From Desulfatirhabdiaceae bacterium (GTDB lineage Bacteria; Desulfobacterota; Desulfobacteria; Desulfobacterales; Desulfatirhabdiaceae), in assembly GCA_050179135.1 (NCBI GenBank), contig JBFXFK010000003.1, positions 4,948 through 68,479 of the forward strand: a stretch of 63,532 nucleotides of DNA, in the 5' to 3' direction. How positions within the stretch are numbered: the first letter of the stretch is position 1; every line of letters starts with the position of its first letter. Positions 1-63,532 of this stretch are shown piece after piece. The notes beneath the pieces were generated by a model. The model was not told the DNA's origin, ran no database searches, and saw only the letters and a program-made list of their open reading frames with translations. The position numbers and the translations under genes were made by a program.

Positions 1-1
1 C

Positions 2-94
2 GTTTATGATGAATTGAGTGAATCCTGTAACCGTATCGGCGCGATGCTGGGGAGAATGCTGAAAGGGTCGGATAGCTGGACGGTTGGACTGTAG
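2..94 (+). CDS. C-terminal end of a four-helix-bundle protein gene (23S rRNA intervening-sequence protein family); 5' part lies outside the window
   Basis: Frame from nt 2 reads VYDELSESCNRIGAMLGRMLKGSDSWTVGL, then TAG at 92-94. The C-terminal helix resembles the intact family member at 1127-1492. A simple repeat follows directly. Confidence 0.4.
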   Translation, partial: VYDELSESCNRIGAMLGRMLKGSDSWTVGL

Positions 95-218
95 ACTGTC
101 GGACCGTCGGACCGTGGACTGTCGGACAGTCGGACCGTCGGACCGTCTGACCGTCCCACTGTCGGACCGTCTCACCGTCTCACCGTCTGACTGTCTGACC
201 GTCTCACCGCCTGACCGG
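86..218. repeat. Degenerate 8-bp tandem repeat (GACCGTCN / GACTGTCN), about 16-17 units
   Basis: Read directly: ggactgta gactgtcg gaccgtcg ... gaccgtct caccgcct gaccgg. It fills the spacer between the upstream stop codon and the RBS of the 236 gene. A reverse-complement relative lies at 20025-20123. Confidence 0.85.
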
Positions 219-235
219 AAAAAAAGGAAATCAAA

Positions 236-832
236 ATGTCAAACCAGAAAAAACCATACAAACGACGCCAGTTTTTCATCAAAAAGGACTTCCAGTCCCG
301 GTTCATTCTGTGTTTCTGCCTGCTGATTCTTCTGGGCAATATCCTGGCGACCAGTCTTGTCCTGTATTTTTTCAAGGGCAATCTGACCTCGATGTTTCAG
401 AATTCCAGACTGGTTGTTACGGACACCGCCCATTTCATTCTTCCGGCAGTACTCTATACCAACCTGATTACCATCGTCATCATCTCGTTATCCGTCATTG
501 GGTTCACGCTGCTGGTTTCCCACAAAATTGCAGGTCCCCTGTTTCGCCTGGAACAGGATATCGCGGTGATTGCAACCGGTGATCTAACCCATACCATTCA
601 TCTTCGAAAAGGCGATCAGTTTCGGGAGCTGTCTGCGGACATCAACCAAATGACAGATCAGTTGAACCAGAAAATCATCACAATCCAGACCGGGGTGGCG
701 CGGATCTTGGCAACTGCCGACCAACAGGGCGCCCCATCCGGATTTCTTGACAACCTGAATCTGTTGCATGGCCGGATCGGCCATCATTTTCTGTTGAAAA
801 AGGAGAAAAATGACATCCACAAAACAACATAA
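236..832 (+). CDS. Membrane protein with two TM segments and a HAMP domain, no output domain
   Basis: The N-terminus (KRRQFFIKKDFQSRFILCFCLLILLGNILA) and a second hydrophobic segment are followed by HAMP-like LVSHKIAGPLFRLEQDIAVIATGDLTHTIHLRKGDQFRELSADINQM. An RBS-like aaggaaa lies upstream. Confidence 0.7.
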   Translation: MSNQKKPYKRRQFFIKKDFQSRFILCFCLLILLGNILATSLVLYFFKGNLTSMFQNSRLVVTDTAHFILPAVLYTNLITIVIISLSVIGFTLLVSHKIAGPLFRLEQDIAVIATGDLTHTIHLRKGDQFRELSADINQMTDQLNQKIITIQTGVARILATADQQGAPSGFLDNLNLLHGRIGHHFLLKKEKNDIHKTT

Positions 833-1067
833 CGCGGATGATACCGATACCCTGGCACTTCAGATCGGTCAGTTGGGCCACAAAATGGGTCAGCATCTGA
901 TGGTGGCCGAGGGGTATGCCACCATGCTTCAGAGCAAAATTCCCGATGACACCCGGGAATATGAGTATCTGGCAAAAATCAGGCATCAGATTGTGATGAT
1001 GGCGGAAATCAAGCAGCAGATGATGGAAATTGCAAGACCGGCAACATCTTTCCCCAAAACAGGGTAA
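810..1067 (+). CDS. Small stand-alone protein resembling a histidine-kinase DHp/HisKA phosphoacceptor domain
   Basis: Strong RBS aaggag sits 5 nt before the ATG. LGHKMGQHLMVAEGYATML...IRHQIVMMAEIKQQMMEIARP follows the H-box/dimerisation helix pattern. No ATPase domain follows. Confidence 0.5.
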   Translation: MTSTKQHNADDTDTLALQIGQLGHKMGQHLMVAEGYATMLQSKIPDDTREYEYLAKIRHQIVMMAEIKQQMMEIARPATSFPKTG

Positions 1068-1107
1068 CGACGCAGACCAATTGGGGTGAAGGCATAAAAA
1101 AACGAAG

Positions 1108-1499
1108 TCAGAATTCAGGAGTCAGAATGAGGGACCCATCAAAGAAGTTTGAAGACCTGGTGGTTTGGCGGAAAGCCCATCAGTTTGTGCTTGCTGTTTA
1201 TCGCTTATCGCAATCCTTCCCACACTCGGAAATCTATGGTCTGTCTTCCCAATTTCGCAGATCCGCTGTATCTATTGCAGCCAATATCGCTGAAGGATTC
1301 AAAAAGCGTGGAATCGCGGACAAGCTCCGTTTTCTCAATATTGCCCAAGGGTCCCTTGAAGAATCGAGGTACTATTTGATACTTGTCCATGATCTTGCTT
1401 ATGGTGATGTTTCCGAGCCAACCCGGTTGATTGAAGAAGTCAGTAAATTACTGGAAGCTTACATGCGGGCTATTCTGAATTCCGACTCCTGAATTCTGA
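1108..1499. repeat. 21-bp inverted repeats (1108-1128 and 1479-1499, 20/21 complementary) bracketing the four-helix-bundle ORF
   Basis: Left arm is tcagaattcaggagtcagaat. The reverse complement of the right arm is tcagaattcaggagtcggaat. The arms overlap the ATG (1127) and the TGA (1490-1492). Confidence 0.7.
1127..1492 (+). CDS. Four-helix-bundle protein (23S rRNA intervening-sequence protein / Avd-like family)
   Basis: 121 aa. Family-typical FEDLVVWRKAHQFVLAVYRLSQSFPHSEIYGLSSQFRRSAVSIAANIAEGFKKRG...AQGSLEESRYYLIL. Confidence 0.9.
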   Translation: MRDPSKKFEDLVVWRKAHQFVLAVYRLSQSFPHSEIYGLSSQFRRSAVSIAANIAEGFKKRGIADKLRFLNIAQGSLEESRYYLILVHDLAYGDVSEPTRLIEEVSKLLEAYMRAILNSDS

Positions 1500-1537
1500 A
1501 TACCTGAGTCGTTACAAACTGTGACAGGAGATACCCG

Positions 1538-1945
1538 ATGGAAAAAAAGATTCTGGTGGTGGATGATGAGGCAATCATGCGGGAAATGGCGACAGCCGCG
1601 TTTACCGGCATCGGCTATACGGTCAAGTCGGCTGAAAGTGCGGAGGAAGCGCTTGAAATTCTCAAAAACGAATCATTTCTGGTCATGTATCTGGATTTGA
1701 ATCTGCCGGGCATGAACGGGGTGGACCTGTGCAGACAGATCCGGTCAGACAATCCCGTAGCCATCTGCCACGCGATAACCGCCTATACCTCCCTGTTTGA
1801 ACTGGCAGACTGCCGGGATGCCGGGTTTGAAGATTATTTTCCCAAACCCACAGATTTGAACATCATTTTAAAATCGGCGGAAACCGCATTTGAAAAACTG
1901 GCGCGATGGAAGGTACTGACGACTGGCAGGCCTGCCCCGAAATAA
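1538..1945 (+). CDS. Single-domain response regulator (REC)
   Basis: KILVVDDE ... LDLNLPGMNG ... FPKP receiver motifs. RBS ggag upstream. Confidence 0.9.
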   Translation: MEKKILVVDDEAIMREMATAAFTGIGYTVKSAESAEEALEILKNESFLVMYLDLNLPGMNGVDLCRQIRSDNPVAICHAITAYTSLFELADCRDAGFEDYFPKPTDLNIILKSAETAFEKLARWKVLTTGRPAPK

Positions 1946-1960
1946 TTGCACCCCGGAATC

Positions 1961-1997
1961 AAAAAAGCCCCCGTGTCATCATGGGGGCTTTTTTTTT
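1961..1997. terminator. Bidirectional Rho-independent terminator between convergent genes
   Basis: aaaaaagccccc gtgtcatcat gggggcttttttttt: a GC stem flanked by an A-run and a T-run. Confidence 0.7.
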
Positions 1998-2006
1998 GCT
2001 GACCCG

Positions 2007-4673
2007 TCAAGGGGATTTTGAAGAATGCGCCCCGCTGTCCGGGGGTATAGTGCCGGATTTGGACTCGACCCCGAACATGCCACCCAGCAACCCGTTCAAA
2101 TCCGCCCGGTGAATCGGTTTTGTAAAAAAATGGGAGCATCCGGCCGAAAGACACTTCTGCCGCTCCTCGGAAAAGGCGTGCGCCGTGACCGCAACAATGG
2201 GTATCGGATTCATCCCGCCCTGCTTTTCAATCTGGCGGATTTGACGGGTGGCCTCAAAGCCATCCATGACCGGCATTTCCATATCCATCAAAATGATGTC
2301 GAACCGGCCCTGTTTGAATTTTTCCACGGCCTCCGCCCCGTTTTCAGCCATTTCGATATGAATCGGCGAATCTTTCAGGTAGGCCTGAATCAGTTTCCGG
2401 TTGACCGCCACATCTTCAACCAGCAGCATATCGATGCGTGAAAAAACCGGCGCGATCCCGGTCCGGTCGGTCTTTTGGATCACGGATTTTTGGGGTATAC
2501 CCGGGCTGGTGGGCAACGGCAGGGTGAACATGAAACGGGATCCTTTTCCGGGGATACTCTCCAGGGAAATCTGACCGCCCATCTGCTCGACCAGGCGCTT
2601 GCAGATGGCAAGCCCCAGGCCGGTTCCGCCATATTCCCGGGTGATGGATGCATCGGCCTGAACAAAGCGTTCAAACACAAGCTGATGTTTCTCCGCCGGT
2701 ATGCCAATGCCCGTATCCATCACGTCAAATTGAACCATTTCCGGGTTGTTTCCATCCCGTGCCGGACCGACAGACACCCGGATAAAACCGGTTCCCGTGA
2801 ATTTGATCGCATTCCCCACCAGATTGATCAGCACCTGCTGAATCCGGGTGGCATCGCCGACCAAAACCGGCGGAATTTCGGGCGCGATGCGTGAAACCAG
2901 GTCAAGTCCTTTTTCATGGGCCCGATGGGACAACATTTCAAGTACGGTTTGAATGATCTCCCGAATGTTCAGGGGTGCTTTTTCCAGCACCAACTGGCCG
3001 GCTTCGATTTTTGATAGATCCAGTATATCGTTGATCAAAGCCAGCAGCAACTCGCTGGAATTCTGAAGGGTTTGAAGATAATCCCGCTGCTCGCCCGTCA
3101 GGGGGGTTGCGGAAAGCATTTCGGCCATACCCAGAATGGCATTCATGGGTGTCCGGATTTCATGACTCATTCTGGCCAAAAAATCGCTCTTGAACTGATT
3201 GGCCATATCCGCCCGCTCCTTGGCGGCTTTCATTTCCCGGGCTTCTGACAGGGATCGGGTCAGAGCCACCCGGAAAAAGGACACCCATTCCTGGGTCTGC
3301 CGAAGTCTCAGAAGAATCAGAATGGCCATTTGCGTCAACAGCATGGCCGACGGCAGCATGGGCGAAATGAACATACCGGTTCGGGAAAACCCGTAAAATG
3401 ATCCGGCCCACCAGACCAGTGTCAGCAGACAGCAGCCGGCCAGAATGACAAAAACCCGGCATCGATCGATCACGATGACAATACCCAGTCCGGATATGCA
3501 GAACAACACCAACTCCAGTGTCTTCAGCCACCCCGGGTGCCTGTAGTACCGGTGCTGCAAAACCGTATCCACCACATTGGCATGAATGAAGACACCCGGA
3601 ATCACGGTCTCCATTGCGGTAGCCACCACATCCTTCAGCCCCGACGCAGTCAGTCCAATCAGAATGAACCGGTTTGCAAGCAAATCTGCCGGCACGGTTT
3701 TGTTCAGAATATCCGCGGCTGAAATCTGCGTCACCGCCCGCCAGTTTTGATATGGCCGGATCAATACCCGCCCACCCGGGTCTGTTGGAATGACATGCGG
3801 ACCGATCTGAATGGACTGAATCCCATACCGGTCCATTCGAACAACCGGCCGGTCCGACGGGTATGCGCGGATCAGCATGGCAATGGACAGGCTGGGATAG
3901 ATGTTATCCCGGTGGTGAATTAAAAGGGGAATGCGACGGATCACGCCATCCGGATCCGTGACCACATTCATGAACCCAACGCCGGAAGCGGCCTCTGCCA
4001 AAACCGGCAAGGGCGATTCGACACCGCTGGCATGGAAAAGCCGGTCTGTCAGTTCCGGATAGGTGGCATGCGTCAGAACCGTTGAGCGGAAAGGATGCGG
4101 CATGTCACCCGAAGCGGAAGATGCAGACTCAGATGATTTTTCAAATGTAAACGAACACCCGGTCACATGAGGTCCAGCCGCCAGCGCCCGGGCCAGAATG
4201 TGGTCATGATCCAGAAGTGTTTCCGGAAGTTCTTGAAATTGCAAATGAATTTTAAAATCCTGTTCAAACTGGCGCTGCAGATGTATGGGTGAGGTTCGAT
4301 CCGGTTCGGCAAACAGGATATCCAGACCGACACTTTTGGGATGATGGTGTTCGATCGTTTCCAGCAATTGGGCGATTCGATAGCGCGGCCATGGCCATTG
4401 CCCGAATTGTTTCAGGCTGGCGTCATCGATTGTGACCACAACCGGTGCTGTGGATGGCTGCAGTCCACCCTCTGCCCGGGAGAACTGATCGGTCAGTTGC
4501 AGATTGAGATAGCGGATAAAACCCGGCTGAAGGATGTGAAGCAGCATGAACACAAAAATAGGCAGCAGACCGGTCAGCAACCGGTCGTTTGGTCTGCTGC
4601 GCCATCTGGTCCACACGGTTCGGAGTCGATTTTTCGGGGCCGGGTTGTCACATTTCGGCATCGGAAATTTCAT
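2007..4673 (-). CDS. CHASE2-domain hybrid sensor histidine kinase / response regulator
   Basis: N-terminal CHASE2-like region (VVVTIDDASLKQFGQWPWPR), TM cluster, H-box FLARMSHEIRTPMNAILG, HATPase (NLVGNAIKFT, DTGIGI, GTGLGL) and C-terminal REC (LLVEDVAVN...ILMDMEMPVMDG). Confidence 0.9.
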   Translation of the reverse strand: MKFPMPKCDNPAPKNRLRTVWTRWRSRPNDRLLTGLLPIFVFMLLHILQPGFIRYLNLQLTDQFSRAEGGLQPSTAPVVVTIDDASLKQFGQWPWPRYRIAQLLETIEHHHPKSVGLDILFAEPDRTSPIHLQRQFEQDFKIHLQFQELPETLLDHDHILARALAAGPHVTGCSFTFEKSSESASSASGDMPHPFRSTVLTHATYPELTDRLFHASGVESPLPVLAEAASGVGFMNVVTDPDGVIRRIPLLIHHRDNIYPSLSIAMLIRAYPSDRPVVRMDRYGIQSIQIGPHVIPTDPGGRVLIRPYQNWRAVTQISAADILNKTVPADLLANRFILIGLTASGLKDVVATAMETVIPGVFIHANVVDTVLQHRYYRHPGWLKTLELVLFCISGLGIVIVIDRCRVFVILAGCCLLTLVWWAGSFYGFSRTGMFISPMLPSAMLLTQMAILILLRLRQTQEWVSFFRVALTRSLSEAREMKAAKERADMANQFKSDFLARMSHEIRTPMNAILGMAEMLSATPLTGEQRDYLQTLQNSSELLLALINDILDLSKIEAGQLVLEKAPLNIREIIQTVLEMLSHRAHEKGLDLVSRIAPEIPPVLVGDATRIQQVLINLVGNAIKFTGTGFIRVSVGPARDGNNPEMVQFDVMDTGIGIPAEKHQLVFERFVQADASITREYGGTGLGLAICKRLVEQMGGQISLESIPGKGSRFMFTLPLPTSPGIPQKSVIQKTDRTGIAPVFSRIDMLLVEDVAVNRKLIQAYLKDSPIHIEMAENGAEAVEKFKQGRFDIILMDMEMPVMDGFEATRQIRQIEKQGGMNPIPIVAVTAHAFSEERQKCLSAGCSHFFTKPIHRADLNGLLGGMFGVESKSGTIPPDSGAHSSKSP

Positions 4674-4678
4674 TTTTT

Positions 4679-4705
4679 GGGGTTAGGGGTTAGGGGCTTT
4701 GGGCA
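4679..4705. repeat. G-rich 7-bp tandem repeat (GGGGTTA GGGGTTA GGGGCTTT GGGC)
   Basis: Read directly, immediately 5' of the minus-strand kinase start codon (4673). A related tract lies at 38495-38532. Confidence 0.6.
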
Positions 4706-4875
4706 ATAGTATCTTTAGATAGAATTGGATTGTTCGTCAAGTGGAGAGTCAATCAATTCAATTATTTCCACCTCCCGCCAAGAGAGTGAAGAACCGGATA
4801 TTGCAAATTTCAGGCCGGATATGGTATAGGCTTTGCGTTATGCTTTGAACGGCCACAATCTGCGGGTTCCATATA

Positions 4876-4990
4876 CAGAAGTCAGAATACAGAATTCAGA
4901 AGCCAGAATAAATAGGGAATGGTTGCTGTTTATAAAAATGATATTTTCCTTATTTATTCTGAATTCTGACTTCTGTATTCTGTTTTTCCA
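4876..4990. repeat. About 110-bp imperfect palindromic element built from CAGAATWC-type units
   Basis: cagaatacagaattcagaagccagaataaatagggaatgg...ttccttatttattctgaattctgacttctgtattctg. Two further copies lie at 21035-21270. Confidence 0.8.
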
Positions 4991-5070
4991 CAATTATTGA
5001 CCGACAGCAGTATATGTTTTGCTGTTACCGTTTCTCAATATAGACTTGTGTTTACCAGGAGATGATGATT

Positions 5071-5268
5071 ATGCCAATTTATGAATACGAATGCCAGAAA
5101 TGTGAATGTATATTTGAAAAACTGGTCTATAAGGGTGAAGAGGACGATGTTGTCTGCCCGTCATGCAGCCGGAAAGAGGTCAAACGACGGGTCAGTTGTG
5201 TCAGTTTCATTGGCTCTTCCGTGATCGGTGAATCCTGCGCCGCCCCGGCTTCAAAGGGTTTTTCCTGA
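5071..5268 (+). CDS. FmdB-family zinc-ribbon protein
   Basis: MPIYEYECQKCECIFEKL...VVCPSCS: CxxC...CxxC with the family-typical YEYxC N-terminus. The ORF-track start at 5062 is probably 9 nt too long. Confidence 0.85.
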   Translation: MPIYEYECQKCECIFEKLVYKGEEDDVVCPSCSRKEVKRRVSCVSFIGSSVIGESCAAPASKGFS

Positions 5269-5414
5269 GCGCACTGATTGAATCGGCGGTCTGCCGATTT
5301 TAAGACTGAAGGGGCTGCAACCAGCATTCAGGCAGTGCCGCCGTTGGATGGTCAGGCGGCCTGGCTGCATCTCAATACGCACGACTCAACTCTCACTACT
5401 GAAAAAAAGAAATC

Positions 5415-7271
5415 ATGCAACTGTCCAAACCCCAAGAGGACGCTGTCATCTACATGGACACTCCGGTCCTGGTCACTGCCGGCGCAGGTTCCGGAAAAAC
5501 CCGCACCCTGACTGCCAAAATTGCGCATCTGATTGAAACCGGCATGGACCCCCGGCGGATTCTGGCAATTACATTCACCAACAAGGCCGCCGAGGAAATG
5601 AAGACCCGGTTAACCGAAATGACAGGCCTGTCCATCAGCCACTTTCCCTGGGTGCGCACGTTTCATTCCGCGTGTTTCAAAATCTTCAAGGAGCACTGCC
5701 AGATTCTGGGGTTCACCCCGCCGGTTCAGGTTTATGCAACCTATCAGCAGCAAAAAACCCTGAAGGACATTCTGGTGGCCCGGCTGAATCTGGACAAAAA
5801 ATTCATTCCCATTGTGTCATCGGAAATTTCCCATGCCAAAAATTCCGGCAATCCGGAATCCTGGCTGGCCAAAAAAGGAAAAGCCGCCCATTTTCTGCTG
5901 ACCGACATTTATCAGTTGTATGAAAAAGAACTTCTGGCCAGAAACGCCGTGGATTTTGACAACATCCTGTTTCTGACCCGCAATCTCCTGCGGGATCATG
6001 AAGACATCCGGTCCCGGTATCAGTCCCTGTTTGACTATATCCTGTGCGACGAGTACCAGGATACCAACAATCTTCAGGAAGACCTGACCGGACTGCTGGT
6101 CCGGGACGGCCGGCTGTTCTGCGTCGGGGATGACTGGCAGGCCATTTATTCCTTCCGGGGCAGCAACGTGGACCATTTTCTGAATTTCATGAACAAGTAT
6201 CCCGATGGCCGAATTTTCAAACTGGAACAAAATTACCGCTCGGCCAATGAAATTGTGGACATCGCCAATCATCTGATCAAACACAACACGGGTCGGATGA
6301 AAAAGAAATGCTTTTCCAGCCGGAAAGGCGGCGCGGTTGAACTGCATGATTTCATGAACGAAAAGGAAGAGGCCAACTGGGTGGTCAAAAAAATCGGGGC
6401 CCTTCACAAAAAAGGCATTGCGTATGCCCAGATGGCGGTGCTGTACCGGACCAAATTTTCTTCACTGGCCTTTGAGCAAAGTCTGCGGTCCGCCAACATC
6501 CCGTATCAGATGCTGGGGGGGAAAGGATTTTTTGAACGGAAAGAGATCATGGATCTCAACTGTTATCTCAGCGCCGCGGTGTTTCCCAAGGATGACACCT
6601 CGTTTGAGCGGATTCTGAACATTCCCAAACGGGGTCTGGGTCCCGGGGCCGTCAAAAAGATTGCAGCACTCCAGTCCGAAACCGTCAGCCTGCAGGAAGC
6701 GGCGGTTCTGGCTCTGGCCCAAAAAATTCTGGCGCCCAAAGTGTATTCGGCCATCCGCGGTCTTCTGGATGTTCTGGAACAGGTTCGGGACATGAAACCG
6801 GATGAGGCGGTGCGTCACATTCTGAATGCCGTGGGGTACATGACCTACCTGGAAGATTACACCAAAGCCGATTCCATGGACTTTACCCAGAGACGGGAAA
6901 ATATCGAGCAACTGGTCTATTCCGCCTCCCAGAAGGACACCATTGTGGATTATCTGGAAGAAGCGGCCCTGGTGCGGGAAGACACCGGCGACACCGAGGA
7001 GGATGCCCCGAAAGGTGTCAGCCTGTCAACGGTTCATGCGGCAAAAGGCCTGGAATTTCATGTGGTATTTGTGACCGGATGCGAGGAAAATCTGTTTCCG
7101 CACTGGAAATCCACAGAGGTGGCGTCCGGCATCGATGAAGAACGCAGACTGATGTATGTGGCCATGACCCGGGCGGAAAAGTATCTGTATATTTCCAGCG
7201 CGGATTTCAGAAAAGGACAGTACAATTCCAGAAGCCGCTTTCTGGATGAAATTGAAGCGGCATTGCGATGA
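5415..7271 (+). CDS. UvrD/Rep/PcrA-family ATP-dependent DNA helicase (short, 618 aa)
   Basis: AGAGSGKTRTL (motif I), CDEYQDTN (II), NYRS, TVHAAKGLEF, VAMTRAEK. Confidence 0.9.
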   Translation: MQLSKPQEDAVIYMDTPVLVTAGAGSGKTRTLTAKIAHLIETGMDPRRILAITFTNKAAEEMKTRLTEMTGLSISHFPWVRTFHSACFKIFKEHCQILGFTPPVQVYATYQQQKTLKDILVARLNLDKKFIPIVSSEISHAKNSGNPESWLAKKGKAAHFLLTDIYQLYEKELLARNAVDFDNILFLTRNLLRDHEDIRSRYQSLFDYILCDEYQDTNNLQEDLTGLLVRDGRLFCVGDDWQAIYSFRGSNVDHFLNFMNKYPDGRIFKLEQNYRSANEIVDIANHLIKHNTGRMKKKCFSSRKGGAVELHDFMNEKEEANWVVKKIGALHKKGIAYAQMAVLYRTKFSSLAFEQSLRSANIPYQMLGGKGFFERKEIMDLNCYLSAAVFPKDDTSFERILNIPKRGLGPGAVKKIAALQSETVSLQEAAVLALAQKILAPKVYSAIRGLLDVLEQVRDMKPDEAVRHILNAVGYMTYLEDYTKADSMDFTQRRENIEQLVYSASQKDTIVDYLEEAALVREDTGDTEEDAPKGVSLSTVHAAKGLEFHVVFVTGCEENLFPHWKSTEVASGIDEERRLMYVAMTRAEKYLYISSADFRKGQYNSRSRFLDEIEAALR

Positions 7272-7342
7272 CCCCACGGTTTTCCTGTTGTTTTTGCTAC
7301 CTTCCCGGGGTAATTTCTGTTACATTGCATTCCGTTTAAAAT

Positions 7343-7495
7343 TTCGTGTCCTTCGTGGTTAACATTAAACCCGGAAAAGAATACACCACGAAGGACACGA
7401 AGAACACGAAGGGGTTTATGGGGAGGGGGGTTGTTTTTTTCTTCGTGTGCTTCGTGTTCTTCGTGGTTAATATCAAACACCGGAAAGAATACACC
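7343..7495. repeat. Nested hairpins built from CACGAAGR / TTCGTGTY 8-9-mers with a GGTTAA core
   Basis: ttcgtgtccttcgtggttaacattaaa...ccacgaaggacacgaagaacacgaagg...cttcgtgtgcttcgtgttcttcgtggttaatatcaaa. Related motifs in the opposite orientation lie at 61399, 62522 and 63027. Confidence 0.75.
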
Positions 7496-7524
7496 AGTCT
7501 TCAGCCTTTTAAAAGGAGGTTCCA

Positions 7525-8280
7525 ATGGGTATCATGGGTAAGGTCATTGGCGGCGCGCTGGGATTTGCGCTCGGCGGCCCCCTGGGGGCGATTCTGGGCG
7601 CCACGTTCGGCCATGCCTATGACGCCAGCAATCCGGAGTCGGGCAATCAGACGCTCAGCCCGCTTTCCTACGAAGAATCCTCGCAATTCACATTTTTTGT
7701 GGCCACATTTTCCATGCTGGCCAAACTGGCCCGCGTGGACGGCCAGGTATCCCGGGCAGAGGTGGATTCGGTCCGTCACTTCATGAGCCATGATCTGAAT
7801 CTGGCGCCGGACAGCCAGCAGATTGCACTCAACATCTTTCATACGGCACTGAACTCCCCCCAGACATTCGAGGATTTTGCATCCCAGTTTTATGGCCAGT
7901 TTCATTCCCAACCCCAGATGCTGGAGTTGATGATGGACATTCTGTTCCGGGTTTCCCTGTCGGATGCCGCACTCAATGCCTATGAAGAGAATATGCTTCA
8001 GTCTGCGGCCCGGATATTCGGATTTGCCGGCGCCAGGTACCAGCAGATCAAATCCAAATATGTCCGGGATGTTGACAAATACTACACCATTCTGGGCTGC
8101 ACCCGCAGTGATTCCATCGATACGATCAAAAAACAGTACCGCAAACTGGCATCCGACTATCACCCGGATAAAATCATTGCCAAGGGCCTCCCGGAAGAAT
8201 TTGTCAAATTTGCCAATGATAAATTCAAGGAAATTCAGGAAGCCTACGACGCCATCAAGAAGGAAAAAGGAATCATCTGA
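7525..8280 (+). CDS. djlA: Co-chaperone DjlA (glycine-rich TM, TerB-like domain, C-terminal J domain)
   Basis: Strong RBS aaggagg. The C-terminus YYTILGCTRSDSIDTIKKQYRKLASDYHPDK...EIQEAYDAI is a J domain with an HPD motif. Confidence 0.85.
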   Translation: MGIMGKVIGGALGFALGGPLGAILGATFGHAYDASNPESGNQTLSPLSYEESSQFTFFVATFSMLAKLARVDGQVSRAEVDSVRHFMSHDLNLAPDSQQIALNIFHTALNSPQTFEDFASQFYGQFHSQPQMLELMMDILFRVSLSDAALNAYEENMLQSAARIFGFAGARYQQIKSKYVRDVDKYYTILGCTRSDSIDTIKKQYRKLASDYHPDKIIAKGLPEEFVKFANDKFKEIQEAYDAIKKEKGII

Positions 8281-8300
8281 CACCGGGAAGGATATTTTCG

Positions 8301-9500
8301 ATGAGATTCAACGCATACCGTTTTTCGATTTTTCAGATGGCTGTCTGGTTCTGCATCCTTTTTTCTTTGACTGGCTGCAAAAAGGAACAGCCGGTTGCCA
8401 CCCTGAAACCGCCCGAAGTCACGGTCCAGCGCGTCACCCTCCAGGATGTTCCGGTATCGTTTGAATTTGTCGCTCAGACCCAAAGTTCCCACATGGTCAA
8501 TATCCATGCACGGGTCAATGGATTTCTGGATAAACACCTGTTTGCCGAAGGCATGCCGGTCCGGGAAGGTCAGGTGTTGTTTCAGATCGATCCCAAACCC
8601 TTCCAGGTCCAGCTCGCTCAGGCCAGTGCAGCATTGACCATGCAACAGGCAACCCTGGAAACCGCCCGGGCCAATCTGGCCAGAATCAAACCCCTGGCCG
8701 AACTGAAAGCCCTTTCCCAAAAGGATCTGGATGATGCAACCGGCCAGTTTGAATCTGCTGCGGCGGCAGTGGAACAATCCCGGGCACAGGTCGAGACCGC
8801 CCGGCTGAATCTGTCCTATACCACCATTACCGCCCCCATTTCCGGTATCGCCGGCGCCACCCTTCAGACCGATGGCACCTACATCAGCACCCAGAACAGT
8901 CTCCTGACCACGGTAACGGTGCTGTCCCCCATGTGGGTCAATTTCAGCGTCTCTGAAAATCAGGTTCAGCGACTTCGCAGGGAAAAAGCGGCCGGACTGA
9001 TCCGCGAACCGGCAGGAGATCACTATCTGGTTGAAATCATTCTGGTTGATGGATCGGTTTATCCCCATACCGGAAAAATAACATTTGCCGACCCGGCATT
9101 CAACTCCGAGACCGGTACATTCCTGATCCGGGCCAGTGTCGAAAATCCCAAACGCGTTCTTCGGCCGAACCAGTTTGTGCGAGTCCGGTTAAGGGGTGCG
9201 GTGCGGCCCCGCGCCATTCTGGCGCCGCAGCGGGCTGTTCAGCAGGGCGGCAAGGGACATTTTGTGTGGGTGGTGGGTTCTGACAACAAAACCGAACTAA
9301 GACCGGTTGTGGTGGGGGACTGGTATGAAAACGACTGGTTCATTTCCGAAGGTCTTTCCGAAGGCGATCAGGTCATCACAGACGGGGTCATGCAACTGCG
9401 ACCCGACATGACGGTCACCCTTTCGCCCGGAGTCGCCGCCCAAAAACCGGCGCCGGTTTCCCTGCCCTCCCCTGCCGGTTCCGCAGGCCGCAGCCAATAA
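8301..9500 (+). CDS. RND efflux periplasmic adaptor (membrane fusion protein)
   Basis: Lipoprotein-like signal (LFSLTGC), coiled-coil hairpin region, NLSYTTITAPISGI barrel motif. Confidence 0.9.
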   Translation: MRFNAYRFSIFQMAVWFCILFSLTGCKKEQPVATLKPPEVTVQRVTLQDVPVSFEFVAQTQSSHMVNIHARVNGFLDKHLFAEGMPVREGQVLFQIDPKPFQVQLAQASAALTMQQATLETARANLARIKPLAELKALSQKDLDDATGQFESAAAAVEQSRAQVETARLNLSYTTITAPISGIAGATLQTDGTYISTQNSLLTTVTVLSPMWVNFSVSENQVQRLRREKAAGLIREPAGDHYLVEIILVDGSVYPHTGKITFADPAFNSETGTFLIRASVENPKRVLRPNQFVRVRLRGAVRPRAILAPQRAVQQGGKGHFVWVVGSDNKTELRPVVVGDWYENDWFISEGLSEGDQVITDGVMQLRPDMTVTLSPGVAAQKPAPVSLPSPAGSAGRSQ

Positions 9501-9511
9501 AGGAGGCCTGC

Positions 9512-12500
9512 ATGTTTTCCCGATTTTTTATCGATCGCCCCATTTTTGCAACCGTGGTATCCATCATCATCGCCATCACCGGCGCTGTTGCCATTGCCGT
9601 GCTTCCGGTCGAACAATATCCGGCCATCACGCCGGTTCAGGTCACGGTATCGGCCACCTATCCCGGGGCCGATTCCAAGACACTGGCCGATTCTGTCGCC
9701 GCCCCGATCGAGGCCCAGATCAACGGGGTTGACAACATGCTGTACATGACCTCGACCAGTTCCGCCAATGGACTGCTGAGCCTGACCGTGTATTTTGATC
9801 TGAATACCGATCCGGACATCGCCCAGGTTCAGGTTCAGAACCGGGTCAATCTGGCATTGCCCCAACTCCCGTCCGCCGTATCCCAGCAGGGCGTGTCCGT
9901 GCAGAAAAAATCATCCTCCATCATGATGCTGATTGCCATTCTGTCGCCCGAAAACCGGTATAGTCCCGAGTACATTGCCAATTATGCCAATGTGTATGTC
10001 CTGGATGCGGTCAAGCGGGTCCCGGGCGCCGGCCAGGCATCCATCATGGGAGTGCCGGACCAGGCCATGCGTATCTGGATGAATCCGGACCGGATGGCGT
10101 CTTTGGGCATCACGACCAGCGACATTCAGCATGCGATATCATCCCAGAATGCCCTGTCCGGTTCCGGTCAGATCGGGCAGCCGCCCACAACCGGGCCGGT
10201 TCAGATGACGTTTCCGGTCGTTACCCAGAGACCCTTTACCGATCCGGATCAGTATGAAAACATCATCGTGCGGGCCAGTCAGGATAACAGCGCCATTGTC
10301 CATCTGAAAGATGTGGCCCGCGCCGAAATCGGGCTTCGACAATATGTTGTGGACAGCCGCCTGAACAATATACCGGCCACATTCCTTGCCATTTATCAGC
10401 AGCCCGGCGCCAACGGGCTGAAGGTGTCCGAAGCCGTCCGGGAGGCCATGGCCGCCATGAAAGCCCAGTTTCCCGACGGTCTCGATTATGTGGTGTCCCT
10501 GGACACCACGGATTTTGTCCGGCTTTCCATCGAGGAGGTCAAGCATACCCTGATCGAGGCCGTGGTGCTGGTCGTTCTGGTGGTATTTCTCTTTTTGCAG
10601 AATTTTCGGGCCACGGTCATCTGTACGGTTGCCATTTTTGTCGCCCTGATCGGCACCTTTCCCGGCATGCTGGCCCTGGGTTTTTCCATCAACCTGCTCA
10701 CCCTGTTCGGTCTGGTCCTGGCCATTGGCATCGTGGTGGATGATGCCATTGTGGTGGTGGAAAATGTGGAACGGAACATGACCCAGTTTCACCTGTCACC
10801 CAAAGACGCCACCATCCGGGCCATGAACGAGGTGACCAGCCCGGTCATCGCAACGGTTCTGGTCATGTCCGCCGTATTTGTTTCCGCCGCATTTCTGCCC
10901 GGAACCACCGGACAACTGTATAAACAGTTCGCCATTACCATTGCCATATCGGTGACGATTTCCGGATTTGTGGCCCTGACCCTGACACCGGCCATGTGCG
11001 CCGTGATGCTCAAACACACCCTGCCCCCCCAACGGGGTCCATTTGCCTGGTTCAATCGCCTGTTCGACCGGTTTACCCAGGCATTCGGCCGGGCCGTGGT
11101 TCTGATGATCCGCCGCATGGCCATTGCCTTTGTGCTTCTGGGGGTCATGATATGGGGAATCGTTCACCTGTTTCAGATTCTGCCGGCCAGTTTTGTGCCC
11201 AACGAAGATCAGGGCTATGTGATGGCCGCCATCCTCATGCCCGATGCCGCCAGTCTGGACCGGACCAAATCGGTTTCGGAGCGTGTCGATGCCCTGTTTA
11301 CCGCCATACCGGGTGTGGAAAACCGCACCCAGATCATTGGATTCAGCCTGCTTGACAATGGATTCAAAAGCAATGCCGCCACGTTTTTTGTCACGCTCAA
11401 ACCCTTTGAAGACCGGTATCAGTCCACAGACCGGGCCCGGGCGGAAAATTCACGGGCCGTTTTGATGAACCTGAACCGCCAGGCCAAAGACATTCAACAG
11501 GGGCTGGTCATTCCCATTGCGCCGCCGGCCATTCCCGGAATCGGCACAACCGGCGGTTTTGAATTCTGGATTCAGGACACGGGGTCCGGCGAATCCGCCC
11601 GATTGGAAGAGCTGACCCGGCAATTTCTTGCCGAGGCCCGAAAAAGACCCGAGCTGAGCGGATTGAGCACCACGTTCCGGGCATCATCCCAGCAACTGAA
11701 GGCCGATGTCAACCGGGAGCAGGCCAGCCTGATTGGTGTTCCCATAGAGGACATCTACAATGCCATTCAGGCCCAGTTCGGATCACTGACCGCCAGCCAG
11801 TTCAATGAATTCAGCCGGGTCTGGTGGGTCATTCTGCAGTCCGATCCCCTGTTTCGGCAAAATCCCCAGGACCTGACCCGCTTATATACCCGATCCAGCC
11901 AGGGCCAGATGGTGCCGCTGTCTGCTGTGGTGACCACTTCCTGGGTGACCGGTCCGGATCTCCTGCCCCATTTCAACGGGTTTCCGGCCGCCAAGATCAA
12001 TGGGAACGCCGCGCCCGGGTTCAGTTCGGGTCAGGCCATCGGTGTCATGGAAGCCGTGGCCCGGGAGGTTCTGCCCCAGGGCTACACCTTTGCCTGGTCC
12101 GGTCTGGCATATGAGGAAAAAAGCGCCGGCGGCACATCGACCATCGCGCTCGTGTTTGGCCTGATTTTTGTATTTCTGATCCTGGCGGCCCAGTACGAAT
12201 CCTGGACCCTGCCCGGGTCGGTCATGACAGCCGTCCCGTTCGGGGTCCTGGGGGCACTGATGTTCAACTGGATGCGGGGTCTGGAAAACGATGTCTATTT
12301 TCAGATCGGTCTTCTGGTTCTGGTCGGCCTGGGGGCAAAAAACGCCCTGCTTCGGGTCACCTTTGCCGTGGAATTGCGCAAGCAGGGCAAATCCCTGATG
12401 GATGCCACCATCGAGGCGGGCGAAATGCGCCTTCGGCCCATCATCATGACTTCCCTGGCCTTCATTTTCGGGGTGTTGCCGCTGGCCATCGCGGTGGGGG

Positions 12501-12712
12501 CCGGCGCCAATGCCCGCCACTCCATCGGCACGGGCATCATTGGCGGCATGATTGGCGAGGCCACCCTGGCCATGCTGTATGTCCCGCTGTTTTTTTATAT
12601 TTTCGACCGCTGGACCAGCCGGTCTTCGGACAGGTCATTGGACACGCCGCCGGAAACCACCGCGGATGACGCTTCCCGTGAAACAATCCCGTCAACCGGT
12701 GAGGGGCGCTGA
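9512..12712 (+). CDS. RND efflux permease, HAE1/AcrB family
   Basis: 1066 aa. MFSRFFIDRPIFATVVSIII start, 12-TM layout, GIVVDDAIVVVENVER motif. Confidence 0.95.
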   Translation: MFSRFFIDRPIFATVVSIIIAITGAVAIAVLPVEQYPAITPVQVTVSATYPGADSKTLADSVAAPIEAQINGVDNMLYMTSTSSANGLLSLTVYFDLNTDPDIAQVQVQNRVNLALPQLPSAVSQQGVSVQKKSSSIMMLIAILSPENRYSPEYIANYANVYVLDAVKRVPGAGQASIMGVPDQAMRIWMNPDRMASLGITTSDIQHAISSQNALSGSGQIGQPPTTGPVQMTFPVVTQRPFTDPDQYENIIVRASQDNSAIVHLKDVARAEIGLRQYVVDSRLNNIPATFLAIYQQPGANGLKVSEAVREAMAAMKAQFPDGLDYVVSLDTTDFVRLSIEEVKHTLIEAVVLVVLVVFLFLQNFRATVICTVAIFVALIGTFPGMLALGFSINLLTLFGLVLAIGIVVDDAIVVVENVERNMTQFHLSPKDATIRAMNEVTSPVIATVLVMSAVFVSAAFLPGTTGQLYKQFAITIAISVTISGFVALTLTPAMCAVMLKHTLPPQRGPFAWFNRLFDRFTQAFGRAVVLMIRRMAIAFVLLGVMIWGIVHLFQILPASFVPNEDQGYVMAAILMPDAASLDRTKSVSERVDALFTAIPGVENRTQIIGFSLLDNGFKSNAATFFVTLKPFEDRYQSTDRARAENSRAVLMNLNRQAKDIQQGLVIPIAPPAIPGIGTTGGFEFWIQDTGSGESARLEELTRQFLAEARKRPELSGLSTTFRASSQQLKADVNREQASLIGVPIEDIYNAIQAQFGSLTASQFNEFSRVWWVILQSDPLFRQNPQDLTRLYTRSSQGQMVPLSAVVTTSWVTGPDLLPHFNGFPAAKINGNAAPGFSSGQAIGVMEAVAREVLPQGYTFAWSGLAYEEKSAGGTSTIALVFGLIFVFLILAAQYESWTLPGSVMTAVPFGVLGALMFNWMRGLENDVYFQIGLLVLVGLGAKNALLRVTFAVELRKQGKSLMDATIEAGEMRLRPIIMTSLAFIFGVLPLAIAVGAGANARHSIGTGIIGGMIGEATLAMLYVPLFFYIFDRWTSRSSDRSLDTPPETTADDASRETIPSTGEGR

Positions 12713-12720
12713 GGCCATGA

Positions 12721-12798
12721 TTGAACAAGTCATTAAATTACTGGAAGCTTACACGCGGGCTATTCTGACTCCTGGATTCTGAATACCTGAGTAGTTAC
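12721..12798 (+). pseudogene. 3' remnant of a four-helix-bundle cassette
   Basis: Aligns by eye at about 90 percent identity to 1431-1515 (ttgaaSaagtca.taaattactggaagcttaca.gcgggctattctga...ctgaatacctgagt.gttac) with a 7-bp deletion. It encodes only IEQVIKLLEAYTRAILTPGF. Confidence 0.65.
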
Positions 12799-12807
12799 CG
12801 CCATTTT

Positions 12808-14703
12808 TTGATTGAAGGAATGAACCCTATGCCCTGTAAAGTCAATTCGCCAGATACCATCAAAGAAATTCTGGATAATCATGTCGTCGATGACCTGAAA
12901 GCCATCCGGTCTTTTTTGTATTCATCCCTGATACAAAACCGGATCGGCCTGTCCGGTTTCGAAGTTCTGAATGGAAATCCCAATTCCCTCACCCGAAAGG
13001 CGGATCTGATCGAATGGATACTGTCCTGCCTGACAAATGCAACCATTCTGAAATTTGAATATGAACTGATGACCGATCTGGAAAAGTCTGCCCTGCAGGA
13101 AATCGTTCATGCATCCGGGGTTTTTGATTATGCGCGTTTTGATGCAAAATATGGCGACACCCCCCACATATCCATCGGAAGGCGTTATTCGTGGCGGGAA
13201 TCGAAAAAGGAACCCAACCGGTTTCCGCCCCTGAGTCTGTTTATGACCAGCGATGGGCTGATGTCCCGGGAAATGCTCCGGCTTCTGCGTCCCTTTGTTC
13301 CCGAACCCGGTGAAATGACAGCTCAGGCCATCGATACCCTTCCCGATACCATCTACCTGGAAGGACGTGGCGATGAAAAAAATGTCCCGCTGGTGACACA
13401 CCATACCGAAAAGGCGGCTGCTACCGATCTGATGACCATTTTACAACTTGTGGATATGGGAAAGCTGGGGGTGAGCCCCAAAACCGGAAAGCCCACCCTG
13501 CCCACCGTCCGGTTTATCCGACAAGCGCTTTCATCAGGGGACTTCTATCCGGAAGATTTAACCGGAGAAGACGATGACATCCAGATTGGGGAGGCCGGGA
13601 TTCGCCCATTTGCCTGGATCATGCTGATTCAGGCAGCCGGACTGGTTCAGATCAACGGCAGCAAACTGGCGCTGAACCGGAACGGGAAAGCCGCGCTTAA
13701 CAAACCGGCGACAGAAACATTGAAGCACATCTGGGAGCGATGGCTGAACTATAAAGACTTTCATGAATTCAGCCGGATCGATATCATCAAGGGACAAAAA
13801 TCAAAAAGCCGCCCCCTGTATATGGCGCCTCCCTCCCGCAGCAGCATTGCCGATGCCCTGTCTGATCTGGAAGTCGGGAAATGGATACAAACAGACGATT
13901 TTTTTACGTTTCTCATTGCCCGGGGCCATCGGTTTGACATTCTACGGGATGCGGGGTGGGCGCTGTATATCGGTTCCCAGCAATACGGCAGCCTGGGATA
14001 CAACCATGTCACCTGGGATCATATCAATGGGCGGTTTGCCCGGGCCTTTCTTCTGGAATATGCCGCTACCCTGGGCGTCATCGATGTGGCGCTGATTCCT
14101 CCTTGGGGGGCAGCGAACGATCTTGGAGATCTGTGGGGTGCGGACGATTTCTCCTGCCTGAGCCGCTATGATGGGCTGTATGCACTCTGTCTCAATTCCC
14201 TGGGAGCTTGGATTATGGGTCTGAAAGAGGACTTTCTCCCCCAATCTCCGGATCAAATTACACTTGAAATTCTGCCCAATTTGGAAATAACCGCTTTGGG
14301 AGCGACACCGGATCAGGCAGACAGACTCTTTCTGGAACGTTTTTGCCACAAGAAATCCGACAGGGTGTGGGAAATGCGGATAGCAACGCTCCTTCAGGCT
14401 ATTGAGGAGGGAATCGATCTGAACCAGATCATCGGCTTTCTGAAAAACCGGAGCCAGGGGGCGTTCCCGCAGCCCGTAACCCTGTTTTTTGATGACATGC
14501 GAAACCGGATCGGCCAGTTACAGGACATGGGTGAGGCCAGACTGGTGAAGTGTCAGGACAGGGACATGGCGAATCGGATTGCCAAAGACGTCCGGATGAA
14601 CGGCCTCTGCATGACTGATGGCGGACATTATATCGTTGTTCCGGCGGAAAAAGAAAACCGCTTCAGAAAAGAGCTGCGGAATTTGGGATACATTCTGAAA
14701 TGA
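12808..14703 (+). CDS. Large uncharacterised protein with a C-terminal module resembling the XPB N-terminal / helicase-associated domain
   Basis: The C-terminus is IIGFLKNRSQGAFPQPVTLFFDDMRNRIGQLQDMGEARLVKCQDRDMANRIAKD...HYIVVPAEKENRFRKELRNLGYILK. This follows the pattern I recall for the XPB damage-recognition/helicase-associated domain. The true start is probably ATG 12820 or 12829. Confidence 0.55.
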   Translation: MIEGMNPMPCKVNSPDTIKEILDNHVVDDLKAIRSFLYSSLIQNRIGLSGFEVLNGNPNSLTRKADLIEWILSCLTNATILKFEYELMTDLEKSALQEIVHASGVFDYARFDAKYGDTPHISIGRRYSWRESKKEPNRFPPLSLFMTSDGLMSREMLRLLRPFVPEPGEMTAQAIDTLPDTIYLEGRGDEKNVPLVTHHTEKAAATDLMTILQLVDMGKLGVSPKTGKPTLPTVRFIRQALSSGDFYPEDLTGEDDDIQIGEAGIRPFAWIMLIQAAGLVQINGSKLALNRNGKAALNKPATETLKHIWERWLNYKDFHEFSRIDIIKGQKSKSRPLYMAPPSRSSIADALSDLEVGKWIQTDDFFTFLIARGHRFDILRDAGWALYIGSQQYGSLGYNHVTWDHINGRFARAFLLEYAATLGVIDVALIPPWGAANDLGDLWGADDFSCLSRYDGLYALCLNSLGAWIMGLKEDFLPQSPDQITLEILPNLEITALGATPDQADRLFLERFCHKKSDRVWEMRIATLLQAIEEGIDLNQIIGFLKNRSQGAFPQPVTLFFDDMRNRIGQLQDMGEARLVKCQDRDMANRIAKDVRMNGLCMTDGGHYIVVPAEKENRFRKELRNLGYILK

Positions 14704-14759
14704 TCCGTCAGCAAAAATGTTAGATTGCCTGTCAAAAACATGGCAAAAAGGAGTATCAG

Positions 14760-15563
14760 ATGATGACGAAACAGGCGATGGTTGTAGACAATGACATATT
14801 TTTCGTTGAATTCCTCACGGATATTCTGGAAAAAAGAGGTTATTCGGTCATTAAGGCATATGATGGCAAAAGCAGTATCAACCAGTTGCGTGAAGGCCCG
14901 GTTGACCTGTTGTTTGTCGATATGGTCATGCCCAAAATTGACGGGAAACAGGTGATTCAATTCACCCGGAAACAGTTCCCCGAAAACCGCTTCCCCATTG
15001 TGGCCATTTCGGGCACATTGCTTGAAAACAGTGAGGATCTCAAAAGAATTGGCGCCGATCACTATATTGCCAAGGGGCCGATTGAAACCATGACGGATCA
15101 TGTTTCAAAATTTCTGGACCAGCTCGACAAACATGCCATTGCAGCCTCTGATCAAATCACGGAACCATCACGGCTGTTTCAGCGGCAGTCCACAGCCGAA
15201 CTGATTGAAAGGATCGATTTTCAGGATGGTATTTTTGAAAGCATCGGACTGGGCCTGTTTGTCATTGATCGCGAAGCACAAATCATTCGGGTCAATGAGC
15301 TGGGCCTTGAAATGTTGAATAAATCCATGGAGACCCTGATCAGCCGGCATGTCACCACACTGCTTCCCGAGCCTGAAAAAACCCGCCTGACGTCCGCCCT
15401 GAAACTGGTAGCCCGAAACCGGAATAAAAAGAGTGTTTCATTTGATGTTGATTCAGATACTCTGCACCTGCGTGTCATTGTTTCCATACACCGGATCGGG
15501 CAGGAAGCCATCGGATGGATTATTGCCTTGGAGGATAAGGGTCAATGGGAAGAACCAGTCTGA
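14760..15563 (+). CDS. Response regulator with REC and PAS domains
   Basis: RBS aaggag. MVVDNDIFF...[13 protein letters not shown] receiver, then a PAS-like [27 protein letters not shown]. Confidence 0.85.
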
Positions 15564-16804
15564 AAAACAAGCTGCTTCTGGCATTTCTGGGGCTGCTTTT
15601 GACTGTCATGACGGTTGTGGGCTTTGTCAATTATCTGACCGATAATTTTTATCTGGCACAGGCTGTCTCCACCGCCGTCGCCATGATATTTGGCGTCATT
15701 TTCGGCATCCGGTTTTCCGGTTCCCTGGTGCAAAGACTGAACCAGCTCATCAACTCGGCGCGGGAAATCAGCTCCGGGGATCTCTCCCGGGAAATTGCCC
15801 GGGTATCCAATGATGAAGTTCGCGATCTGGAAGATATCTTTTCCAAGATGCTTCAGGAATTGCGGAAAATGATTCTGGATATGAAAAATCTGTTTGACCA
15901 GATTCAGTCCACCAAGATTCAACTGAATGATATCATGAGACGGATCGTTCAAAACAATTATGAAATCGATCGATCCGCGCTCAAAATTGCCACCGGGTCG
16001 GAACAACAGTCAGCCCTGGCAAAAAATACAGCGGATCAGATCGATGAAGGTCTGCTGGTCATGGAGGACATGGTTCAGCAGTCGGCCCGGACCGTCACCC
16101 GAATTGCCGATACCAAAATCAGGACCGAATCCGGAGAGGCCAATGCCCGAAAAACCCTGATCCAGTTCAAGGTGTCACTGCAACAGATGGCCGAATATGC
16201 CAAACCCATTCATCGCCTGGCCACCGAAGTGGATAAAATCCGGATGGTGGTTCGAATCATCGAGGAAATCGCCCAAAAAACCGATCTGCTGGCCCTGAAT
16301 GCATCCATCGAGGCCACCCGCGCCGGTGAAATGGGCAAGGGGTTTGCGCTGGTCGCGGAAGAAATCCGGACCATGGCGGAAAATTCCAAATTATCTTCCA
16401 AGGAAATCGGCAAAATTGTTCAGGGCATTCTCCAGGATAATTCGGAAGTCATTGTGTCCCTGCAAAAAAATCAGGAAGGCCTGAAAAGTGGCGAACAGAT
16501 CATTCACAGCATCATTACCGCATTTGGAGAGACGCTGACCCATGTCAGCCATATTTATTCCGAGGTAAAAGACATTCAGGATGTGACCGGAAAGCAGGTA
16601 AAGGAAATGAGAAAATTTCTGACCCAGTTTCAGGAAATCACCCGTCTGTCGTCCGAGAATCTTCAGGCAGCCAAAAAAACCATACAGGCAACCCGGAACC
16701 AGAATTCGGACATGAAAGGCATTGTCGAGACCATGAAAGCCCTGAATGAATTATCCGAGCAGATGATGCAAACCCAGCAGCGATTCAAGCTGACGGCAGA
16801 CTGA
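15545..16804 (+). CDS. Methyl-accepting chemotaxis protein with two closely spaced TMs (no periplasmic sensor), a HAMP domain and an MCP signalling domain
   Basis: [34 protein letters not shown] highly conserved hairpin tip. Confidence 0.9.
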
Positions 16805-16805
16805 T

Positions 16806-17213
16806 ATGGAACTTGTCGGATTTTCAGTCCTCGACCGCCTGTATGGTCTCCATTCCCGGTATGTCAATCGGGTGATCGAATGTACCAGGCTTTTTCCGGC
16901 CCCATTCATGCCGGAATGTCATAAAGGGCTGCTGTTTTATCGGGGCGATCTGTATGATGTCATCGATGTCGGAATCCTTTTCAGCCGGAAGGCGTCTGCC
17001 AAAGATCCACCTTACCGGATCATTCTGTTGAAATGGGAATTGAAGAAACTGGCCATCATTCCGGATGTCGTCATCGGTCTTGTCAGTCTCGATGACCCGA
17101 CGGTCAAACAGGAGGCTTCACGCGTAAACGGGCAACCGATCGACCTGATTACACCGGACAGCCTCTGGGACCAACTGTTGAAATTGAGTTATGGACCTGG
17201 AAAAATATTATAA
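16806..17213 (+). CDS. cheW: CheW-like coupling protein
   Basis: 135 aa with CheW-fold pattern (LYGLHSRYVNRVIE...GLLFYRGDLYDVIDV). Sits between the MCP and CheA genes. Confidence 0.75.
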   Translation: MELVGFSVLDRLYGLHSRYVNRVIECTRLFPAPFMPECHKGLLFYRGDLYDVIDVGILFSRKASAKDPPYRIILLKWELKKLAIIPDVVIGLVSLDDPTVKQEASRVNGQPIDLITPDSLWDQLLKLSYGPGKIL

Positions 17214-18795
17214 GATTTTTGCACAGGAATCCGGAAAATATCTGGAGCAGATTGATCAGTTGCTGATTCAGGTGGATAATCATCCATCAGATACCGGACT
17301 GTGGCGCGAGCTGCACGGGAAAATGCATTCCATAAAGGGAATGGCCAGAGCCATGAGTATGGAACACATTGCCCAGCTCAGCCATTCCATGGAAACCTGG
17401 TGTCTGGCCTTTCAGAAAAATGCCGCAACTGCCGGACAAACTGCCATTCAGGCATTGTTTGACGGCGCGGATATACTGAAATTCCTGGTGAATCAGCAGG
17501 ATAAACTGGATTCCGTGGCATCGCAGGACCGGTATCGTCTGATACTGGAGCGGTTGTCGCTGGATCCATCAACCGGCCAGGCGCCTGTTCGGGCGGAAAC
17601 CGGTGTGTCCGAGCCGGCCCCGCTGCGAATGGACCCGATTGACCAGGTGCGAATCCCCTATGTCCAGATTGAGGAATTGCTGGGCTATTCCCGTGAAATT
17701 CTGATGCTCGAAACGACACTGCCGCCTCTTCCTCTGGAATACGCCAGCCTGAAAAGCTGGATTGATCATTATATGGCCATGATCAAGGGACTGTATTTCC
17801 GGCTGGCCCAGTTTCGTCTGATGTCCATTGACGATTTTGCCGCCATATATGGATCGACCATACACCAGCAGGCCAGAAGTCTGGGAAAACAGGTTTTTCT
17901 GGAGGTCAAAGGCGGAAATATCCGCGCCGATATCGCACTGCTGGAGCGGCTTCGGGAACCATTGATCCATATCATCCGAAATGCCATTGCACATGGCATT
18001 GAAAAACCGGAAGACCGGGTGCGCCTGGGCAAAGCGGAAAAAGGATGCATTGTTCTGGAAGCCGAAAGCGACAGGGAAAGTCTCATTATCCGGATCAGGG
18101 ACGATGGCAGTGGCATAGACCGGGACGCCATCATTTCGCACCTTCAGAAAAAAACGCGGATGAGTCCCGAAGAGATTCTCGATATGACCGGGAAGAAATT
18201 CTATGACACCATTCTCAGCAGCGAATTTTCATCCGCCAAAATTGTCACGGACATGTCCGGCAGGGGCATCGGCATGAATGTGGTGGCTCAGGCCATTGAA
18301 TATCTCAGCGGCACACTGTCCATTGCATCGGTTCCCGGGAAAGGCGCCACGTTTACCATTCAGTTGCCCGTTTCCCTTTCCGTGATTTATGCGATTGTAT
18401 TTCATGTCGGACCCTATTTGCTGGCCATACCGACATCCGCCATGGAATCGGTCGCATATAACACGGAAAAGGCATGTGCATTGCCCGAATCCTGCCTGAA
18501 TCTGAGAGAACTCTTTGGTGTAAATGAATCGGCTGAAGATTCGGTGCATATTCTGAAACTTCGGCCCGGAAGCCATAAGGTCAAATCCCGGCCAAACGAG
18601 ACAGGACATCCGGACAGTTTCGCCTGGAGTCTGGCCGTGGACCACATTGTTGGAAACCGGCCCATCATGATCATGCATGTCAGTGAACTGGTTGCCAGAA
18701 CGCATATCTATTCCGGAATCGGCATTCTGGAAAACGGAGACATATCCCCGCTTCTGGATATTCCCACCCTGTTTGAAACCCTGCTCAAATTATAA
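17191..18795 (+). CDS. cheA: CheA-type histidine kinase (Hpt, HATPase, C-terminal CheW-like domain)
   Basis: Hpt ELHGKMHSIKGMARAM; HIIRNAIAHGIE, RDDGSGID, SGRGIGMNVV. Confidence 0.85.
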   Translation: MDLEKYYKIFAQESGKYLEQIDQLLIQVDNHPSDTGLWRELHGKMHSIKGMARAMSMEHIAQLSHSMETWCLAFQKNAATAGQTAIQALFDGADILKFLVNQQDKLDSVASQDRYRLILERLSLDPSTGQAPVRAETGVSEPAPLRMDPIDQVRIPYVQIEELLGYSREILMLETTLPPLPLEYASLKSWIDHYMAMIKGLYFRLAQFRLMSIDDFAAIYGSTIHQQARSLGKQVFLEVKGGNIRADIALLERLREPLIHIIRNAIAHGIEKPEDRVRLGKAEKGCIVLEAESDRESLIIRIRDDGSGIDRDAIISHLQKKTRMSPEEILDMTGKKFYDTILSSEFSSAKIVTDMSGRGIGMNVVAQAIEYLSGTLSIASVPGKGATFTIQLPVSLSVIYAIVFHVGPYLLAIPTSAMESVAYNTEKACALPESCLNLRELFGVNESAEDSVHILKLRPGSHKVKSRPNETGHPDSFAWSLAVDHIVGNRPIMIMHVSELVARTHIYSGIGILENGDISPLLDIPTLFETLLKL

Positions 18796-18847
18796 TATAG
18801 TTTTGGGCTTGACATATCCCGCCAGCTTTTTTAGCATTCCATCGTTT

Positions 18848-18960
18848 TCAGGATAACGGTTTTGGGTGCGTTACCGGTTGGGGATAACAGGGCGTTTTTC
18901 AAGGCGTCAGCCGCCAAAGGTCTATCCCATTGCTGCTTTGTGAAATGAATTTTCTGAACG
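18848..18960 (+). repeat. Diverged copy of the about 100-nt hairpin repeat family (see 47444-47540) in the dapA leader
   Basis: ggataacggttttgggtgcgttaccggttggggata...ggtctatcccattgctgctttgtgaaatgaatt aligns by eye with gataatgattttgggtgcgttatcggtcggggatgg...ggcctatcccctccctgctgccttcccaaaatcatt. Confidence 0.45.
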
Positions 18961-18990
18961 TCCAAATCAATTCAATTTTTAAGGGGGAAT

Positions 18991-20025
18991 ATGAATTCAG
19001 GTTGTTATACCGCAATTATTACACCTTTTCTGGGTGAAACCATTGATTATCCGGGATTTGACAGGCTGATCGGTTTTCAGATTGACAATGGTATTACGGG
19101 GATACTGGCTGCCGGAACCACCGGAGAAAGTCCGGCGCTCAGTTGGGAAGAACATAATGGGGTCATCCAGTTTGTTTCCGACAGATCGAAAAACCACTGC
19201 CTGTGCATTGCCGGAACCGGCAGCAACAACACGGCGGAAGCGCTTGACGGATCCCGCCATGCGGTAACGGCCGGCGTCGATGCCCTGCTTCTGGTCGATC
19301 CCTATTACAATGGTCCCAGCTCACTGGAGATCAGACGGGAATATGTCGCGCCAATTGCCAGGGCTTTTCCGCAGTCTGAAATCATCCCCTACATTATCCC
19401 GGGTCGCACCGGCACCCAACTCCTGCCAGAAGACCTGGCCATTTTGCATCGCCAGTTTCCCAATGTCTCCACCGTAAAAGAGGCAACGGGAAATCTGGAT
19501 AACATGAGACGCACGCGGGAATGCTGTGGTCCGGATTTCTGTATTCTTTCGGGGGATGATGCGCTGACCTGTGACATGATGATGGATTCCCGAATTGCTG
19601 CAGGGGGAGTGATTTCGGTGCTGTCCAACATTGTTCCCGGCGCACTGGTGAAACTGGTTGAACTGTTGAAACAACAGCACCAGGACGCGGCAAGGGAGTT
19701 AAAACGTGCGCTGGATCCGCTGTTTGATCTGGTCACGGTCAAAACCACCGAATCAACACCATTTGGAAATGTGGTCTGCCGGGCCAGAAACCCGCTTGCC
19801 GTAAAAACCCTGATGACCGTCTTGGGCCTGCCTTCCGGAGGATGCCGGAAACCGCTGGGGAAAATGACACAAAATGGTCTGAATGTCGTGCTGAATGCCG
19901 CCAGAAGCGTTCAACAGCACAATCCGGAACTGTTTCAGCCCATTGCCAAAGCGTTTGATGTCGATATCGAAGAACGCCTGAACACCCCGGCCATCTGGGC
20001 AGATCTGGTTTATGAGGCGTATTGA
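18991..20025 (+). CDS. dapA: 4-hydroxy-tetrahydrodipicolinate synthase family (DapA/DHDPS-like) with an extended C-terminus
   Basis: AIITPF, GTTGESPALS, DPYYN, VKEATG (active-site Lys context). 344 aa, about 50 aa longer than typical DapA. Confidence 0.8.
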   Translation: MNSGCYTAIITPFLGETIDYPGFDRLIGFQIDNGITGILAAGTTGESPALSWEEHNGVIQFVSDRSKNHCLCIAGTGSNNTAEALDGSRHAVTAGVDALLLVDPYYNGPSSLEIRREYVAPIARAFPQSEIIPYIIPGRTGTQLLPEDLAILHRQFPNVSTVKEATGNLDNMRRTRECCGPDFCILSGDDALTCDMMMDSRIAAGGVISVLSNIVPGALVKLVELLKQQHQDAARELKRALDPLFDLVTVKTTESTPFGNVVCRARNPLAVKTLMTVLGLPSGGCRKPLGKMTQNGLNVVLNAARSVQQHNPELFQPIAKAFDVDIEERLNTPAIWADLVYEAY

Positions 20026-20123
20026 GACGGTCAGACGGTCAGACGGTCGGACGGTCGGACAGTCTGACTGTCGGACGGTCCACGGTCCGACTGTCCCGAC
20101 TGTCCCGACTGTCCCGACGGTCC
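20025..20123. repeat. 8-bp tandem repeat (AGACGGTC, switching to GACTGTCC), the reverse-complement relative of 86-218
   Basis: gacggtcagacggtcagacggtcggacggtcggacagtctgactgtcgg...gactgtcccgactgtcccgactgtcccgacggtcc. Runs from the dapA stop to the rfbA RBS. Confidence 0.85.
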
Positions 20124-20151
20124 AACAATAAAAACAGGAGAAACAAACAAC

Positions 20152-21030
20152 ATGAAAGGCATTATCCTGGCCGGCGGCTCCGGAACCCGGCTGTATCCCA
20201 TCACCCGGGTGGTCAGCAAGCAACTCCTCCCGGTGTATGACAAACCCATGATTTATTATCCCCTGTCTGTTCTGATGCTGGCCGGGATACGGGAAATATT
20301 GATCATTTCAACACCCGAAGATCTGCCCCTTTTCCAACGCCTTTTTGGAGACGGCTCCCATCTGGGGTTATCCTTTTCCTATGCCGAACAGCCCAGACCC
20401 GAAGGCCTGGCCCAGGCATTTGTCATTGGAAAGGACTTTATCGGCGCGGATACGGTCTGTCTGATTCTGGGAGACAATATTTTTTATGGCCACCATCTTT
20501 CCGACATCCTGAAACGCTCGGTTCAAATGACGGAAGGGGGTCTGATTTTTGGATATCTGGTCCGTGATCCCGAGAGATATGGCGTTGTGGAGTTTGATGA
20601 TGCGGGAAATGTTATCGGTATTGAAGAAAAGCCCAGCAAACCCAAATCCGACTATGCGGTACCGGGCCTGTATATTTATGACAACAGTGTCATTGAAATT
20701 GCAGAAAATCTGAAACCATCGGCAAGAGGCGAACTGGAAATAACAGATGTGAACCTGGCGTATCTGAAACAGAAAAAGCTGCGGGTCGAGCTTTTGGGCA
20801 GGGGCTTTGCCTGGCTGGATACCGGGACTCACGAAGCGCTTCAGCAGGCGGCCAGTTTTGTCGAAGCCATCCAGGACCGTCAGGGGCTCAAAATTTCCTG
20901 TATCGAGGAAATTGCCTATCGTCAGGGATATATTACACGGGAAGGAATCCGGAAACTGGCCAGTGACATGCTGAAAAATGATTATGGCCAATACCTGCTG
21001 GAACTGGCCAATGGCGAAACAGAAGACTGA
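20152..21030 (+). CDS. rfbA: Glucose-1-phosphate thymidylyltransferase
   Basis: [18 protein letters not shown]...[18 protein letters not shown]; near-canonical RmlA throughout. Confidence 0.95.
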
Positions 21031-21034
21031 CGCG

Positions 21035-21270
21035 TCAGAATACAGAATTCAGAATTCAGAAGCCGGAATAAATAGGGAATGCCTGCTGTTTATAAAATGA
21101 TATTTTCCTTATTTATTCTGAATTCTGGCTTCTGTATTCTGTTTTTCCAAAATACAGAATTCAGAAGCCGGAATAAATAGGGAATGGCTGCTGTTTATAA
21201 AATGATATTTTCCTTATTTATTCTGAATTCTGGCTTCTGAATTCTGTTTTTCTGAATTCTGTTTTTCCAA
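21035..21270. repeat. Two tandem copies of the about 110-bp CAGAATWC palindromic element
   Basis: The core gaataaatagggaatg.ctgctgtttataaaatgatattttccttatttattctgaattctggcttctg occurs twice. It matches 4876-4990. Confidence 0.85.
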
Positions 21271-21295
21271 AATAAGTCATTTTTATGGTGACAGG

Positions 21296-21745
21296 TTACT
21301 CGGCGATATCGATCTTGATCTGTTTGGGTTTTTGTTCCTCGGGCTTGGGAATTTCGATTTCCAATATCCCATCCTTGAATGTCGCCTTGATCTTTTCGGG
21401 ACTGATGGCTGTCGGCAGGGTGAATGCCCGGTGAAACGATCCAAATGTTCTTTCTTTCCGGTAATACTTGTCTTCCTTGATTTCCCGTGATTCGGTTCTT
21501 TCGCCCTTTAACGTCAGAATATTTTCCTTTAATTCAATGGAAACATTTTCTTTGCTGACACCCGGCAGTTCTGCATGAATGATAATCGCGTCTTCCCTGT
21601 CAAAAATATCAACCAGCGGTTTCCATGCACTCAGGGCAAAATCCTCGTCTGCCGGGGATCTCGTGAATGCATCGTTGAAAAGCCGGTTAATGCTGTCCTG
21701 CAGTGTTGCGACTGCGCCATACGGTTGCCATCTGACCATTGCCAT
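21296..21745 (-). CDS. Hsp20/alpha-crystallin small heat-shock protein
   Basis: Start moved to ATG 21745, preceded by aaggagg. WKPLVDIFDREDAIIIHAELPGV...AFTLP...GILEIEIPK. Confidence 0.9.
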   Translation of the reverse strand: MAMVRWQPYGAVATLQDSINRLFNDAFTRSPADEDFALSAWKPLVDIFDREDAIIIHAELPGVSKENVSIELKENILTLKGERTESREIKEDKYYRKERTFGSFHRAFTLPTAISPEKIKATFKDGILEIEIPKPEEQKPKQIKIDIAE

Positions 21746-21918
21746 AATAAACCTCCTTTGCATCAGATTGATTAATGGGGTGATGATCGCATGGCCCGGT
21801 GCATGGGCCATAAAATATACTATAACAATTCAATTGGTTATTAATCTTAAGTGAACATTAATCACCTTTTTTATCCTGTCAAGCCTGTTAAACACGATGA
21901 TTCCATGAGGAGCCTATC

Positions 21919-23004
21919 TTGAAGCATTTTTCGGTTTTCGCGATATCCATAATGCTTATCATATGGCTGGCCATCGATACCCGCCTGGTCCGGGCAGATT
22001 TGCAGACCATCCAGACGCCCCGTCAACCCGGCTATGCCGATCTCATGGATCCAACCGATACCGATCTGTTTTTTGTGTCCAATTCGTCACAGACCGGATT
22101 TGGGGCATTTCAGATTCCATCCCAATCTCCGCTTCAGTCACTTCGCGGCCTTTTTCAACCCATAACCGGCCCGTTGCTTGCGACCGGAAAATATGAGCTG
22201 GGCATCCGAACCACCCTGACCAACACCTGGGTTAACGGTGAAAATGACTATCGGCTGGATTATGAGTCATTGGGGTCCCAGTTCTCCATTGCCTATGGAT
22301 GGATTCCCTATGTCAGAATCGAGTTGCGCTATGAGAATCGCGCGATTTTTGGCGGTATTCTGGATGGCGTGATCGATACCTTTCACAGCACTACCGGCTT
22401 TGATCAGAATGGCCGGGATAAAAAGCCCTATGGCGAGGTTGCCGTCGACATGAATGGGCCGGGCATCAATGATCTCCATATCGAGGATAAAAGCGGATTC
22501 TACTCCCAAAGTCTTTCCGCTGTCTGGCGTCAGTCGCTCTTTCAGGGGACCCGGTATCTGCCTGCATTTTCTTACGCCATGACGGTCCGGTACGATGTGG
22601 ACGCAAACCCATACATGGAGCGGGATTTTCCGGTGGATCTGGCATGGTCGGCGGCCATTGCCAAACGGTGGGGGGACCTGTCTGTTTTTATGGAAGCCGG
22701 ATTTGCCTGGTACGGCGCAGACTGGCTGGGGAATATCGAGCTTGAAGGCGCCAGTTTGTCCGGTCTCTGGGGCGTGGAATACATGGTTTCACCGGTAACA
22801 TCGATTGTGTTTCAGCATCTGATCAGCCAGGGATGCGCCAAAAACCTGGAAACATTTTCGAATGAATCCCATGAGGTGCTTCTGGGAATGAAATGGAAAT
22901 TGGGGCATCGCATGATGCTGGAAGCCGCCTTCCTGGAAAACATTCTGGTTTACAGCAACAGTCCGGATTTTGGATGCCATCTGGGCATTTCCATGCGGTT
23001 TTGA
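21919..23004 (+). CDS. Predicted outer-membrane beta-barrel protein, family not assigned
   Basis: TTG start after gaggag. Signal peptide MKHFSVFAISIMLIIWLAIDTRLVRA, alternating aromatic/polar strands, C-terminal ...GISMRF (terminal Phe). Confidence 0.5.
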   Translation: MKHFSVFAISIMLIIWLAIDTRLVRADLQTIQTPRQPGYADLMDPTDTDLFFVSNSSQTGFGAFQIPSQSPLQSLRGLFQPITGPLLATGKYELGIRTTLTNTWVNGENDYRLDYESLGSQFSIAYGWIPYVRIELRYENRAIFGGILDGVIDTFHSTTGFDQNGRDKKPYGEVAVDMNGPGINDLHIEDKSGFYSQSLSAVWRQSLFQGTRYLPAFSYAMTVRYDVDANPYMERDFPVDLAWSAAIAKRWGDLSVFMEAGFAWYGADWLGNIELEGASLSGLWGVEYMVSPVTSIVFQHLISQGCAKNLETFSNESHEVLLGMKWKLGHRMMLEAAFLENILVYSNSPDFGCHLGISMRF

Positions 23005-23023
23005 TGTGAATCCATCCGGGACC

Positions 23024-24898
23024 ATGACACTGCCGGATTCGGCCGGGAATTCGCCCGCATCCCGGTTTGCCGATCTGCTTGCCGGCTTGTCCACCCGCCC
23101 CGGGGTGTATCTGATGAAGGATGATACCGGAAAGGTGATCTATGTGGGGAAAGCGATCAATCTGAAAAAACGGCTGACATCCTATTTTAATAAAATTCCG
23201 CAGTTGAACATCAAAACCCGCATGCTGGTCGATAAAATCCAGGATATTGAAACCATTCTGACATCGACCGAAAATGAAGCCCTGATTCTCGAATCCAATC
23301 TCATCAAGAAATACCGCCCCCGGTATAATGTGATTCTCAAGGATGACAAACACTATCCGTCACTGCGGCTCGATTTGAAATCCCCCTACCCCTGCCTGAG
23401 TGTCGTACGGAAAGTCGTCCGGGATGGGTCACTGTATTTTGGGCCGTTTACCTCACCGCCGGCCGTTTATCAGACACTGAAAATCATCAACAAAACGTTC
23501 AAGCTGAGAAAATGTCGGGATCAGGTATTCAAAACCCGCAACCGGCCCTGTCTCAATTATCAGATCGGGGCTTGCCTGGGCCCCTGCTGTCTCCCTGTGG
23601 ACCCGGAGTCCTATCAGAACATGGTGAAGGAGGTGGTCCTGTTTCTGAAGGGACGGGCACCGGAACTGATCAAAAAAACCGAAGCGGACATGCTGGCGGC
23701 TGCCCGGGAACAGAATTTTGAGCTGGCGGCCCAGCTTCGGGACAAGATGTTCGCCCTTCAGAGAACCATTGAAAAACAGGCGATGGTGACAACGGACTTC
23801 ATGGACCGGGATATCGTGGGAATCGCGGATACGGACGGCAAACTGCTGGTTACGGTCATGTCGGTCAGAAGTGGTCATGTTGTGGGCACCCGGCATTACC
23901 CGCTTCCCGAAACCGTTGCCACCCTTCCTGAACTGATCGGGAGCTTTCTGACCCAGTATTATGAAACCGCCCATTATATTCCCGAAGAGATTCTGGCGCC
24001 GGCGGTTCCCGAGGATGTCAAGGCCATACGGCTTCATCTGAGGGACCGGAAAGGATCCGGAATTGTTATCCGGAAACCCCATCAGGGCATTCGGGTTCAA
24101 TTGCTGCAACTGGCCAACCAGAATGCGGAAAACGAACTGAAATCATTGATGAACAGCCGGGATCATGATGAAAAACTGCTGCAGCGTCTGATGGACCGAC
24201 TGGGTTTGCGTCGATTTCCAGGCCGGATCGAATGCTTTGACAACTCCCATATTCAGGGGGATTCCCCGGTATCGGGCATGGTTGTGTTTGAAAATGCACG
24301 ACCTGCCCGGGCCGGTTATCGCCGATACAAAATCCGGATGACGTCGGAGCCGGATGATTATGCCTTTATGGCCGAGGCATTGAAACGGCGCTTTGGAAAA
24401 GGAGAGGCATCCCGACCCTTTCCGGATCTGCTGCTTGTGGATGGGGGAAAGGGACAACTGAACATCGCGTTATCTGTACTTCGCGATCTGAATCTGACAG
24501 ATGAGCTGGATGTGGCGGCTCTGGCCAAAAAAGATGAAATCCGGGGAGAGACTGAAGACCGGGTCTTTCGGCCCGGGCGCGCCAATCCGGTCAATCTCGA
24601 TATGGATCACGATGTGCTGCTGTTTTTGCAGCGGATACGGGATGAGGCGCATCGCAATGTGATTCAGTTTCATCGGAAACAGAAACGGGGGTCATCATTT
24701 CAGTCCATTCTGGATAATATTCCGGGTATTGGTGAAAAACGCAAACATCTGCTGTTGATCCATTTCCGAACCATCCGGGCCATTCGGGCCGCTTCCCTGG
24801 CGGATATCACCGGTCTGCCGGGCATGAACCGGAAATCTGCGGAGGCGGTGCGGGAAGCGCTTGACGGCGAACATAAAAGGATGAAGGCGGAAGGATGA
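23024..24898 (+). CDS. uvrC: Excinuclease ABC subunit C
   Basis: GIY-YIG (PGVYLMKDDTGKVIYVGKAINLKKR), UVR domain, endonuclease and HhH regions. Start moved from 22970 to the internal ATG. Confidence 0.95.
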   Translation: MTLPDSAGNSPASRFADLLAGLSTRPGVYLMKDDTGKVIYVGKAINLKKRLTSYFNKIPQLNIKTRMLVDKIQDIETILTSTENEALILESNLIKKYRPRYNVILKDDKHYPSLRLDLKSPYPCLSVVRKVVRDGSLYFGPFTSPPAVYQTLKIINKTFKLRKCRDQVFKTRNRPCLNYQIGACLGPCCLPVDPESYQNMVKEVVLFLKGRAPELIKKTEADMLAAAREQNFELAAQLRDKMFALQRTIEKQAMVTTDFMDRDIVGIADTDGKLLVTVMSVRSGHVVGTRHYPLPETVATLPELIGSFLTQYYETAHYIPEEILAPAVPEDVKAIRLHLRDRKGSGIVIRKPHQGIRVQLLQLANQNAENELKSLMNSRDHDEKLLQRLMDRLGLRRFPGRIECFDNSHIQGDSPVSGMVVFENARPARAGYRRYKIRMTSEPDDYAFMAEALKRRFGKGEASRPFPDLLLVDGGKGQLNIALSVLRDLNLTDELDVAALAKKDEIRGETEDRVFRPGRANPVNLDMDHDVLLFLQRIRDEAHRNVIQFHRKQKRGSSFQSILDNIPGIGEKRKHLLLIHFRTIRAIRAASLADITGLPGMNRKSAEAVREALDGEHKRMKAEG

Positions 24899-25044
24899 AG
24901 GGTGAAGGCGGGAAAGTTGTGCCGGTTTTCCATGTCCTCTGCGTCCTTTATGTCCTGTTTGTCCTTTTGCAGCTTTTCTGAAGTCTGTTTTTCAATGACG
25001 CAACATATTTCCAACTATTTTCAAAAACAATTCAAGGATTTCCA

Positions 25045-26538
25045 ATGACACCCCAGAATACTTTTCCGGTTTTAACGCCTGACGAGGCGGTTTCATTCAT
25101 TCGTAACGGGAATACGGTTTCATTCAGTGGTTTTTCGCCTGCCGGCGCTGCCAAAATTGTACCCCATGCCCTGGCCCGCCGTGCTCAAAACGAACATGAA
25201 AGCGGCAGGCCATTTCAGGTGCGCGTCCTGACCGGCGCATCCAGCGGCCAGAGTATTGATGACGCATTGGCCGGGGCCAATGCCATTTCCTGGAGAGCGC
25301 CCTATCAGGGAGAATCCCGGTTGAGACGTCAGATCAATCAGGAGCTGGTGGAATACGTGGACATTCATCTGTCTCATCTCCCGCAACTGATTGAATTCGG
25401 TTTTCTGGGACAGATCGATATCGCGGTCATCGAAGCCACGGAAATCACCCCGGATGGCCGGGTCTATCTGACCACATCCATCGGAGCATCCCCGACCTAT
25501 CTTCACCATGCCAAAAAGGTGATTATCGAGATCAACCGGCATCAGTCGCCCCGTCTTCGGGAAATGGCCGATATCTACCGGATGCCCCTGCCACCCCACC
25601 GCAATCCGATTCCGGTTTATGAGCCGTTGACCCGGATCGGCTGGCCATATGCCAATGTGAATCCGGCCAAGATCATCGGCATTGTTGAAAATGATGAACC
25701 AGACCATGTCGCCGAATTTACCCAGCCGGATACGGTCAGCGATCTGATCGCCGATCATCTGGTCAGATTTTTGGTTCAGGAGATGCGGTGCGGCCGTATT
25801 CCCGCGGAATTTTTGCCGCTTCAGGCCGGGGTCGGCAACATCTGCAACAGTGTCATGGCCAAACTGGGCGCCAGTTCAGAGATTCCCTGTTTTAAAATGT
25901 ACACCGAAGTCTATCAGGATTCACTGGTGGATCTGATGGATTCGGAAAAACTGTTGTGCGCCAGCGCCTGCGCCCTGGCCGTTTCTTCGGACAGGCTTCA
26001 GCACATTGTTGACAACATCGATTTTTTTGGAAAGCGGATTGTCCTGCGGCCCCAGGAAATATCCAATCATCCCGGAATCATTCGGCGGCTGGGTGTCATT
26101 GCCATGAATACCGCAATTGAAGCGGATATTTACGGCAATGTCAATTCAACACATATTTATGGCACGGACATCATGAATGGCATCGGCGGGAGCGGCGAAT
26201 TTACCCGAAACGGGTATATGGCCATATTCATGACCCCTTCCATTGCCAAAAACGGTAAAATATCCTGCATCGTGCCCATGTGTCCGCACATCGACAACAA
26301 CGAACACTCTGTCCAGATTCTGGTCACCGAACAGGGAATTGCCGATCTGCGGGGGTTGGGACCCATGCAGCGGGCCAGAGCGATTATTGACAATTGCGCC
26401 CATCCCCTGTATCGGGATTACCTCCATGCGTACGTTTCAAACGCCAGGCCGGCGCACATCCGGCATGATCTGACCAAATGTTATGAGCTGCATCAGAATC
26501 TGCTGGTTTATGGGGCAATGCTGCCGGTCGAAGAATAA
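25045..26538 (+). CDS. Acetyl-CoA hydrolase/transferase family (succinyl-CoA:acetate CoA-transferase-like)
   Basis: 497 aa. N-terminal AVSFIRNGNTVSFSGFSPAGAAK and GIGGSGEFTRN motifs typical of the family. Confidence 0.85.
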   Translation: MTPQNTFPVLTPDEAVSFIRNGNTVSFSGFSPAGAAKIVPHALARRAQNEHESGRPFQVRVLTGASSGQSIDDALAGANAISWRAPYQGESRLRRQINQELVEYVDIHLSHLPQLIEFGFLGQIDIAVIEATEITPDGRVYLTTSIGASPTYLHHAKKVIIEINRHQSPRLREMADIYRMPLPPHRNPIPVYEPLTRIGWPYANVNPAKIIGIVENDEPDHVAEFTQPDTVSDLIADHLVRFLVQEMRCGRIPAEFLPLQAGVGNICNSVMAKLGASSEIPCFKMYTEVYQDSLVDLMDSEKLLCASACALAVSSDRLQHIVDNIDFFGKRIVLRPQEISNHPGIIRRLGVIAMNTAIEADIYGNVNSTHIYGTDIMNGIGGSGEFTRNGYMAIFMTPSIAKNGKISCIVPMCPHIDNNEHSVQILVTEQGIADLRGLGPMQRARAIIDNCAHPLYRDYLHAYVSNARPAHIRHDLTKCYELHQNLLVYGAMLPVEE

Positions 26539-26602
26539 CGAAAAGGGTGGATGGAACGGTTGGATGGGTGATGAGTGGCGTGAAATGATAATGGGATCAT
26601 CC

Positions 26603-26642
26603 CGGTATCGGTATCGATTTTTCTGCTTCGATCCGATACCGA
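26603..26642. terminator. Hairpin built from GGTATCG repeats between convergent genes (possible bidirectional terminator)
   Basis: cggtatcggtatcga tttttctgct tcgatccgataccg. Confidence 0.4.
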
Positions 26643-26696
26643 TTCCGACACCGACGTCGATCAAGCGGTAATATGCGGGAATGAAACCGGGTTTTG

Positions 26697-26966
26697 TTAT
26701 GCCTGTGACGCCCGATTGATCAGTTTGGTCAGCCGGGATATTCTGCGGGATGCATTGCGGGGGTGAATAACCCCTTTTTGTGCGGCTCTCGCAATGATTG
26801 ACTTTGCCTCATTCAGCTCCTGCGCCGAATTTTCAAGCGCCGAATTGCTTACCGAATTTCTGACAGCCTTGATTGCAGTCTTGATTCTGGTTTTGGTCGA
26901 TCGATTCCGGAGGTTTCTGTTGATATTCTGTTTTGCACGCTTGATTTCGGATTTGTGGTTGGCCAA
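26697..26966 (-). CDS. rpsT: 30S ribosomal protein S20
   Basis: MANHKSEIKRAKQNINRNLRNRSTKTRIKTAIK. Confidence 0.95.
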   Translation of the reverse strand: MANHKSEIKRAKQNINRNLRNRSTKTRIKTAIKAVRNSVSNSALENSAQELNEAKSIIARAAQKGVIHPRNASRRISRLTKLINRASQA

Positions 26967-27103
26967 CGGTCAAACTCCTTTCCTCATGGTTTCTGTCAAA
27001 AGCCTGTTATTAAAAAGACTGTCATTTTATTCATAGGTATTAAAATGTCTTATTTATTCAAAGCAGCCGGAAAAGTCAAGGAATTTGATTCAAGACCGGC
27101 CTG

Positions 27104-28231
27104 TTATTCCCCAACCCCTTTGACATCATGACTGATTTCAACAACTGCGATGATATTTCCAATAATATCGAAAACCGGTGAGGTGATCCGTCTGTGAAGG
27201 CCCACCCTGGATTCGCCAGTGGGTTCTGAGAGCATCTCGTGAATCTGACCGTCCCGAAACGTACGGACAACCGGACAATTCGCGCAAACGCCGGTTTTCG
27301 GAGGGTCCTGAAACATGTGATAACATTTGGGTTTAACAGAAGGATCGATATGTGGATACCTGCCAGCCATCCGCCGGTTTATTTGGACAACCTCCATTGC
27401 CGGATTGATCAGGGCAGCCCCTACCTCCAAATAATCCATCACCTGGTTAAAAAATTCCTGCATGACATCCAGCGCACCGGCAGCAGTTTTCTGCCAGGTA
27501 ATATCCCGGTTCACACCCCGATAGCCCACAAGCGTTCCTTCCCGGGACAAAACCGGAACCGCATTTGTCAACATACGGATTTGCCTGCCATCCCGGGTCA
27601 GTCCCCAGGTTTCGAGATTAACCATGGGCGCTTTTGATGCCGCTTTAGATTTTAAGTAAGCATTCATGCGTTCGGCTTCATCCAGTGGCATCACATCAAA
27701 CGGGGATTTGCCGATCATCTCATCAGCGTCATATCCCAGGATGTTTTTAACCCGGCCTGAAATATAATTCAATACGCCGTTGGCATCAATTTCCCATACA
27801 ATTTCGGACATGCTTTGCAGAATGTCATTCAGGCGGGTTTCGTTTTCTTTCAGCCGCTTTTCAGCATGACACCGGCGAAGGGCGCAATCCACAGCAATTC
27901 TGATCTCGGTATTGTGAAAGGGTTTGATGATATATCCATACGGGTCCGCGGTTTCAGCCTCCTCGATAATCTTTATTTCCGAATGGGCTGTCAGAAAAAC
28001 CGCCGGAATTTCCAGATCGGCTTTCATCCTGCGACAGGTCTCGATGCCATTCAATTCTCCGGGCATCATGATATCCAGAATGGCCAAATCCGGACGGCAG
28101 ACTGATGCCATCTGCATTGCCTCGACGCCGGATGACGCAACACCGACCACATCATATCCCAGTCCGGTCAGCACCTCTTCCAGATGCATGCCGGTTATGG
28201 CTTCATCATCGGCTATCAGAATTTTGGCCAT
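27104..28231 (-). CDS. Response regulator with REC and tandem PAS domains
   Basis: Start moved to MAKILIADDEAITGMHLEEVL (ATG 28231, RBS gggaga). PAS-like SEIVWEIDANGVLNYISG. Cys-rich C-terminal PAS (CYHMF...CANCPV). Confidence 0.85.
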   Translation of the reverse strand: MAKILIADDEAITGMHLEEVLTGLGYDVVGVASSGVEAMQMASVCRPDLAILDIMMPGELNGIETCRRMKADLEIPAVFLTAHSEIKIIEEAETADPYGYIIKPFHNTEIRIAVDCALRRCHAEKRLKENETRLNDILQSMSEIVWEIDANGVLNYISGRVKNILGYDADEMIGKSPFDVMPLDEAERMNAYLKSKAASKAPMVNLETWGLTRDGRQIRMLTNAVPVLSREGTLVGYRGVNRDITWQKTAAGALDVMQEFFNQVMDYLEVGAALINPAMEVVQINRRMAGRYPHIDPSVKPKCYHMFQDPPKTGVCANCPVVRTFRDGQIHEMLSEPTGESRVGLHRRITSPVFDIIGNIIAVVEISHDVKGVGE

Positions 28232-28271
28232 TTTTGTCTCCCTTATTTTACGGGCGACCTGCGGGTCGCCC

Positions 28272-31085
28272 CTACACAATCCGCGATGCAACCACCTCAA
28301 CCGGATGGTACACCGGTATGGACGATACATCCTCCAGTTGAAGCGTGCAGGTGGGGCAGTCGGTCACAACGGCTGATGCATGCGACGCGTTCAGCCGGTC
28401 CGCGAGATCCGATCCGATCCTGCGGCTGAGTGCAACATGCCGGGACATGGCCCCCCAGGTTCCGGCCATGCCGCAGCAATGGGACTTCAGAACGGTCAGA
28501 TCCATGCCCAAGTTGTTTGAAAGCAGATGAATCGAACTCTCCGGGTCGGATTGAACCTTCAAATGACAGGGCATATGATAGGTCATTGGAATGGCAGTGG
28601 ATGCCGGAGACAATTTCAGCCTGCCGCCATATCGACCGATAAGCCACGATATGTGAATGGTTTTTGATCCGATCGCCCGTATCAGCGGATTGTCCGTCAT
28701 ATCCTGCCACTCCTGCATCAGAGACAGGCCGCAGGAAGAACAGGTGACCACAATATAATCCATATCGGAAACCAGTTGCCCCCAGTGTTTCAGATTCCGG
28801 GCAATTTTTTCGCGTCCCCGGGCCACCATCCCCTTGGACAGCATGGGCAATCCACAGCAATGCTGGGGTGGGGTGTGTACGGCAAATCCCATGTGGGTCA
28901 GAATCCGAACACAGGCAACGCCAATTGCCGGACGGACCCAGGTTGCAAAACAGCCGGCAAAATATAGAACCCGAAGTCCTCCCCTGCCCGACACCGGATT
29001 GACCTGTTTAAACAGGGGATGATCCGCAAACCGGACCGGATTCCGATCTTGTGAAATTCCCAAAAAGGCATCCTGCAAGCCTCTGACAACCGGCATGGCC
29101 ATCAGCCGGTTCATGGCGCGGGGCATGTGCATGGCCGCACGTCCCGCAGTTTCAACCTGGGTGATGATCCGGTCCGGAAGGTTTTCGCCAAAGCGCCGGA
29201 CATAGGCTGCCTTTGCTTCAAGAGCCAGTTTGGGAATATTGACCCCGGACGGACATTCCATCCGGCAGCTTCCGCAGTTGATGCACCGGTTCATCACCGA
29301 CTGTAATGCGTTTTCATAGAGCGTTTTGGTGTCAAACCGGCCGCTGACAAGCGCCCGCAGCAGATTGGCCTTGGCTTTTGGACTTGCCGCTTCCTCACGG
29401 GTGAATTTGTAGATCGGACACATGCGCGTGGCATGGGTCACGGTGGTGCACTTTGAACAGCCGTGGCATTTTTCCACCTCTTCCAGAAATCCGCCATTCC
29501 AGACCAGTTCATATTGCGCCAGACCATGCGCCCGATACGCACTGCCATAGCGCAGCGATTTCATCATCTGCTCCGGATCATGATGGGTGATGATCTCCGG
29601 ATTCATCAGGCCTTCGGGATCCAGAATGTCCTTGATTTTCAGAAACAGCGGGTAAATTTCAGGATACTGTTTTTCAAGATATGCACTGCGCAGCCTGCCG
29701 TCGCCATGCTCGCCGGATACGGTCCCCCCCAGGGAATGCACCAGATCGCACAGACCATCCGCCAGGGTCTTCATCAGACGGATGTCCCGATCCTGTTTCA
29801 GGTTCAGAAGGGGCCGGGTGTGCAACAGGCCTTTGGCAATGTGACCATAGATGACAAACGGCACGCCCTGACGGTCCAGCAGATCATAAAGTCCTTTGAA
29901 ATACGGCAGAAGCTGAGCAGTTGGAACGGCGGCATCCTCGATCAGGGCCAAAATTTTCCGTTCGCCCTTGAGCCGGTATAAAATCGGAACAGCCGCTTTT
30001 CGCACCGCCCAGAAACGGTCTTTCTGTTCCCGGGTGACCGCCAGGAATGATGCGTCCGAAAGATGGGCGTCATAAATCCGCTGTTGGGATTGCCTGGCCA
30101 GGTTTTCAGCCTCCTCACAGGTTGCCGCATCAAACTCGATCAACAGAATGGCCGCAACATCAGCCGGGATTTCCCGCTCAAGCGCCGGGCTGTTATCCCG
30201 GGCCAGCGTCAGCAGGGACCGGTCCATGATTTCAATTCCGGATGGCCCCATCGGCAGCAGGTATTGCATGGCTTCTGCCGCTGAAAAAAGATCGGAAAAA
30301 AACGCCACAACCAGAGAATCAAATGCCGGCTTCTCAATCAGCTTCAGTTGAAGCTGTGTGACCACGCCCAGCGTTCCCTCACTGCCTGTCAATACCCGAC
30401 GCAAATCCAGTTGACCGTTTGCAACCATGCCACGCAGATTGTATCCGGCCGTGTTGCAGGGAACAGCGGGATACGCGTTTTCAATCATGACCCGGTTTTG
30501 TTCATACATATCCAGGACCTGTGTGAAACGGGACGGCAGGCTGTCACCGGGGGTATTTGAAATTTCCGAAAGGGTGGAAATGCTCCCGTCGCTCCAGACG
30601 ATTTGCGCATCCAGAATATAATCCGAAACATTGCCGTATTTTACAGAATGGGCTCCGCTGGCGTTGGTTCCGGCCATGCCGCCGAATGTGGCGTACTCAC
30701 CACTGGAAGGATCCGGCGGAAAAAACAGGCCGGAGCCGTTCAGTTGCGCCTCAAGCTCACCCAACCGGTATCCGGGTTGGCAGACAAAAAATTTTTCATT
30801 CCGATCGAGTGTGATCAGTCGATTCATGTATCGGGAAAAATCAATGACGATGCCGTGTCCCAATGCGGCGCCGCACAGGCCGCTTCCCGCACCACGAGAA
30901 TGAATCGTCAGGCCGTTTGCCGCAGCAAACCGGACGGTTGCCACAACATCCCCGACATCGGCGGGATAGACGACTGCCGCAGGCTCGATGGAGAAAATGC
31001 TGCCGTCTGTTGACACCAGCCGGGTGTGGATCGGATCGTCAAACACATCACCGGTGATCCGATCCTGAAGCATATTGAATTTCAA
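28272..31085 (-). CDS. FAD-linked oxidase fused to 4Fe-4S and CCG (GlcF/HdrD-like) domains; GlcD-GlcF / D-lactate dehydrogenase-type
   Basis: FAD-binding GAGSGLCGAA, two CxxCxxCxxxCP-like motifs (CHGCSKCTTVTHATRMCP, CINCGSCRMECP) and two CCG motifs (HCCGLP, HCCGMAG). Confidence 0.9.
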   Translation of the reverse strand: MKFNMLQDRITGDVFDDPIHTRLVSTDGSIFSIEPAAVVYPADVGDVVATVRFAAANGLTIHSRGAGSGLCGAALGHGIVIDFSRYMNRLITLDRNEKFFVCQPGYRLGELEAQLNGSGLFFPPDPSSGEYATFGGMAGTNASGAHSVKYGNVSDYILDAQIVWSDGSISTLSEISNTPGDSLPSRFTQVLDMYEQNRVMIENAYPAVPCNTAGYNLRGMVANGQLDLRRVLTGSEGTLGVVTQLQLKLIEKPAFDSLVVAFFSDLFSAAEAMQYLLPMGPSGIEIMDRSLLTLARDNSPALEREIPADVAAILLIEFDAATCEEAENLARQSQQRIYDAHLSDASFLAVTREQKDRFWAVRKAAVPILYRLKGERKILALIEDAAVPTAQLLPYFKGLYDLLDRQGVPFVIYGHIAKGLLHTRPLLNLKQDRDIRLMKTLADGLCDLVHSLGGTVSGEHGDGRLRSAYLEKQYPEIYPLFLKIKDILDPEGLMNPEIITHHDPEQMMKSLRYGSAYRAHGLAQYELVWNGGFLEEVEKCHGCSKCTTVTHATRMCPIYKFTREEAASPKAKANLLRALVSGRFDTKTLYENALQSVMNRCINCGSCRMECPSGVNIPKLALEAKAAYVRRFGENLPDRIITQVETAGRAAMHMPRAMNRLMAMPVVRGLQDAFLGISQDRNPVRFADHPLFKQVNPVSGRGGLRVLYFAGCFATWVRPAIGVACVRILTHMGFAVHTPPQHCCGLPMLSKGMVARGREKIARNLKHWGQLVSDMDYIVVTCSSCGLSLMQEWQDMTDNPLIRAIGSKTIHISWLIGRYGGRLKLSPASTAIPMTYHMPCHLKVQSDPESSIHLLSNNLGMDLTVLKSHCCGMAGTWGAMSRHVALSRRIGSDLADRLNASHASAVVTDCPTCTLQLEDVSSIPVYHPVEVVASRIV

Positions 31086-31271
31086 CTGTCGATTTCCTGT
31101 AGTTTAATGTAAAAATAGAAAAACAGAAGCCCAGAATTCAGTAGAAAATCGGTAAAATCATTTTCATATCTGGGGGCGAACCCATCGAAATGATTCATGA
31201 TCGTTTAACGTAAAAATACAAAAAAGTGGTCTGTGGTCAGCGCAGGGCGGTCGGGCTGCCTTCCTGCGGCC

Positions 31272-31362
31272 CCTTCATCCTTCATCCTTCATCCTTCAGC
31301 CTTCATCCTTCATCCTTCATCCTTCATCCTTCAGCCTTCAGCCTTCAGCCTTCAGCCTTCAG
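31272..31362. repeat. Perfect-phase heptamer tandem repeat, 13 units of CCTTCAT/CCTTCAG
   Basis: Counted directly. Shorter tracts of the same family (either strand) lie at 24878-24917, 44588-44623, 59463-59504, 61353-61377 and 63193-63221. Confidence 0.9.
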
Positions 31363-31537
31363 CCTATAAACATTATTTCAACCGTCACGCCGGTAGTCAA
31401 CCAAAATAAGCCAAATCAGGTCCCGAACCGGTCAGGATTAATCTGGTTGAATTCCATACGGTCTTGTGGCATGTTGACGGAAAGGGTTTAAAATTGAGAA
31501 ACGGCGTCTCTCATCGGACAGAATATCAAAAGGAATA

Positions 31538-32812
31538 ATGGACAAAGAAATGACAATTCATCCCATCCTTATTGTTGATGATGAAAAATCCCTGATACTC
31601 AGCATTCAGGCCGGATTTGAGTCCTTTCGTGACCGGTATCGTCTTTATACTGCGGAAAATGGAAAACAGGCCATCGAAATACTGAAGGCCAATCCCATCG
31701 ATATTCTGGTAACCGATATCCGAATGCCGGAGATGGATGGCTTTGAGCTGATTGTTTACATGAATACGCATTATCCCACTGTGCCAATCATTGTCATGAG
31801 TGCTTACGGGACCCGGGAGATTGAATCCCGTTTGAACAACATTGGAATTGTGCGATTTCTCGACAAACCGGTTGCGTTTGAAAAACTGATTTCCAGCATC
31901 GAAGACGGTTTGACCCGCGGAACCCAAAGCGGTTCGATGACAGGCATTTCCGTCGGCAGCTTTCTTCAGTTGCTGGAAGTGGAAGAAAAGACATGTCTTC
32001 TGGATGTCCAGACCAATGGAAAAAAAGGCCTGTTTTATCTGAATCAGGGAAAGCTGTATGATGCCGTGTGCGGCAATCTGGTTGCAGAAGAAGCCGCAAT
32101 CGAAATGATCATGTGGGAAGGGGTCAAACTTCAGTTCAAAAGCCTTCCGGATCGAAAGATCATCCGGCGCATCACGACCGATATCATGGCTATGTTGATG
32201 GAGGCATCCAGACGAAAGGACGAGATTAACGAACCCGAAGAAACCGAAAATTTTCCTCTGGATTTTCCGGTATCCGGAATAATCGACCACATTGATACCG
32301 ATCAAATCAATCTGGATTCCCTCCCCAACATCCTTGACCCCTTACAGGGGGATAAACACACATTTGAAAAAATCCGGTTGCCGGATACCCATGAATCATT
32401 GTTGGGCAATGATCCGGATATATTTGAGCCCATCCCCCGTCTTTCCATAAAAAAAGTGAATGATCTCCTGAAAACAATGGCGCTGGAAATCAGCGGCGTT
32501 GTTTTTCTGGGCGTTTTTGACCGGGATGGTATCCGGATTGCCGATTTCCCATCCGCTTCTTCCCTGTCGGATGCTTTTCCCGCGCACATGACCACGCTGA
32601 TGAATGCAGCTCAAAAGGCAGTCACCGCTCTGAAAGGCCGGGAACAAATTGAGGAACAAATCGTGCAGACCAGCCAATCCTGGATTCTCTGCCGGCCGCT
32701 GTCATCACTCTATTATCTTGGGATTATTGTAGAGAAACCTGCCATTCTGGGGAATATCCGGCTGGTTGCCGAAAAAAACAGTGACGCGCTCAAACGGCTG
32801 TTTCTGCCATGA
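31538..32812 (+). CDS. Response regulator: REC + DUF4388 + C-terminal Roadblock/LC7 (MglB-like) domain
   Basis: ILIVDDEKS...LVTDIRMPEMDG. DUF4388-like GISVGSFLQLLEVEEKTCLLDVQTNGKKGLFYLNQGKLYDAV...EEAAIEMIMWEGVKLQF. Roadblock-like ISGVVFLGVFDRDGIRIADF...YYLGIIVEKPAILGNIR. Confidence 0.75.
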   Translation: MDKEMTIHPILIVDDEKSLILSIQAGFESFRDRYRLYTAENGKQAIEILKANPIDILVTDIRMPEMDGFELIVYMNTHYPTVPIIVMSAYGTREIESRLNNIGIVRFLDKPVAFEKLISSIEDGLTRGTQSGSMTGISVGSFLQLLEVEEKTCLLDVQTNGKKGLFYLNQGKLYDAVCGNLVAEEAAIEMIMWEGVKLQFKSLPDRKIIRRITTDIMAMLMEASRRKDEINEPEETENFPLDFPVSGIIDHIDTDQINLDSLPNILDPLQGDKHTFEKIRLPDTHESLLGNDPDIFEPIPRLSIKKVNDLLKTMALEISGVVFLGVFDRDGIRIADFPSASSLSDAFPAHMTTLMNAAQKAVTALKGREQIEEQIVQTSQSWILCRPLSSLYYLGIIVEKPAILGNIRLVAEKNSDALKRLFLP

Positions 32813-32848
32813 TCCGGGGATCAGCCCCATGAAAGGTAATATCCATCC

Positions 32849-33553
32849 ATGTACGAAAATACCCCCTCCCCAGACCATCTGGATCATATTTTTTCCATAT
32901 TCCGGCATGAATTGGGGAACACGGTCAACTCTCTCAAAATCACACTCGAAGTTCTTCTGAACAATTACGCGGGATTTTCCGATCAAAAACGCATCGAGTT
33001 TATTGAACGGTCCATGGAACAGGTCGATCGACAGCACCATCTTCTGGATAAAATGAAGGCGTATGCCCATGCCACCGTGGATGATATCCAGACCATTCCA
33101 TTGCTGTCATTCTGGAATGAACTCATTCAGTTCATCCGCTCCAAAACCCATAAAACCCCGATTGCATTCAACCACCAGATTGCCGCGTCACATGTATTGA
33201 TCAAAGCCAGCCTCTCCGCCACCCAGCAACTGCTGGACCATATTCTGAACAATGCCATCGATGCCCTTGAGGGAATCGACTCGCCTCAAATTGACATGGA
33301 AGCCAGTATATCAGGTGCTCACCTGATTCTTCATATACAGGATAATGGATCCGGAATTGTCCCGGATGTTCTGCCCAAAGTGGTTCTGCCGTTTTTTTCC
33401 ACCCGCAGCGACCGGAATGGGATGGGACTGTCCATTGCAGGCAAACTGATGCATCAGATGGGTGGGCAGCTTTTAATCTCGTCAACACCGGGGAAGGGAG
33501 CTGTTGTGACACTTCAATTTCCAATCCTGCACAATCAGGCAAATATAAACTGA
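32849..33553 (+). CDS. Cytoplasmic sensor-less histidine kinase (DHp + HATPase only)
   Basis: H-box FRHELGNTVNSL, N-box ILNNAIDAL, DNGSGI, GMGLSI. Confidence 0.85.
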   Translation: MYENTPSPDHLDHIFSIFRHELGNTVNSLKITLEVLLNNYAGFSDQKRIEFIERSMEQVDRQHHLLDKMKAYAHATVDDIQTIPLLSFWNELIQFIRSKTHKTPIAFNHQIAASHVLIKASLSATQQLLDHILNNAIDALEGIDSPQIDMEASISGAHLILHIQDNGSGIVPDVLPKVVLPFFSTRSDRNGMGLSIAGKLMHQMGGQLLISSTPGKGAVVTLQFPILHNQANIN

Positions 33554-33581
33554 AATATTTTTATATAAGGAAACCGCCGCC

Positions 33582-34931
33582 TTGCTGACACAGGAAATCA
33601 TCGCCTACAAAGATAATCTGGAGCGTGTACTGGACAATCTGAAAGAGGGAATCATTGCCCATGACCTCAATCGCCGGATCTTTTTTTTCAATCAGGCTGC
33701 GGAGAATATCACCGGTTACAGCAAATCGGATGTCATTGGGCAGGATTGTCATGTGGCCATGGGCGGCCCGTTTTGTGGAAACCGGTGTCAGTTCTGTGGG
33801 AATCAACCCGGCATTGCAGACAAAACCGGATATTCAACCTACATTCGAACCAGGCAGGGAGAATACCGCTGTATTGAAATGTGTATCACCGCCATAAACG
33901 ATGAAATTGGCGAGCGGGTCGGCGTGGTGGCCTCATTTCGTGATGCCGACAATTGCCTCAACCTTCAGCTCGATGCTGAAAAAATTCAGGGATTTGGAGA
34001 AATCATCGGAAATGATGTCCGGATGCTGGATATATTTCAGCAGATTCGGAACGTCGCCCGATATGATTATCCTATTCACATTTCCGGAGAAACCGGAACA
34101 GGCAAGGAACTGGTTGCCGCAGCCATTCACTATGAAAGCAACCGAAAAAACGGACCATTTGTCCCCATCAACTGCGGCGCGCTTCCGGAGGGTCTGATTG
34201 AATCCGAACTGTTTGGTCATGTCAAGGGTGCGTTCACCGGTGCGGTCCGGGATAAAAAAGGCCGGTTTGAGCTGGCCGATGGCGGAACCATTTTTCTGGA
34301 TGAAGTGGCGGAACTCAGCAAGCCGGTTCAGGCCAAGCTGCTGCGCTTTTTGCAGGAAGGAGAATTTGAAAAAGTGGGCGGTGAAAAAACCATTTCGGTC
34401 AATGTCCGCGTCACCAGCGCCACCAACAGGGATCTGAAACAGGCGGTGCAGCGCAATCAGTTCCGGGATGATCTGTACTATCGGCTGAATGTAATTCCCA
34501 TTCATCTTCCGCCCCTGCGGGAGCGGAAAACCGATATTCCGCTTCTGATCGATCATTTTCTGTCCCAGGCAGGGAAACGTTACAATCAGCCGATACAGGG
34601 AATATCACAGGAAGCCATGTCCCGGTTGATGGCCTACAACTGGCCCGGCAATATCCGGGAGCTTCAGAATACCATTCAGTATGCCATCGTTCACCGGAAA
34701 AACAGCCGGATCGACGCCCATGATCTACCTTCCGAAATCCAGGCAGCGGCCGCCTGCAAAATGACCACGTCAAGAGGTCCCAGACAGAAACTGGATGCAA
34801 AAACCACCCTCGAGGCCCTTACAAAGACGGCCGGAAACAAATCCCGGGCTGCAACCATTCTGGGGGTGGGACGGGCAACCCTGTACCGGTTTCTGGAGGA
34901 ACATCCCCAATTATGTCATCAATGGGAATGA
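33582..34931 (+). CDS. Sigma-54-dependent transcriptional activator with N-terminal PAS domain and Fis-type HTH
   Basis: TTG start. [40 protein letters not shown]-terminal [14 protein letters not shown]. Confidence 0.9.
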
Positions 34932-35687
34932 ATTGCCAATCCGCCGGCATTTACCCGGTCCCAGATATTCCCACAAACCAAGCTCACCCTGCTTTAGTTC
35001 GGCATAGCAGCAGGTTTTAATCCACGCGCCGGTATTGACATAGACTTTGCCATTTTTTTTAATAATTTCAGGATAATGGGTATGTGCCAGGATCACCATG
35101 TCAAACCCCCTTTCAAGCAATTGAAGCCCGACTTTTCGATACGCTTCCGGAACACTGGGTTTGATGCCGGTTTCAACACATTTCCGGCTGAGCCCGGAAA
35201 GCCATTCGCCCAACTGGATGCCGATGGTGGGGTGAAGGAGTTTGAAAAGTTTCTGATTTCGTCTGTTTCTGAGCATGTGAAATATCAGCGTATGGATTGC
35301 CCCGGTCTCGACATAACGGTCGCCATGAGACATCAGGAGCCGCTTTCCCTGAATGTCAATTTTCAGTTCCTCGCCATGCATCATCATTCCAAGCGTCCGG
35401 CTTAGAAATGGTCCCAGCGAAAAATCATGGTTCCCTGCCAGATAGTGAAGCCGGACCCCGGACTCGGCCAGATTTTTGAGTGCGTGAAGGATGTTGAAAT
35501 AGTCTGAGCGGATCACATGGCGGTATTCAATCCAGAAGTCAAAAATATCACCCAGCAAAAACAAATGATCGATCCGGCCCTGAATCTCCTTCAGAAAGGC
35601 AATCAGGGCCTCTTCCCGGTTTTCTCCACCGGAAACGGGCAGGCCCAGGTGCACGTCAGACAAAAAAATGGCGGTGTCATGCGGCAT
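34911..35687 (-). CDS. lpxH: UDP-2,3-diacylglucosamine diphosphatase-like metallophosphoesterase
   Basis: LSDVHLG, LLGDIFDFW, LAGNHDF, SHGD, LAHTHYP. Start set at MPHDTAIF, overlapping the acnA stop by 11 nt. Confidence 0.7.
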   Translation of the reverse strand: MPHDTAIFLSDVHLGLPVSGGENREEALIAFLKEIQGRIDHLFLLGDIFDFWIEYRHVIRSDYFNILHALKNLAESGVRLHYLAGNHDFSLGPFLSRTLGMMMHGEELKIDIQGKRLLMSHGDRYVETGAIHTLIFHMLRNRRNQKLFKLLHPTIGIQLGEWLSGLSRKCVETGIKPSVPEAYRKVGLQLLERGFDMVILAHTHYPEIIKKNGKVYVNTGAWIKTCCYAELKQGELGLWEYLGPGKCRRIGNSFPLMT

Positions 35688-38472
35688 GGTTGTCACGCAC
35701 CCCCATTTGACGCAACACATAGTTCAAAATGCCGCCGTGCTTAAAGTAGGTCACTTCGATCGGAGAATCCAGCCGGGCCGTGACCTGAAACGAAATGACG
35801 GCGCCATCCTTCCGGGTCGCCGTGATATTCAGTGGCTTGCCCGGTGTCAGTCCTTCCGCAATTCCGGTGATGGTGATGGATTCGGTCCCGTCGATACCCA
35901 GTTGTTTCCGGCTGTCTCCGGCCAGAAACTGAAGGGGCAAAACACCCATGCAGACCAGATTGCTTCGATGAATCCGCTCGAAACTTTCGGCAATCACCGC
36001 CCGGACCCCCAAAAGAGCGGTTCCTTTTGCTGCCCAGTCCCGGGAACTTCCGGTGCCATATTCCCGTCCGGCAAAAATCACCAGAGGTGCGCCGCGTTTT
36101 TGATAAATGGTGGCGGCTTCATAAATGGTCCGGGTGTCATTTTCCGGCATCAGACGGGTATATCCACCGTCAACACCCGGCACCAGTTCATTTTTCAGAC
36201 GAATGTTTGCAAAAGTGCCCCGGATCATGACTTCATGGTTTCCCCGCCGGGCCCCGTATGAATTGAAATTGTCCGGCGTCACACCCCGGGCAATCAGATA
36301 CTGGCCCGCCGGCGTGTGGGCCGGGATGGAGCCTGCCGGAGAAATATGATCCGTGGTGACACTGTCCCCCAGAATCGCCAGCACCCGGGCGTTCCGTACA
36401 TCCTGCGGGGGAATGACAACCGCGTCAATATCCTGAAAAAACGGGGGCTCCTGAATATAGGTTGATTGCGGATTCCACTCATACAGGGCGCCATCGGGAA
36501 TTGGGAGGTTTTGCCAGGTATCGGACCCGTCAAAAACAGCGGCGTATTCAGTTGCGAACAGGTCGGGTTGAACATAACGGTCAATCATTTCCTGAATTTC
36601 GGAATCCAGTGGCCAGAGATCACGAAGGTAAACCGGGTTGCCATCCTTGCCCATGCCGACAGGCGCCTGACTCAGATCGATATCCACGACACCGGCCAGG
36701 GCAAATGCCACGACCAGCGCCGGCGATGCCAGAAAATTGGCCCGGGTCAGGGGATTGATCCGTCCTTCAAAATTGCGGTTGCCGCTCAGTACCGATGCCA
36801 CCACCAGATCATGGTCCTGAACAGCCTGTGCAATGGCTTCCGGAAGCGGGCCGCTGTTCCCGATGCAGGTGGTGCAACCATAGGCGGCCAGATGAAAATT
36901 CAGTTTTTCCAGCCAGGTCAGCAGTCCGGACGCTTTCAGATACCGGATGGCGACCTTGGAACCCGGAGCCAGGCTGGTCTTGACCCAACAGGGCGTTTGA
37001 AGTCCGGCCGCCACCGCGTTTTTGGCCAGAAGCCCGGCTGCAATCAGGGCTGCGGGATTGGAGGTGTTGGTACAACTGGTGATGGCCGCGATCACCACCG
37101 TCCCATGATTGATCCGTATCTGCCGGCCGTTCAATTGAATGGCAACCCCCTGTTGGCCATCCACATCACAGACAGACCATTTGTTGTCCGGTGAGGGAAT
37201 CGCGCCACCTTCCTGTTCCCAAACCGGTTTGGCGATAGGGTTGTGTTCTTCCGATCCATCTTCGCAGAATTGCCCAAAGGACTGGCGACAAACAGATTTC
37301 AACCGGTTAAGCGGCGCGCGGTCCTGGGGACGTTTGGGCCCGGCCAGACAGGTGACAACATGTCCCAAGTCCAGCTCGACCACATCATCATAAATTGGAT
37401 CGGAGGCAGTATCCTCCCGAAACAGTTTCTGGGTTTTGCAGTAGGTCTCCACCAGACTGACCAACTGGGGATTTCTTCCGGTCAGTTTCAGATAGTGAAT
37501 GGTCTTGTCATCGACCGGAAAAAATCCCATGGTGGCGCCGTATTCCGGCGACATGTTGGCAATGGTTGCCCGATCCTCGACACGGAGAGTGGACAGGCCC
37601 GGACCAAAAAACTCCACAAATTTTCCGACCACACCTTTTTTGCGAAGCAACTCCGTAATGGTCAGCACCAGGTCGGTTGCGGTTATTCCCGGCCCCAGAC
37701 TGCCTGCCAGGCGGACCCCAACCACTCCGGGGGTCAGCAGATAATACGGGCTGCCCAGCATGACCGCCTCGGCCTCGATACCCCCGACCCCCCAACCCAG
37801 GACACCCAGTCCATTGATCATGGTGGTGTGGGAGTCCAGCCCGACAAGGGTATCGGGAAAAACCAGTTTTTCCCGGTTCCGTTCCCGGACACAGACGACC
37901 CGTCCCAGATATTCCAGATTGACCTGATGGCAAATACCGGTAGCCGGCGGGACAACCCGAAAATTGCCAAAACTTTTCTGGCCCCATCGCAAAAATGCAT
38001 AGCGTTCCAGGTTCCGTTCATAATCCCTTTCACTGTTCTTTTCCAGCGCATCTGCGGTCCCGTAATAATCCACCTGCACCGAGTGATCGATCACCAGCTC
38101 CGCCGGGATGACCGGATTGATTTCAAGGGGTGTACCATAAAGTCGCTGAGCCGCATCCCGCATTGCCGCCATATCCACAACCGCGGGCACGCCGGTAAAA
38201 TCCTGAAGCAGAACCCGGGCCGGAAACAGGGGCAGCTCGGCCGGTTTCGTGTTTTCGGATCTTTGGGCCAGCCGTTTAATATCATCAGCCGTGATGATGA
38301 ATCCATCCTCATGCCGCAGCAGATTTTCCAGCAGGATTCTCATGCTGTAGGGCATGCGTTCCAGTTGAAAGGGAAGGGTGTCGGACAATGCCGGCAGGCT
38401 GTAGTAGATCAGATCACCCGTATCTGTGGAAAGAGATCTTTTGGTATTCAACGAATTCAAATATTCTGGCAT
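35677..38472 (-). CDS. acnA: Aconitate hydratase A
   Basis: 931 aa. Canonical LLQDFTGVPAVVDLA-like, ITSCTNTSNP, CTTCIGNSG cluster ligands and swivel domain. Confidence 0.95.
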   Translation of the reverse strand: MPEYLNSLNTKRSLSTDTGDLIYYSLPALSDTLPFQLERMPYSMRILLENLLRHEDGFIITADDIKRLAQRSENTKPAELPLFPARVLLQDFTGVPAVVDMAAMRDAAQRLYGTPLEINPVIPAELVIDHSVQVDYYGTADALEKNSERDYERNLERYAFLRWGQKSFGNFRVVPPATGICHQVNLEYLGRVVCVRERNREKLVFPDTLVGLDSHTTMINGLGVLGWGVGGIEAEAVMLGSPYYLLTPGVVGVRLAGSLGPGITATDLVLTITELLRKKGVVGKFVEFFGPGLSTLRVEDRATIANMSPEYGATMGFFPVDDKTIHYLKLTGRNPQLVSLVETYCKTQKLFREDTASDPIYDDVVELDLGHVVTCLAGPKRPQDRAPLNRLKSVCRQSFGQFCEDGSEEHNPIAKPVWEQEGGAIPSPDNKWSVCDVDGQQGVAIQLNGRQIRINHGTVVIAAITSCTNTSNPAALIAAGLLAKNAVAAGLQTPCWVKTSLAPGSKVAIRYLKASGLLTWLEKLNFHLAAYGCTTCIGNSGPLPEAIAQAVQDHDLVVASVLSGNRNFEGRINPLTRANFLASPALVVAFALAGVVDIDLSQAPVGMGKDGNPVYLRDLWPLDSEIQEMIDRYVQPDLFATEYAAVFDGSDTWQNLPIPDGALYEWNPQSTYIQEPPFFQDIDAVVIPPQDVRNARVLAILGDSVTTDHISPAGSIPAHTPAGQYLIARGVTPDNFNSYGARRGNHEVMIRGTFANIRLKNELVPGVDGGYTRLMPENDTRTIYEAATIYQKRGAPLVIFAGREYGTGSSRDWAAKGTALLGVRAVIAESFERIHRSNLVCMGVLPLQFLAGDSRKQLGIDGTESITITGIAEGLTPGKPLNITATRKDGAVISFQVTARLDSPIEVTYFKHGGILNYVLRQMGVRDNHAA

Positions 38473-38494
38473 GGAATTCCTCCTTTGAGGTAAT

Positions 38495-38532
38495 GGGCTT
38501 TGGGCTTGGGGCTATGGGCCTTTGGGCTGTGG
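38495..38532. repeat. G-rich 7-8-bp tandem repeat (GGGCTTT GGGCTTG GGGCTAT GGGCCTTT GGGCTGT GG)
   Basis: Read directly. It lies just upstream of the acnA RBS on the coding-opposite strand, so it is C-rich in the acnA 5' leader. Confidence 0.6.
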
Positions 38533-38887
38533 ACCATGGTATTGGAATTTGAGCGGTGCGTATCCGGAAGCGACCTGACAGCGTTGCTGAAACCGGTGTC
38601 GGTCTCAATAATGAGAAAAAGCATCGGTACCGACGCCCATACCGGAGCGGTTTCGTTACATTTCATCCGAATCCATCACCAGGTAGATTTATATGAAAAT
38701 TTCATTCTTTTCACAATATCAAAGGTGTTTGAATGAATCCGGACCGCTTCTGTTTTCTGGAGTGTTTTCTTATTGACATCAAAAAACAAGTTGTTTATAG
38801 GTTCCAACTTAATTGTATAAATAAGGGATTTGACAATTTTGCATGTCCCGTCAATTATATAACAACAGGCAGGGGCGTTTATATCTT

Positions 38888-39421
38888 ATGGATTTCAAAC
38901 AGTTGCTTCAAAAGCACAAACGCGCAATTCTTAATCAATGGTTTGATCTGCTTGTTGAATCATATCCCTCTGACACCGCCACCTTTATCAAATCCCAGAA
39001 AGATCCATTTCACAACCCGGTCGGAGATACAGCCCGGAAAGGCCTGGAAGCCATTTATGAAGGGATTGTCGAAAGCGCCGATCCAGAAACATTAACCGCG
39101 TTTCTGGATCCCATCATCCGCATTCGCGCCATTCAAAATTTTTCACCCGCCCAGGCTGTCTCATTCATCCTTCAACTGAAATCCCTGCTTCAGCACCACT
39201 TTGAAAAAGATCTGACCGATGCGAATCTGCGTCGGGAATATGATCCGGTTGCAACCCGTATTGATAATCTTTGCCTTCTGGCCTTCAATCTGTATATGCA
39301 GTGCAGAGAAACACTGTACCAGATACAGGCCGATGAAATCAGGAACCGGACATTCAAGGTGCTGAAGCGGTCCGGCCTGCTGAAGGACGCCGATGACCCG
39401 ATCGGCTCCGTACCGTCGTAG
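38888..39421 (+). CDS. Conserved hypothetical protein upstream of dsrMKJOP (possibly RsbRD N-terminal-like)
   Basis: The ORF has a plausible ATG at 38888. Helical protein MDFKQLLQKHKRAILNQWFDLLVESYP...; the family call is from memory only. Confidence 0.45.
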   Translation: MDFKQLLQKHKRAILNQWFDLLVESYPSDTATFIKSQKDPFHNPVGDTARKGLEAIYEGIVESADPETLTAFLDPIIRIRAIQNFSPAQAVSFILQLKSLLQHHFEKDLTDANLRREYDPVATRIDNLCLLAFNLYMQCRETLYQIQADEIRNRTFKVLKRSGLLKDADDPIGSVPS

Positions 39422-39592
39422 GGGATCGGGACACCTGTTGGCGCGCAAAGGGTGTTCTTTAACATGTTGTGAGCGTTATGGATTTTTTCAGGATGAAAAT
39501 AGCAGATTGTCATAACCGTTTCTTTTTTTCAATGAAGCACCTCTTCGATAACTTCCTTTATGTCGAAGAGCCCAAGAGCGAGGTAATGGTCA

Positions 39593-40615
39593 ATGAATGT
39601 CAACTACATGTATTCCCTCCTGGCAGTTGTTGTTCTGTTTTTACTGTCCTATCTGGGTGTAAAGGCAGTCGGGCTTGAAATTCTGTTTGGAATTTTCTTC
39701 CCCTATCTGGCCCTGATCACGTTTATAGGCGGTGTGATTTACCGCGTGATGGACTGGGCCAAATCCTATGTACCATTTTGCATTCCCACAACCTGCGGAC
39801 AGCAAAAATCGCTGCCATGGATCACACCCAACAAAATCGACAACCCCTTTACGCCCGGCGCAACCGCCGTACGCATGTTTTTGGAGGTTGTTTTTTTTCG
39901 TTCTCTTTTCCGGAATACCCGGAATGCCATCCGGGAAGGCAAGCTGACCCACGAGTGGGAAATCTGGCTGTGGCTTGCGGCACTGGCCTTCCATTATTCC
40001 TTTCTCACCGTGATCATCCGTCACATCCGCCTGTTCACCGAACCCGTTCCCTTTGTCATTCAACTGATCGAAACGGTTGACAGCTTTTTCCGGTTCGAGA
40101 TTCTGACCGATGTGATTCAGTTTGGCCTGCCTGCCGTGTTCATGTCGGGCCTGGTTCTTCTGGCTGCCGTAACCTTCCTGTTTGTAAGACGCATTCTGGC
40201 GCCCCATGTCCGATACATATCCCTGGCCGCCGATTATTTTCCGCTCATTCTGATTTTTGGAATTGCCTTCAGCGGTATTTTCATGCGGTATGTGTCAAAA
40301 GTCAATATCAAGGCGGCAAAAGAACTGACCATGGGTCTGGTCACGCTCCATCCGACCATTCCGGATGGCATCGCGCCCATTTTTTATGTTCATCTCTTTT
40401 TTGTCAGTGTTCTGCTGGCCTATTTCCCCTTCAGCAAGCTGATGCACATGGCTGGTATCTTTCTCAGTCCGACCCGAAATCTTCCCGCGAACACGCGGGC
40501 CAAACGTCATATCAATCCATGGAACTACCCGGTTGAAGTTCATACATATGAAGAGTATGAAGATGATTTCCGGGAAAAAATGATAGAGGCTGGACTGCCA
40601 GTGGAAAAGGAGTAA
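39593..40615 (+). CDS. dsrM: DsrM, NarI-like dihaem cytochrome b membrane subunit
   Basis: 340 aa, multi-TM with conserved His residues. First gene of a five-gene set in the canonical MKJOP order. Confidence 0.85.
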   Translation: MNVNYMYSLLAVVVLFLLSYLGVKAVGLEILFGIFFPYLALITFIGGVIYRVMDWAKSYVPFCIPTTCGQQKSLPWITPNKIDNPFTPGATAVRMFLEVVFFRSLFRNTRNAIREGKLTHEWEIWLWLAALAFHYSFLTVIIRHIRLFTEPVPFVIQLIETVDSFFRFEILTDVIQFGLPAVFMSGLVLLAAVTFLFVRRILAPHVRYISLAADYFPLILIFGIAFSGIFMRYVSKVNIKAAKELTMGLVTLHPTIPDGIAPIFYVHLFFVSVLLAYFPFSKLMHMAGIFLSPTRNLPANTRAKRHINPWNYPVEVHTYEEYEDDFREKMIEAGLPVEKE

Positions 40616-40618
40616 CGC

Positions 40619-42244
40619 ATGTCAGACTTACCCAAACCAAACGAATTTATCGATAGAATTGAGCGTTCGATTCCCCGGACTGGATGGATGGATACGCCTG
40701 TTGATATCCGGAAAGGAATGTACTGCTACGCCGCCAACCCCAAAAGCGTAGAATACGTTCATCTGCCCAATGCCCATGCCTGGAATCCGGTGGAAGACGA
40801 CTGGCATCTGCCGGAGAACTGGAAGGAAATCATTCATGAGGGCTTCAAGACCCGTCTGGAACGGTTTCGCTCCTTCAAGGTTTTCATGGACATTTGTGTG
40901 CGATGCGGGGCCTGCGCAGACAAATGCCATTTTTTCATTGGCACCGGCGACCCCAAAAACATGCCGGTCCTGCGCGCCGAACTGCTGAGGTCGGTGTATC
41001 GGAATGATTTCACCACAGTCGGAAAAATATTGGGCAAGGTTGCCGGAGCCAGACCACTCACAATGGACGTGCTGAAAGAGTGGTGGTACTATTTTTTTCA
41101 GTGCACCGAATGCCGGCGATGCTCGGTTTTCTGCCCCTATGGCATCGACACGGCTGAAATCACGATCATGGCCCGGGAGCTTTTCAATCTGATCGGCCTC
41201 AATATCGACTGGATTGCGACACCGGTTGCCAACTGCTACCGGATGGGCAACCATTTGGGAATTCAGCCGCATGCGTTCAAGGACATGCTGGATTTTTTTG
41301 TCGATGACATCGAGGAAATTGTCGGCATCCGGGCGGAACCCAATTTCAACCAGAAGGGTGCTGACATTCTCTTCATCACCCCATCCGGGGACGTGTTTGC
41401 AGATCCCGGAACCTACACCTGCATGGGGTATCTGATTCTGTTTCACTATCTGAAGGAAAAATATGGTCTCAGCGTCACCTGGAGCACCTATGCCTCGGAA
41501 GGTGGCAATTTTGGTTTTTTTACCTCCCACGAGATGATGAAGCGGCTGAATTCCAAAATGTATGCCGAAGCCAAACGGCTTGGGGTCAAATGGATTCTGG
41601 GTGGTGAATGCGGCCATATGTGGCGGGTCATCAACCAGTATATGGATACCATGAACGGCCCGGCAGATTTTCTGGAAGTACCGGTCAACCCCATTACCGG
41701 AACCCGGTTTGAAAACGCCAAGTCAACCAAAATGGTTCATATTTCGGAATTCACGGCGGACCTGATCAAACATGGCAAACTGGATCTCGATATCAGCCGG
41801 AATGACAATCTGAAACTTACCTATCATGATTCCTGCAATCCGGCCCGGGGCATGGGACTTCTGGATGAACCCCGGTATGTCATTCAAAATGTGGCCCGTC
41901 ATTTTTATGATATGCCAGCCAACACCATTCGCGAGCAGACCTTCTGCTGCGGCAGCGGCTCGGGTTTGAATGCCGGTGAAAACATGGAGCTTCGACTCGC
42001 CGGCGGCCTGCCCCGATCCATGGCCGTCAAGCATGTTCATGACAAATATGGCGTCAATATGCTGGCGACCATCTGCGCCATCGACCGCGCCGCACTTCCC
42101 ACCCTGATGGATTATTATCTGCCGGATGTCCGTGTCACCGGTGTCACCGAGCTGGTGGCCAATGCCCTGATCCTGCCCGGAGAAGGCGAGCGAACCACAA
42201 ACCTGCGCGGTGAGCCCCTGCCAGGAATGGAGGAGGATGAATAA
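40619..42244 (+). CDS. dsrK: DsrK, HdrD-like Fe-S/CCG-domain catalytic subunit
   Basis: CVRCGACADKC, CTECRRCSVFCP, HDSCNPARG, FCCGSGSG. Confidence 0.9.
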   Translation: MSDLPKPNEFIDRIERSIPRTGWMDTPVDIRKGMYCYAANPKSVEYVHLPNAHAWNPVEDDWHLPENWKEIIHEGFKTRLERFRSFKVFMDICVRCGACADKCHFFIGTGDPKNMPVLRAELLRSVYRNDFTTVGKILGKVAGARPLTMDVLKEWWYYFFQCTECRRCSVFCPYGIDTAEITIMARELFNLIGLNIDWIATPVANCYRMGNHLGIQPHAFKDMLDFFVDDIEEIVGIRAEPNFNQKGADILFITPSGDVFADPGTYTCMGYLILFHYLKEKYGLSVTWSTYASEGGNFGFFTSHEMMKRLNSKMYAEAKRLGVKWILGGECGHMWRVINQYMDTMNGPADFLEVPVNPITGTRFENAKSTKMVHISEFTADLIKHGKLDLDISRNDNLKLTYHDSCNPARGMGLLDEPRYVIQNVARHFYDMPANTIREQTFCCGSGSGLNAGENMELRLAGGLPRSMAVKHVHDKYGVNMLATICAIDRAALPTLMDYYLPDVRVTGVTELVANALILPGEGERTTNLRGEPLPGMEEDE

Positions 42245-42633
42245 TGAATGATCGAAAATATATTCTAACCGGACTGGCCATTTTTATTGTCATCGTGACA
42301 TTTCCATTCTGGTACAATCTGGGCAAGGCTGCTCCCGCTCCTGAAATCAAGCTGACCGAAAAGGCCAAGGCCGCCAAAACCTGTGTCATGCCCACATCCT
42401 ATATGCGGGCCGAACACATGCAGCTTCTGGACCTGTGGCGGCATAATGTCGTGCGGAACGCGGAACGGGTATTCGTCAACGCGGAAGGCAAGGAATTCGA
42501 CATGAGCCTGTCCAATACCTGCCTGGACTGCCACTCCAACAAGGCCGATTTCTGTGACAAATGTCATGATTATTCTTCGGTCAGACCCTACTGCTGGGAT
42601 TGCCATATCGAAAATCCGAAGGAGGCAAAGTAA
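42244..42633 (+). CDS. dsrJ: DsrJ, periplasmic trihaem cytochrome c
   Basis: Three CxxCH motifs: CLDCH, CDKCH, CWDCH. N-terminal anchor. Start overlaps the dsrK stop (TAATG). Confidence 0.9.
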   Translation: MNDRKYILTGLAIFIVIVTFPFWYNLGKAAPAPEIKLTEKAKAAKTCVMPTSYMRAEHMQLLDLWRHNVVRNAERVFVNAEGKEFDMSLSNTCLDCHSNKADFCDKCHDYSSVRPYCWDCHIENPKEAK

Positions 42634-43421
42634 TGGAAAACAGCAGAAGACGTTTTTTGGAAATGCTGGGAATTGCGGCGGTAGCCGCCGGAACCCAGCC
42701 GGTATGGAATGCCTTTGCTGCGGAGCACGGATCGGCAACAGCCCAGCCTTCGGTCAAAAAAGGACCGAATGAACTGAAGGCCAAACAGTGGGCCATGGTG
42801 ATCGATACCCGAAAAATAGAAAAGGCATCGGATCTCGAACCCATTATCGAAGCCTGCCACAAACTCCACAATGTGCCTCATTTCGAAAACAAACATCATG
42901 AAATCAAATGGATATGGGAAGAAGAATACATTCATGCTTTCCCGTCCGATCCCAACCGGTTTCTGGATGAGCGGGTCAATCATCTGCCGTTTCTGGTCCT
43001 GTGCAACCATTGTGAAAATCCGCCCTGTGTCCGGGCCTGCCCCACCAAGGCTACGTTCAAGCGGGAGAGTGACGGCATTGTCATGATGGATTTTCATCGG
43101 TGCATCGGTTGCCGGTTCTGTATGGCCGCCTGCCCGTATGGCGCCAGAAGTTTCAATTTTCGGGATCCCCGTCCGTTCATCAAGGAAACCAACAAGGAGT
43201 TTCCCACCCGGATGAAAGGTGTTGTGGAAAAATGCCAGTTCTGTACAGAACGGCTGGCAGTCGGGTTGCAGCCCGCCTGTGTCGAGGCTTCAAACGGCAT
43301 TCTGACTTTCGGAGACCTGTATGATGAAGAATCCGATGTCCGAAAGCTTTTGAAAGAAAATTTCTCCATTCGACGTAAACAGAACCTGGGCACAGAACCT
43401 TCTGTTTACTATATCGTATGA
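42633..43421 (+). CDS. dsrO: DsrO, Tat-exported 4Fe-4S ferredoxin-like subunit
   Basis: MENSRRRFLEMLG twin-arginine signal; CNHCENPPCVRACP, CIGCRFCMAACP, CQFC...C. TAATG overlap with dsrJ. Confidence 0.9.
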   Translation: MENSRRRFLEMLGIAAVAAGTQPVWNAFAAEHGSATAQPSVKKGPNELKAKQWAMVIDTRKIEKASDLEPIIEACHKLHNVPHFENKHHEIKWIWEEEYIHAFPSDPNRFLDERVNHLPFLVLCNHCENPPCVRACPTKATFKRESDGIVMMDFHRCIGCRFCMAACPYGARSFNFRDPRPFIKETNKEFPTRMKGVVEKCQFCTERLAVGLQPACVEASNGILTFGDLYDEESDVRKLLKENFSIRRKQNLGTEPSVYYIV

Positions 43422-43422
43422 G

Positions 43423-44586
43423 GTGGCCATGTTAGAACTCGCAATCAAAGGCAGCAAGAAATTCTATGGATGGATCATCGCACTTCTGGCAATTGTCGGA
43501 ATGGGCTTTGGCATTTATCTGATGCAGCTCGGTTTCGGCCTCGGTATCACCGGGATGAGCCGGGATGTATCCTGGGGCTTTTATATTGCCCAGTTCACCT
43601 TTCTGGTCGGCGTTGCCGCCGGAGGCGTCATGGTTGTGACGCCCTACTATCTGCATAACTACAAGGCATTTGGAAAGATCACCATTCTGGGTGAATTTCT
43701 GGCCATTGCCGCCATTTCCATGTGTCTGATGTTCATTCTGGTGGACTTGGGCCAGCCCATGCGCATGTTCAATGTGCTCCTCTATCCCACGCCCAACTCG
43801 GTGCTGTTCTGGGACATGATCGTGTTGAACGGCTATCTCTTTTTGAATATCGTGATCGGATGGAATGTTCTGGAAGCCGAGCGCAACGGCACCCATTATC
43901 CCATGTGGATCAAGCCGCTCATTTATCTGTCCATTCCCTGGGCTGTCGGCATTCATACGGTTACAGCGTTTCTGTACTGCGGCCTTCCAGGCAGAGGGTT
44001 CTGGCTGACCGCCATTCTGGCGCCCCGGTTTCTGGCATCCGCATTTGCCGCCGGCCCCGCCCTGCTGATTCTGTTGTGCCTGATCATCCGCAAGGTCACC
44101 AACTTCGATCCGGGCAAGGAGCAGATTCAGTCCCTTGCAAAGATTGTGGCCTATGCCATCTGTCTGAATGTATTCTTTTTTCTGTGTGAAGTTTTCGTTG
44201 TCTTCTACAGCCAGATCCCGGAGCACATGGACCATCTGAAATATCTCTTCTTCGGATTTCACGGTCATGACAGCCTGGTCGGCTGGATGTGGTCATCCAT
44301 GGCGTTGATGCTGGTCGGAATCATTCTGCTTGTCAATCCCTTCACCCGTAAAAATGAAACCACTCTGGCAGTCGGCTGCGGGGTCATCTTTATCGGAACC
44401 TGGATCGACAAAGGTCTGGGCATGATCTCCGGCGGTTTTGTTCCCTCTCCGCTGCATCATGTCACTGAATATGCACCAACGCTACCGGAAATCGGTATCA
44501 CCCTGGCGGTCTGGGCAGCCGGCTTTTTGATCCTGACCATTTTCTATAAAATGGCAATCGGGGTCAAGGAAGAAGTCCGGGGGTAA
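43423..44586 (+). CDS. dsrP: DsrP, NrfD/PsrC-like integral membrane subunit
   Basis: About 10 TM segments. A likelier start is ATG 43429, 5 nt after gagg. Confidence 0.9.
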   Translation: MAMLELAIKGSKKFYGWIIALLAIVGMGFGIYLMQLGFGLGITGMSRDVSWGFYIAQFTFLVGVAAGGVMVVTPYYLHNYKAFGKITILGEFLAIAAISMCLMFILVDLGQPMRMFNVLLYPTPNSVLFWDMIVLNGYLFLNIVIGWNVLEAERNGTHYPMWIKPLIYLSIPWAVGIHTVTAFLYCGLPGRGFWLTAILAPRFLASAFAAGPALLILLCLIIRKVTNFDPGKEQIQSLAKIVAYAICLNVFFFLCEVFVVFYSQIPEHMDHLKYLFFGFHGHDSLVGWMWSSMALMLVGIILLVNPFTRKNETTLAVGCGVIFIGTWIDKGLGMISGGFVPSPLHHVTEYAPTLPEIGITLAVWAAGFLILTIFYKMAIGVKEEVRG

Positions 44587-44708
44587 ACTGAAAGGATGAA
44601 GGATGAAAGATGAAAGGTGAAAGATTTTTTCCCTGACATCCGACTTCCGGTCTCGGACATCTGACCTCAGAATTTTTCTCATATCATCCCCCCTGAGATA
44701 TGAGAATG

Positions 44709-44745
44709 AAAAGGCGTCTTTTTCACCAAAGACGCCTTTTCCATT
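44709..44745 (+). terminator. Rho-independent terminator after the dsr operon
   Basis: aaaaggcgtcttt ttcacc aaagacgcctttt followed by a T-rich run. Confidence 0.6.
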
Positions 44746-44876
44746 TGTTAACAGGATGATTTTCTGAGGAACTGTTCATTTTTTTGGCAGAATCTCTCCC
44801 CGAATCAAAATAACATTTACCGTTTTCAACTCAAAACTCAAAACCCAGCACTCAAAACTTTTTTCACGGAGACCCC

Positions 44877-46325
44877 ATGAAAACAAAATCGACACCTGTT
44901 AGTGTTTTCCTTTTATTGATGTTGGTAACGATCAGTTGGGCAATCCCGGTGCCGGATACCGGTCAGACAACATGCTTTGATGATATCGGAAACATGATCT
45001 CATGTCCAACCGAAGGCCAGGATTTTTATGGCCAGGACGCCAATCTGGTCATCAACCCGCCATCCTATACCAAACTGGATATTGATGGAAATCCCCTGCC
45101 CACAACATCCGAGTCCTGGAGCATGGTCAAAGACAATGTCACGGGTCTGGTCTGGGAAGTCAAAACCAACCGGGATGATGTTTCAAATTATAATGATCCC
45201 CATGATGCAGACAACACGTACACCTGGTATGACAGCAACCCGGTTACCAATGGCGGCAATGCCGGAACGCCCGGGGACGGCACAGACACCGAAGATTTTA
45301 TCCGCGCACTGAATGATTCCAGTTATGGGGGATATTCGGACTGGCGGCTGCCGACAGACACGGAGCTGGCCGATATCGTTGACTACAGCATCCCCTACCC
45401 GGGCCCGGCCATCGATACCCGATATTTTCCCAATACGGCAGCGTCTTGGTACTGGACCGCTGCCACCCTGGACCAATGGACCGAAAACGCATGGCTGGTT
45501 CATTTTGACTACAGTTATGTCCATGCCTACCTCAAGTCCAATAGTCTGTATGTCCGGGCCGTTCGAGGCGGACAGGGCGCCGAAGCGACGTATCGGGACA
45601 ACGGCGATGGCACAGTCACCGATACCAAAACCGGCCTGACCTGGCAGCAGACCGCTGTTTCCGGCAAAACATGGGCCGAAGCACTGACCTATTGCGAGAA
45701 TTTGACCCTTGGCGGTCAAACAGACTGGCGCCTGCCTGGCATCAAGGAATTACGAAGCCTGATTGATACCAGCCGACATGACCCGGCAATCAATTCCACT
45801 CACTTCCCGGATGCCGCGGCGTCCTGGTATTGGTCCGGCACCACCTGCGCCTCTCATCCCCAGGATGCATGGGTTGTCAATTTCTATTTCGGGGATGTGG
45901 ATGGTTTTGTCAAAACAGACGGCATTTTTGTCAGAGCGGTTCGGGGCGGGCAGGTCGGATCAGACCCCGGCATGGTTCAGACATCTCTCCAGGCTGATCA
46001 GGTTGCGGATCTGGTGATCAATTCCACCAACCGTCATGGTGATTCACCGGTTTATGAATGGCTCCTTTTCACTGCCACAGTTGCCGGCCAACCGGTTCCG
46101 GTGTATCTGATTTCCGATATCGGCATTTTTGAGCTGAATCTGGTTCTGCCAGATCTGTATGAATACACATTTACCTGTGATGCGGACGATGTGACACTCA
46201 TTGCCAGAATGCCCCTGTCTGATCTGGGGTTGACCAGTGGAGACATGTTCACGTATGCTTATGCGTATGAAAATCCCGATGGCGGTATCATCATTGACAA
46301 CGTGGTTTTCATAACAGTCCAATAA
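44877..46325 (+). CDS. Secreted protein with two DUF1566 (Lcl C-terminal-like) domains
   Basis: Signal peptide MKTKSTPVSVFLLLMLVTISWA. Duplicated hallmark DWRLPTDTELADIV and DWRLPGIKELRSLI, each followed by WYW...AW.V.F and VRAVRGGQ. Confidence 0.75.
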   Translation: MKTKSTPVSVFLLLMLVTISWAIPVPDTGQTTCFDDIGNMISCPTEGQDFYGQDANLVINPPSYTKLDIDGNPLPTTSESWSMVKDNVTGLVWEVKTNRDDVSNYNDPHDADNTYTWYDSNPVTNGGNAGTPGDGTDTEDFIRALNDSSYGGYSDWRLPTDTELADIVDYSIPYPGPAIDTRYFPNTAASWYWTAATLDQWTENAWLVHFDYSYVHAYLKSNSLYVRAVRGGQGAEATYRDNGDGTVTDTKTGLTWQQTAVSGKTWAEALTYCENLTLGGQTDWRLPGIKELRSLIDTSRHDPAINSTHFPDAAASWYWSGTTCASHPQDAWVVNFYFGDVDGFVKTDGIFVRAVRGGQVGSDPGMVQTSLQADQVADLVINSTNRHGDSPVYEWLLFTATVAGQPVPVYLISDIGIFELNLVLPDLYEYTFTCDADDVTLIARMPLSDLGLTSGDMFTYAYAYENPDGGIIIDNVVFITVQ

Positions 46326-46333
46326 TCACAATA

Positions 46334-47013
46334 ATGAAAATGAAAAACAGACAACATGGTACATGCACATCAGGTTCAGAAAGCCGTAACGCCATTGTCG
46401 GAGCGATCCACCCGATATCCATCGTACTTTTTGGGTCGGTTGCCGTAAACGATGCCGGCAATGACCTGGATATGATGATTGTGATGGATGAAAATTACGG
46501 GTCTGTTCCGGAAACCCAAATGGCGGTACATCGATGTCTGGCATCGTGTTACAGGCAATTTGCCGTTGATCCTTTTGTCGTTACCTGCGATGCATTGAGT
46601 CGGGTATCTTCACAAAAAAGCCCGTTTTTGAGAACCATTGTCAGGGAAGGGAGGCTCGTGTATATGAAGGATGCCGATCGGGAATGGATGCGTCAGGCGC
46701 AGGAAGAGCTGGATACGGCAGATTATCTTTTCAGGGGAAAGTATTACAAAGGCTGCTGAAAAAGGGATGGGAACTGGAAAAAACGCACAGTATCACCCGC
46801 CTGGTTGCCTTGAGCCGGGAATTCCGGATCCGGATCGGCTTGACGGATGAAGACATCGTTTTCATGGACAGTATCTGCAGGGGACGTTATCCGGCGGAAG
46901 AAGGATTGCTTCCCTTCCGGGAGCAATCTGCCCTGGATGCGGAAAAGGCAATTCATATTGCCGGAAAAATCGTCAAATCCCCAAAAGGCCAAAAACTGAA
47001 CCCGAATGCATGA
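46334..47013 (+). pseudogene. Nucleotidyltransferase (MNT) fused to a HEPN domain that is disrupted by a deletion/frameshift near 46740-46770
   Basis: NTase motif VLFGSVAVNDAGNDLDMMIV. The HEPN start REWMRQAQEELDTADYLFRGKYYKG ends in TGA. The remainder (LLKKGWELEKTHSITRLVAL...MDSICRGRYP) continues in another frame (46684-47013), and a KAAEKG piece lies in the third frame. Confidence 0.6.
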
Positions 47014-47071
47014 CAGCATATTCGGGTTCATCATCTCGATTTTTTTCATTTAATTGTTTTCTGTAGCCCGG

Positions 47072-47353
47072 TCAATTCATTTGGTCCTTTATCTCCAGGT
47101 CCAGGAATGTCATCTGACGGGGCTGGCTGGCCTCGGCAAGCTCTGTCAGCCCGATCGGGCGATTCAACCAGTATTTCAATTGTTTCCGCCCAATCGTCCG
47201 CTGTTTTCTGATCCATCCCAGCCGGGTATAAAATGGATTTTTACAGACGGCCTCACCCGCATACCAGACCCGGTGTCGAATCAGCTCATCCACAGGACAC
47301 AGCGGTGCTGAGCAGCGTTCAAAATGCCTGCATCTATCCATCCGATTTTCCAC
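47072..47353 (-). CDS. Hypothetical 93-aa Cys-containing protein
   Basis: ORF only. CRHFERCSAPLC plus one further Cys. No family recognised. Confidence 0.35.
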   Translation of the reverse strand: MENRMDRCRHFERCSAPLCPVDELIRHRVWYAGEAVCKNPFYTRLGWIRKQRTIGRKQLKYWLNRPIGLTELAEASQPRQMTFLDLEIKDQMN

Positions 47354-47443
47354 CTTATTATTTCAAATCAAAATATGTTGTAACCAAAAGACATGAATTG
47401 GCTCTTTAATCATGGAGACAATTTTTCCAAGTTGTCGCTTTCC

Positions 47444-47540
47444 AGATAATGATTTTGGGTGCGTTATCGGTCGGGGATGGCCTAAAATGGCCTATCCCCT
47501 CCCTGCTGCCTTCCCAAAATCATTATCTGAAAAGCTATAT
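47444..47540 (+). repeat. About 100-nt long-hairpin repeat element, copy 1
   Basis: agataatgattttgggtgcgttatcggtcggggatggcctaaaatggcctatcccctccctgctgccttcccaaaatcattatct. It self-pairs (gattttggg/cccaaaatc, ggggatggcc/ggcctatcccc). A near-identical inverted copy lies at 60428-60532. Confidence 0.85.
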
Positions 47541-47596
47541 GAACGAGTTGATGTGTCGAGTCAATTTTTTTCCAATCGTGATAATCCGGAGCCTTT

Positions 47597-48574
47597 ATGA
47601 AAAATCTCACCAGAAGACAATTTCTGAAAACCGGCGCCATATCCGCAGCCGTTGCGGCAGCAGCTCCAATTCCAGAGATTCATGCATCCCAATCCCGAAT
47701 TGACAACCACCTGGCAACCCTGATCGATATATCCCGATGCATTGGATGCGAGGCATGTGTGGATGCCTGTCAGGAAAGCAACCGGGACAAATTTCCCAAA
47801 CCGGTGAAGCCTTTTCCCGCGATGCTGCCATCCCGGGTCCCGGTGGAAGACTGGTCCGATAAACAGGATGTGCGGGATCGCCTGACGCCATACAACTGGC
47901 TGTTCATCCAGCATGCCGTTGTTCGGAAGGACGGCCAGGAAATGGAACTGACCATCCCCCGACGCTGCATGCACTGTGTCAATCCGCCCTGTGTCAAGTT
48001 GTGCCCCTGGGGTTCTGCGGTTCAATATCCAAACGGCATCTCCCAAATCGATCCGGAATTGTGCCTGGGCGGCGCCAAATGCAAGTCCGTCTGCCCCTGG
48101 AAAATCCCCCAAAGGCAGACCGGGGCAGGCCTGTATCTGGATATTCTGCCGTCTCTGGCTGGAAACGGCCTGATGAACAAATGTGACCGCTGTTATAACC
48201 GGATTGCGGATGGCAAACTTCCGGCATGTATCGAGGCCTGTCCGGAGCAGGTGCAGACCATCGGCCCCCGATCCGATATCATTCGTCAGGCCCATGAACT
48301 GGCCGATTCCATGAACGGATACATTTATGGAGAGACCGAAAACGGCGGCACCAACAGCATTTATGTATCCCCGGTTCCATTCGAGGAGCTGAACCGTTCC
48401 ATTGATAAAAAAACAGGTCAGGGGCGTCCCCATCTCAAACCCGTTACAGACCAGATGGATCAGGCCAACAATCTGGCAGCGGCATTTTTGATTGCGCCCA
48501 TTGCCGGTATTGCATCTGCCATTGGACGTTTCTATAAACTGGCCAAAAAACAATCACACGGAGAGATATCATGA
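47597..48574 (+). CDS. Tat-exported four-cluster 4Fe-4S protein (HybA/FdnH/DmsB-like) with a C-terminal TM anchor
   Basis: MKNLTRRQFLKTGAISAAVAAAAP; CIGCEACVDAC, CMHCVNPPCVKLCP, CLGGAKCKSVCP, CDRC...CIEACP. Hydrophobic C-terminus AAAFLIAPIAGIASAIG. Confidence 0.85.
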   Translation: MKNLTRRQFLKTGAISAAVAAAAPIPEIHASQSRIDNHLATLIDISRCIGCEACVDACQESNRDKFPKPVKPFPAMLPSRVPVEDWSDKQDVRDRLTPYNWLFIQHAVVRKDGQEMELTIPRRCMHCVNPPCVKLCPWGSAVQYPNGISQIDPELCLGGAKCKSVCPWKIPQRQTGAGLYLDILPSLAGNGLMNKCDRCYNRIADGKLPACIEACPEQVQTIGPRSDIIRQAHELADSMNGYIYGETENGGTNSIYVSPVPFEELNRSIDKKTGQGRPHLKPVTDQMDQANNLAAAFLIAPIAGIASAIGRFYKLAKKQSHGEIS

Positions 48575-49041
48575 TCCCTTCCGGCATGCCGGATTCCGGC
48601 AAAAGTGCACATTGGACGTATCGGATTGTTCTGTTTTTTCTGGCATTGACCGGGTTTGCCCAAATGCCGATTTTCAAACGCTACTATATTGCCGACATCC
48701 CTGGATTGGGCTGGCTGGATCAGTTTTATGTGACACATTTTATGCATTATCTGGCGGCTGTTTTTCTTATCGGCCTTGTGTGTTATCATATGACCGCTTA
48801 TATTCTCTTGTATCGGAAACAGTTTCGAATCACCACTGCGGGCTATGTTCGCGGATTCGTCCTGGCCGGACTGTTGGTGACCGGAATTCTGATGATGATA
48901 AAAAATTTTCCGGGCTACGGCTATCCGCCGGCACTGATCATAACACTGGATGTGGCTCACATTGTTTTTACGGTCACGTTTCTGGCTGCATCCACTTGGG
49001 CCCTGGCCGGCAAACAAAAATGGCTTGTAAAAGTTTCCTGA
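48571..49041 (+). CDS. Four-TM cytochrome b-like membrane subunit (FdnI/PhsC-like)
   Basis: 4-nt overlap with the upstream gene. AHWTYRIVLFFLALTGFAQMPIF plus His residues in later TMs (THFMHY, CYHM, VAHIV). Confidence 0.6.
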   Translation: MIPSGMPDSGKSAHWTYRIVLFFLALTGFAQMPIFKRYYIADIPGLGWLDQFYVTHFMHYLAAVFLIGLVCYHMTAYILLYRKQFRITTAGYVRGFVLAGLLVTGILMMIKNFPGYGYPPALIITLDVAHIVFTVTFLAASTWALAGKQKWLVKVS

Positions 49042-49072
49042 ACCGGCTTAACATACAAGGAGGTACAAACAC

Positions 49073-49162
49073 ATGAAAGAAATTATCATTATGCTGGCAG
49101 TCGTTGGTGTCTGGTTTCTGCTTCAGGCCTATATTCTGCCCAAACTGGGGATTTCCACCTGA
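49073..49162 (+). CDS. 29-aa single-TM peptide (not in the ORF track)
   Basis: Strong RBS aaggagg 7 nt upstream. MKEIIIMLAVVGVWFLLQAYILPKLGIST. Confidence 0.4.
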   Translation: MKEIIIMLAVVGVWFLLQAYILPKLGIST

Positions 49163-49199
49163 CTGAAAAATTCCTGTCAGGTGACAGAAAAAAAACAGC

Positions 49200-49850
49200 A
49201 TGTCGATTTCCCAAAATCCACGGACTCCAAATGATGATGACACGGAACTGATCATCCAGATCAATTCCGGAAGGACAGACCTGTTTCCGGAACTGGTTCG
49301 GCGGTATGAGCAAAAGCTGTATAATTTTGGAATTCGAATGTGCCGGGACGTCCAGGATGCCGAGGACATGGTTCAGGATACCTTTCTGAACGTGTTCCGG
49401 TATCTGAAGGACTTCCGGTTTGAAAGCCGCTTCAAAAACTGGCTGTACCGGGTAGCCACCCGAACCTGTCTGAAAAAGAAACGAAAATCCCTGTATGCGC
49501 CTGAAGAAGAATTGTCCCTGGATGATTTTTTGCCCGGGGAAGAGGCGGCCATTCCTGCCCGCGTTCCGGACTGGGCCGCGGCCCCTCTGGATCAGTTGCT
49601 CAATGAAGAACTGGGCAACCGCCTGAGACAGGCGGTTTATGAACTGCCGGAATCATACCGGCTGGTTCTGGTGCTTCGGGACATGGAAGGATTCAGCACA
49701 TCGGAAACCGCCCGGATACTGAATTTGTCCGAATCCAATATCAAGGTCAGGCTCCATCGGGCCAGGCTGTTTGTCCGGCAAAAACTGACGGATTATTTCG
49801 ATCATGAGCCATACACCCCATCATCCCCATCATTGTCTTGCCCAGTTTGA
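49200..49850 (+). CDS. ECF-type sigma-70 family sigma factor
   Basis: Region 2 (LFPELVRRYEQKLYNFGIRMCRDVQDAEDMVQDTFLNVF) and region 4 (LPESYRLVLVLRDMEGFSTSETARILNLSESNIKVRLHRAR). Confidence 0.85.
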   Translation: MSISQNPRTPNDDDTELIIQINSGRTDLFPELVRRYEQKLYNFGIRMCRDVQDAEDMVQDTFLNVFRYLKDFRFESRFKNWLYRVATRTCLKKKRKSLYAPEEELSLDDFLPGEEAAIPARVPDWAAAPLDQLLNEELGNRLRQAVYELPESYRLVLVLRDMEGFSTSETARILNLSESNIKVRLHRARLFVRQKLTDYFDHEPYTPSSPSLSCPV

Positions 49851-50070
49851 AAAACTGTCCGAATATCTGGACCGGGATCTGGATGAGCTGACCTGCCAGG
49901 ATATCGAACGACATGCCAAAGACTGTATTGCCTGTCGTGTCTGCCTGGAAACTCTCAAACAGACGGTTATGCTGTGCCACAGCATCAACCATGATGAAAA
50001 GCCGGTTCCGCCGGATTTTGCAATTCGCCTGAAAGAAACAATTAAAGCATTGTGCCGGGATACAGGGTAG
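49804..50070 (+). CDS. Cytoplasmic zinc-binding (ZAS, zf-HC2) anti-sigma factor
   Basis: Overlaps the sigma gene. HAKDCIAC matches H-x3-C-x2-C. No TM segment. Confidence 0.7.
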   Translation: MSHTPHHPHHCLAQFEKLSEYLDRDLDELTCQDIERHAKDCIACRVCLETLKQTVMLCHSINHDEKPVPPDFAIRLKETIKALCRDTG

Positions 50071-50129
50071 GGGGCGGATCATCCGCAATATCGAAAGAAA
50101 ATATAAAAAACACAAATCAGGAGATGATC

Positions 50130-50777
50130 ATGAAAACGATACAAAGTGTCACACGCATGTTGATCCTGATTGTGCTGATGGGGACAGGTATTGCCAATGC
50201 CCATGTACCCTACATTGAAAAATTGGATTATTCCGGATCCCGGCCGTTTATCGTCAGAAACACCATCGAACAGTCCATTGCCCTGTATGCCTGGCTGGAA
50301 ACCGACGGGGTCAACCCTTCAACCGATGTGGATGTGGCGCGCTTTGAAATTGAGGGCCCGGTCCGTTTTTTTGGTGAACTGATTGTACCGGTATGTGTTT
50401 CGACAATCGATTTTGCCCCCTGGTTTTTGCTGGCCGGTCCGGGACTGCCTCTACCGGATGTCCTGCTGCCCTTCGAACTCCCGGATGGCTATGGCGCCAT
50501 GGTCATGCCCAATGTGACTCCGGGCGAGGCCCGGGAAACCTTTTATGAGCCATTTGGTGGAAAATCCTATTACAGCGGCCCGGTTCTGGATATCGAACTG
50601 GAAATTCCGGGTGTGTATTATGTGTATTACTGGGATCCGTATCAGGTCGGCGGCGATTATGTGGGCGTTCTGGGACGGGAAGAAATCTGGAACCCCAAAG
50701 ATATTGCCAGGGGACTGTACTATACCCCCTACATTCGGAATGACAGGGAACTGCATGGGGAGTGTGTGGCGCCCTGA
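50130..50777 (+). CDS. Secreted hypothetical protein whose predicted mature N-terminus is a histidine
   Basis: RBS aggag. Signal peptide MKTIQSVTRMLILIVLMGTGIANA, then HVPYIEK.... No family recognised. Confidence 0.55.
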   Translation: MKTIQSVTRMLILIVLMGTGIANAHVPYIEKLDYSGSRPFIVRNTIEQSIALYAWLETDGVNPSTDVDVARFEIEGPVRFFGELIVPVCVSTIDFAPWFLLAGPGLPLPDVLLPFELPDGYGAMVMPNVTPGEARETFYEPFGGKSYYSGPVLDIELEIPGVYYVYYWDPYQVGGDYVGVLGREEIWNPKDIARGLYYTPYIRNDRELHGECVAP

Positions 50778-50781
50778 CACA

Positions 50782-52275
50782 TTATTCCGTCTCCCCCATC
50801 CAGTTCATGGTTCGCAACACCGCTTTCTGCCAGAATGCATACAGATTCTGACGCCTTTCCGGGTTCATCTGCGGACGGAAGGTCTGATCGATTTTTCGAA
50901 GTCCCGTTATCTGTTCCCGTTTCCACAGCCCCACCGCTATTCCGGCCAGACAGGCCGCACCCAGCGCCGATGATTCGATCACCTGCGGGCGTTCGACAAC
51001 CACATTCAAAATATCCGCCTGAAACTGCATCAGCACGTTATTCATGCAGGCGCCGCCATCTACCTGCAGGGTGCTGAGGCAGATTCCGGAATCTTTCTGC
51101 ATGGCATCCAGTACATCCCGGGTCTGAAAGGCCAGTGACTCCAGCGTGGCCTTGACCAGATCCTCCCTTCCGGTATCCCGTGTCAGTCCGAAAATGGCGC
51201 CTCTGGCATACATGTCCCAATAAGGTGCGCCCAAGCCGACAAATGCCGGGACCACAAACACGCCATCCCGGTTTTCGGCCTCTCTGGCCAGACTTTCGGA
51301 TTCCGGTGCGGACCCGATGATTTTCAACCCGTCCCGCAGCCATTGAATGGCGGCCCCGGCGATGAACACACTGCCTTCCAGGGCATAGCTGATATGGCCA
51401 TCGATTCCCCAGGCAATGGTGGTCAACAGTCCGGACTGGCTGACGCACAAATTGTCTCCGGTGTTCATCAGCAAAAAACATCCGGTGCCATAGGTGTTTT
51501 TGGCCATGCCGGCTCCCAGACAGGCCTGCCCGAACAGGGCTGCCTGCTGATCCCCGGCCACACCGGTGATGGGAATTTGGGCACCCCCGACCGTCACGCA
51601 GCCATAATACCCCGATGAATCCTGAACCGCAGGCAGCATCGAAACCGGAATATCCATGGCCTTCAAAAGCGTTTCATCCCATTGCCGCGTGTGAATGTTG
51701 TACAGCAGGGTTCGGGAGGCATTTGAATAATCCGTGGCATGAACCCTTTTGCCGGTCAGCATCCAGATCAGCCAGGTATCGACCGTTCCAAACAGCAGTT
51801 CCCCTTTTTCCGCTTTTTGTCGGGCCCCGGGCACCGTATCCAGTATCCACTGGATTTTGGGGCCAGAAAAATACGCGTCGATGACCAGGCCGGTGGTGTT
51901 TCGCACATGATCGACAAGGCCCCGGGCTTTCAGGGATTCACAGATGGCGGCGGTTCGTCTGTCCTGCCAGACAATGGCGTTGCAGACCGGTATTCCGGTG
52001 GATTTATCCCAGACAATCGTGGTTTCCCGCTGGTTGGATATGCCGATGGCCGCAATTTCGGCGGGTGAAATCCGGTGCGTATGAACAATCTGTTCAAATA
52101 CGGCCCACTGGGTATTCCAGATTTCCAGGGGATCATGCTCCACCCATCCGGGCCGGGGAAAATGCTGGGTGAATTCCTTCTGGGCAATGCCAAGAATATC
52201 ACCCTGACGGTTGAAGAGAACCGCGCGGGAACTGGTGGTTCCCTGGTCCAGCGCAATGATGTATGACGGTGTCAT
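50782..52275 (-). CDS. glpK: Glycerol kinase
   Basis: [26 protein letters not shown], canonical throughout. Start trimmed to MTPSY, 3 nt after the MFS stop. Confidence 0.95.
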
Positions 52276-52277
52276 TG

Positions 52278-53738
52278 TTAACCTTCTCCTTTTTTTCCGG
52301 GTTGCTGAGCCGGCCGCAGCCTGCCGATGGAGCATAGAATCCCCGCAATACACAGCAGACAGAAACACGCCAGGCCGACCCGCATGGTCAGAAGAAAATC
52401 GGCCTGGGTTTCACCGGTCACCGAATGCCCTTTCATAAAGACAGACAGCAGCACGGTGATAATGGTCATGCTGGTCATCATGCCCAGTGTCCGCATGCTG
52501 GCCACCAGTCCGGAGGCCACACCCAGATGTCTGGCAGCCACACTTCCCATAATAACACTCATGTTGGGAGAAGAAAACAGGGCAAAACCGGTTCCCAGCA
52601 GCAGGAAAATGGTAACCAGAAGCGCCAATGGGGTGGATGGAGATATGGAAACGCTGATACCCAGCCCCAATGCACACAGGGCCATGCCGGCCGTAGCCAC
52701 CCATGCCGCCGGATACCGGTCGGCAAGCCGTCCGCACAGGGGTGAAAACACGGCCTGGGCAACCGGCTGAAGAATCAGCAGGGTGCCTGTCTGCTGAGGG
52801 GTCATTCCCTTGACAAACTGCAGATAGAGGCTGAAAAAAAATGTCACCCCGAAAGTTGCGGCATAATTGAGAAGGGCGGCCAGACTGCTGAGCGCAAACA
52901 CCCGGTTGTGTTGCAGCAGACCGATATTCAATACCGGATGGTCAGTCCCGGCCTCCACAACCGCAAAGATGACAAGACCGGCCAAACCGGCTATCAGAAA
53001 GCCCCATGATCCCCTGCCATGTCCCAGATTGGCGGCGCCAAAGACCAACAGAATAATGGCAATGGCATAAACCAGACTGCCCTTCCAGTCAAACGGTTCT
53101 CCTTTTGCATCGGCCCATTCCCCACGCAGTTTCCAACTGACCAGAATAAAACTGGCAACACCCAGCGGAATGCTGAGATAAAACAGGGAGCGCCATCCAA
53201 GGGCCGTGATCAGTGCCCCGCCGATGAAGGGACCGCAGGAAAGGCCGGCATATACACAGGCCACGGTTATTCCCAGTGCCCTGCCCCGCTGTTCGGGCGG
53301 AAAAACCGATACCACAATGGCCATTCCGGTCGAGGCGATCATGGCCCCGCCAATCCCCTGCAGAAACCGGAATCCGATAACGGCCTGAATGGACCATGCC
53401 TGGGCAAGCAGTCCGCCCGTGATGGTAAAAACCGCAATGCCGAAATGAAAAATGCGCCGACGTCCATGAATATCCCCAAGGCGCCCCATGGTCAGCAGAA
53501 ATATGGAAACAGACAGCATATAGGCGGTTTCCACCAGCCCCAGTTGAATGGCGCTGGCGCCCAGTTCCCTTCCGATCGACGGCAGGGCCACCCCGACGCC
53601 GGACAGCATGAACGGCATCAGAAACGAGGCGCTGCAGACTGCAAACAGGGTGGCGCCCCGGGAAACAGGGGGGTCGGGAGGATTGTTGGTCTTCTTGTCA
53701 TATGAAGGATTTACACCTGTTCTGGAAAAGCTGCCCAT
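52278..53738 (-). CDS. MFS transporter, 14-TM DHA2-like
   Basis: [13 protein letters not shown] motif A, 14 hydrophobic segments by eye. Confidence 0.9.
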
Positions 53739-53941
53739 TGCGTTTGTGTCTTCTGTTATCAGAAATTGTGAAACTCAAAAACGGATTATAACCGTATTTC
53801 AGGCCAACCTTGGCAAGTCAAAATTATGCTTTCATCAATCTTTCGTGTCCATTTTTCTGTTTTCAAAGTCATATCACATTTCCCGGGGTGATTGAAATAC
53901 CGGAAAGTCGATTGTCCCTGTACATGGGTATCACCTGATTA

Positions 53942-54157
53942 ATGAATAACTTATTTTATTTCCAACGTCGTGGCTACTTGAATCGCTGCGTATCGATGAA
54001 AATTAAGTTCATTACTAAAGAACATCCCGAAGCCACGCAGGTGGCCCAATATATGAAACTTGCTGTTTCGACGGTGAGTGCGGCCGTGAAAAATTGTGAA
54101 AAATCAGTAAGCCGGGATGAGCTGGTATTATTTGGGTTGTTGAATCTGGAAATATGA
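53942..54157 (+). pseudogene. Probable fragment of an HTH-containing (transposase/DnaA-C-like) gene
   Basis: EATQVAQYMKLAVSTVSAAVKNCEKSVSRDE looks like an isolated HTH. There is no catalytic part, and an overlapping 45-aa HTH-like ORF lies at 54154-54291. Confidence 0.3.
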
Positions 54158-54407
54158 AGGACGTCCCCGCGCGCCCCGTTCGAAAAATGCTGATGAGAGG
54201 ATTCAAGCCGGATGAAGTTGCGGCCATTCTGGAAGTGGATAAGGAGAAGGTGCTACGAATTGTCGATTCGCTAGCGCAACCTGCGACCTGATTGCAGCTT
54301 TGATAGAAAAACTGGTCTATATGTGCTTGTTATGGATAGCATTCCGATGTCGGGTTCCATTTCAGGCCAAAAGGTCTGGCCCGATTTCCTCAATTCCGGC
54401 AGAATTC

Positions 54408-54692
54408 TTTTTGACAGGATTTACAGGATGAACAGGAATGAAAAGATCGGACTTGGTTCCATTTTGGCCCACTGGAGCGTCAAAATGAAATTTTGACATA
54501 AAGCTCAAAAACCTTGAATATACATTTGAACACGTAATTTCAGGTAGTTTTTCGTGATGACTGTCTTGTGTCAAAATGTTGTTTTGACACTCCAGGCCGA
54601 AACCTTGGACGAAGTTGGAGTCAAGCCCAAAAGACCAGACAAGCCCATTTTTTTATAATGAATCCTGTCAATCCTGTAGATCCTGTCAAAAA
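54408..54692. repeat. Nested inverted-repeat structure: outer 32-bp arms made of NACAGGATN 9-mers, inner GTCAAAAT-N3-ATTTTGAC palindromes
   Basis: Outer arms 54408-54439 and 54661-54692 are complementary at 28/32. Inner palindromes lie at 54479-54497 and 54570-54588. The first inner motif recurs at 59523-59562. Confidence 0.75.
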
Positions 54693-54701
54693 AAAACTGA
54701 T

Positions 54702-55097
54702 ATGCCATCCATCCCATACCGCAAACTGATCCGGGACCGGATACCCGAAATCATAAAGCAATCCGGCAAGACAGCCCAAATCCGGACACTGAGCGAGCCG
54801 GAACACCGGAATGCGGTTGGTTCCAAAATTCTGGAAGAGGCCCATGAACTGTTTGCCGAATGGCAGCGGGGCGATCCGGACGGCGTGCTGAAAGAATCCG
54901 CGGACATGGTCGAGATTCTGTTGGCGGCGTTGCAGGTTCACGGATTGACTATTGAAGACCTGATGGCCATGCGCCAGAAACGGGCTGATGAACGTGGCGG
55001 ATTTTTGAAGCGGTTTTTCCTGGAATCTGAACCATCTCCAATCCCTGCTTCTCGAAACCTGCCTGAAAGTCTTTCACCCATCCGACCTGCCGTTTGA
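54702..55097 (+). CDS. MazG-like / phosphoribosyl-ATP pyrophosphohydrolase-like NTP pyrophosphohydrolase
   Basis: YRKLIRDRIPEII...ILEEAHELFAE...ESADMVEILLAAL...RADERGGFLKRFFLE. Start set at ATG 54702. The C-terminal tail runs into the next remnant. Confidence 0.6.
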   Translation: MPSIPYRKLIRDRIPEIIKQSGKTAQIRTLSEPEHRNAVGSKILEEAHELFAEWQRGDPDGVLKESADMVEILLAALQVHGLTIEDLMAMRQKRADERGGFLKRFFLESEPSPIPASRNLPESLSPIRPAV

Positions 55098-55521
55098 TCA
55101 GAATCCCCAGCCCTTTCATGTCAAGGCGTTTCTCTTTCACCGGCGGTCCGGCGCCGGTTCCATGCTGATCAGCTCCTCCAATTTTACCGCAGCCGGGTTC
55201 ATGCGGAATATCGAATGGAACTATTTTTCACCGGGTGAAATCAACCTGGCCTTTGACAACCGGTCGGCCTTTGAACAGGCCGTGACTGAATTTGTGCGGA
55301 TATGGGACAATCTGGCTGTGGCCGTAACGCCGGAATTTATTTCCGGATACCGCAGACGCTTTGTTGTCACCGGGCCGGAAACCGGAACGGCCCATGTGAC
55401 GCGCCCAGGTCTTTTTGAAACCCCGTCCGCGTACGGAAAACCCGTTCAACCGCCAATCATCCCCAATGCGGCCCAGATACCGGTGTTGAAAACCCTGGCC
55501 AACCTTCGATTTGAAACTTGA
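55009..55521 (+). pseudogene. Remnant of a PLD-domain nuclease/helicase gene (N- and C-termini missing)
   Basis: Open frame without a plausible start. FHVKAFLFH...GSMLISSSNFTAAGFMRNIEWN matches the second half of an HKD/PLD motif. The end (IIPNAAQIPVLKTLANLR) looks like the beginning of a helicase domain, then a stop. Confidence 0.5.
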
Positions 55522-55876
55522 ATTTCAAAGCGTGAACGGCCAATACAGCCGTCAAATCATGACTGTTCGTTCCAATCCGAAAAAGCCTTTGAATGTAAAC
55601 ACCATGACCATTATTTATCACAAAAAAGGTGGGTTGAAAATTGATTCCACGTAAACGAGAGGCATCTGAAAATCACAGCGGGTATGAGACGCCCTGTTCA
55701 CGGTACGCCCGGAACGAACGATCACACTTATTCCTGAAATCGATATTGCCTCAGGGGCGGAATGAACCTTGTAAGCTTCTTGAATATAGAAAGACAAACG
55801 TCCACAGGATACAAAAAAATATCCTTGGGAAACGTATATTTGAACGTAACATCCCAAATTGGCCACAAAACCGACT

Positions 55877-56338
55877 TTACCCTATTGGCTCCTTCTCCGC
55901 CAGCACATCATCAAACAGATCATTGATCAATTCCTTTTTGTCTGTTTCAGACAGAGAGGACGACGAATAATCCCGATACAGGGTTTCCGCCTTTTTCAAA
56001 ATCTGTGTGGCGGTGATTCCTTCTTGAGAATGCGCCTTGGCCAGATATTTGGCCAGAAGCATTCCGGTCACGGCGCCGGCCACAGCGCCCAGAATCGGCA
56101 ACGCCGCTGTCAGGCCGGCGGATAACGTAATTCCGCCGGTGATATTGAGGGCTCGGGTGATGGATGACAGGGCGGAAGGACCCAGGATGGCCGCAACCGC
56201 AGCCAACAGGCTATCGACAGGCTTTCCCTGTCGGCTGCGTTCTTCCAGAATCTCTTTGATAAACCCCTCAAAACTGTCATACCGGGTTTGACTGTTCTTT
56301 TCCATGATCGTTCTCTTTTTTATGGCTCGCGGAAACAC
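55877..56338 (-). CDS. Hypothetical protein with a Gly/Ala-rich membrane segment
   Basis: LLAAVAAILGPSALSSITRALNITGGITLSAGLTAALPILGAVAGAVTGMLLA. The start may be the internal MEKNSQ (56305). Confidence 0.45.
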   Translation of the reverse strand: MFPRAIKKRTIMEKNSQTRYDSFEGFIKEILEERSRQGKPVDSLLAAVAAILGPSALSSITRALNITGGITLSAGLTAALPILGAVAGAVTGMLLAKYLAKAHSQEGITATQILKKAETLYRDYSSSSLSETDKKELINDLFDDVLAEKEPIG

Positions 56339-56393
56339 ATAAATTCATGCGTTTATCATTGAAAGCGGATTCGCCCGCCAGTGGATTTTATTG

Positions 56394-56651
56394 TCAGCCG
56401 GTTCCCTGTCTGGCTGCTATGCCAACTACCTGCCATCGAGCTTCAATGGTGTCTGCTGATAAATCAGCACCACAATCCCATTCGACAAAGTATCCGCCAT
56501 TATAAACCTTTAGAAATTCGGCGTGATCCTGAAGGACTTCAAACGCCTCATACTTCAGATAGGGCGTGACATCAAAATTGCCAATACGACCATCGTCCGC
56601 AACGATAGACAACACCCAATTGGGTTGAGGAGTGATTTCTGCTATTCTCAT
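56394..56651 (-). CDS. DUF2442 family protein
   Basis: ITPQPNWVLSIVADDGRIGNFDVTPYL...GGYFVEWDCGADLSADTI. Confidence 0.75.
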   Translation of the reverse strand: MRIAEITPQPNWVLSIVADDGRIGNFDVTPYLKYEAFEVLQDHAEFLKVYNGGYFVEWDCGADLSADTIEARWQVVGIAARQGTG

Positions 56652-56920
56652 TGGTCAAGTCCTTTGATTGGAAAAGGTTTCTGGCCGTTTACAGCCAAGT
56701 TCCAGTCAGCAATCAAATCTTCCTGATGAATTTCGATCCACGCGATGACCAACTTGTGTTTGTTCGCTGGCAGTTCACCAGCCAGAAGCGTTCCGTCAAG
56801 AATTGAGTATACTGCAACTTGCCCCTGGTAATCAGCATGTATGTGTGGCACGTGATGTTTCTCAGTATCTCGAAAGAACATCCGGATAAGAATCCCATAA
56901 AACATCGAAATTGTAGGCAT
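56648..56920 (-). CDS. DUF4160 family protein
   Basis: MPTISMFYGILIRMFFRDTEKHHVPHIHADYQG. ATGA overlap with the DUF2442 gene. Start trimmed from 57028. Confidence 0.75.
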   Translation of the reverse strand: MPTISMFYGILIRMFFRDTEKHHVPHIHADYQGQVAVYSILDGTLLAGELPANKHKLVIAWIEIHQEDLIADWNLAVNGQKPFPIKGLDQ

Positions 56921-57083
56921 CCCGCATTTCCTTTCTTTGCTTAGCCTGATACGGTTAACAAGAAAATGACATGAAAATACTTCATTGATCCCCTCCCGAC
57001 CTCCCACCGCTGGGTGTAGGAGGACCAATGGCCAAATCGCCGGAAAGCGAACTGGTCACTATTTTTAAGGTAATTCTGTAATA

Positions 57084-58508
57084 TTAATTATCCCCATCAG
57101 CCTTACAGAATCGCTCAAGGGTCCGGATGGACACGCCAATTGCCCCGGCTGCACTTGCCCGGGATTTGTGTTTGTCCAACGCCCGCCGCCGATACCAGGA
57201 AAGCAGTTGGGATTCTGTCCATGACACATCCATGATCGCCTGCGGCATATCATTTCTGCCAATTCGTTGGGCAGTCGGCCCATCCCCGGTACCAAATTCA
57301 GGACGCGGTGTGGTCTGGTCCAGCCCCCGCAGCACATAATCAAAAATTACGTTCCGCAGCTCCCGCACATTTCCGGGCCATTGATAGTCCTGATATGTTG
57401 AACGAAGAAATTCGGTCACCATTCCAAATTCTGCCTGTTTTTCCGGCGGCATGAATTTTTCTATCAGATCAGGCAGATCCTGGTCAATGAAATCGGACAA
57501 TCGGGGCATGATGACGGATGACCCATACAGCCGGTAAAAAAAATCCAGCCGGAACCGATTTTGCCCGACCATCTGTTCCAGATTTCTGTGGGTGGCCGCG
57601 ATGTACCGCACATCTACCGGAATTTCCCTATTGTCTCCCACCCGCTGAACCCGGCCGGTTTCCATGACCCGGAGAAATTTTGACTGCAAGTATCGGGGTA
57701 ATTCACCAATTTCGTCAAGAAAAAGAATGCCCGTGTCCGCCGCCTGAATGGCCCCGGTTTTTCCCGTGTTTGCTCCGGTAAAGGCGCCTTTGACATGACC
57801 AAAGAGTTCGGATTCGATCAGATTGGGTTGAATCGCCGCGACATTGATGCTGTGACAGGGTCTGACATCCGTTCCGGTCTCCTGAAACGTACCATCCAGA
57901 ATGGCTTTTGCCGCTTCTTCCTTTCCGCTGCCACTGTCCCCGTAAATGAGCACATTCTGTTTGCGAAGAATGTGGCCGTAGCGCATGGCAATGGAAAGGT
58001 TGTCACCAAACGCAGCGGACCATACGGCGGCTCTGGCTTTTGTCAGTTCCGCGGATGTCCCTTTCAGTTCATTCTCCAGATGTGTTTCACACCGCTTGGC
58101 CGCAGCAATCACACCCAGGGGATTCCATTTTCGCATGGTCACAACGTCCAGAATTTCCGGCGCAATCAACTGTGCATATTTTTTTGCGTCATAATGGCGT
58201 GAATCCGTTTCAAGGGCGCCTGCAAACCGGAGTGCGCCAAGAAGCACCAAGGCCACTTCATTTTCCATCTGCCAGACAAGTTGGTCATGATCCGGCAGGC
58301 TACCATTTTGATGGATACTGGCCAGGCGGTGCCTGGCAAAATCTTGTCCAAGTCCAATCAGGGACTGAATGATATGATCCCGGGTTTCATAGATTTTAAG
58401 CAATTTTCGGGCCATCAGTTTGGCCTTGAGCCGTGTGTCGGTGCGATAGGGATTTTTGATACACAGATTGGCAAAATCCGTCAGGTCCTTTACAAGAGAT
58501 TCTTTCAT
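57084..58508 (-). CDS. Sigma-54 enhancer-binding protein with an unassigned about 190-aa helical N-terminal domain
   Basis: [59 protein letters not shown]-terminal HTH AAGAIGVSIRTLERF. Confidence 0.85.
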   Translation of the reverse strand: MKESLVKDLTDFANLCIKNPYRTDTRLKAKLMARKLLKIYETRDHIIQSLIGLGQDFARHRLASIHQNGSLPDHDQLVWQMENEVALVLLGALRFAGALETDSRHYDAKKYAQLIAPEILDVVTMRKWNPLGVIAAAKRCETHLENELKGTSAELTKARAAVWSAAFGDNLSIAMRYGHILRKQNVLIYGDSGSGKEEAAKAILDGTFQETGTDVRPCHSINVAAIQPNLIESELFGHVKGAFTGANTGKTGAIQAADTGILFLDEIGELPRYLQSKFLRVMETGRVQRVGDNREIPVDVRYIAATHRNLEQMVGQNRFRLDFFYRLYGSSVIMPRLSDFIDQDLPDLIEKFMPPEKQAEFGMVTEFLRSTYQDYQWPGNVRELRNVIFDYVLRGLDQTTPRPEFGTGDGPTAQRIGRNDMPQAIMDVSWTESQLLSWYRRRALDKHKSRASAAGAIGVSIRTLERFCKADGDN

Positions 58509-58616
58509 GTGAGTTGCCTTATTCCCTGCTATCCGGCATCAGAAAAACCGCAATAAGCCAAGCCTTCCTGACCTGCTGGCTGAAATCAGGGTGATCTTTT
58601 TTCGTGTATTGTGGGG

Positions 58617-58779
58617 TTAGGCTGTCGGAAATAAATAAATCCACATCTTGCTTGTCTTTTGGCCTGTCTGCTGCGTTACATCCACCGACACATACCCCGA
58701 TATGCACCGGCGGATGTGCCTTGCAGACGAACCAAAATCCGTCGCAATCCAGTGGATTTATTTATTTCCGACAGCCTAA
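58617..58779. repeat. Perfect 28-bp inverted repeat enclosing 107 bp that is itself imperfectly palindromic (163-nt hairpin potential)
   Basis: ttaggctgtcggaaataaataaatccac (58617-58644) and gtggatttatttatttccgacagcctaa (58752-58779), checked base by base. Confidence 0.9.
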
Positions 58780-59000
58780 ATAAAATTTTCACGGTTCCTG
58801 AAAACCTATCCAATTGCCTCATGATGATCCGGATTTTGAATAGATTATATTTTCATGTATGTCATTTTGTCGCGACAATCAACATCAATGTCGGACAATG
58901 TGCCGAATGGATTTTATGGCAGGATGTCATAAAACCCAACCAATAATAAAAAGCATGTATTATCAGATGGATAAAAAATGACCGTCCGATTGATAAATCA

Positions 59001-59016
59001 TGGCACGATATTTGGA
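59001..59016 (+). promoter_or_regulatory. Candidate sigma-54 (-24/-12) promoter
   Basis: TGGCACGatatTTGGA versus consensus TGGCACG-N4-TTGCW: correct spacing, one mismatch at the -12 C. It lies 69 nt upstream of the 59085 ATG and is divergent from the bEBP gene. Confidence 0.4.
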
Positions 59017-59084
59017 TTGCCTGTTTCCAAGATCTGTCGGACGGCATGAACAATCCCTGAACAATTAGACAAAAGGAGACTCTG

Positions 59085-59474
59085 ATGAACATTGCATCGT
59101 TTGATCCCGAGAATGCGTTACACAAAGACAGTCAGTCCATTCAACCCGATGATGTCAACCGGGTCATCGATCATGCGGGTGACATCTGGAACAAATTCAA
59201 AGCCAGCAGGCCCCTGAAACGCTTTATCAATGATGCCGGAAACATGATTTCACTGGTGCGGGACTACTGGAACGGGACATATCGGGATACGCCGGCCTAT
59301 GTCTTTTACGCCATTGTGGCCGCGTTGCTGTATGTGTTCAACCCCGCAGACTTTTTGCCGGATTTCATTCCGTTTGTCGGTCTGATCGATGATGCCATGA
59401 TCATTGCGGCCTGCCTGATGGTTGCGGAAAAAGACATCGAGAAATACATGGCATGGAAAAAGGCTGAAGGATGA
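59085..59474 (+). CDS. DUF1232 (YkvA-like) membrane protein
   Basis: RBS aaggag. YVFYAIVAALLYVFNPADFLPDFIPFVGLIDDAMIIAACL is the family hallmark. Confidence 0.8.
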   Translation: MNIASFDPENALHKDSQSIQPDDVNRVIDHAGDIWNKFKASRPLKRFINDAGNMISLVRDYWNGTYRDTPAYVFYAIVAALLYVFNPADFLPDFIPFVGLIDDAMIIAACLMVAEKDIEKYMAWKKAEG

Positions 59475-59647
59475 AGGCGGAAGGATGAAGGATGAAGGAT
59501 GAAATGGCCGCCTTTTCGCCCTCTGGAGTGTCAAAATGAAATTTTGACATAAAGCCAAAAACGCCGACAGCCAAAACGCCTGAAAGCGGACTGACCACTG
59601 ATCACTAACCACTGACCACAGATTATAACGGTAAACGGAGCAAACCA

Positions 59648-59863
59648 ATGAACATTCTACAAGGCTTCAAATACGGCAACAATACCGGAAAACTGATCGT
59701 CAATGACGTCAATGAGCTGGAATATCAGGGAGATTTGTCCCTGTGCGATGCCGCCAAAATTTCAAATCTTTATCTGGCAAAAGTGGCGGAATGCACCTAT
59801 CAGATGATCGATTCCATTTCGGCCGCCATGTTCAAGGATGAAACCAATCCACCCATTCAGTGA
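59648..59863 (+). CDS. Hypothetical 71-aa soluble protein
   Basis: ORF with acggag upstream, same strand as its neighbours. No motif recognised. Confidence 0.4.
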   Translation: MNILQGFKYGNNTGKLIVNDVNELEYQGDLSLCDAAKISNLYLAKVAECTYQMIDSISAAMFKDETNPPIQ

Positions 59864-59875
59864 AAGGAATGGCCC

Positions 59876-60190
59876 ATGCCAAAAACAACATGTCTGGCAA
59901 TTTGTCTGGTTCTGTCCATGACCGGATGCACCCACATGCAAAAGGCGGCTGGCGTTGGCGCAGCGGTGGGTGCAACCATCGGCCAGGTGGCCTGGCACAC
60001 CACCAATGCCACATTGATTGGCGCCGGCGTCGGTGCATTGATTGGAATCGTATCCGAAGCCGACAAATCCGACCCGGGAAAAACCCGGTGCCATAAAATA
60101 ACGACTCGAACATACAACCCGGACGGTTCGATCCGATCCGAAAAAATTACCGAGCGATGTGATGGCAAAATTACCTATAGGGGATACTGA
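59876..60190 (+). CDS. Glycine-zipper lipoprotein
   Basis: Lipobox-like LSMTGC. AAGVGAAVGATIGQ...LIGAGVGALIGIV. Confidence 0.65.
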   Translation: MPKTTCLAICLVLSMTGCTHMQKAAGVGAAVGATIGQVAWHTTNATLIGAGVGALIGIVSEADKSDPGKTRCHKITTRTYNPDGSIRSEKITERCDGKITYRGY

Positions 60191-60427
60191 CGACATAGGC
60201 ATTGTCGCAAAAACGGGAACCAATTATACGGATACGGCTAAAAAGACAATTTTTTCCATATGTTGAACAGATATTTTTCTCTTGTAAAACAGATTGAACT
60301 TTAATATGGAAGCAATGCTTTCCATGCTTCTCGCGTTCAAAAAGCGTCCATCTCAGAGGCACCGGGGACACAGGAAATACTTTTTGTTTCTGCACACGCT
60401 GCATCTTTTTGGTGAGATTGCTTTTGC

Positions 60428-60532
60428 TATAGCTTTTAAGATAATGATTTTGGGAAGGCAGCAGGGAGGGGATAGGCCTGTAGGCCATCCCCGACCGATA
60501 ACGCACCCAAAATCTTTATCTTGAAAGCTATA
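60428..60532 (-). repeat. About 100-nt long-hairpin repeat element, copy 2 (inverted relative to 47444-47540)
   Basis: The reverse complement reads agataaagattttgggtgcgttatcggtcggggatggcctacaggcctatcccctccctgctgccttcccaaaatcattatct. Confidence 0.85.
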
Positions 60533-60620
60533 TTTGGTCCAAATGACGATCAAAACTGTTTGCCGATATCTCGACGGTATCCGCATGGTTCGGTTTCCAT
60601 AACAGGGGGGATTTTCATTC

Positions 60621-61358
60621 ATGACGTTCATTGACCGGCTGAAAAACGTATCGGCTCACATTGACCAATCCATCCAGTCCAAACTTTCACCACACACAGA
60701 GATCATTCAAAAAATCCTCGAATCCGAATTCAACAGCGAATTCATTCAAAACCGGAAACTGTTCATCCCCGGGGATGTCATACGGGAAAAGATTGAAGAA
60801 AGTCTGGCCCATCAACCGGGGCTTCGTCTCAAGAACATCGAATTCAGGGAGGATTCCATATTTCTGATCGCATCATACCCCGTTGTAAAGATGCCGGTGG
60901 ATATCGTCGCCACGTTTCGAATCACGTCTTCATCCATCACAAAATCCAATCAGAAGATTGTGATTTCAGTCCTGGAACAGGCGTTCATTCCGGAAATACA
61001 CATCACGGATTTCCTGCTCAAAATGGCCAATTCCACCATCGATCGGGTGCTCAGGACCGGGCTTGGGGCAAACTTTCTGCTGCCGGAAAATATTACCTAT
61101 AACCAATCCACCCGGGAATACACCTGTGATCTGTCCGGTTTGGCGGTCATCCGCCAGTTGCTGGCGCCCCGGATATTGAACCGCTGCGTGCTGGATTTCA
61201 TTTCCCTGGATATAGCGCATCAGGCCGGCGGGTTGTTGATACAGGCGGTCTCTACAGATCTGGCCAATGACATTTCCAGGGGTGTGGTCGGTACGATTCG
61301 GAAAGGGGTTGATCTGTTGGGCTCGATGAAAAAATGCAATAAAGAGTTGAAAGACTGA
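60621..61358 (+). CDS. Hypothetical 245-aa protein, no recognisable motif
   Basis: Long ORF. The stop TGA lies inside a GACTGAAGG repeat. Confidence 0.5.
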   Translation: MTFIDRLKNVSAHIDQSIQSKLSPHTEIIQKILESEFNSEFIQNRKLFIPGDVIREKIEESLAHQPGLRLKNIEFREDSIFLIASYPVVKMPVDIVATFRITSSSITKSNQKIVISVLEQAFIPEIHITDFLLKMANSTIDRVLRTGLGANFLLPENITYNQSTREYTCDLSGLAVIRQLLAPRILNRCVLDFISLDIAHQAGGLLIQAVSTDLANDISRGVVGTIRKGVDLLGSMKKCNKELKD

Positions 61359-61460
61359 AGGCTGAAGACTGAAGGTGCGGCTTTGCAGCATTCAGGCTTT
61401 TTTAACCGCGAAATACACGAAACGCGCGAAAAATTGATCTGCACAGGAAAGGAAACAGGC

Positions 61461-61988
61461 ATGAAAGACGGTCAGAGCGATTCACTTCAGGAACTGTTTG
61501 CTAATGTCAGCCAAGCGGTTGAATTGGCCAAAGAGTGGAAAGAAAAGAATTTTCAATCCGGACAACTTCCGGACATGATCAAAAAGCAGTTTGACAGGCT
61601 CTATCAGATACTGCCGACGTTTGGGGACGACGCCGATTTTCAGAATGCATTGCCGGTCTATCTGAACATCGCAAAATTTTTGAAGAATCGGCACAATTCG
61701 GACTTTTTGATCAGTCTGGGTACGGCCCTGTTTTTATGCCACAAAAAAGAGATCACGGATCTTGCGGAAATCGCACAAAAAGAGATTTTGAAAATGGCGG
61801 TGGATCACAAAAAGGCAGATCCATACCAGCGTGAGACCCGGATTTATTACAATCGGGACGGCAGCCCCACAGAATACTGTGTCAAGGAATCCATCAGCCG
61901 GGATGACCTGATATCCGATGTGCGGGAAGAATTTCTCAGGACAGACAGTGAAACGGTCAGTATCAAACTTTTTCCGGCGGAGGGGTAA
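61461..61988 (+). CDS. Hypothetical 176-aa protein
   Basis: ATG 61461 after ggaaaggaaacagg. No motif recognised. Confidence 0.5.
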   Translation: MKDGQSDSLQELFANVSQAVELAKEWKEKNFQSGQLPDMIKKQFDRLYQILPTFGDDADFQNALPVYLNIAKFLKNRHNSDFLISLGTALFLCHKKEITDLAEIAQKEILKMAVDHKKADPYQRETRIYYNRDGSPTEYCVKESISRDDLISDVREEFLRTDSETVSIKLFPAEG

Positions 61989-61993
61989 CACAC

Positions 61994-62485
61994 ATGGGCT
62001 CAGATGATTTTACAGGATTGATTGTCGGGCTGTTGTCAATGGTCGCAACGGTAGCCATTACGTTCTGGAATCAGATCATGGACTGGTCCGGAAAAGTACT
62101 GTTTCCGTGGCTGGATCAGAATTTCAAGGAAATTTCTCACCTGGTCAAGGACGCCTTTATCTGGTTTGACAACAATGTGGCGGTTCCGGTCCGACAGATT
62201 ATCAAACAGGCCTGGCGGGAACTTCGGGAGCATCTCTTGAAACTGGCGGTTCAGTTTGAAAGGGAATCAACCAGTGAGTGGGTCAGACGGTGGTCGGGGT
62301 ATATCATCAAAAAGCTGGAGAGCGGGAAACTGGCTCCGGTAAAATTTGAAGCCGAGGAAGTGGTTTCCTGGGATGAGCTGCCGCCGGATGTGCGTCAGGA
62401 GTGGCTGAAAAAAGGGATGCCCAATCAGGCGTTGAATGTCACGGAACTGCGGGACAAACAGGTTGAAATGGATATGACGTATTGA
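61994..62485 (+). CDS. N-terminally anchored hypothetical protein, paralogue of 62649-63008
   Basis: TM GLIVGLLSMVATVAITFW. Shares FW.xI.D, WL.QN and .FD..V blocks with the next ORF. Confidence 0.5.
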   Translation: MGSDDFTGLIVGLLSMVATVAITFWNQIMDWSGKVLFPWLDQNFKEISHLVKDAFIWFDNNVAVPVRQIIKQAWRELREHLLKLAVQFERESTSEWVRRWSGYIIKKLESGKLAPVKFEAEEVVSWDELPPDVRQEWLKKGMPNQALNVTELRDKQVEMDMTY

Positions 62486-62519
62486 TGGGGGCTTTCGCGG
62501 TCATTTGATTTGAATTAAA

Positions 62520-62603
62520 AATTTTTAACCACGGAATACACGAAAGACACGGAAGAGGGTAGGTCAGGGTGCCGCGGTCCTTTGCGGCTCCCTGACACCA
62601 CGC
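62520..62603 (+). repeat. Intergenic element: TTTTTAACCACGGAATACAC motif plus a 13-bp-stem GC hairpin
   Basis: Hairpin gtcagggtgccgc (62563-62575) / gcggctccctgac (62584-62596). Repeated at 63025-63118. Confidence 0.8.
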
Positions 62604-62648
62604 AAACCGACTGATCGGCAGGCGTGAAAACGATATTGGGAACAAAAC

Positions 62649-63008
62649 ATGGACGATATCATTACATGTGTCATTGGCGGCATTGCCGCAATCGGCGCAA
62701 TCATTGCCGCCGCCTGGCTGGTTTCCAGATTTTGGGATGATATCCGGGATCATGTGGCAGCCTGGTTGCGGCAAAACAACATGCAGGAAAGCATGCTGAT
62801 GGATGTGATTGTGCGCTTTGATCAGACGGTCAGTAGGGTCAGAAGCCGGATATTTGCCAAAACCACCAAAACCGGCCAACAGAAGGTAATGGAAAAAATT
62901 CTGACAGATGAAGAGATAGCGGCGCTTCAGGAAAAGGAACCGGAGATATTTGCCAGATTGAAACAGTATGGCGCTGCTGAAAAGAACCTTCTTTATCTGT
63001 TTCAATAG
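62649..63008 (+). CDS. N-terminally anchored hypothetical protein, paralogue of 61994-62485
   Basis: TM IITCVIGGIAAIGAIIAAAWLV; FWDDIRDHVAAWLRQNN...VRFDQTV. Confidence 0.5.
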   Translation: MDDIITCVIGGIAAIGAIIAAAWLVSRFWDDIRDHVAAWLRQNNMQESMLMDVIVRFDQTVSRVRSRIFAKTTKTGQQKVMEKILTDEEIAALQEKEPEIFARLKQYGAAEKNLLYLFQ

Positions 63009-63024
63009 GGATCTGAAGGAAAAT

Positions 63025-63118
63025 AATTTTTAACCACGGAATACACAGAACACTCGAAAAGAGCAGGGAGCGGGTAGGTCAGGGTGCCGCGGCTTTTTGC
63101 GGCTCCCTGACACCATGC
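63025..63118 (+). repeat. Second copy of the TTTTTAACCACGGAATACAC + GC-hairpin element
   Basis: Hairpin 63078-63090 / 63099-63111. Same flanks (ggtaggtcagggtgccgcgg...gcggctccctgacacca). Confidence 0.8.
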
Positions 63119-63246
63119 TGAGAAGGTCGGGCTGAGGGCCAACTATTCATGAGTCCAAAATCGGGAATATGCCAGAATGCGGGAATGCGGCACATTCATC
63201 CTTCCGCCTTCATCCTTTTCCTTTTGCACGCAGGAGACAATCAAAA

Positions 63247-63532
63247 ATGGGAGTATGGAAAAACAGGATTCATCAGGACACCTCATCGCCGGAACCCCGG
63301 TCACCAGAGCCAGGCCCGTTGAAACCGGAAACACCGGAAATGAGTCGCATGGAAACCTTTGTTGTCGAACCGCCAATGCGAAATATGGATGAACTCATTG
63401 TTCCGTTGAATGTCAGAAAGCAGCTTGAAGCGGCCATGAACCGTATCCGCTACCATGAGGTTCTGTATGAAGACTGGAATCTGAAAAAAATTGATCCCTG
63501 CGGGCGCCGGGTGGCGGTCAATCTGTACGGCC
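63247..63532 (+). CDS. N-terminal part of an AAA+ ATPase (runs off the window)
   Basis: The open frame runs to the window end. DELIVPLNVRKQLEAAMNRIRYHEVLYEDWNLKKIDPCGRRVAVNLYG matches the segment that usually precedes the GPPGTGKT Walker A in CDC48-like stand-alone AAA proteins. Start could be 63247 or 63340. Confidence 0.55.
   Translation, partial: MGVWKNRIHQDTSSPEPRSPEPGPLKPETPEMSRMETFVVEPPMRNMDELIVPLNVRKQLEAAMNRIRYHEVLYEDWNLKKIDPCGRRVAVNLYG

Follow-up and report, generated by a model that had tools for sequence, protein, structure and literature searches.

We analysed a window of 63,532 nt from a Desulfatirhabdiaceae contig, in which a minus-strand sigma-54 activator (bEBP) lies divergent from eight plus-strand ORFs, the last of them cut by the window end (Table 1). 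The nine ORFs called by the first-pass annotation were all recovered, with identical coordinates, in the ORF listing of the window. The six ORFs common to the window and a metagenomic relative (L002, 90-96% identical) had dN/dS values of 0.07-0.32 and are therefore real genes; purifying selection acts on all of them. The intergenic gaps are large (164-431 nt) and contain dispersed repeats.

Table 1. Features of the locus, in window coordinates.
Feature	Position	Strand	Description
p153	55877-56305	-	142 aa from ATG; 153 aa from GTG 56338
DUF2442	56394-56651	-	Pfam 2.3e-12
DUF4160	56648-57028	-	Pfam 2.9e-22
bEBP	57084-58508	-	474 aa
MITE-like palindromic insertion	58620-58778		~159 bp, between bEBP and DUF1232 (divergent intergenic region)
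Candidate enhancer (UAS)	58868-58897		two TGTC/GACA palindromes
Palindrome 1	58868-58877		TGTCGCGACA; starts 133 bp upstream of -24
Palindrome 2	58889-58897		TGTCGGACA; starts 112 bp upstream of -24
-24/-12 promoter-like element	59001-59016	+	TGGCACGATATTTGGA
DUF1232 protein	59085-59474	+	129 aa, two-TM; cargo module 1
p71	59648-59863	+	71 aa, small, soluble; cargo module 1
Gly-zipper lipoprotein	59876-60190	+	104 aa; cargo module 1
p245	60621-61358	+	245 aa, soluble, family-less; cargo module 1
p175	61461-61988	+	175 aa, soluble; opens AAA+ cassette (cargo module 2)
p163	61994-62485	+	163 aa, N-terminal membrane anchor; cassette
p119	62649-63008	+	119 aa, N-terminal membrane anchor; cassette
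AAA+ ATPase (start)	63247 (or 63340)-63532	+	N-terminal 95 aa; ORF cut by window end

Two features lie outside the conserved system. The MITE-like insertion is bounded by 28-bp perfect terminal inverted repeats (arms 58617-58644 and 58752-58779), and L002 precisely lacks the ~159-bp element. The DUF4160/DUF2442 TA-like pair, which splits the bEBP from p153, is likewise an insertion; it is missing from the syntenic L002 locus, where the two genes are spaced by 95 nt.

The bEBP matched Pfam Sigma54_activat (4.7e-52), and the GDSGSGKE, GAFTGA and LFLDEIGEL motifs and a C-terminal HTH are legible in its translation, bearing out the original assignment. Residues 183-398 matched bEBP central domains in the PDB (1e-46 to 1e-32), and the best PADLOC match, RtcR_PspF2 (4.1e-68), covered the AAA+ and HTH part (aa 184-469). 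Residues 1-183 were left uncovered by Pfam, NCBIfam and PADLOC. The AF2 model of the N-domain (aa 1 to about 150) is all-alpha (pLDDT 88.8, pTM 0.86) and found no match in the PDB by Foldseek (best E 0.61). The earlier impression that this domain belongs to no known sensor family was thus upheld, and we regard it as a sensor domain of a novel type. With the N-domain as query, exhaustive phmmer searching of 1.84e9 representative proteins gave 8 hits, six of them real and all six bEBPs, so that its carriers amount to about six 50%-identity clusters among 1.84 billion proteins. Profile searching drew a clear line, with scores of at least 495 bits for members of the family and at most 275 bits for generic bEBPs. 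The N-domain family is small, specific, very rare and patchy.

In each of the six lineages with contigs long enough to show the position, a p153 homologue follows the bEBP; it lies directly downstream and in many cases overlaps the bEBP stop codon. Homologues were found in L002, L008/9/14, L010, L013, L012, L020 and L022 (BLASTP 5e-61 to 2e-11), and p153 itself is under constraint (dN/dS 0.11 against L002). The protein has two Gly/Ala-rich hydrophobic segments (hydropathy, aa 43-61 and 78-96) and a conserved C-terminal helix; searches of Pfam, NCBIfam, PADLOC and the PDB returned no relative. Judging from this synteny, the conserved core of the locus is the bEBP together with p153, a predicted two-TM protein of 142-153 aa. 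The most consistent partner of the bEBP is a gene absent from the unit first proposed.

The -24/-12 element reported in the first-pass annotation was found 69 nt ahead of the DUF1232 ATG. It departs from TGGCACG-N4-TTGCW at one position, the C of the -12 GC, which reads GG in the window, and L002 carries it unchanged. Because 0.87 such sites are expected by chance per window, the element alone is weak evidence; it is comparative data, the sites in homologous regions, that make it credible as a promoter. Eight intergenic regions, from seven lineages, contain promoter-like sites directed away from the bEBP, in agreement with the earlier proposal of a sigma-54 promoter facing a cargo operon, and shuffling gave P values of 0.0215 or lower in seven of the eight. 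Besides TGGCACGATATTTGGA in the window, sites matching it in place and orientation are present in L009 (TGGCACAAGATTTGAA), L010 (TGGCATCGAATTTGAT and, ahead of the cassette, TGGCATGAGAATTGAA), L013, L011 (TGGCACAACTATTGCT), L020 (TGGCACGCTCATTGCT, 12/12), L021 (CGGCACGTAAAGTGCA) and L022 (TGGCACGCCTGCTGCT).

In 5/8 homologous regions the promoter-like site is preceded, at a distance of roughly 110-155 bp, by TGTC/GACA palindromes, against 0.37 expected; none of 200000 shuffles reached five regions, for a motif that was defined post hoc. The second L010 site lies 136 nt upstream of the cassette and is itself preceded, about 110 bp away, by a GACA-N3-TGTC palindrome. Together, the sites support a regulatory logic in which the bEBP would gate sigma-54-dependent transcription. 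The window search found no sigma-54-like site ahead of p245 or p175, so that expression of the cassette would need an unseen promoter or read-through over gaps of 103-431 nt, in which hairpin repeats occur.

The genes nearest the promoter-like element form a first cargo module. The DUF1232 protein (Pfam 5e-10; dN/dS 0.22 against L002) has a 38%-identical counterpart in L022, in an operon divergent from a distant bEBP homologue (P0005), and the same operon holds a second, more divergent DUF1232 copy. Homologues of p71 (dN/dS 0.18) occur in the divergent operons of L010 (66 aa, E 4e-10) and L013 (68 aa, 1.5e-11). The lipoprotein, with LSMTGC at its N-terminus and a dN/dS of 0.07, gave a borderline match to Gly-zipper_YMGG (1e-6; 28.8 bits, just under the 28.9 cut-off) and weak YiaD/OsmB-like NCBIfam matches; among the lineages compared, it is confined to that of the window. 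A k-mer search of 5.8e9 proteins with p245 recovered only p245 itself and a relative truncated by an IS element. At 24% identity (E 2e-11), p245 is related to a 253-aa protein that L009 encodes divergently from its bEBP; L010 and L013 also have a 253-aa protein in that position, but its homology to p245 was not demonstrable (hhalign E 0.56).

The second module is the cassette p175-p163-p119-AAA+. Its p175 matched a 179-aa protein of L010 (44% identity, 4e-61) and a 200-aa protein of Nostoc (8e-13); p163 is 73% identical to a 163-aa protein of L010 and 39% identical to a 169-aa protein of Nostoc, and also matched a 164-aa protein of Streptomyces (8.6e-8); p119 matched a 117-aa protein of L010 (49%, 9e-43), and its Nostoc copy is present but decayed. 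In the first-pass annotation p163 and p119 were paralogous membrane-anchored proteins. The anchors stood (TM segments at aa 6-24 and 4-22), while support for paralogy is weak (E=0.29 by BLASTP; E=0.012 by hhalign, in the juxtamembrane segment only); p163 and p175 have a C-terminal domain in common (hhalign E=1.2e-4). The ATPase fragment shares 55-59% identity (55% over its 95 aa for L010) with the N-terminal ends of 347-aa ATPases in L010 (Desulfatirhabdium) and L013 (a MAG), each a single classic-clade AAA module (PF00004 and AAA_lid_3) that was closest in the PDB to the p97/VCP D2 domain (1.6e-41). At full length in L010, L013 and L016, the cassette ATPase matched four IetA PADLOC models over most of its length (best 3.8e-31), and we classify it, on these matches, as IetA-like and of the classic clade. 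Neither IetS nor any other protease was found in the window or L010, and the cargo proteins other than the ATPase matched no known defence family.

Comparison of relatives indicates that the cassette is autonomous and separable from the bEBP. A Nostoc plasmid carries it with no bEBP present; on a Streptomyces plasmid it is accompanied by a CHAT protein and adjoins Shedu; and in Desulfatirhabdium it lies elsewhere in the locus, behind its own sigma-54-like promoter. These arrangements contradict the earlier view of a single eight-gene operon. The run of eight ORFs is better described as a composite, in which a regulator pair stands beside at least two separable cargo modules. Nevertheless, the parts recur together. 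L010 and L013 have the bEBP, p153, p71, p175, p163, p119 and the AAA+ ATPase, with 44-73% cross-genus identity for p175, p163, p119 and the ATPase, and both in the window and in L010/L013, which represent separate lineages, the cassette lies within 1-4 kb of the bEBP, though arranged differently in each. The co-occurrence that the first-pass annotation had suggested searching for was thus found, for p175 and the ATPase with this bEBP family in L010/L013 and for a p245 homologue in L009. Since these components are found side by side in other bacteria as well, we conclude that the locus is genuine and novel. In it, a rare and undescribed pair of regulators adjoins putatively tightly gated operons of uncharacterised membrane proteins and an IetA-like AAA+ ATPase cassette.

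Across about seven bEBP lineages, sampled mostly as short metagenomic contigs with cargo partly visible in some, cargo is almost wholly different from one lineage to another and includes a 322-aa protein, an SDH protease and a 207-aa protein with LRAT. In the L008/L014 lineage trpA and trpB, and no cassette, lie downstream of the bEBP-p153 pair. The accessory setting described at the outset, with its TA-like pair, extends to the relatives: DarT/Macro, integrases and Prim-Pol surround one locus, an integrase, IS elements and the SDH protease another, and a Csm6-like protein lies near one bEBP-family locus. The surrounding DNA is mobile or defence-rich at many loci, and IS elements interrupt some copies. 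A Dynamin_N fragment adjoins the L010 locus.

The analogy first drawn with pspF/pspABCDE holds for the layout, a sigma-54 activator divergent from a sigma-54-dependent operon whose products are small and membrane-associated, and a membrane-level signal is plausible here also. It fails for the regulator. PspF lacks a sensor domain at its N-terminus, and PspA inhibits it in trans, whereas the window bEBP has a predicted all-alpha N-domain (~150 aa) in cis and a putatively co-transcribed two-TM partner, p153. Pfam confirmed that no recognisable Psp component is present; the PspA, PspB and PspC domains are absent, and the cargo varies by lineage. RtcR (a CARF-AAA+-HTH bEBP) with rtcBA resembles the locus in combining a cis sensor domain with a divergent sigma-54 operon, and RtcR_PspF2 is the best PADLOC match of the AAA+/HTH part; RtcR-like proteins occur in defence-related catalogues. 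However, the window N-domain is not CARF, being predicted all-alpha with no Rossmann-like sheet, and rtcA and rtcB are absent.

IetAS, a TA-like plasmid-stability pair of pTiC58, consists of the AAA+ ATPase IetA and the subtilisin-like IetS, and was reportedly listed later, by Gao et al. in 2020, as an anti-phage system. The cassette ATPase is like IetA in its model matches and single classic-clade AAA module, but its partners are the family-less p175, p163 and p119 with no IetS, and in Streptomyces the ATPase has a CHAT protein as its partner instead. A further parallel is offered by NTP-dependent conflict systems with AAA+ 'thresholding' chaperones, which are over-represented in deltaproteobacteria, cyanobacteria and actinobacteria; NtrC-like ATPases can serve as threshold-setting controls (Kaur et al. 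2020, PMC7159879). In such systems, as would be the case here, effectors are deployed under the control of an AAA+ ATPase and small accessory proteins; those systems, however, are centred on MoxR-vWA, FtsH or GTPases, and their signature domains were not detected in this locus. We found no description of the p175-p163-p119-AAA+ cassette or of the bEBP family in PMC7159879.

We favour, at a probability of roughly 0.5, a sigma-54-gated accessory module in which a conserved two-protein switch controls exchangeable cargo, most likely conflict-related. The bEBP (all-alpha N-domain, GAFTGA AAA+ domain, HTH) would be co-transcribed with p153, which may pass a membrane-level signal to an N-domain that otherwise holds the AAA+ ring inactive. 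Once active, the bEBP would bind the upstream TGTC/GACA palindromes and open the sigma-54 polymerase at 59001-59016, the -24/-12 element. The cargo, in the window two modules placed head to tail (DUF1232-p71-lipoprotein-p245, then p175-p163-p119-AAA+), would act at the membrane in phage defence or abortive infection, or in maintenance of a plasmid or element. Sigma-54 promoters are silent without their activator, and the design therefore suits products that are harmful if constitutive. A conflict role is judged most likely because of the variable cargo, the mobile and defence-rich loci, the IS-broken copies and the IetA-like ATPase.

Function would lie either in conflict and defence or in membrane stress, both of which we infer, and a membrane-stress response is a close second. 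Such a Psp-like regulon, in which p153 senses damage and the bEBP induces membrane-stabilising proteins and an AAA+ chaperone with no conflict role, is a tentative alternative. The DUF1232 protein, the Gly-zipper lipoprotein, p163 and p119 would repair or stabilise the membrane, and membrane-rich cargo (DUF1232, the lipoprotein) fits a plain envelope-stress regulon equally well. The divergent layout with its sigma-54-like promoters, the dominance of membrane proteins or lipoproteins in the cargo, the weak OsmB/YiaD-type likeness to stress lipoproteins, an ATPase within the classic unfoldase clade and the Dynamin_N fragment beside L010 are all in its favour. It is harder to reconcile with the absence of PspA, PspB, PspC and other known stress-module domains, with a very rare, patchy bEBP family whose loci are IS-disrupted and lie within integrative elements, with cargo that differs almost completely by lineage, and with a plasmid-borne cassette paired with a CHAT protein beside Shedu.

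It is unlikely that the bEBP controls only DUF1232-p71-lipoprotein, perhaps with p245, beside an independent mobile cassette that has its own promoter and is a partly fortuitous neighbour. The Nostoc and Streptomyces cassettes without a bEBP, the repeat-filled gaps and missing sigma-54-like site ahead of p175, and trpA and trpB in place of the cassette in L008/L014 would all follow; yet the cassette lies close to this rare bEBP in two lineages and two arrangements, and its L010 copy has both the sigma-54-like site and the palindrome upstream. That the small ORFs are decaying or spurious in a repeat-rich accessory region, with the bEBP targeting a distant locus, seems very improbable. The large repeat-filled gaps and p245, nearly an orphan and IS-truncated in a relative, lean that way, but the dN/dS values of all L002-shared ORFs and the cross-genus identity of the four cassette proteins argue otherwise, and promoter-like sites recur locally.

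The genes of the divergent locus named in the first-pass annotation were all recovered in our ORF list at the same coordinates (see table). Comparison with L002, a syntenic 6.2-kb metagenomic contig (oil-sands tailings) whose DNA is 90-96% identical to the window, gave dN/dS values of 0.07-0.32 for each shared ORF; we therefore conclude that the shared ORFs are real coding genes. The sole contig found beyond this one to carry the window proteins was an identical 2.6-kb Logan contig, which ends at position 63098.

Domain searches assigned few of the products. The DUF1232 protein matched PF06803 (5e-10; 39.4 bits, threshold 23), and the glycine zipper of the lipoprotein was borderline (28.8 bits, threshold 28.9). 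PHROGs provided no informative match, and PDB profile searches with p153 (the two-TM partner protein discussed below), p163, p175 and p245 retrieved merely low-complexity designed helical proteins. With PADLOC 2.0, p71, the lipoprotein, p245, p175, p163, p119 and p153 had no match at E values up to 0.1, and the DUF1232 protein had one weak REase_II match (5.7e-4), judged spurious. The complete signature set of any PADLOC 2.0 defence system was not found; the matches were to the core of the sigma-54 activator (bEBP; RtcR-like models) and to the ATPase (IetA) only. Databases name p153, p71, p245, p175, p163 and p119 "hypothetical protein".

Features of the bEBP locus and its surroundings in the window. 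Genes marked "ORF list" were taken from that list; gaps are in nt.
Feature	Position	Strand	Gap before gene	Basis or remark
MazG-like gene	54615-55097			PRA-PH, 2.3e-5
119-aa ORF	55162-55521			no family match
p153	55877-56305	-
DUF4160/DUF2442 pair	56394-57028	-
bEBP	57084-58508	-		ORF list
bEBP N-domain	57957-58508
Internal sigma-54-like match, TGGCCCGAAAATTGCT	58399-58414	-		one mismatch
MITE-like element	58620-58778			~159 bp
Promoter-like site, TGGCACGATATTTGGA	59001-59016			one mismatch
DUF1232	59085-59474			ORF list; Pfam PF06803
p71	59648-59863		173	ORF list
Lipoprotein, 104 aa	59876-60190			ORF list; glycine zipper borderline
p245	60621-61358		430	ORF list
p175	61461-61988		102	ORF list
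C-terminal motif, p175	61900-61988
p163	61994-62485			ORF list
C-terminal motif, p163	62340-62420
p119	62649-63008		163	ORF list
ATPase	start 63247 or 63340, past window end		238	ORF list
REP-like repeats	62517-62603, 63022-63118			partial copy 61394-61431
Heptamer runs and palindrome GTCAAAATGAAATTTTGACA	59460-59561, 63172-63217, 54462-54595			direct and inverted copies

The AAA+ sigma-54 domain typical of bEBPs, with its Walker A, Walker B and GAFTGA elements, is present in the window protein. The contact module read by the first-pass annotation is evident in the translation (GDSGSGKE, GAFTGA and LFLDEIGEL, followed by a C-terminal HTH), and the interaction domain matched PF00158 at 4.7e-52. 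Solved bEBP central domains in the PDB matched this core at 1e-46 to 1e-32, and Foldseek aligned it to the FleQ, NtrC1 and PspF cores with TM scores of 0.7-0.8.

The N-terminal part of the protein is where it departs from known activators. No domain library searched (Pfam, PADLOC, NCBIfam, PHROGs) covered residues 1-183, and the alignment to the best PADLOC model, RtcR_PspF2 (CARF-AAA-HTH), begins only at residue 184. AlphaFold2 modelled this N-domain of ~150-183 aa as a helix bundle (pLDDT 88.8, pTM 0.86) for which Foldseek found no match in the PDB (best E 0.61, TM ≤0.34). Because no library covers residues 1-183 and no PDB fold matches, we regard the N-domain as a sensor domain outside the known families and exclude CARF, in keeping with the earlier reading by eye that it belonged to no recognized sensor family. 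Pfam, PADLOC and the all-helical model likewise led us to reject REC, PAS, GAF and V4R identities.

A k-mer search for homologues of the N-domain by itself recovered nothing, the query protein included; phmmer, run exhaustively against 1.84 billion representative proteins, was used instead. It returned eight matches, six of them real, and all six were bEBPs of 435-530 aa. The family is marked by the motifs W-x-x-NPY, GALRYA and GVIAAAxRCE, and a full-length profile gave ≥495 bits for its seven members but no more than 275 bits for generic bEBPs, of which there were thousands. A five-sequence N-domain alignment found one locus among genome contigs, of the same lineage as the Desulfobacterales MAG contig L008; a metagenome scan with an N-domain alignment found one 1.5-kb fragment. 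At the level of sequence and predicted structure, these searches show a rare bEBP family with a new N-domain. In comparison with L002 the N-domain had a dN/dS of 0.81, against 0.17 for the AAA+ core, on ~20 substitutions only; the sensor may be under relaxed or diversifying selection.

We then considered p153, which the first-pass annotation had left out of the partner set. A p153 homologue is the gene directly after the bEBP in all lineages whose contigs reach that far (6/6), frequently overlapping the bEBP stop codon, and BLASTP E values range from 5e-61 down to 2e-11 in the most distant lineages. The protein contains two hydrophobic segments rich in Gly and Ala, and its N- and C-terminal helices are conserved. 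In the window a DUF4160/DUF2442 pair has been inserted and separates the two genes; in L002, which is without the pair, bEBP and p153 are 95 nt apart. This conservation shows the small membrane protein to be a predicted obligate partner of the bEBP. Upstream of p153, a MazG-like gene and a 119-aa ORF are flanked by repeats, in agreement with the accessory surroundings noted from the sequence earlier.

Window genes also co-occur in other lineages, so the refuting condition set in the first-pass annotation, ORFs found together in this genome alone, does not hold. In Desulfatirhabdium butyrativorans (L010) and a related MAG (L013), genes for an 81-aa protein, a p71 homologue and a 253-aa protein run divergently from the bEBP, which is followed by p150; convergent with p150 lies a run of p179, p163, p117 and a 347-aa AAA+ protein. 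Identities to the window are 44% for p179 (p175), 73% for p163, 49% for p117 (p119) and 55% for the start of the ATPase. By hhalign, p245 could not be shown to be homologous to the 253-aa protein in these two lineages (E 0.56). The cargo opposite the bEBP differs between lineages. Desulfobacterales MAG contigs (L008, L009 and L014) have a 253-aa p245 homologue there (24% identity, E 2e-11), and L022 has two DUF1232 genes (one product sharing 38% identity with that of the window), a 207-aa protein that by eye only looks RNase H-like, and an LRAT-family protein. In L011 and L012 the divergent gene encodes a 322-aa protein, and the locus is part of an element with Prim-Pol, integrase and DarT/Macro genes; the cargo on the P0014 contig is a 76-aa protein together with an SDH protease, with integrase and IS elements nearby. 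At L022 (bEBP homologue P0005, a distant one), a Csm6-like gene (Csm6_6H/Cas_Cas02710, 4191-5501) comes next after p143, the p153 homologue.

The window promoter-like site TGGCACGATATTTGGA has one mismatch to the sigma-54 consensus, the C of the -12 GC (the -12 reads GG). Chance alone would give approximately 0.9 one-mismatch sites per window, so this site needs outside support. Similar sites were present in eight regions from seven lineages, and each divergent region has one directed away from the bEBP: TGGCACAAGATTTGAA in L009, TGGCATCGAATTTGAT and TGGCATGAGAATTGAA in L010, TGGCATCGATTTTGGA in L013, TGGCACAACTATTGCT in L011, TGGCACGCTCATTGCT in L020 (12/12), CGGCACGTAAAGTGCA in L021 and TGGCACGCCTGCTGCT in L022. 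The second of the two L010 sites lies 136 nt ahead of the p179 gene. When the regions were shuffled, an equally good, correctly oriented site arose with P ≤0.0215 in 7/8, and the unusual -12 of the window (TTTGR in place of TTGC) is shared by its closer relatives. Palindromes of the form TGTC-N1-2-GACA or GACA-N3-TGTC, a motif defined after inspection of the data, were found in 5/8 regions against 0.37 expected, ~110-155 bp upstream of the -24, and are candidate enhancers. The comparison shows promoter-like sites and palindromes, putative regulatory elements both, recurring beside variable cargo. In the window, neither p245 nor p175 was found to have a sigma-54-like site upstream, and scans of 58400-63532 for sigma-70-like and terminator-like sequences were uninformative, with fewer matches than in shuffles.

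A second match, TGGCCCGAAAATTGCT, lies within the bEBP gene on its coding strand, at codons ~32-37. It occupies the same codons in four lineages (the window, L008 540-555, L010 3597-3612 and L011 10098-10113) and overlaps a conserved peptide, (L/M)(A/V/D)RKLL, with the AAA-TTG-CT codons identical in 4/4; it probably arises from conservation of the protein, an internal sigma-54 binding site being the less likely alternative.

The distal genes of the array, p175-p163-p119-ATPase, form a cassette that is also found without the regulator. Searching plasmids by tblastn identified it on Nostoc flagelliforme pNFSY04 (L016), as p200 (p175-like, 8e-13), p169 (p163-like, 4e-33), a frameshifted remnant of p119 and an ATPase of 357 aa that shares 63% identity with the Desulfatirhabdium protein; no bEBP was found near it. 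A Streptomyces plasmid carries p171, p164 (p163-like, 4e-10 to 9e-8), an ATPase (49% identical) and then a 1197-aa CHAT protein, adjoining a Shedu gene. Since a bEBP-less Nostoc plasmid and a CHAT-linked Streptomyces plasmid both carry it, we conclude that the cassette is a self-contained unit, one that in Desulfobacterales has become linked to the bEBP-p153 switch. A four-gene AAA+ cassette, an IetA-like ATPase with three novel partners, is thus common to Desulfobacterales, Nostoc and Streptomyces, and its members are annotated throughout as 'hypothetical protein' or 'ATP-binding protein'. An alignment of p163 found nothing further in metagenomes or viral contigs. On pNFSY04 (164-8779) the cassette is immediately preceded, on the same strand, by a filamentous-haemagglutinin/ShlB two-partner secretion pair and is followed by an IS630.

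The ATPase is a single classic-clade AAA module with p97/VCP D2 as top PDB match (1.6e-41). The window holds its first 95 aa only, 55% identical to L010; the full-length orthologues of L010, L016 and L018 matched PADLOC IetA at 3.8e-31 to 2.2e-37. The likeness to IetAS is to the ATPase but not to the pair, as no peptidase domain corresponding to the subtilisin-like protease IetS was found in window ORFs or beside the ATPase in L010, L013 and L016. A C-terminal motif, (D/E)xLPxDV(R)(E/Q)x(F/W/Y), recurs in p175, p163 and the ATPase tail (e.g., SWDELPPDVRQEWL, SRDDLISDVREEFL, PDKLPPDVREEYE; ATPase tails at L010 5809-5900 and L016 11740-11840) and may be a common docking element. By hhalign, p163 and p175 matched at E 1.2e-4.

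Taken together, sequence evidence identifies a predicted bEBP/sigma-54-controlled accessory module in which the sensor domain, the partner protein and the AAA+ cassette are new; its cargo modules, as their distribution shows, recur with the regulator yet also move independently. Our literature searches on DUF1232, IetA and RtcR/PspF/CARF turned up no account of this locus type, and searchable catalogues and papers contained no description of the N-domain, p153, p71, p245, p175, p163 or p119. bEBPs are defined by their sensor domains; here a confidently folded all-alpha sensor without Pfam or PDB relative is always accompanied by a small membrane protein dedicated to it. Should p153 act as the signalling partner of the bEBP, it would constitute a new input route into sigma-54 transcription. 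In the proposed scheme the N-domain would receive a membrane-level signal from p153, the bEBP would thereupon activate the adjacent promoters, and the cargo would act at the membrane.

What the cargo does can be read in two ways. The layout resembles both psp and rtcBA, in which a bEBP (PspF, RtcR) activates a divergent sigma-54 operon, and a Psp-like membrane-stress response is a strong rival because many cargo products are small membrane proteins and one resembles stress lipoproteins. However, PspF is defined by the lack of a regulatory N-domain and by pspA in its target operon, neither of which holds for the window locus; PspA, PspB and PspC had no match in any ORF, as the first-pass annotation had maintained. 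RtcR-type bEBPs have a Rossmann-like CARF N-domain, whereas the window N-domain is all helices with no PDB fold match. We favour a role in conflict, defence or element maintenance, because the family is rare and patchy, its cargo turns over between lineages, its contexts are mobile or defence-rich, some copies are broken by IS elements, and the ATPase is IetA-like with a CHAT-linked relative.

Conflict systems usually show just this signature, a conserved switch coupled to interchangeable, unannotated cargo in mobile contexts; to our knowledge, the gating of such cargo by sigma-54 has received little study. In its most specific form the conflict reading is tentative, and we put it at roughly 30%: bEBP-p153 would be a new switch sensing infection or membrane damage that keeps toxic, membrane-acting effectors fully silent behind sigma-54 promoters until attack, making the locus a sigma-54-gated abortive-infection/defence system with exchangeable effector cassettes, and p175-p163-p119-AAA+ would be a new stand-alone conflict module that cyanobacterial and actinobacterial plasmids also carry.

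The gaps between array genes are large and contain dispersed repeats. A MITE-like palindromic element with 28-bp perfect terminal inverted repeats (TTAGGCTGTCGGAAATAAATAAATCCAC) separates the candidate enhancer from the bEBP gene, splitting the divergent intergenic region, and is precisely missing from L002. REP-like repeats with a strong hairpin (GTCAGGGTGCCGC...GCGGCTCCCTGAC) occupy the p163/p119 and p119/ATPase gaps and the gap before p175; the orthologous L010 gaps are 11-77 nt and free of them. Runs of GGATGAA/GGCGGAA heptamers with the palindrome GTCAAAATGAAATTTTGACA appear to belong to a repeat family dispersed throughout the genome. In relatives from oil-sands and hydrocarbon metagenomes (L002 5355-6170; L003-L007), an insertion cuts the p245 homologue after residue 162, and the inserted DNA looks, by eye only, to code for an IS4/IS5-like transposase C-terminus.
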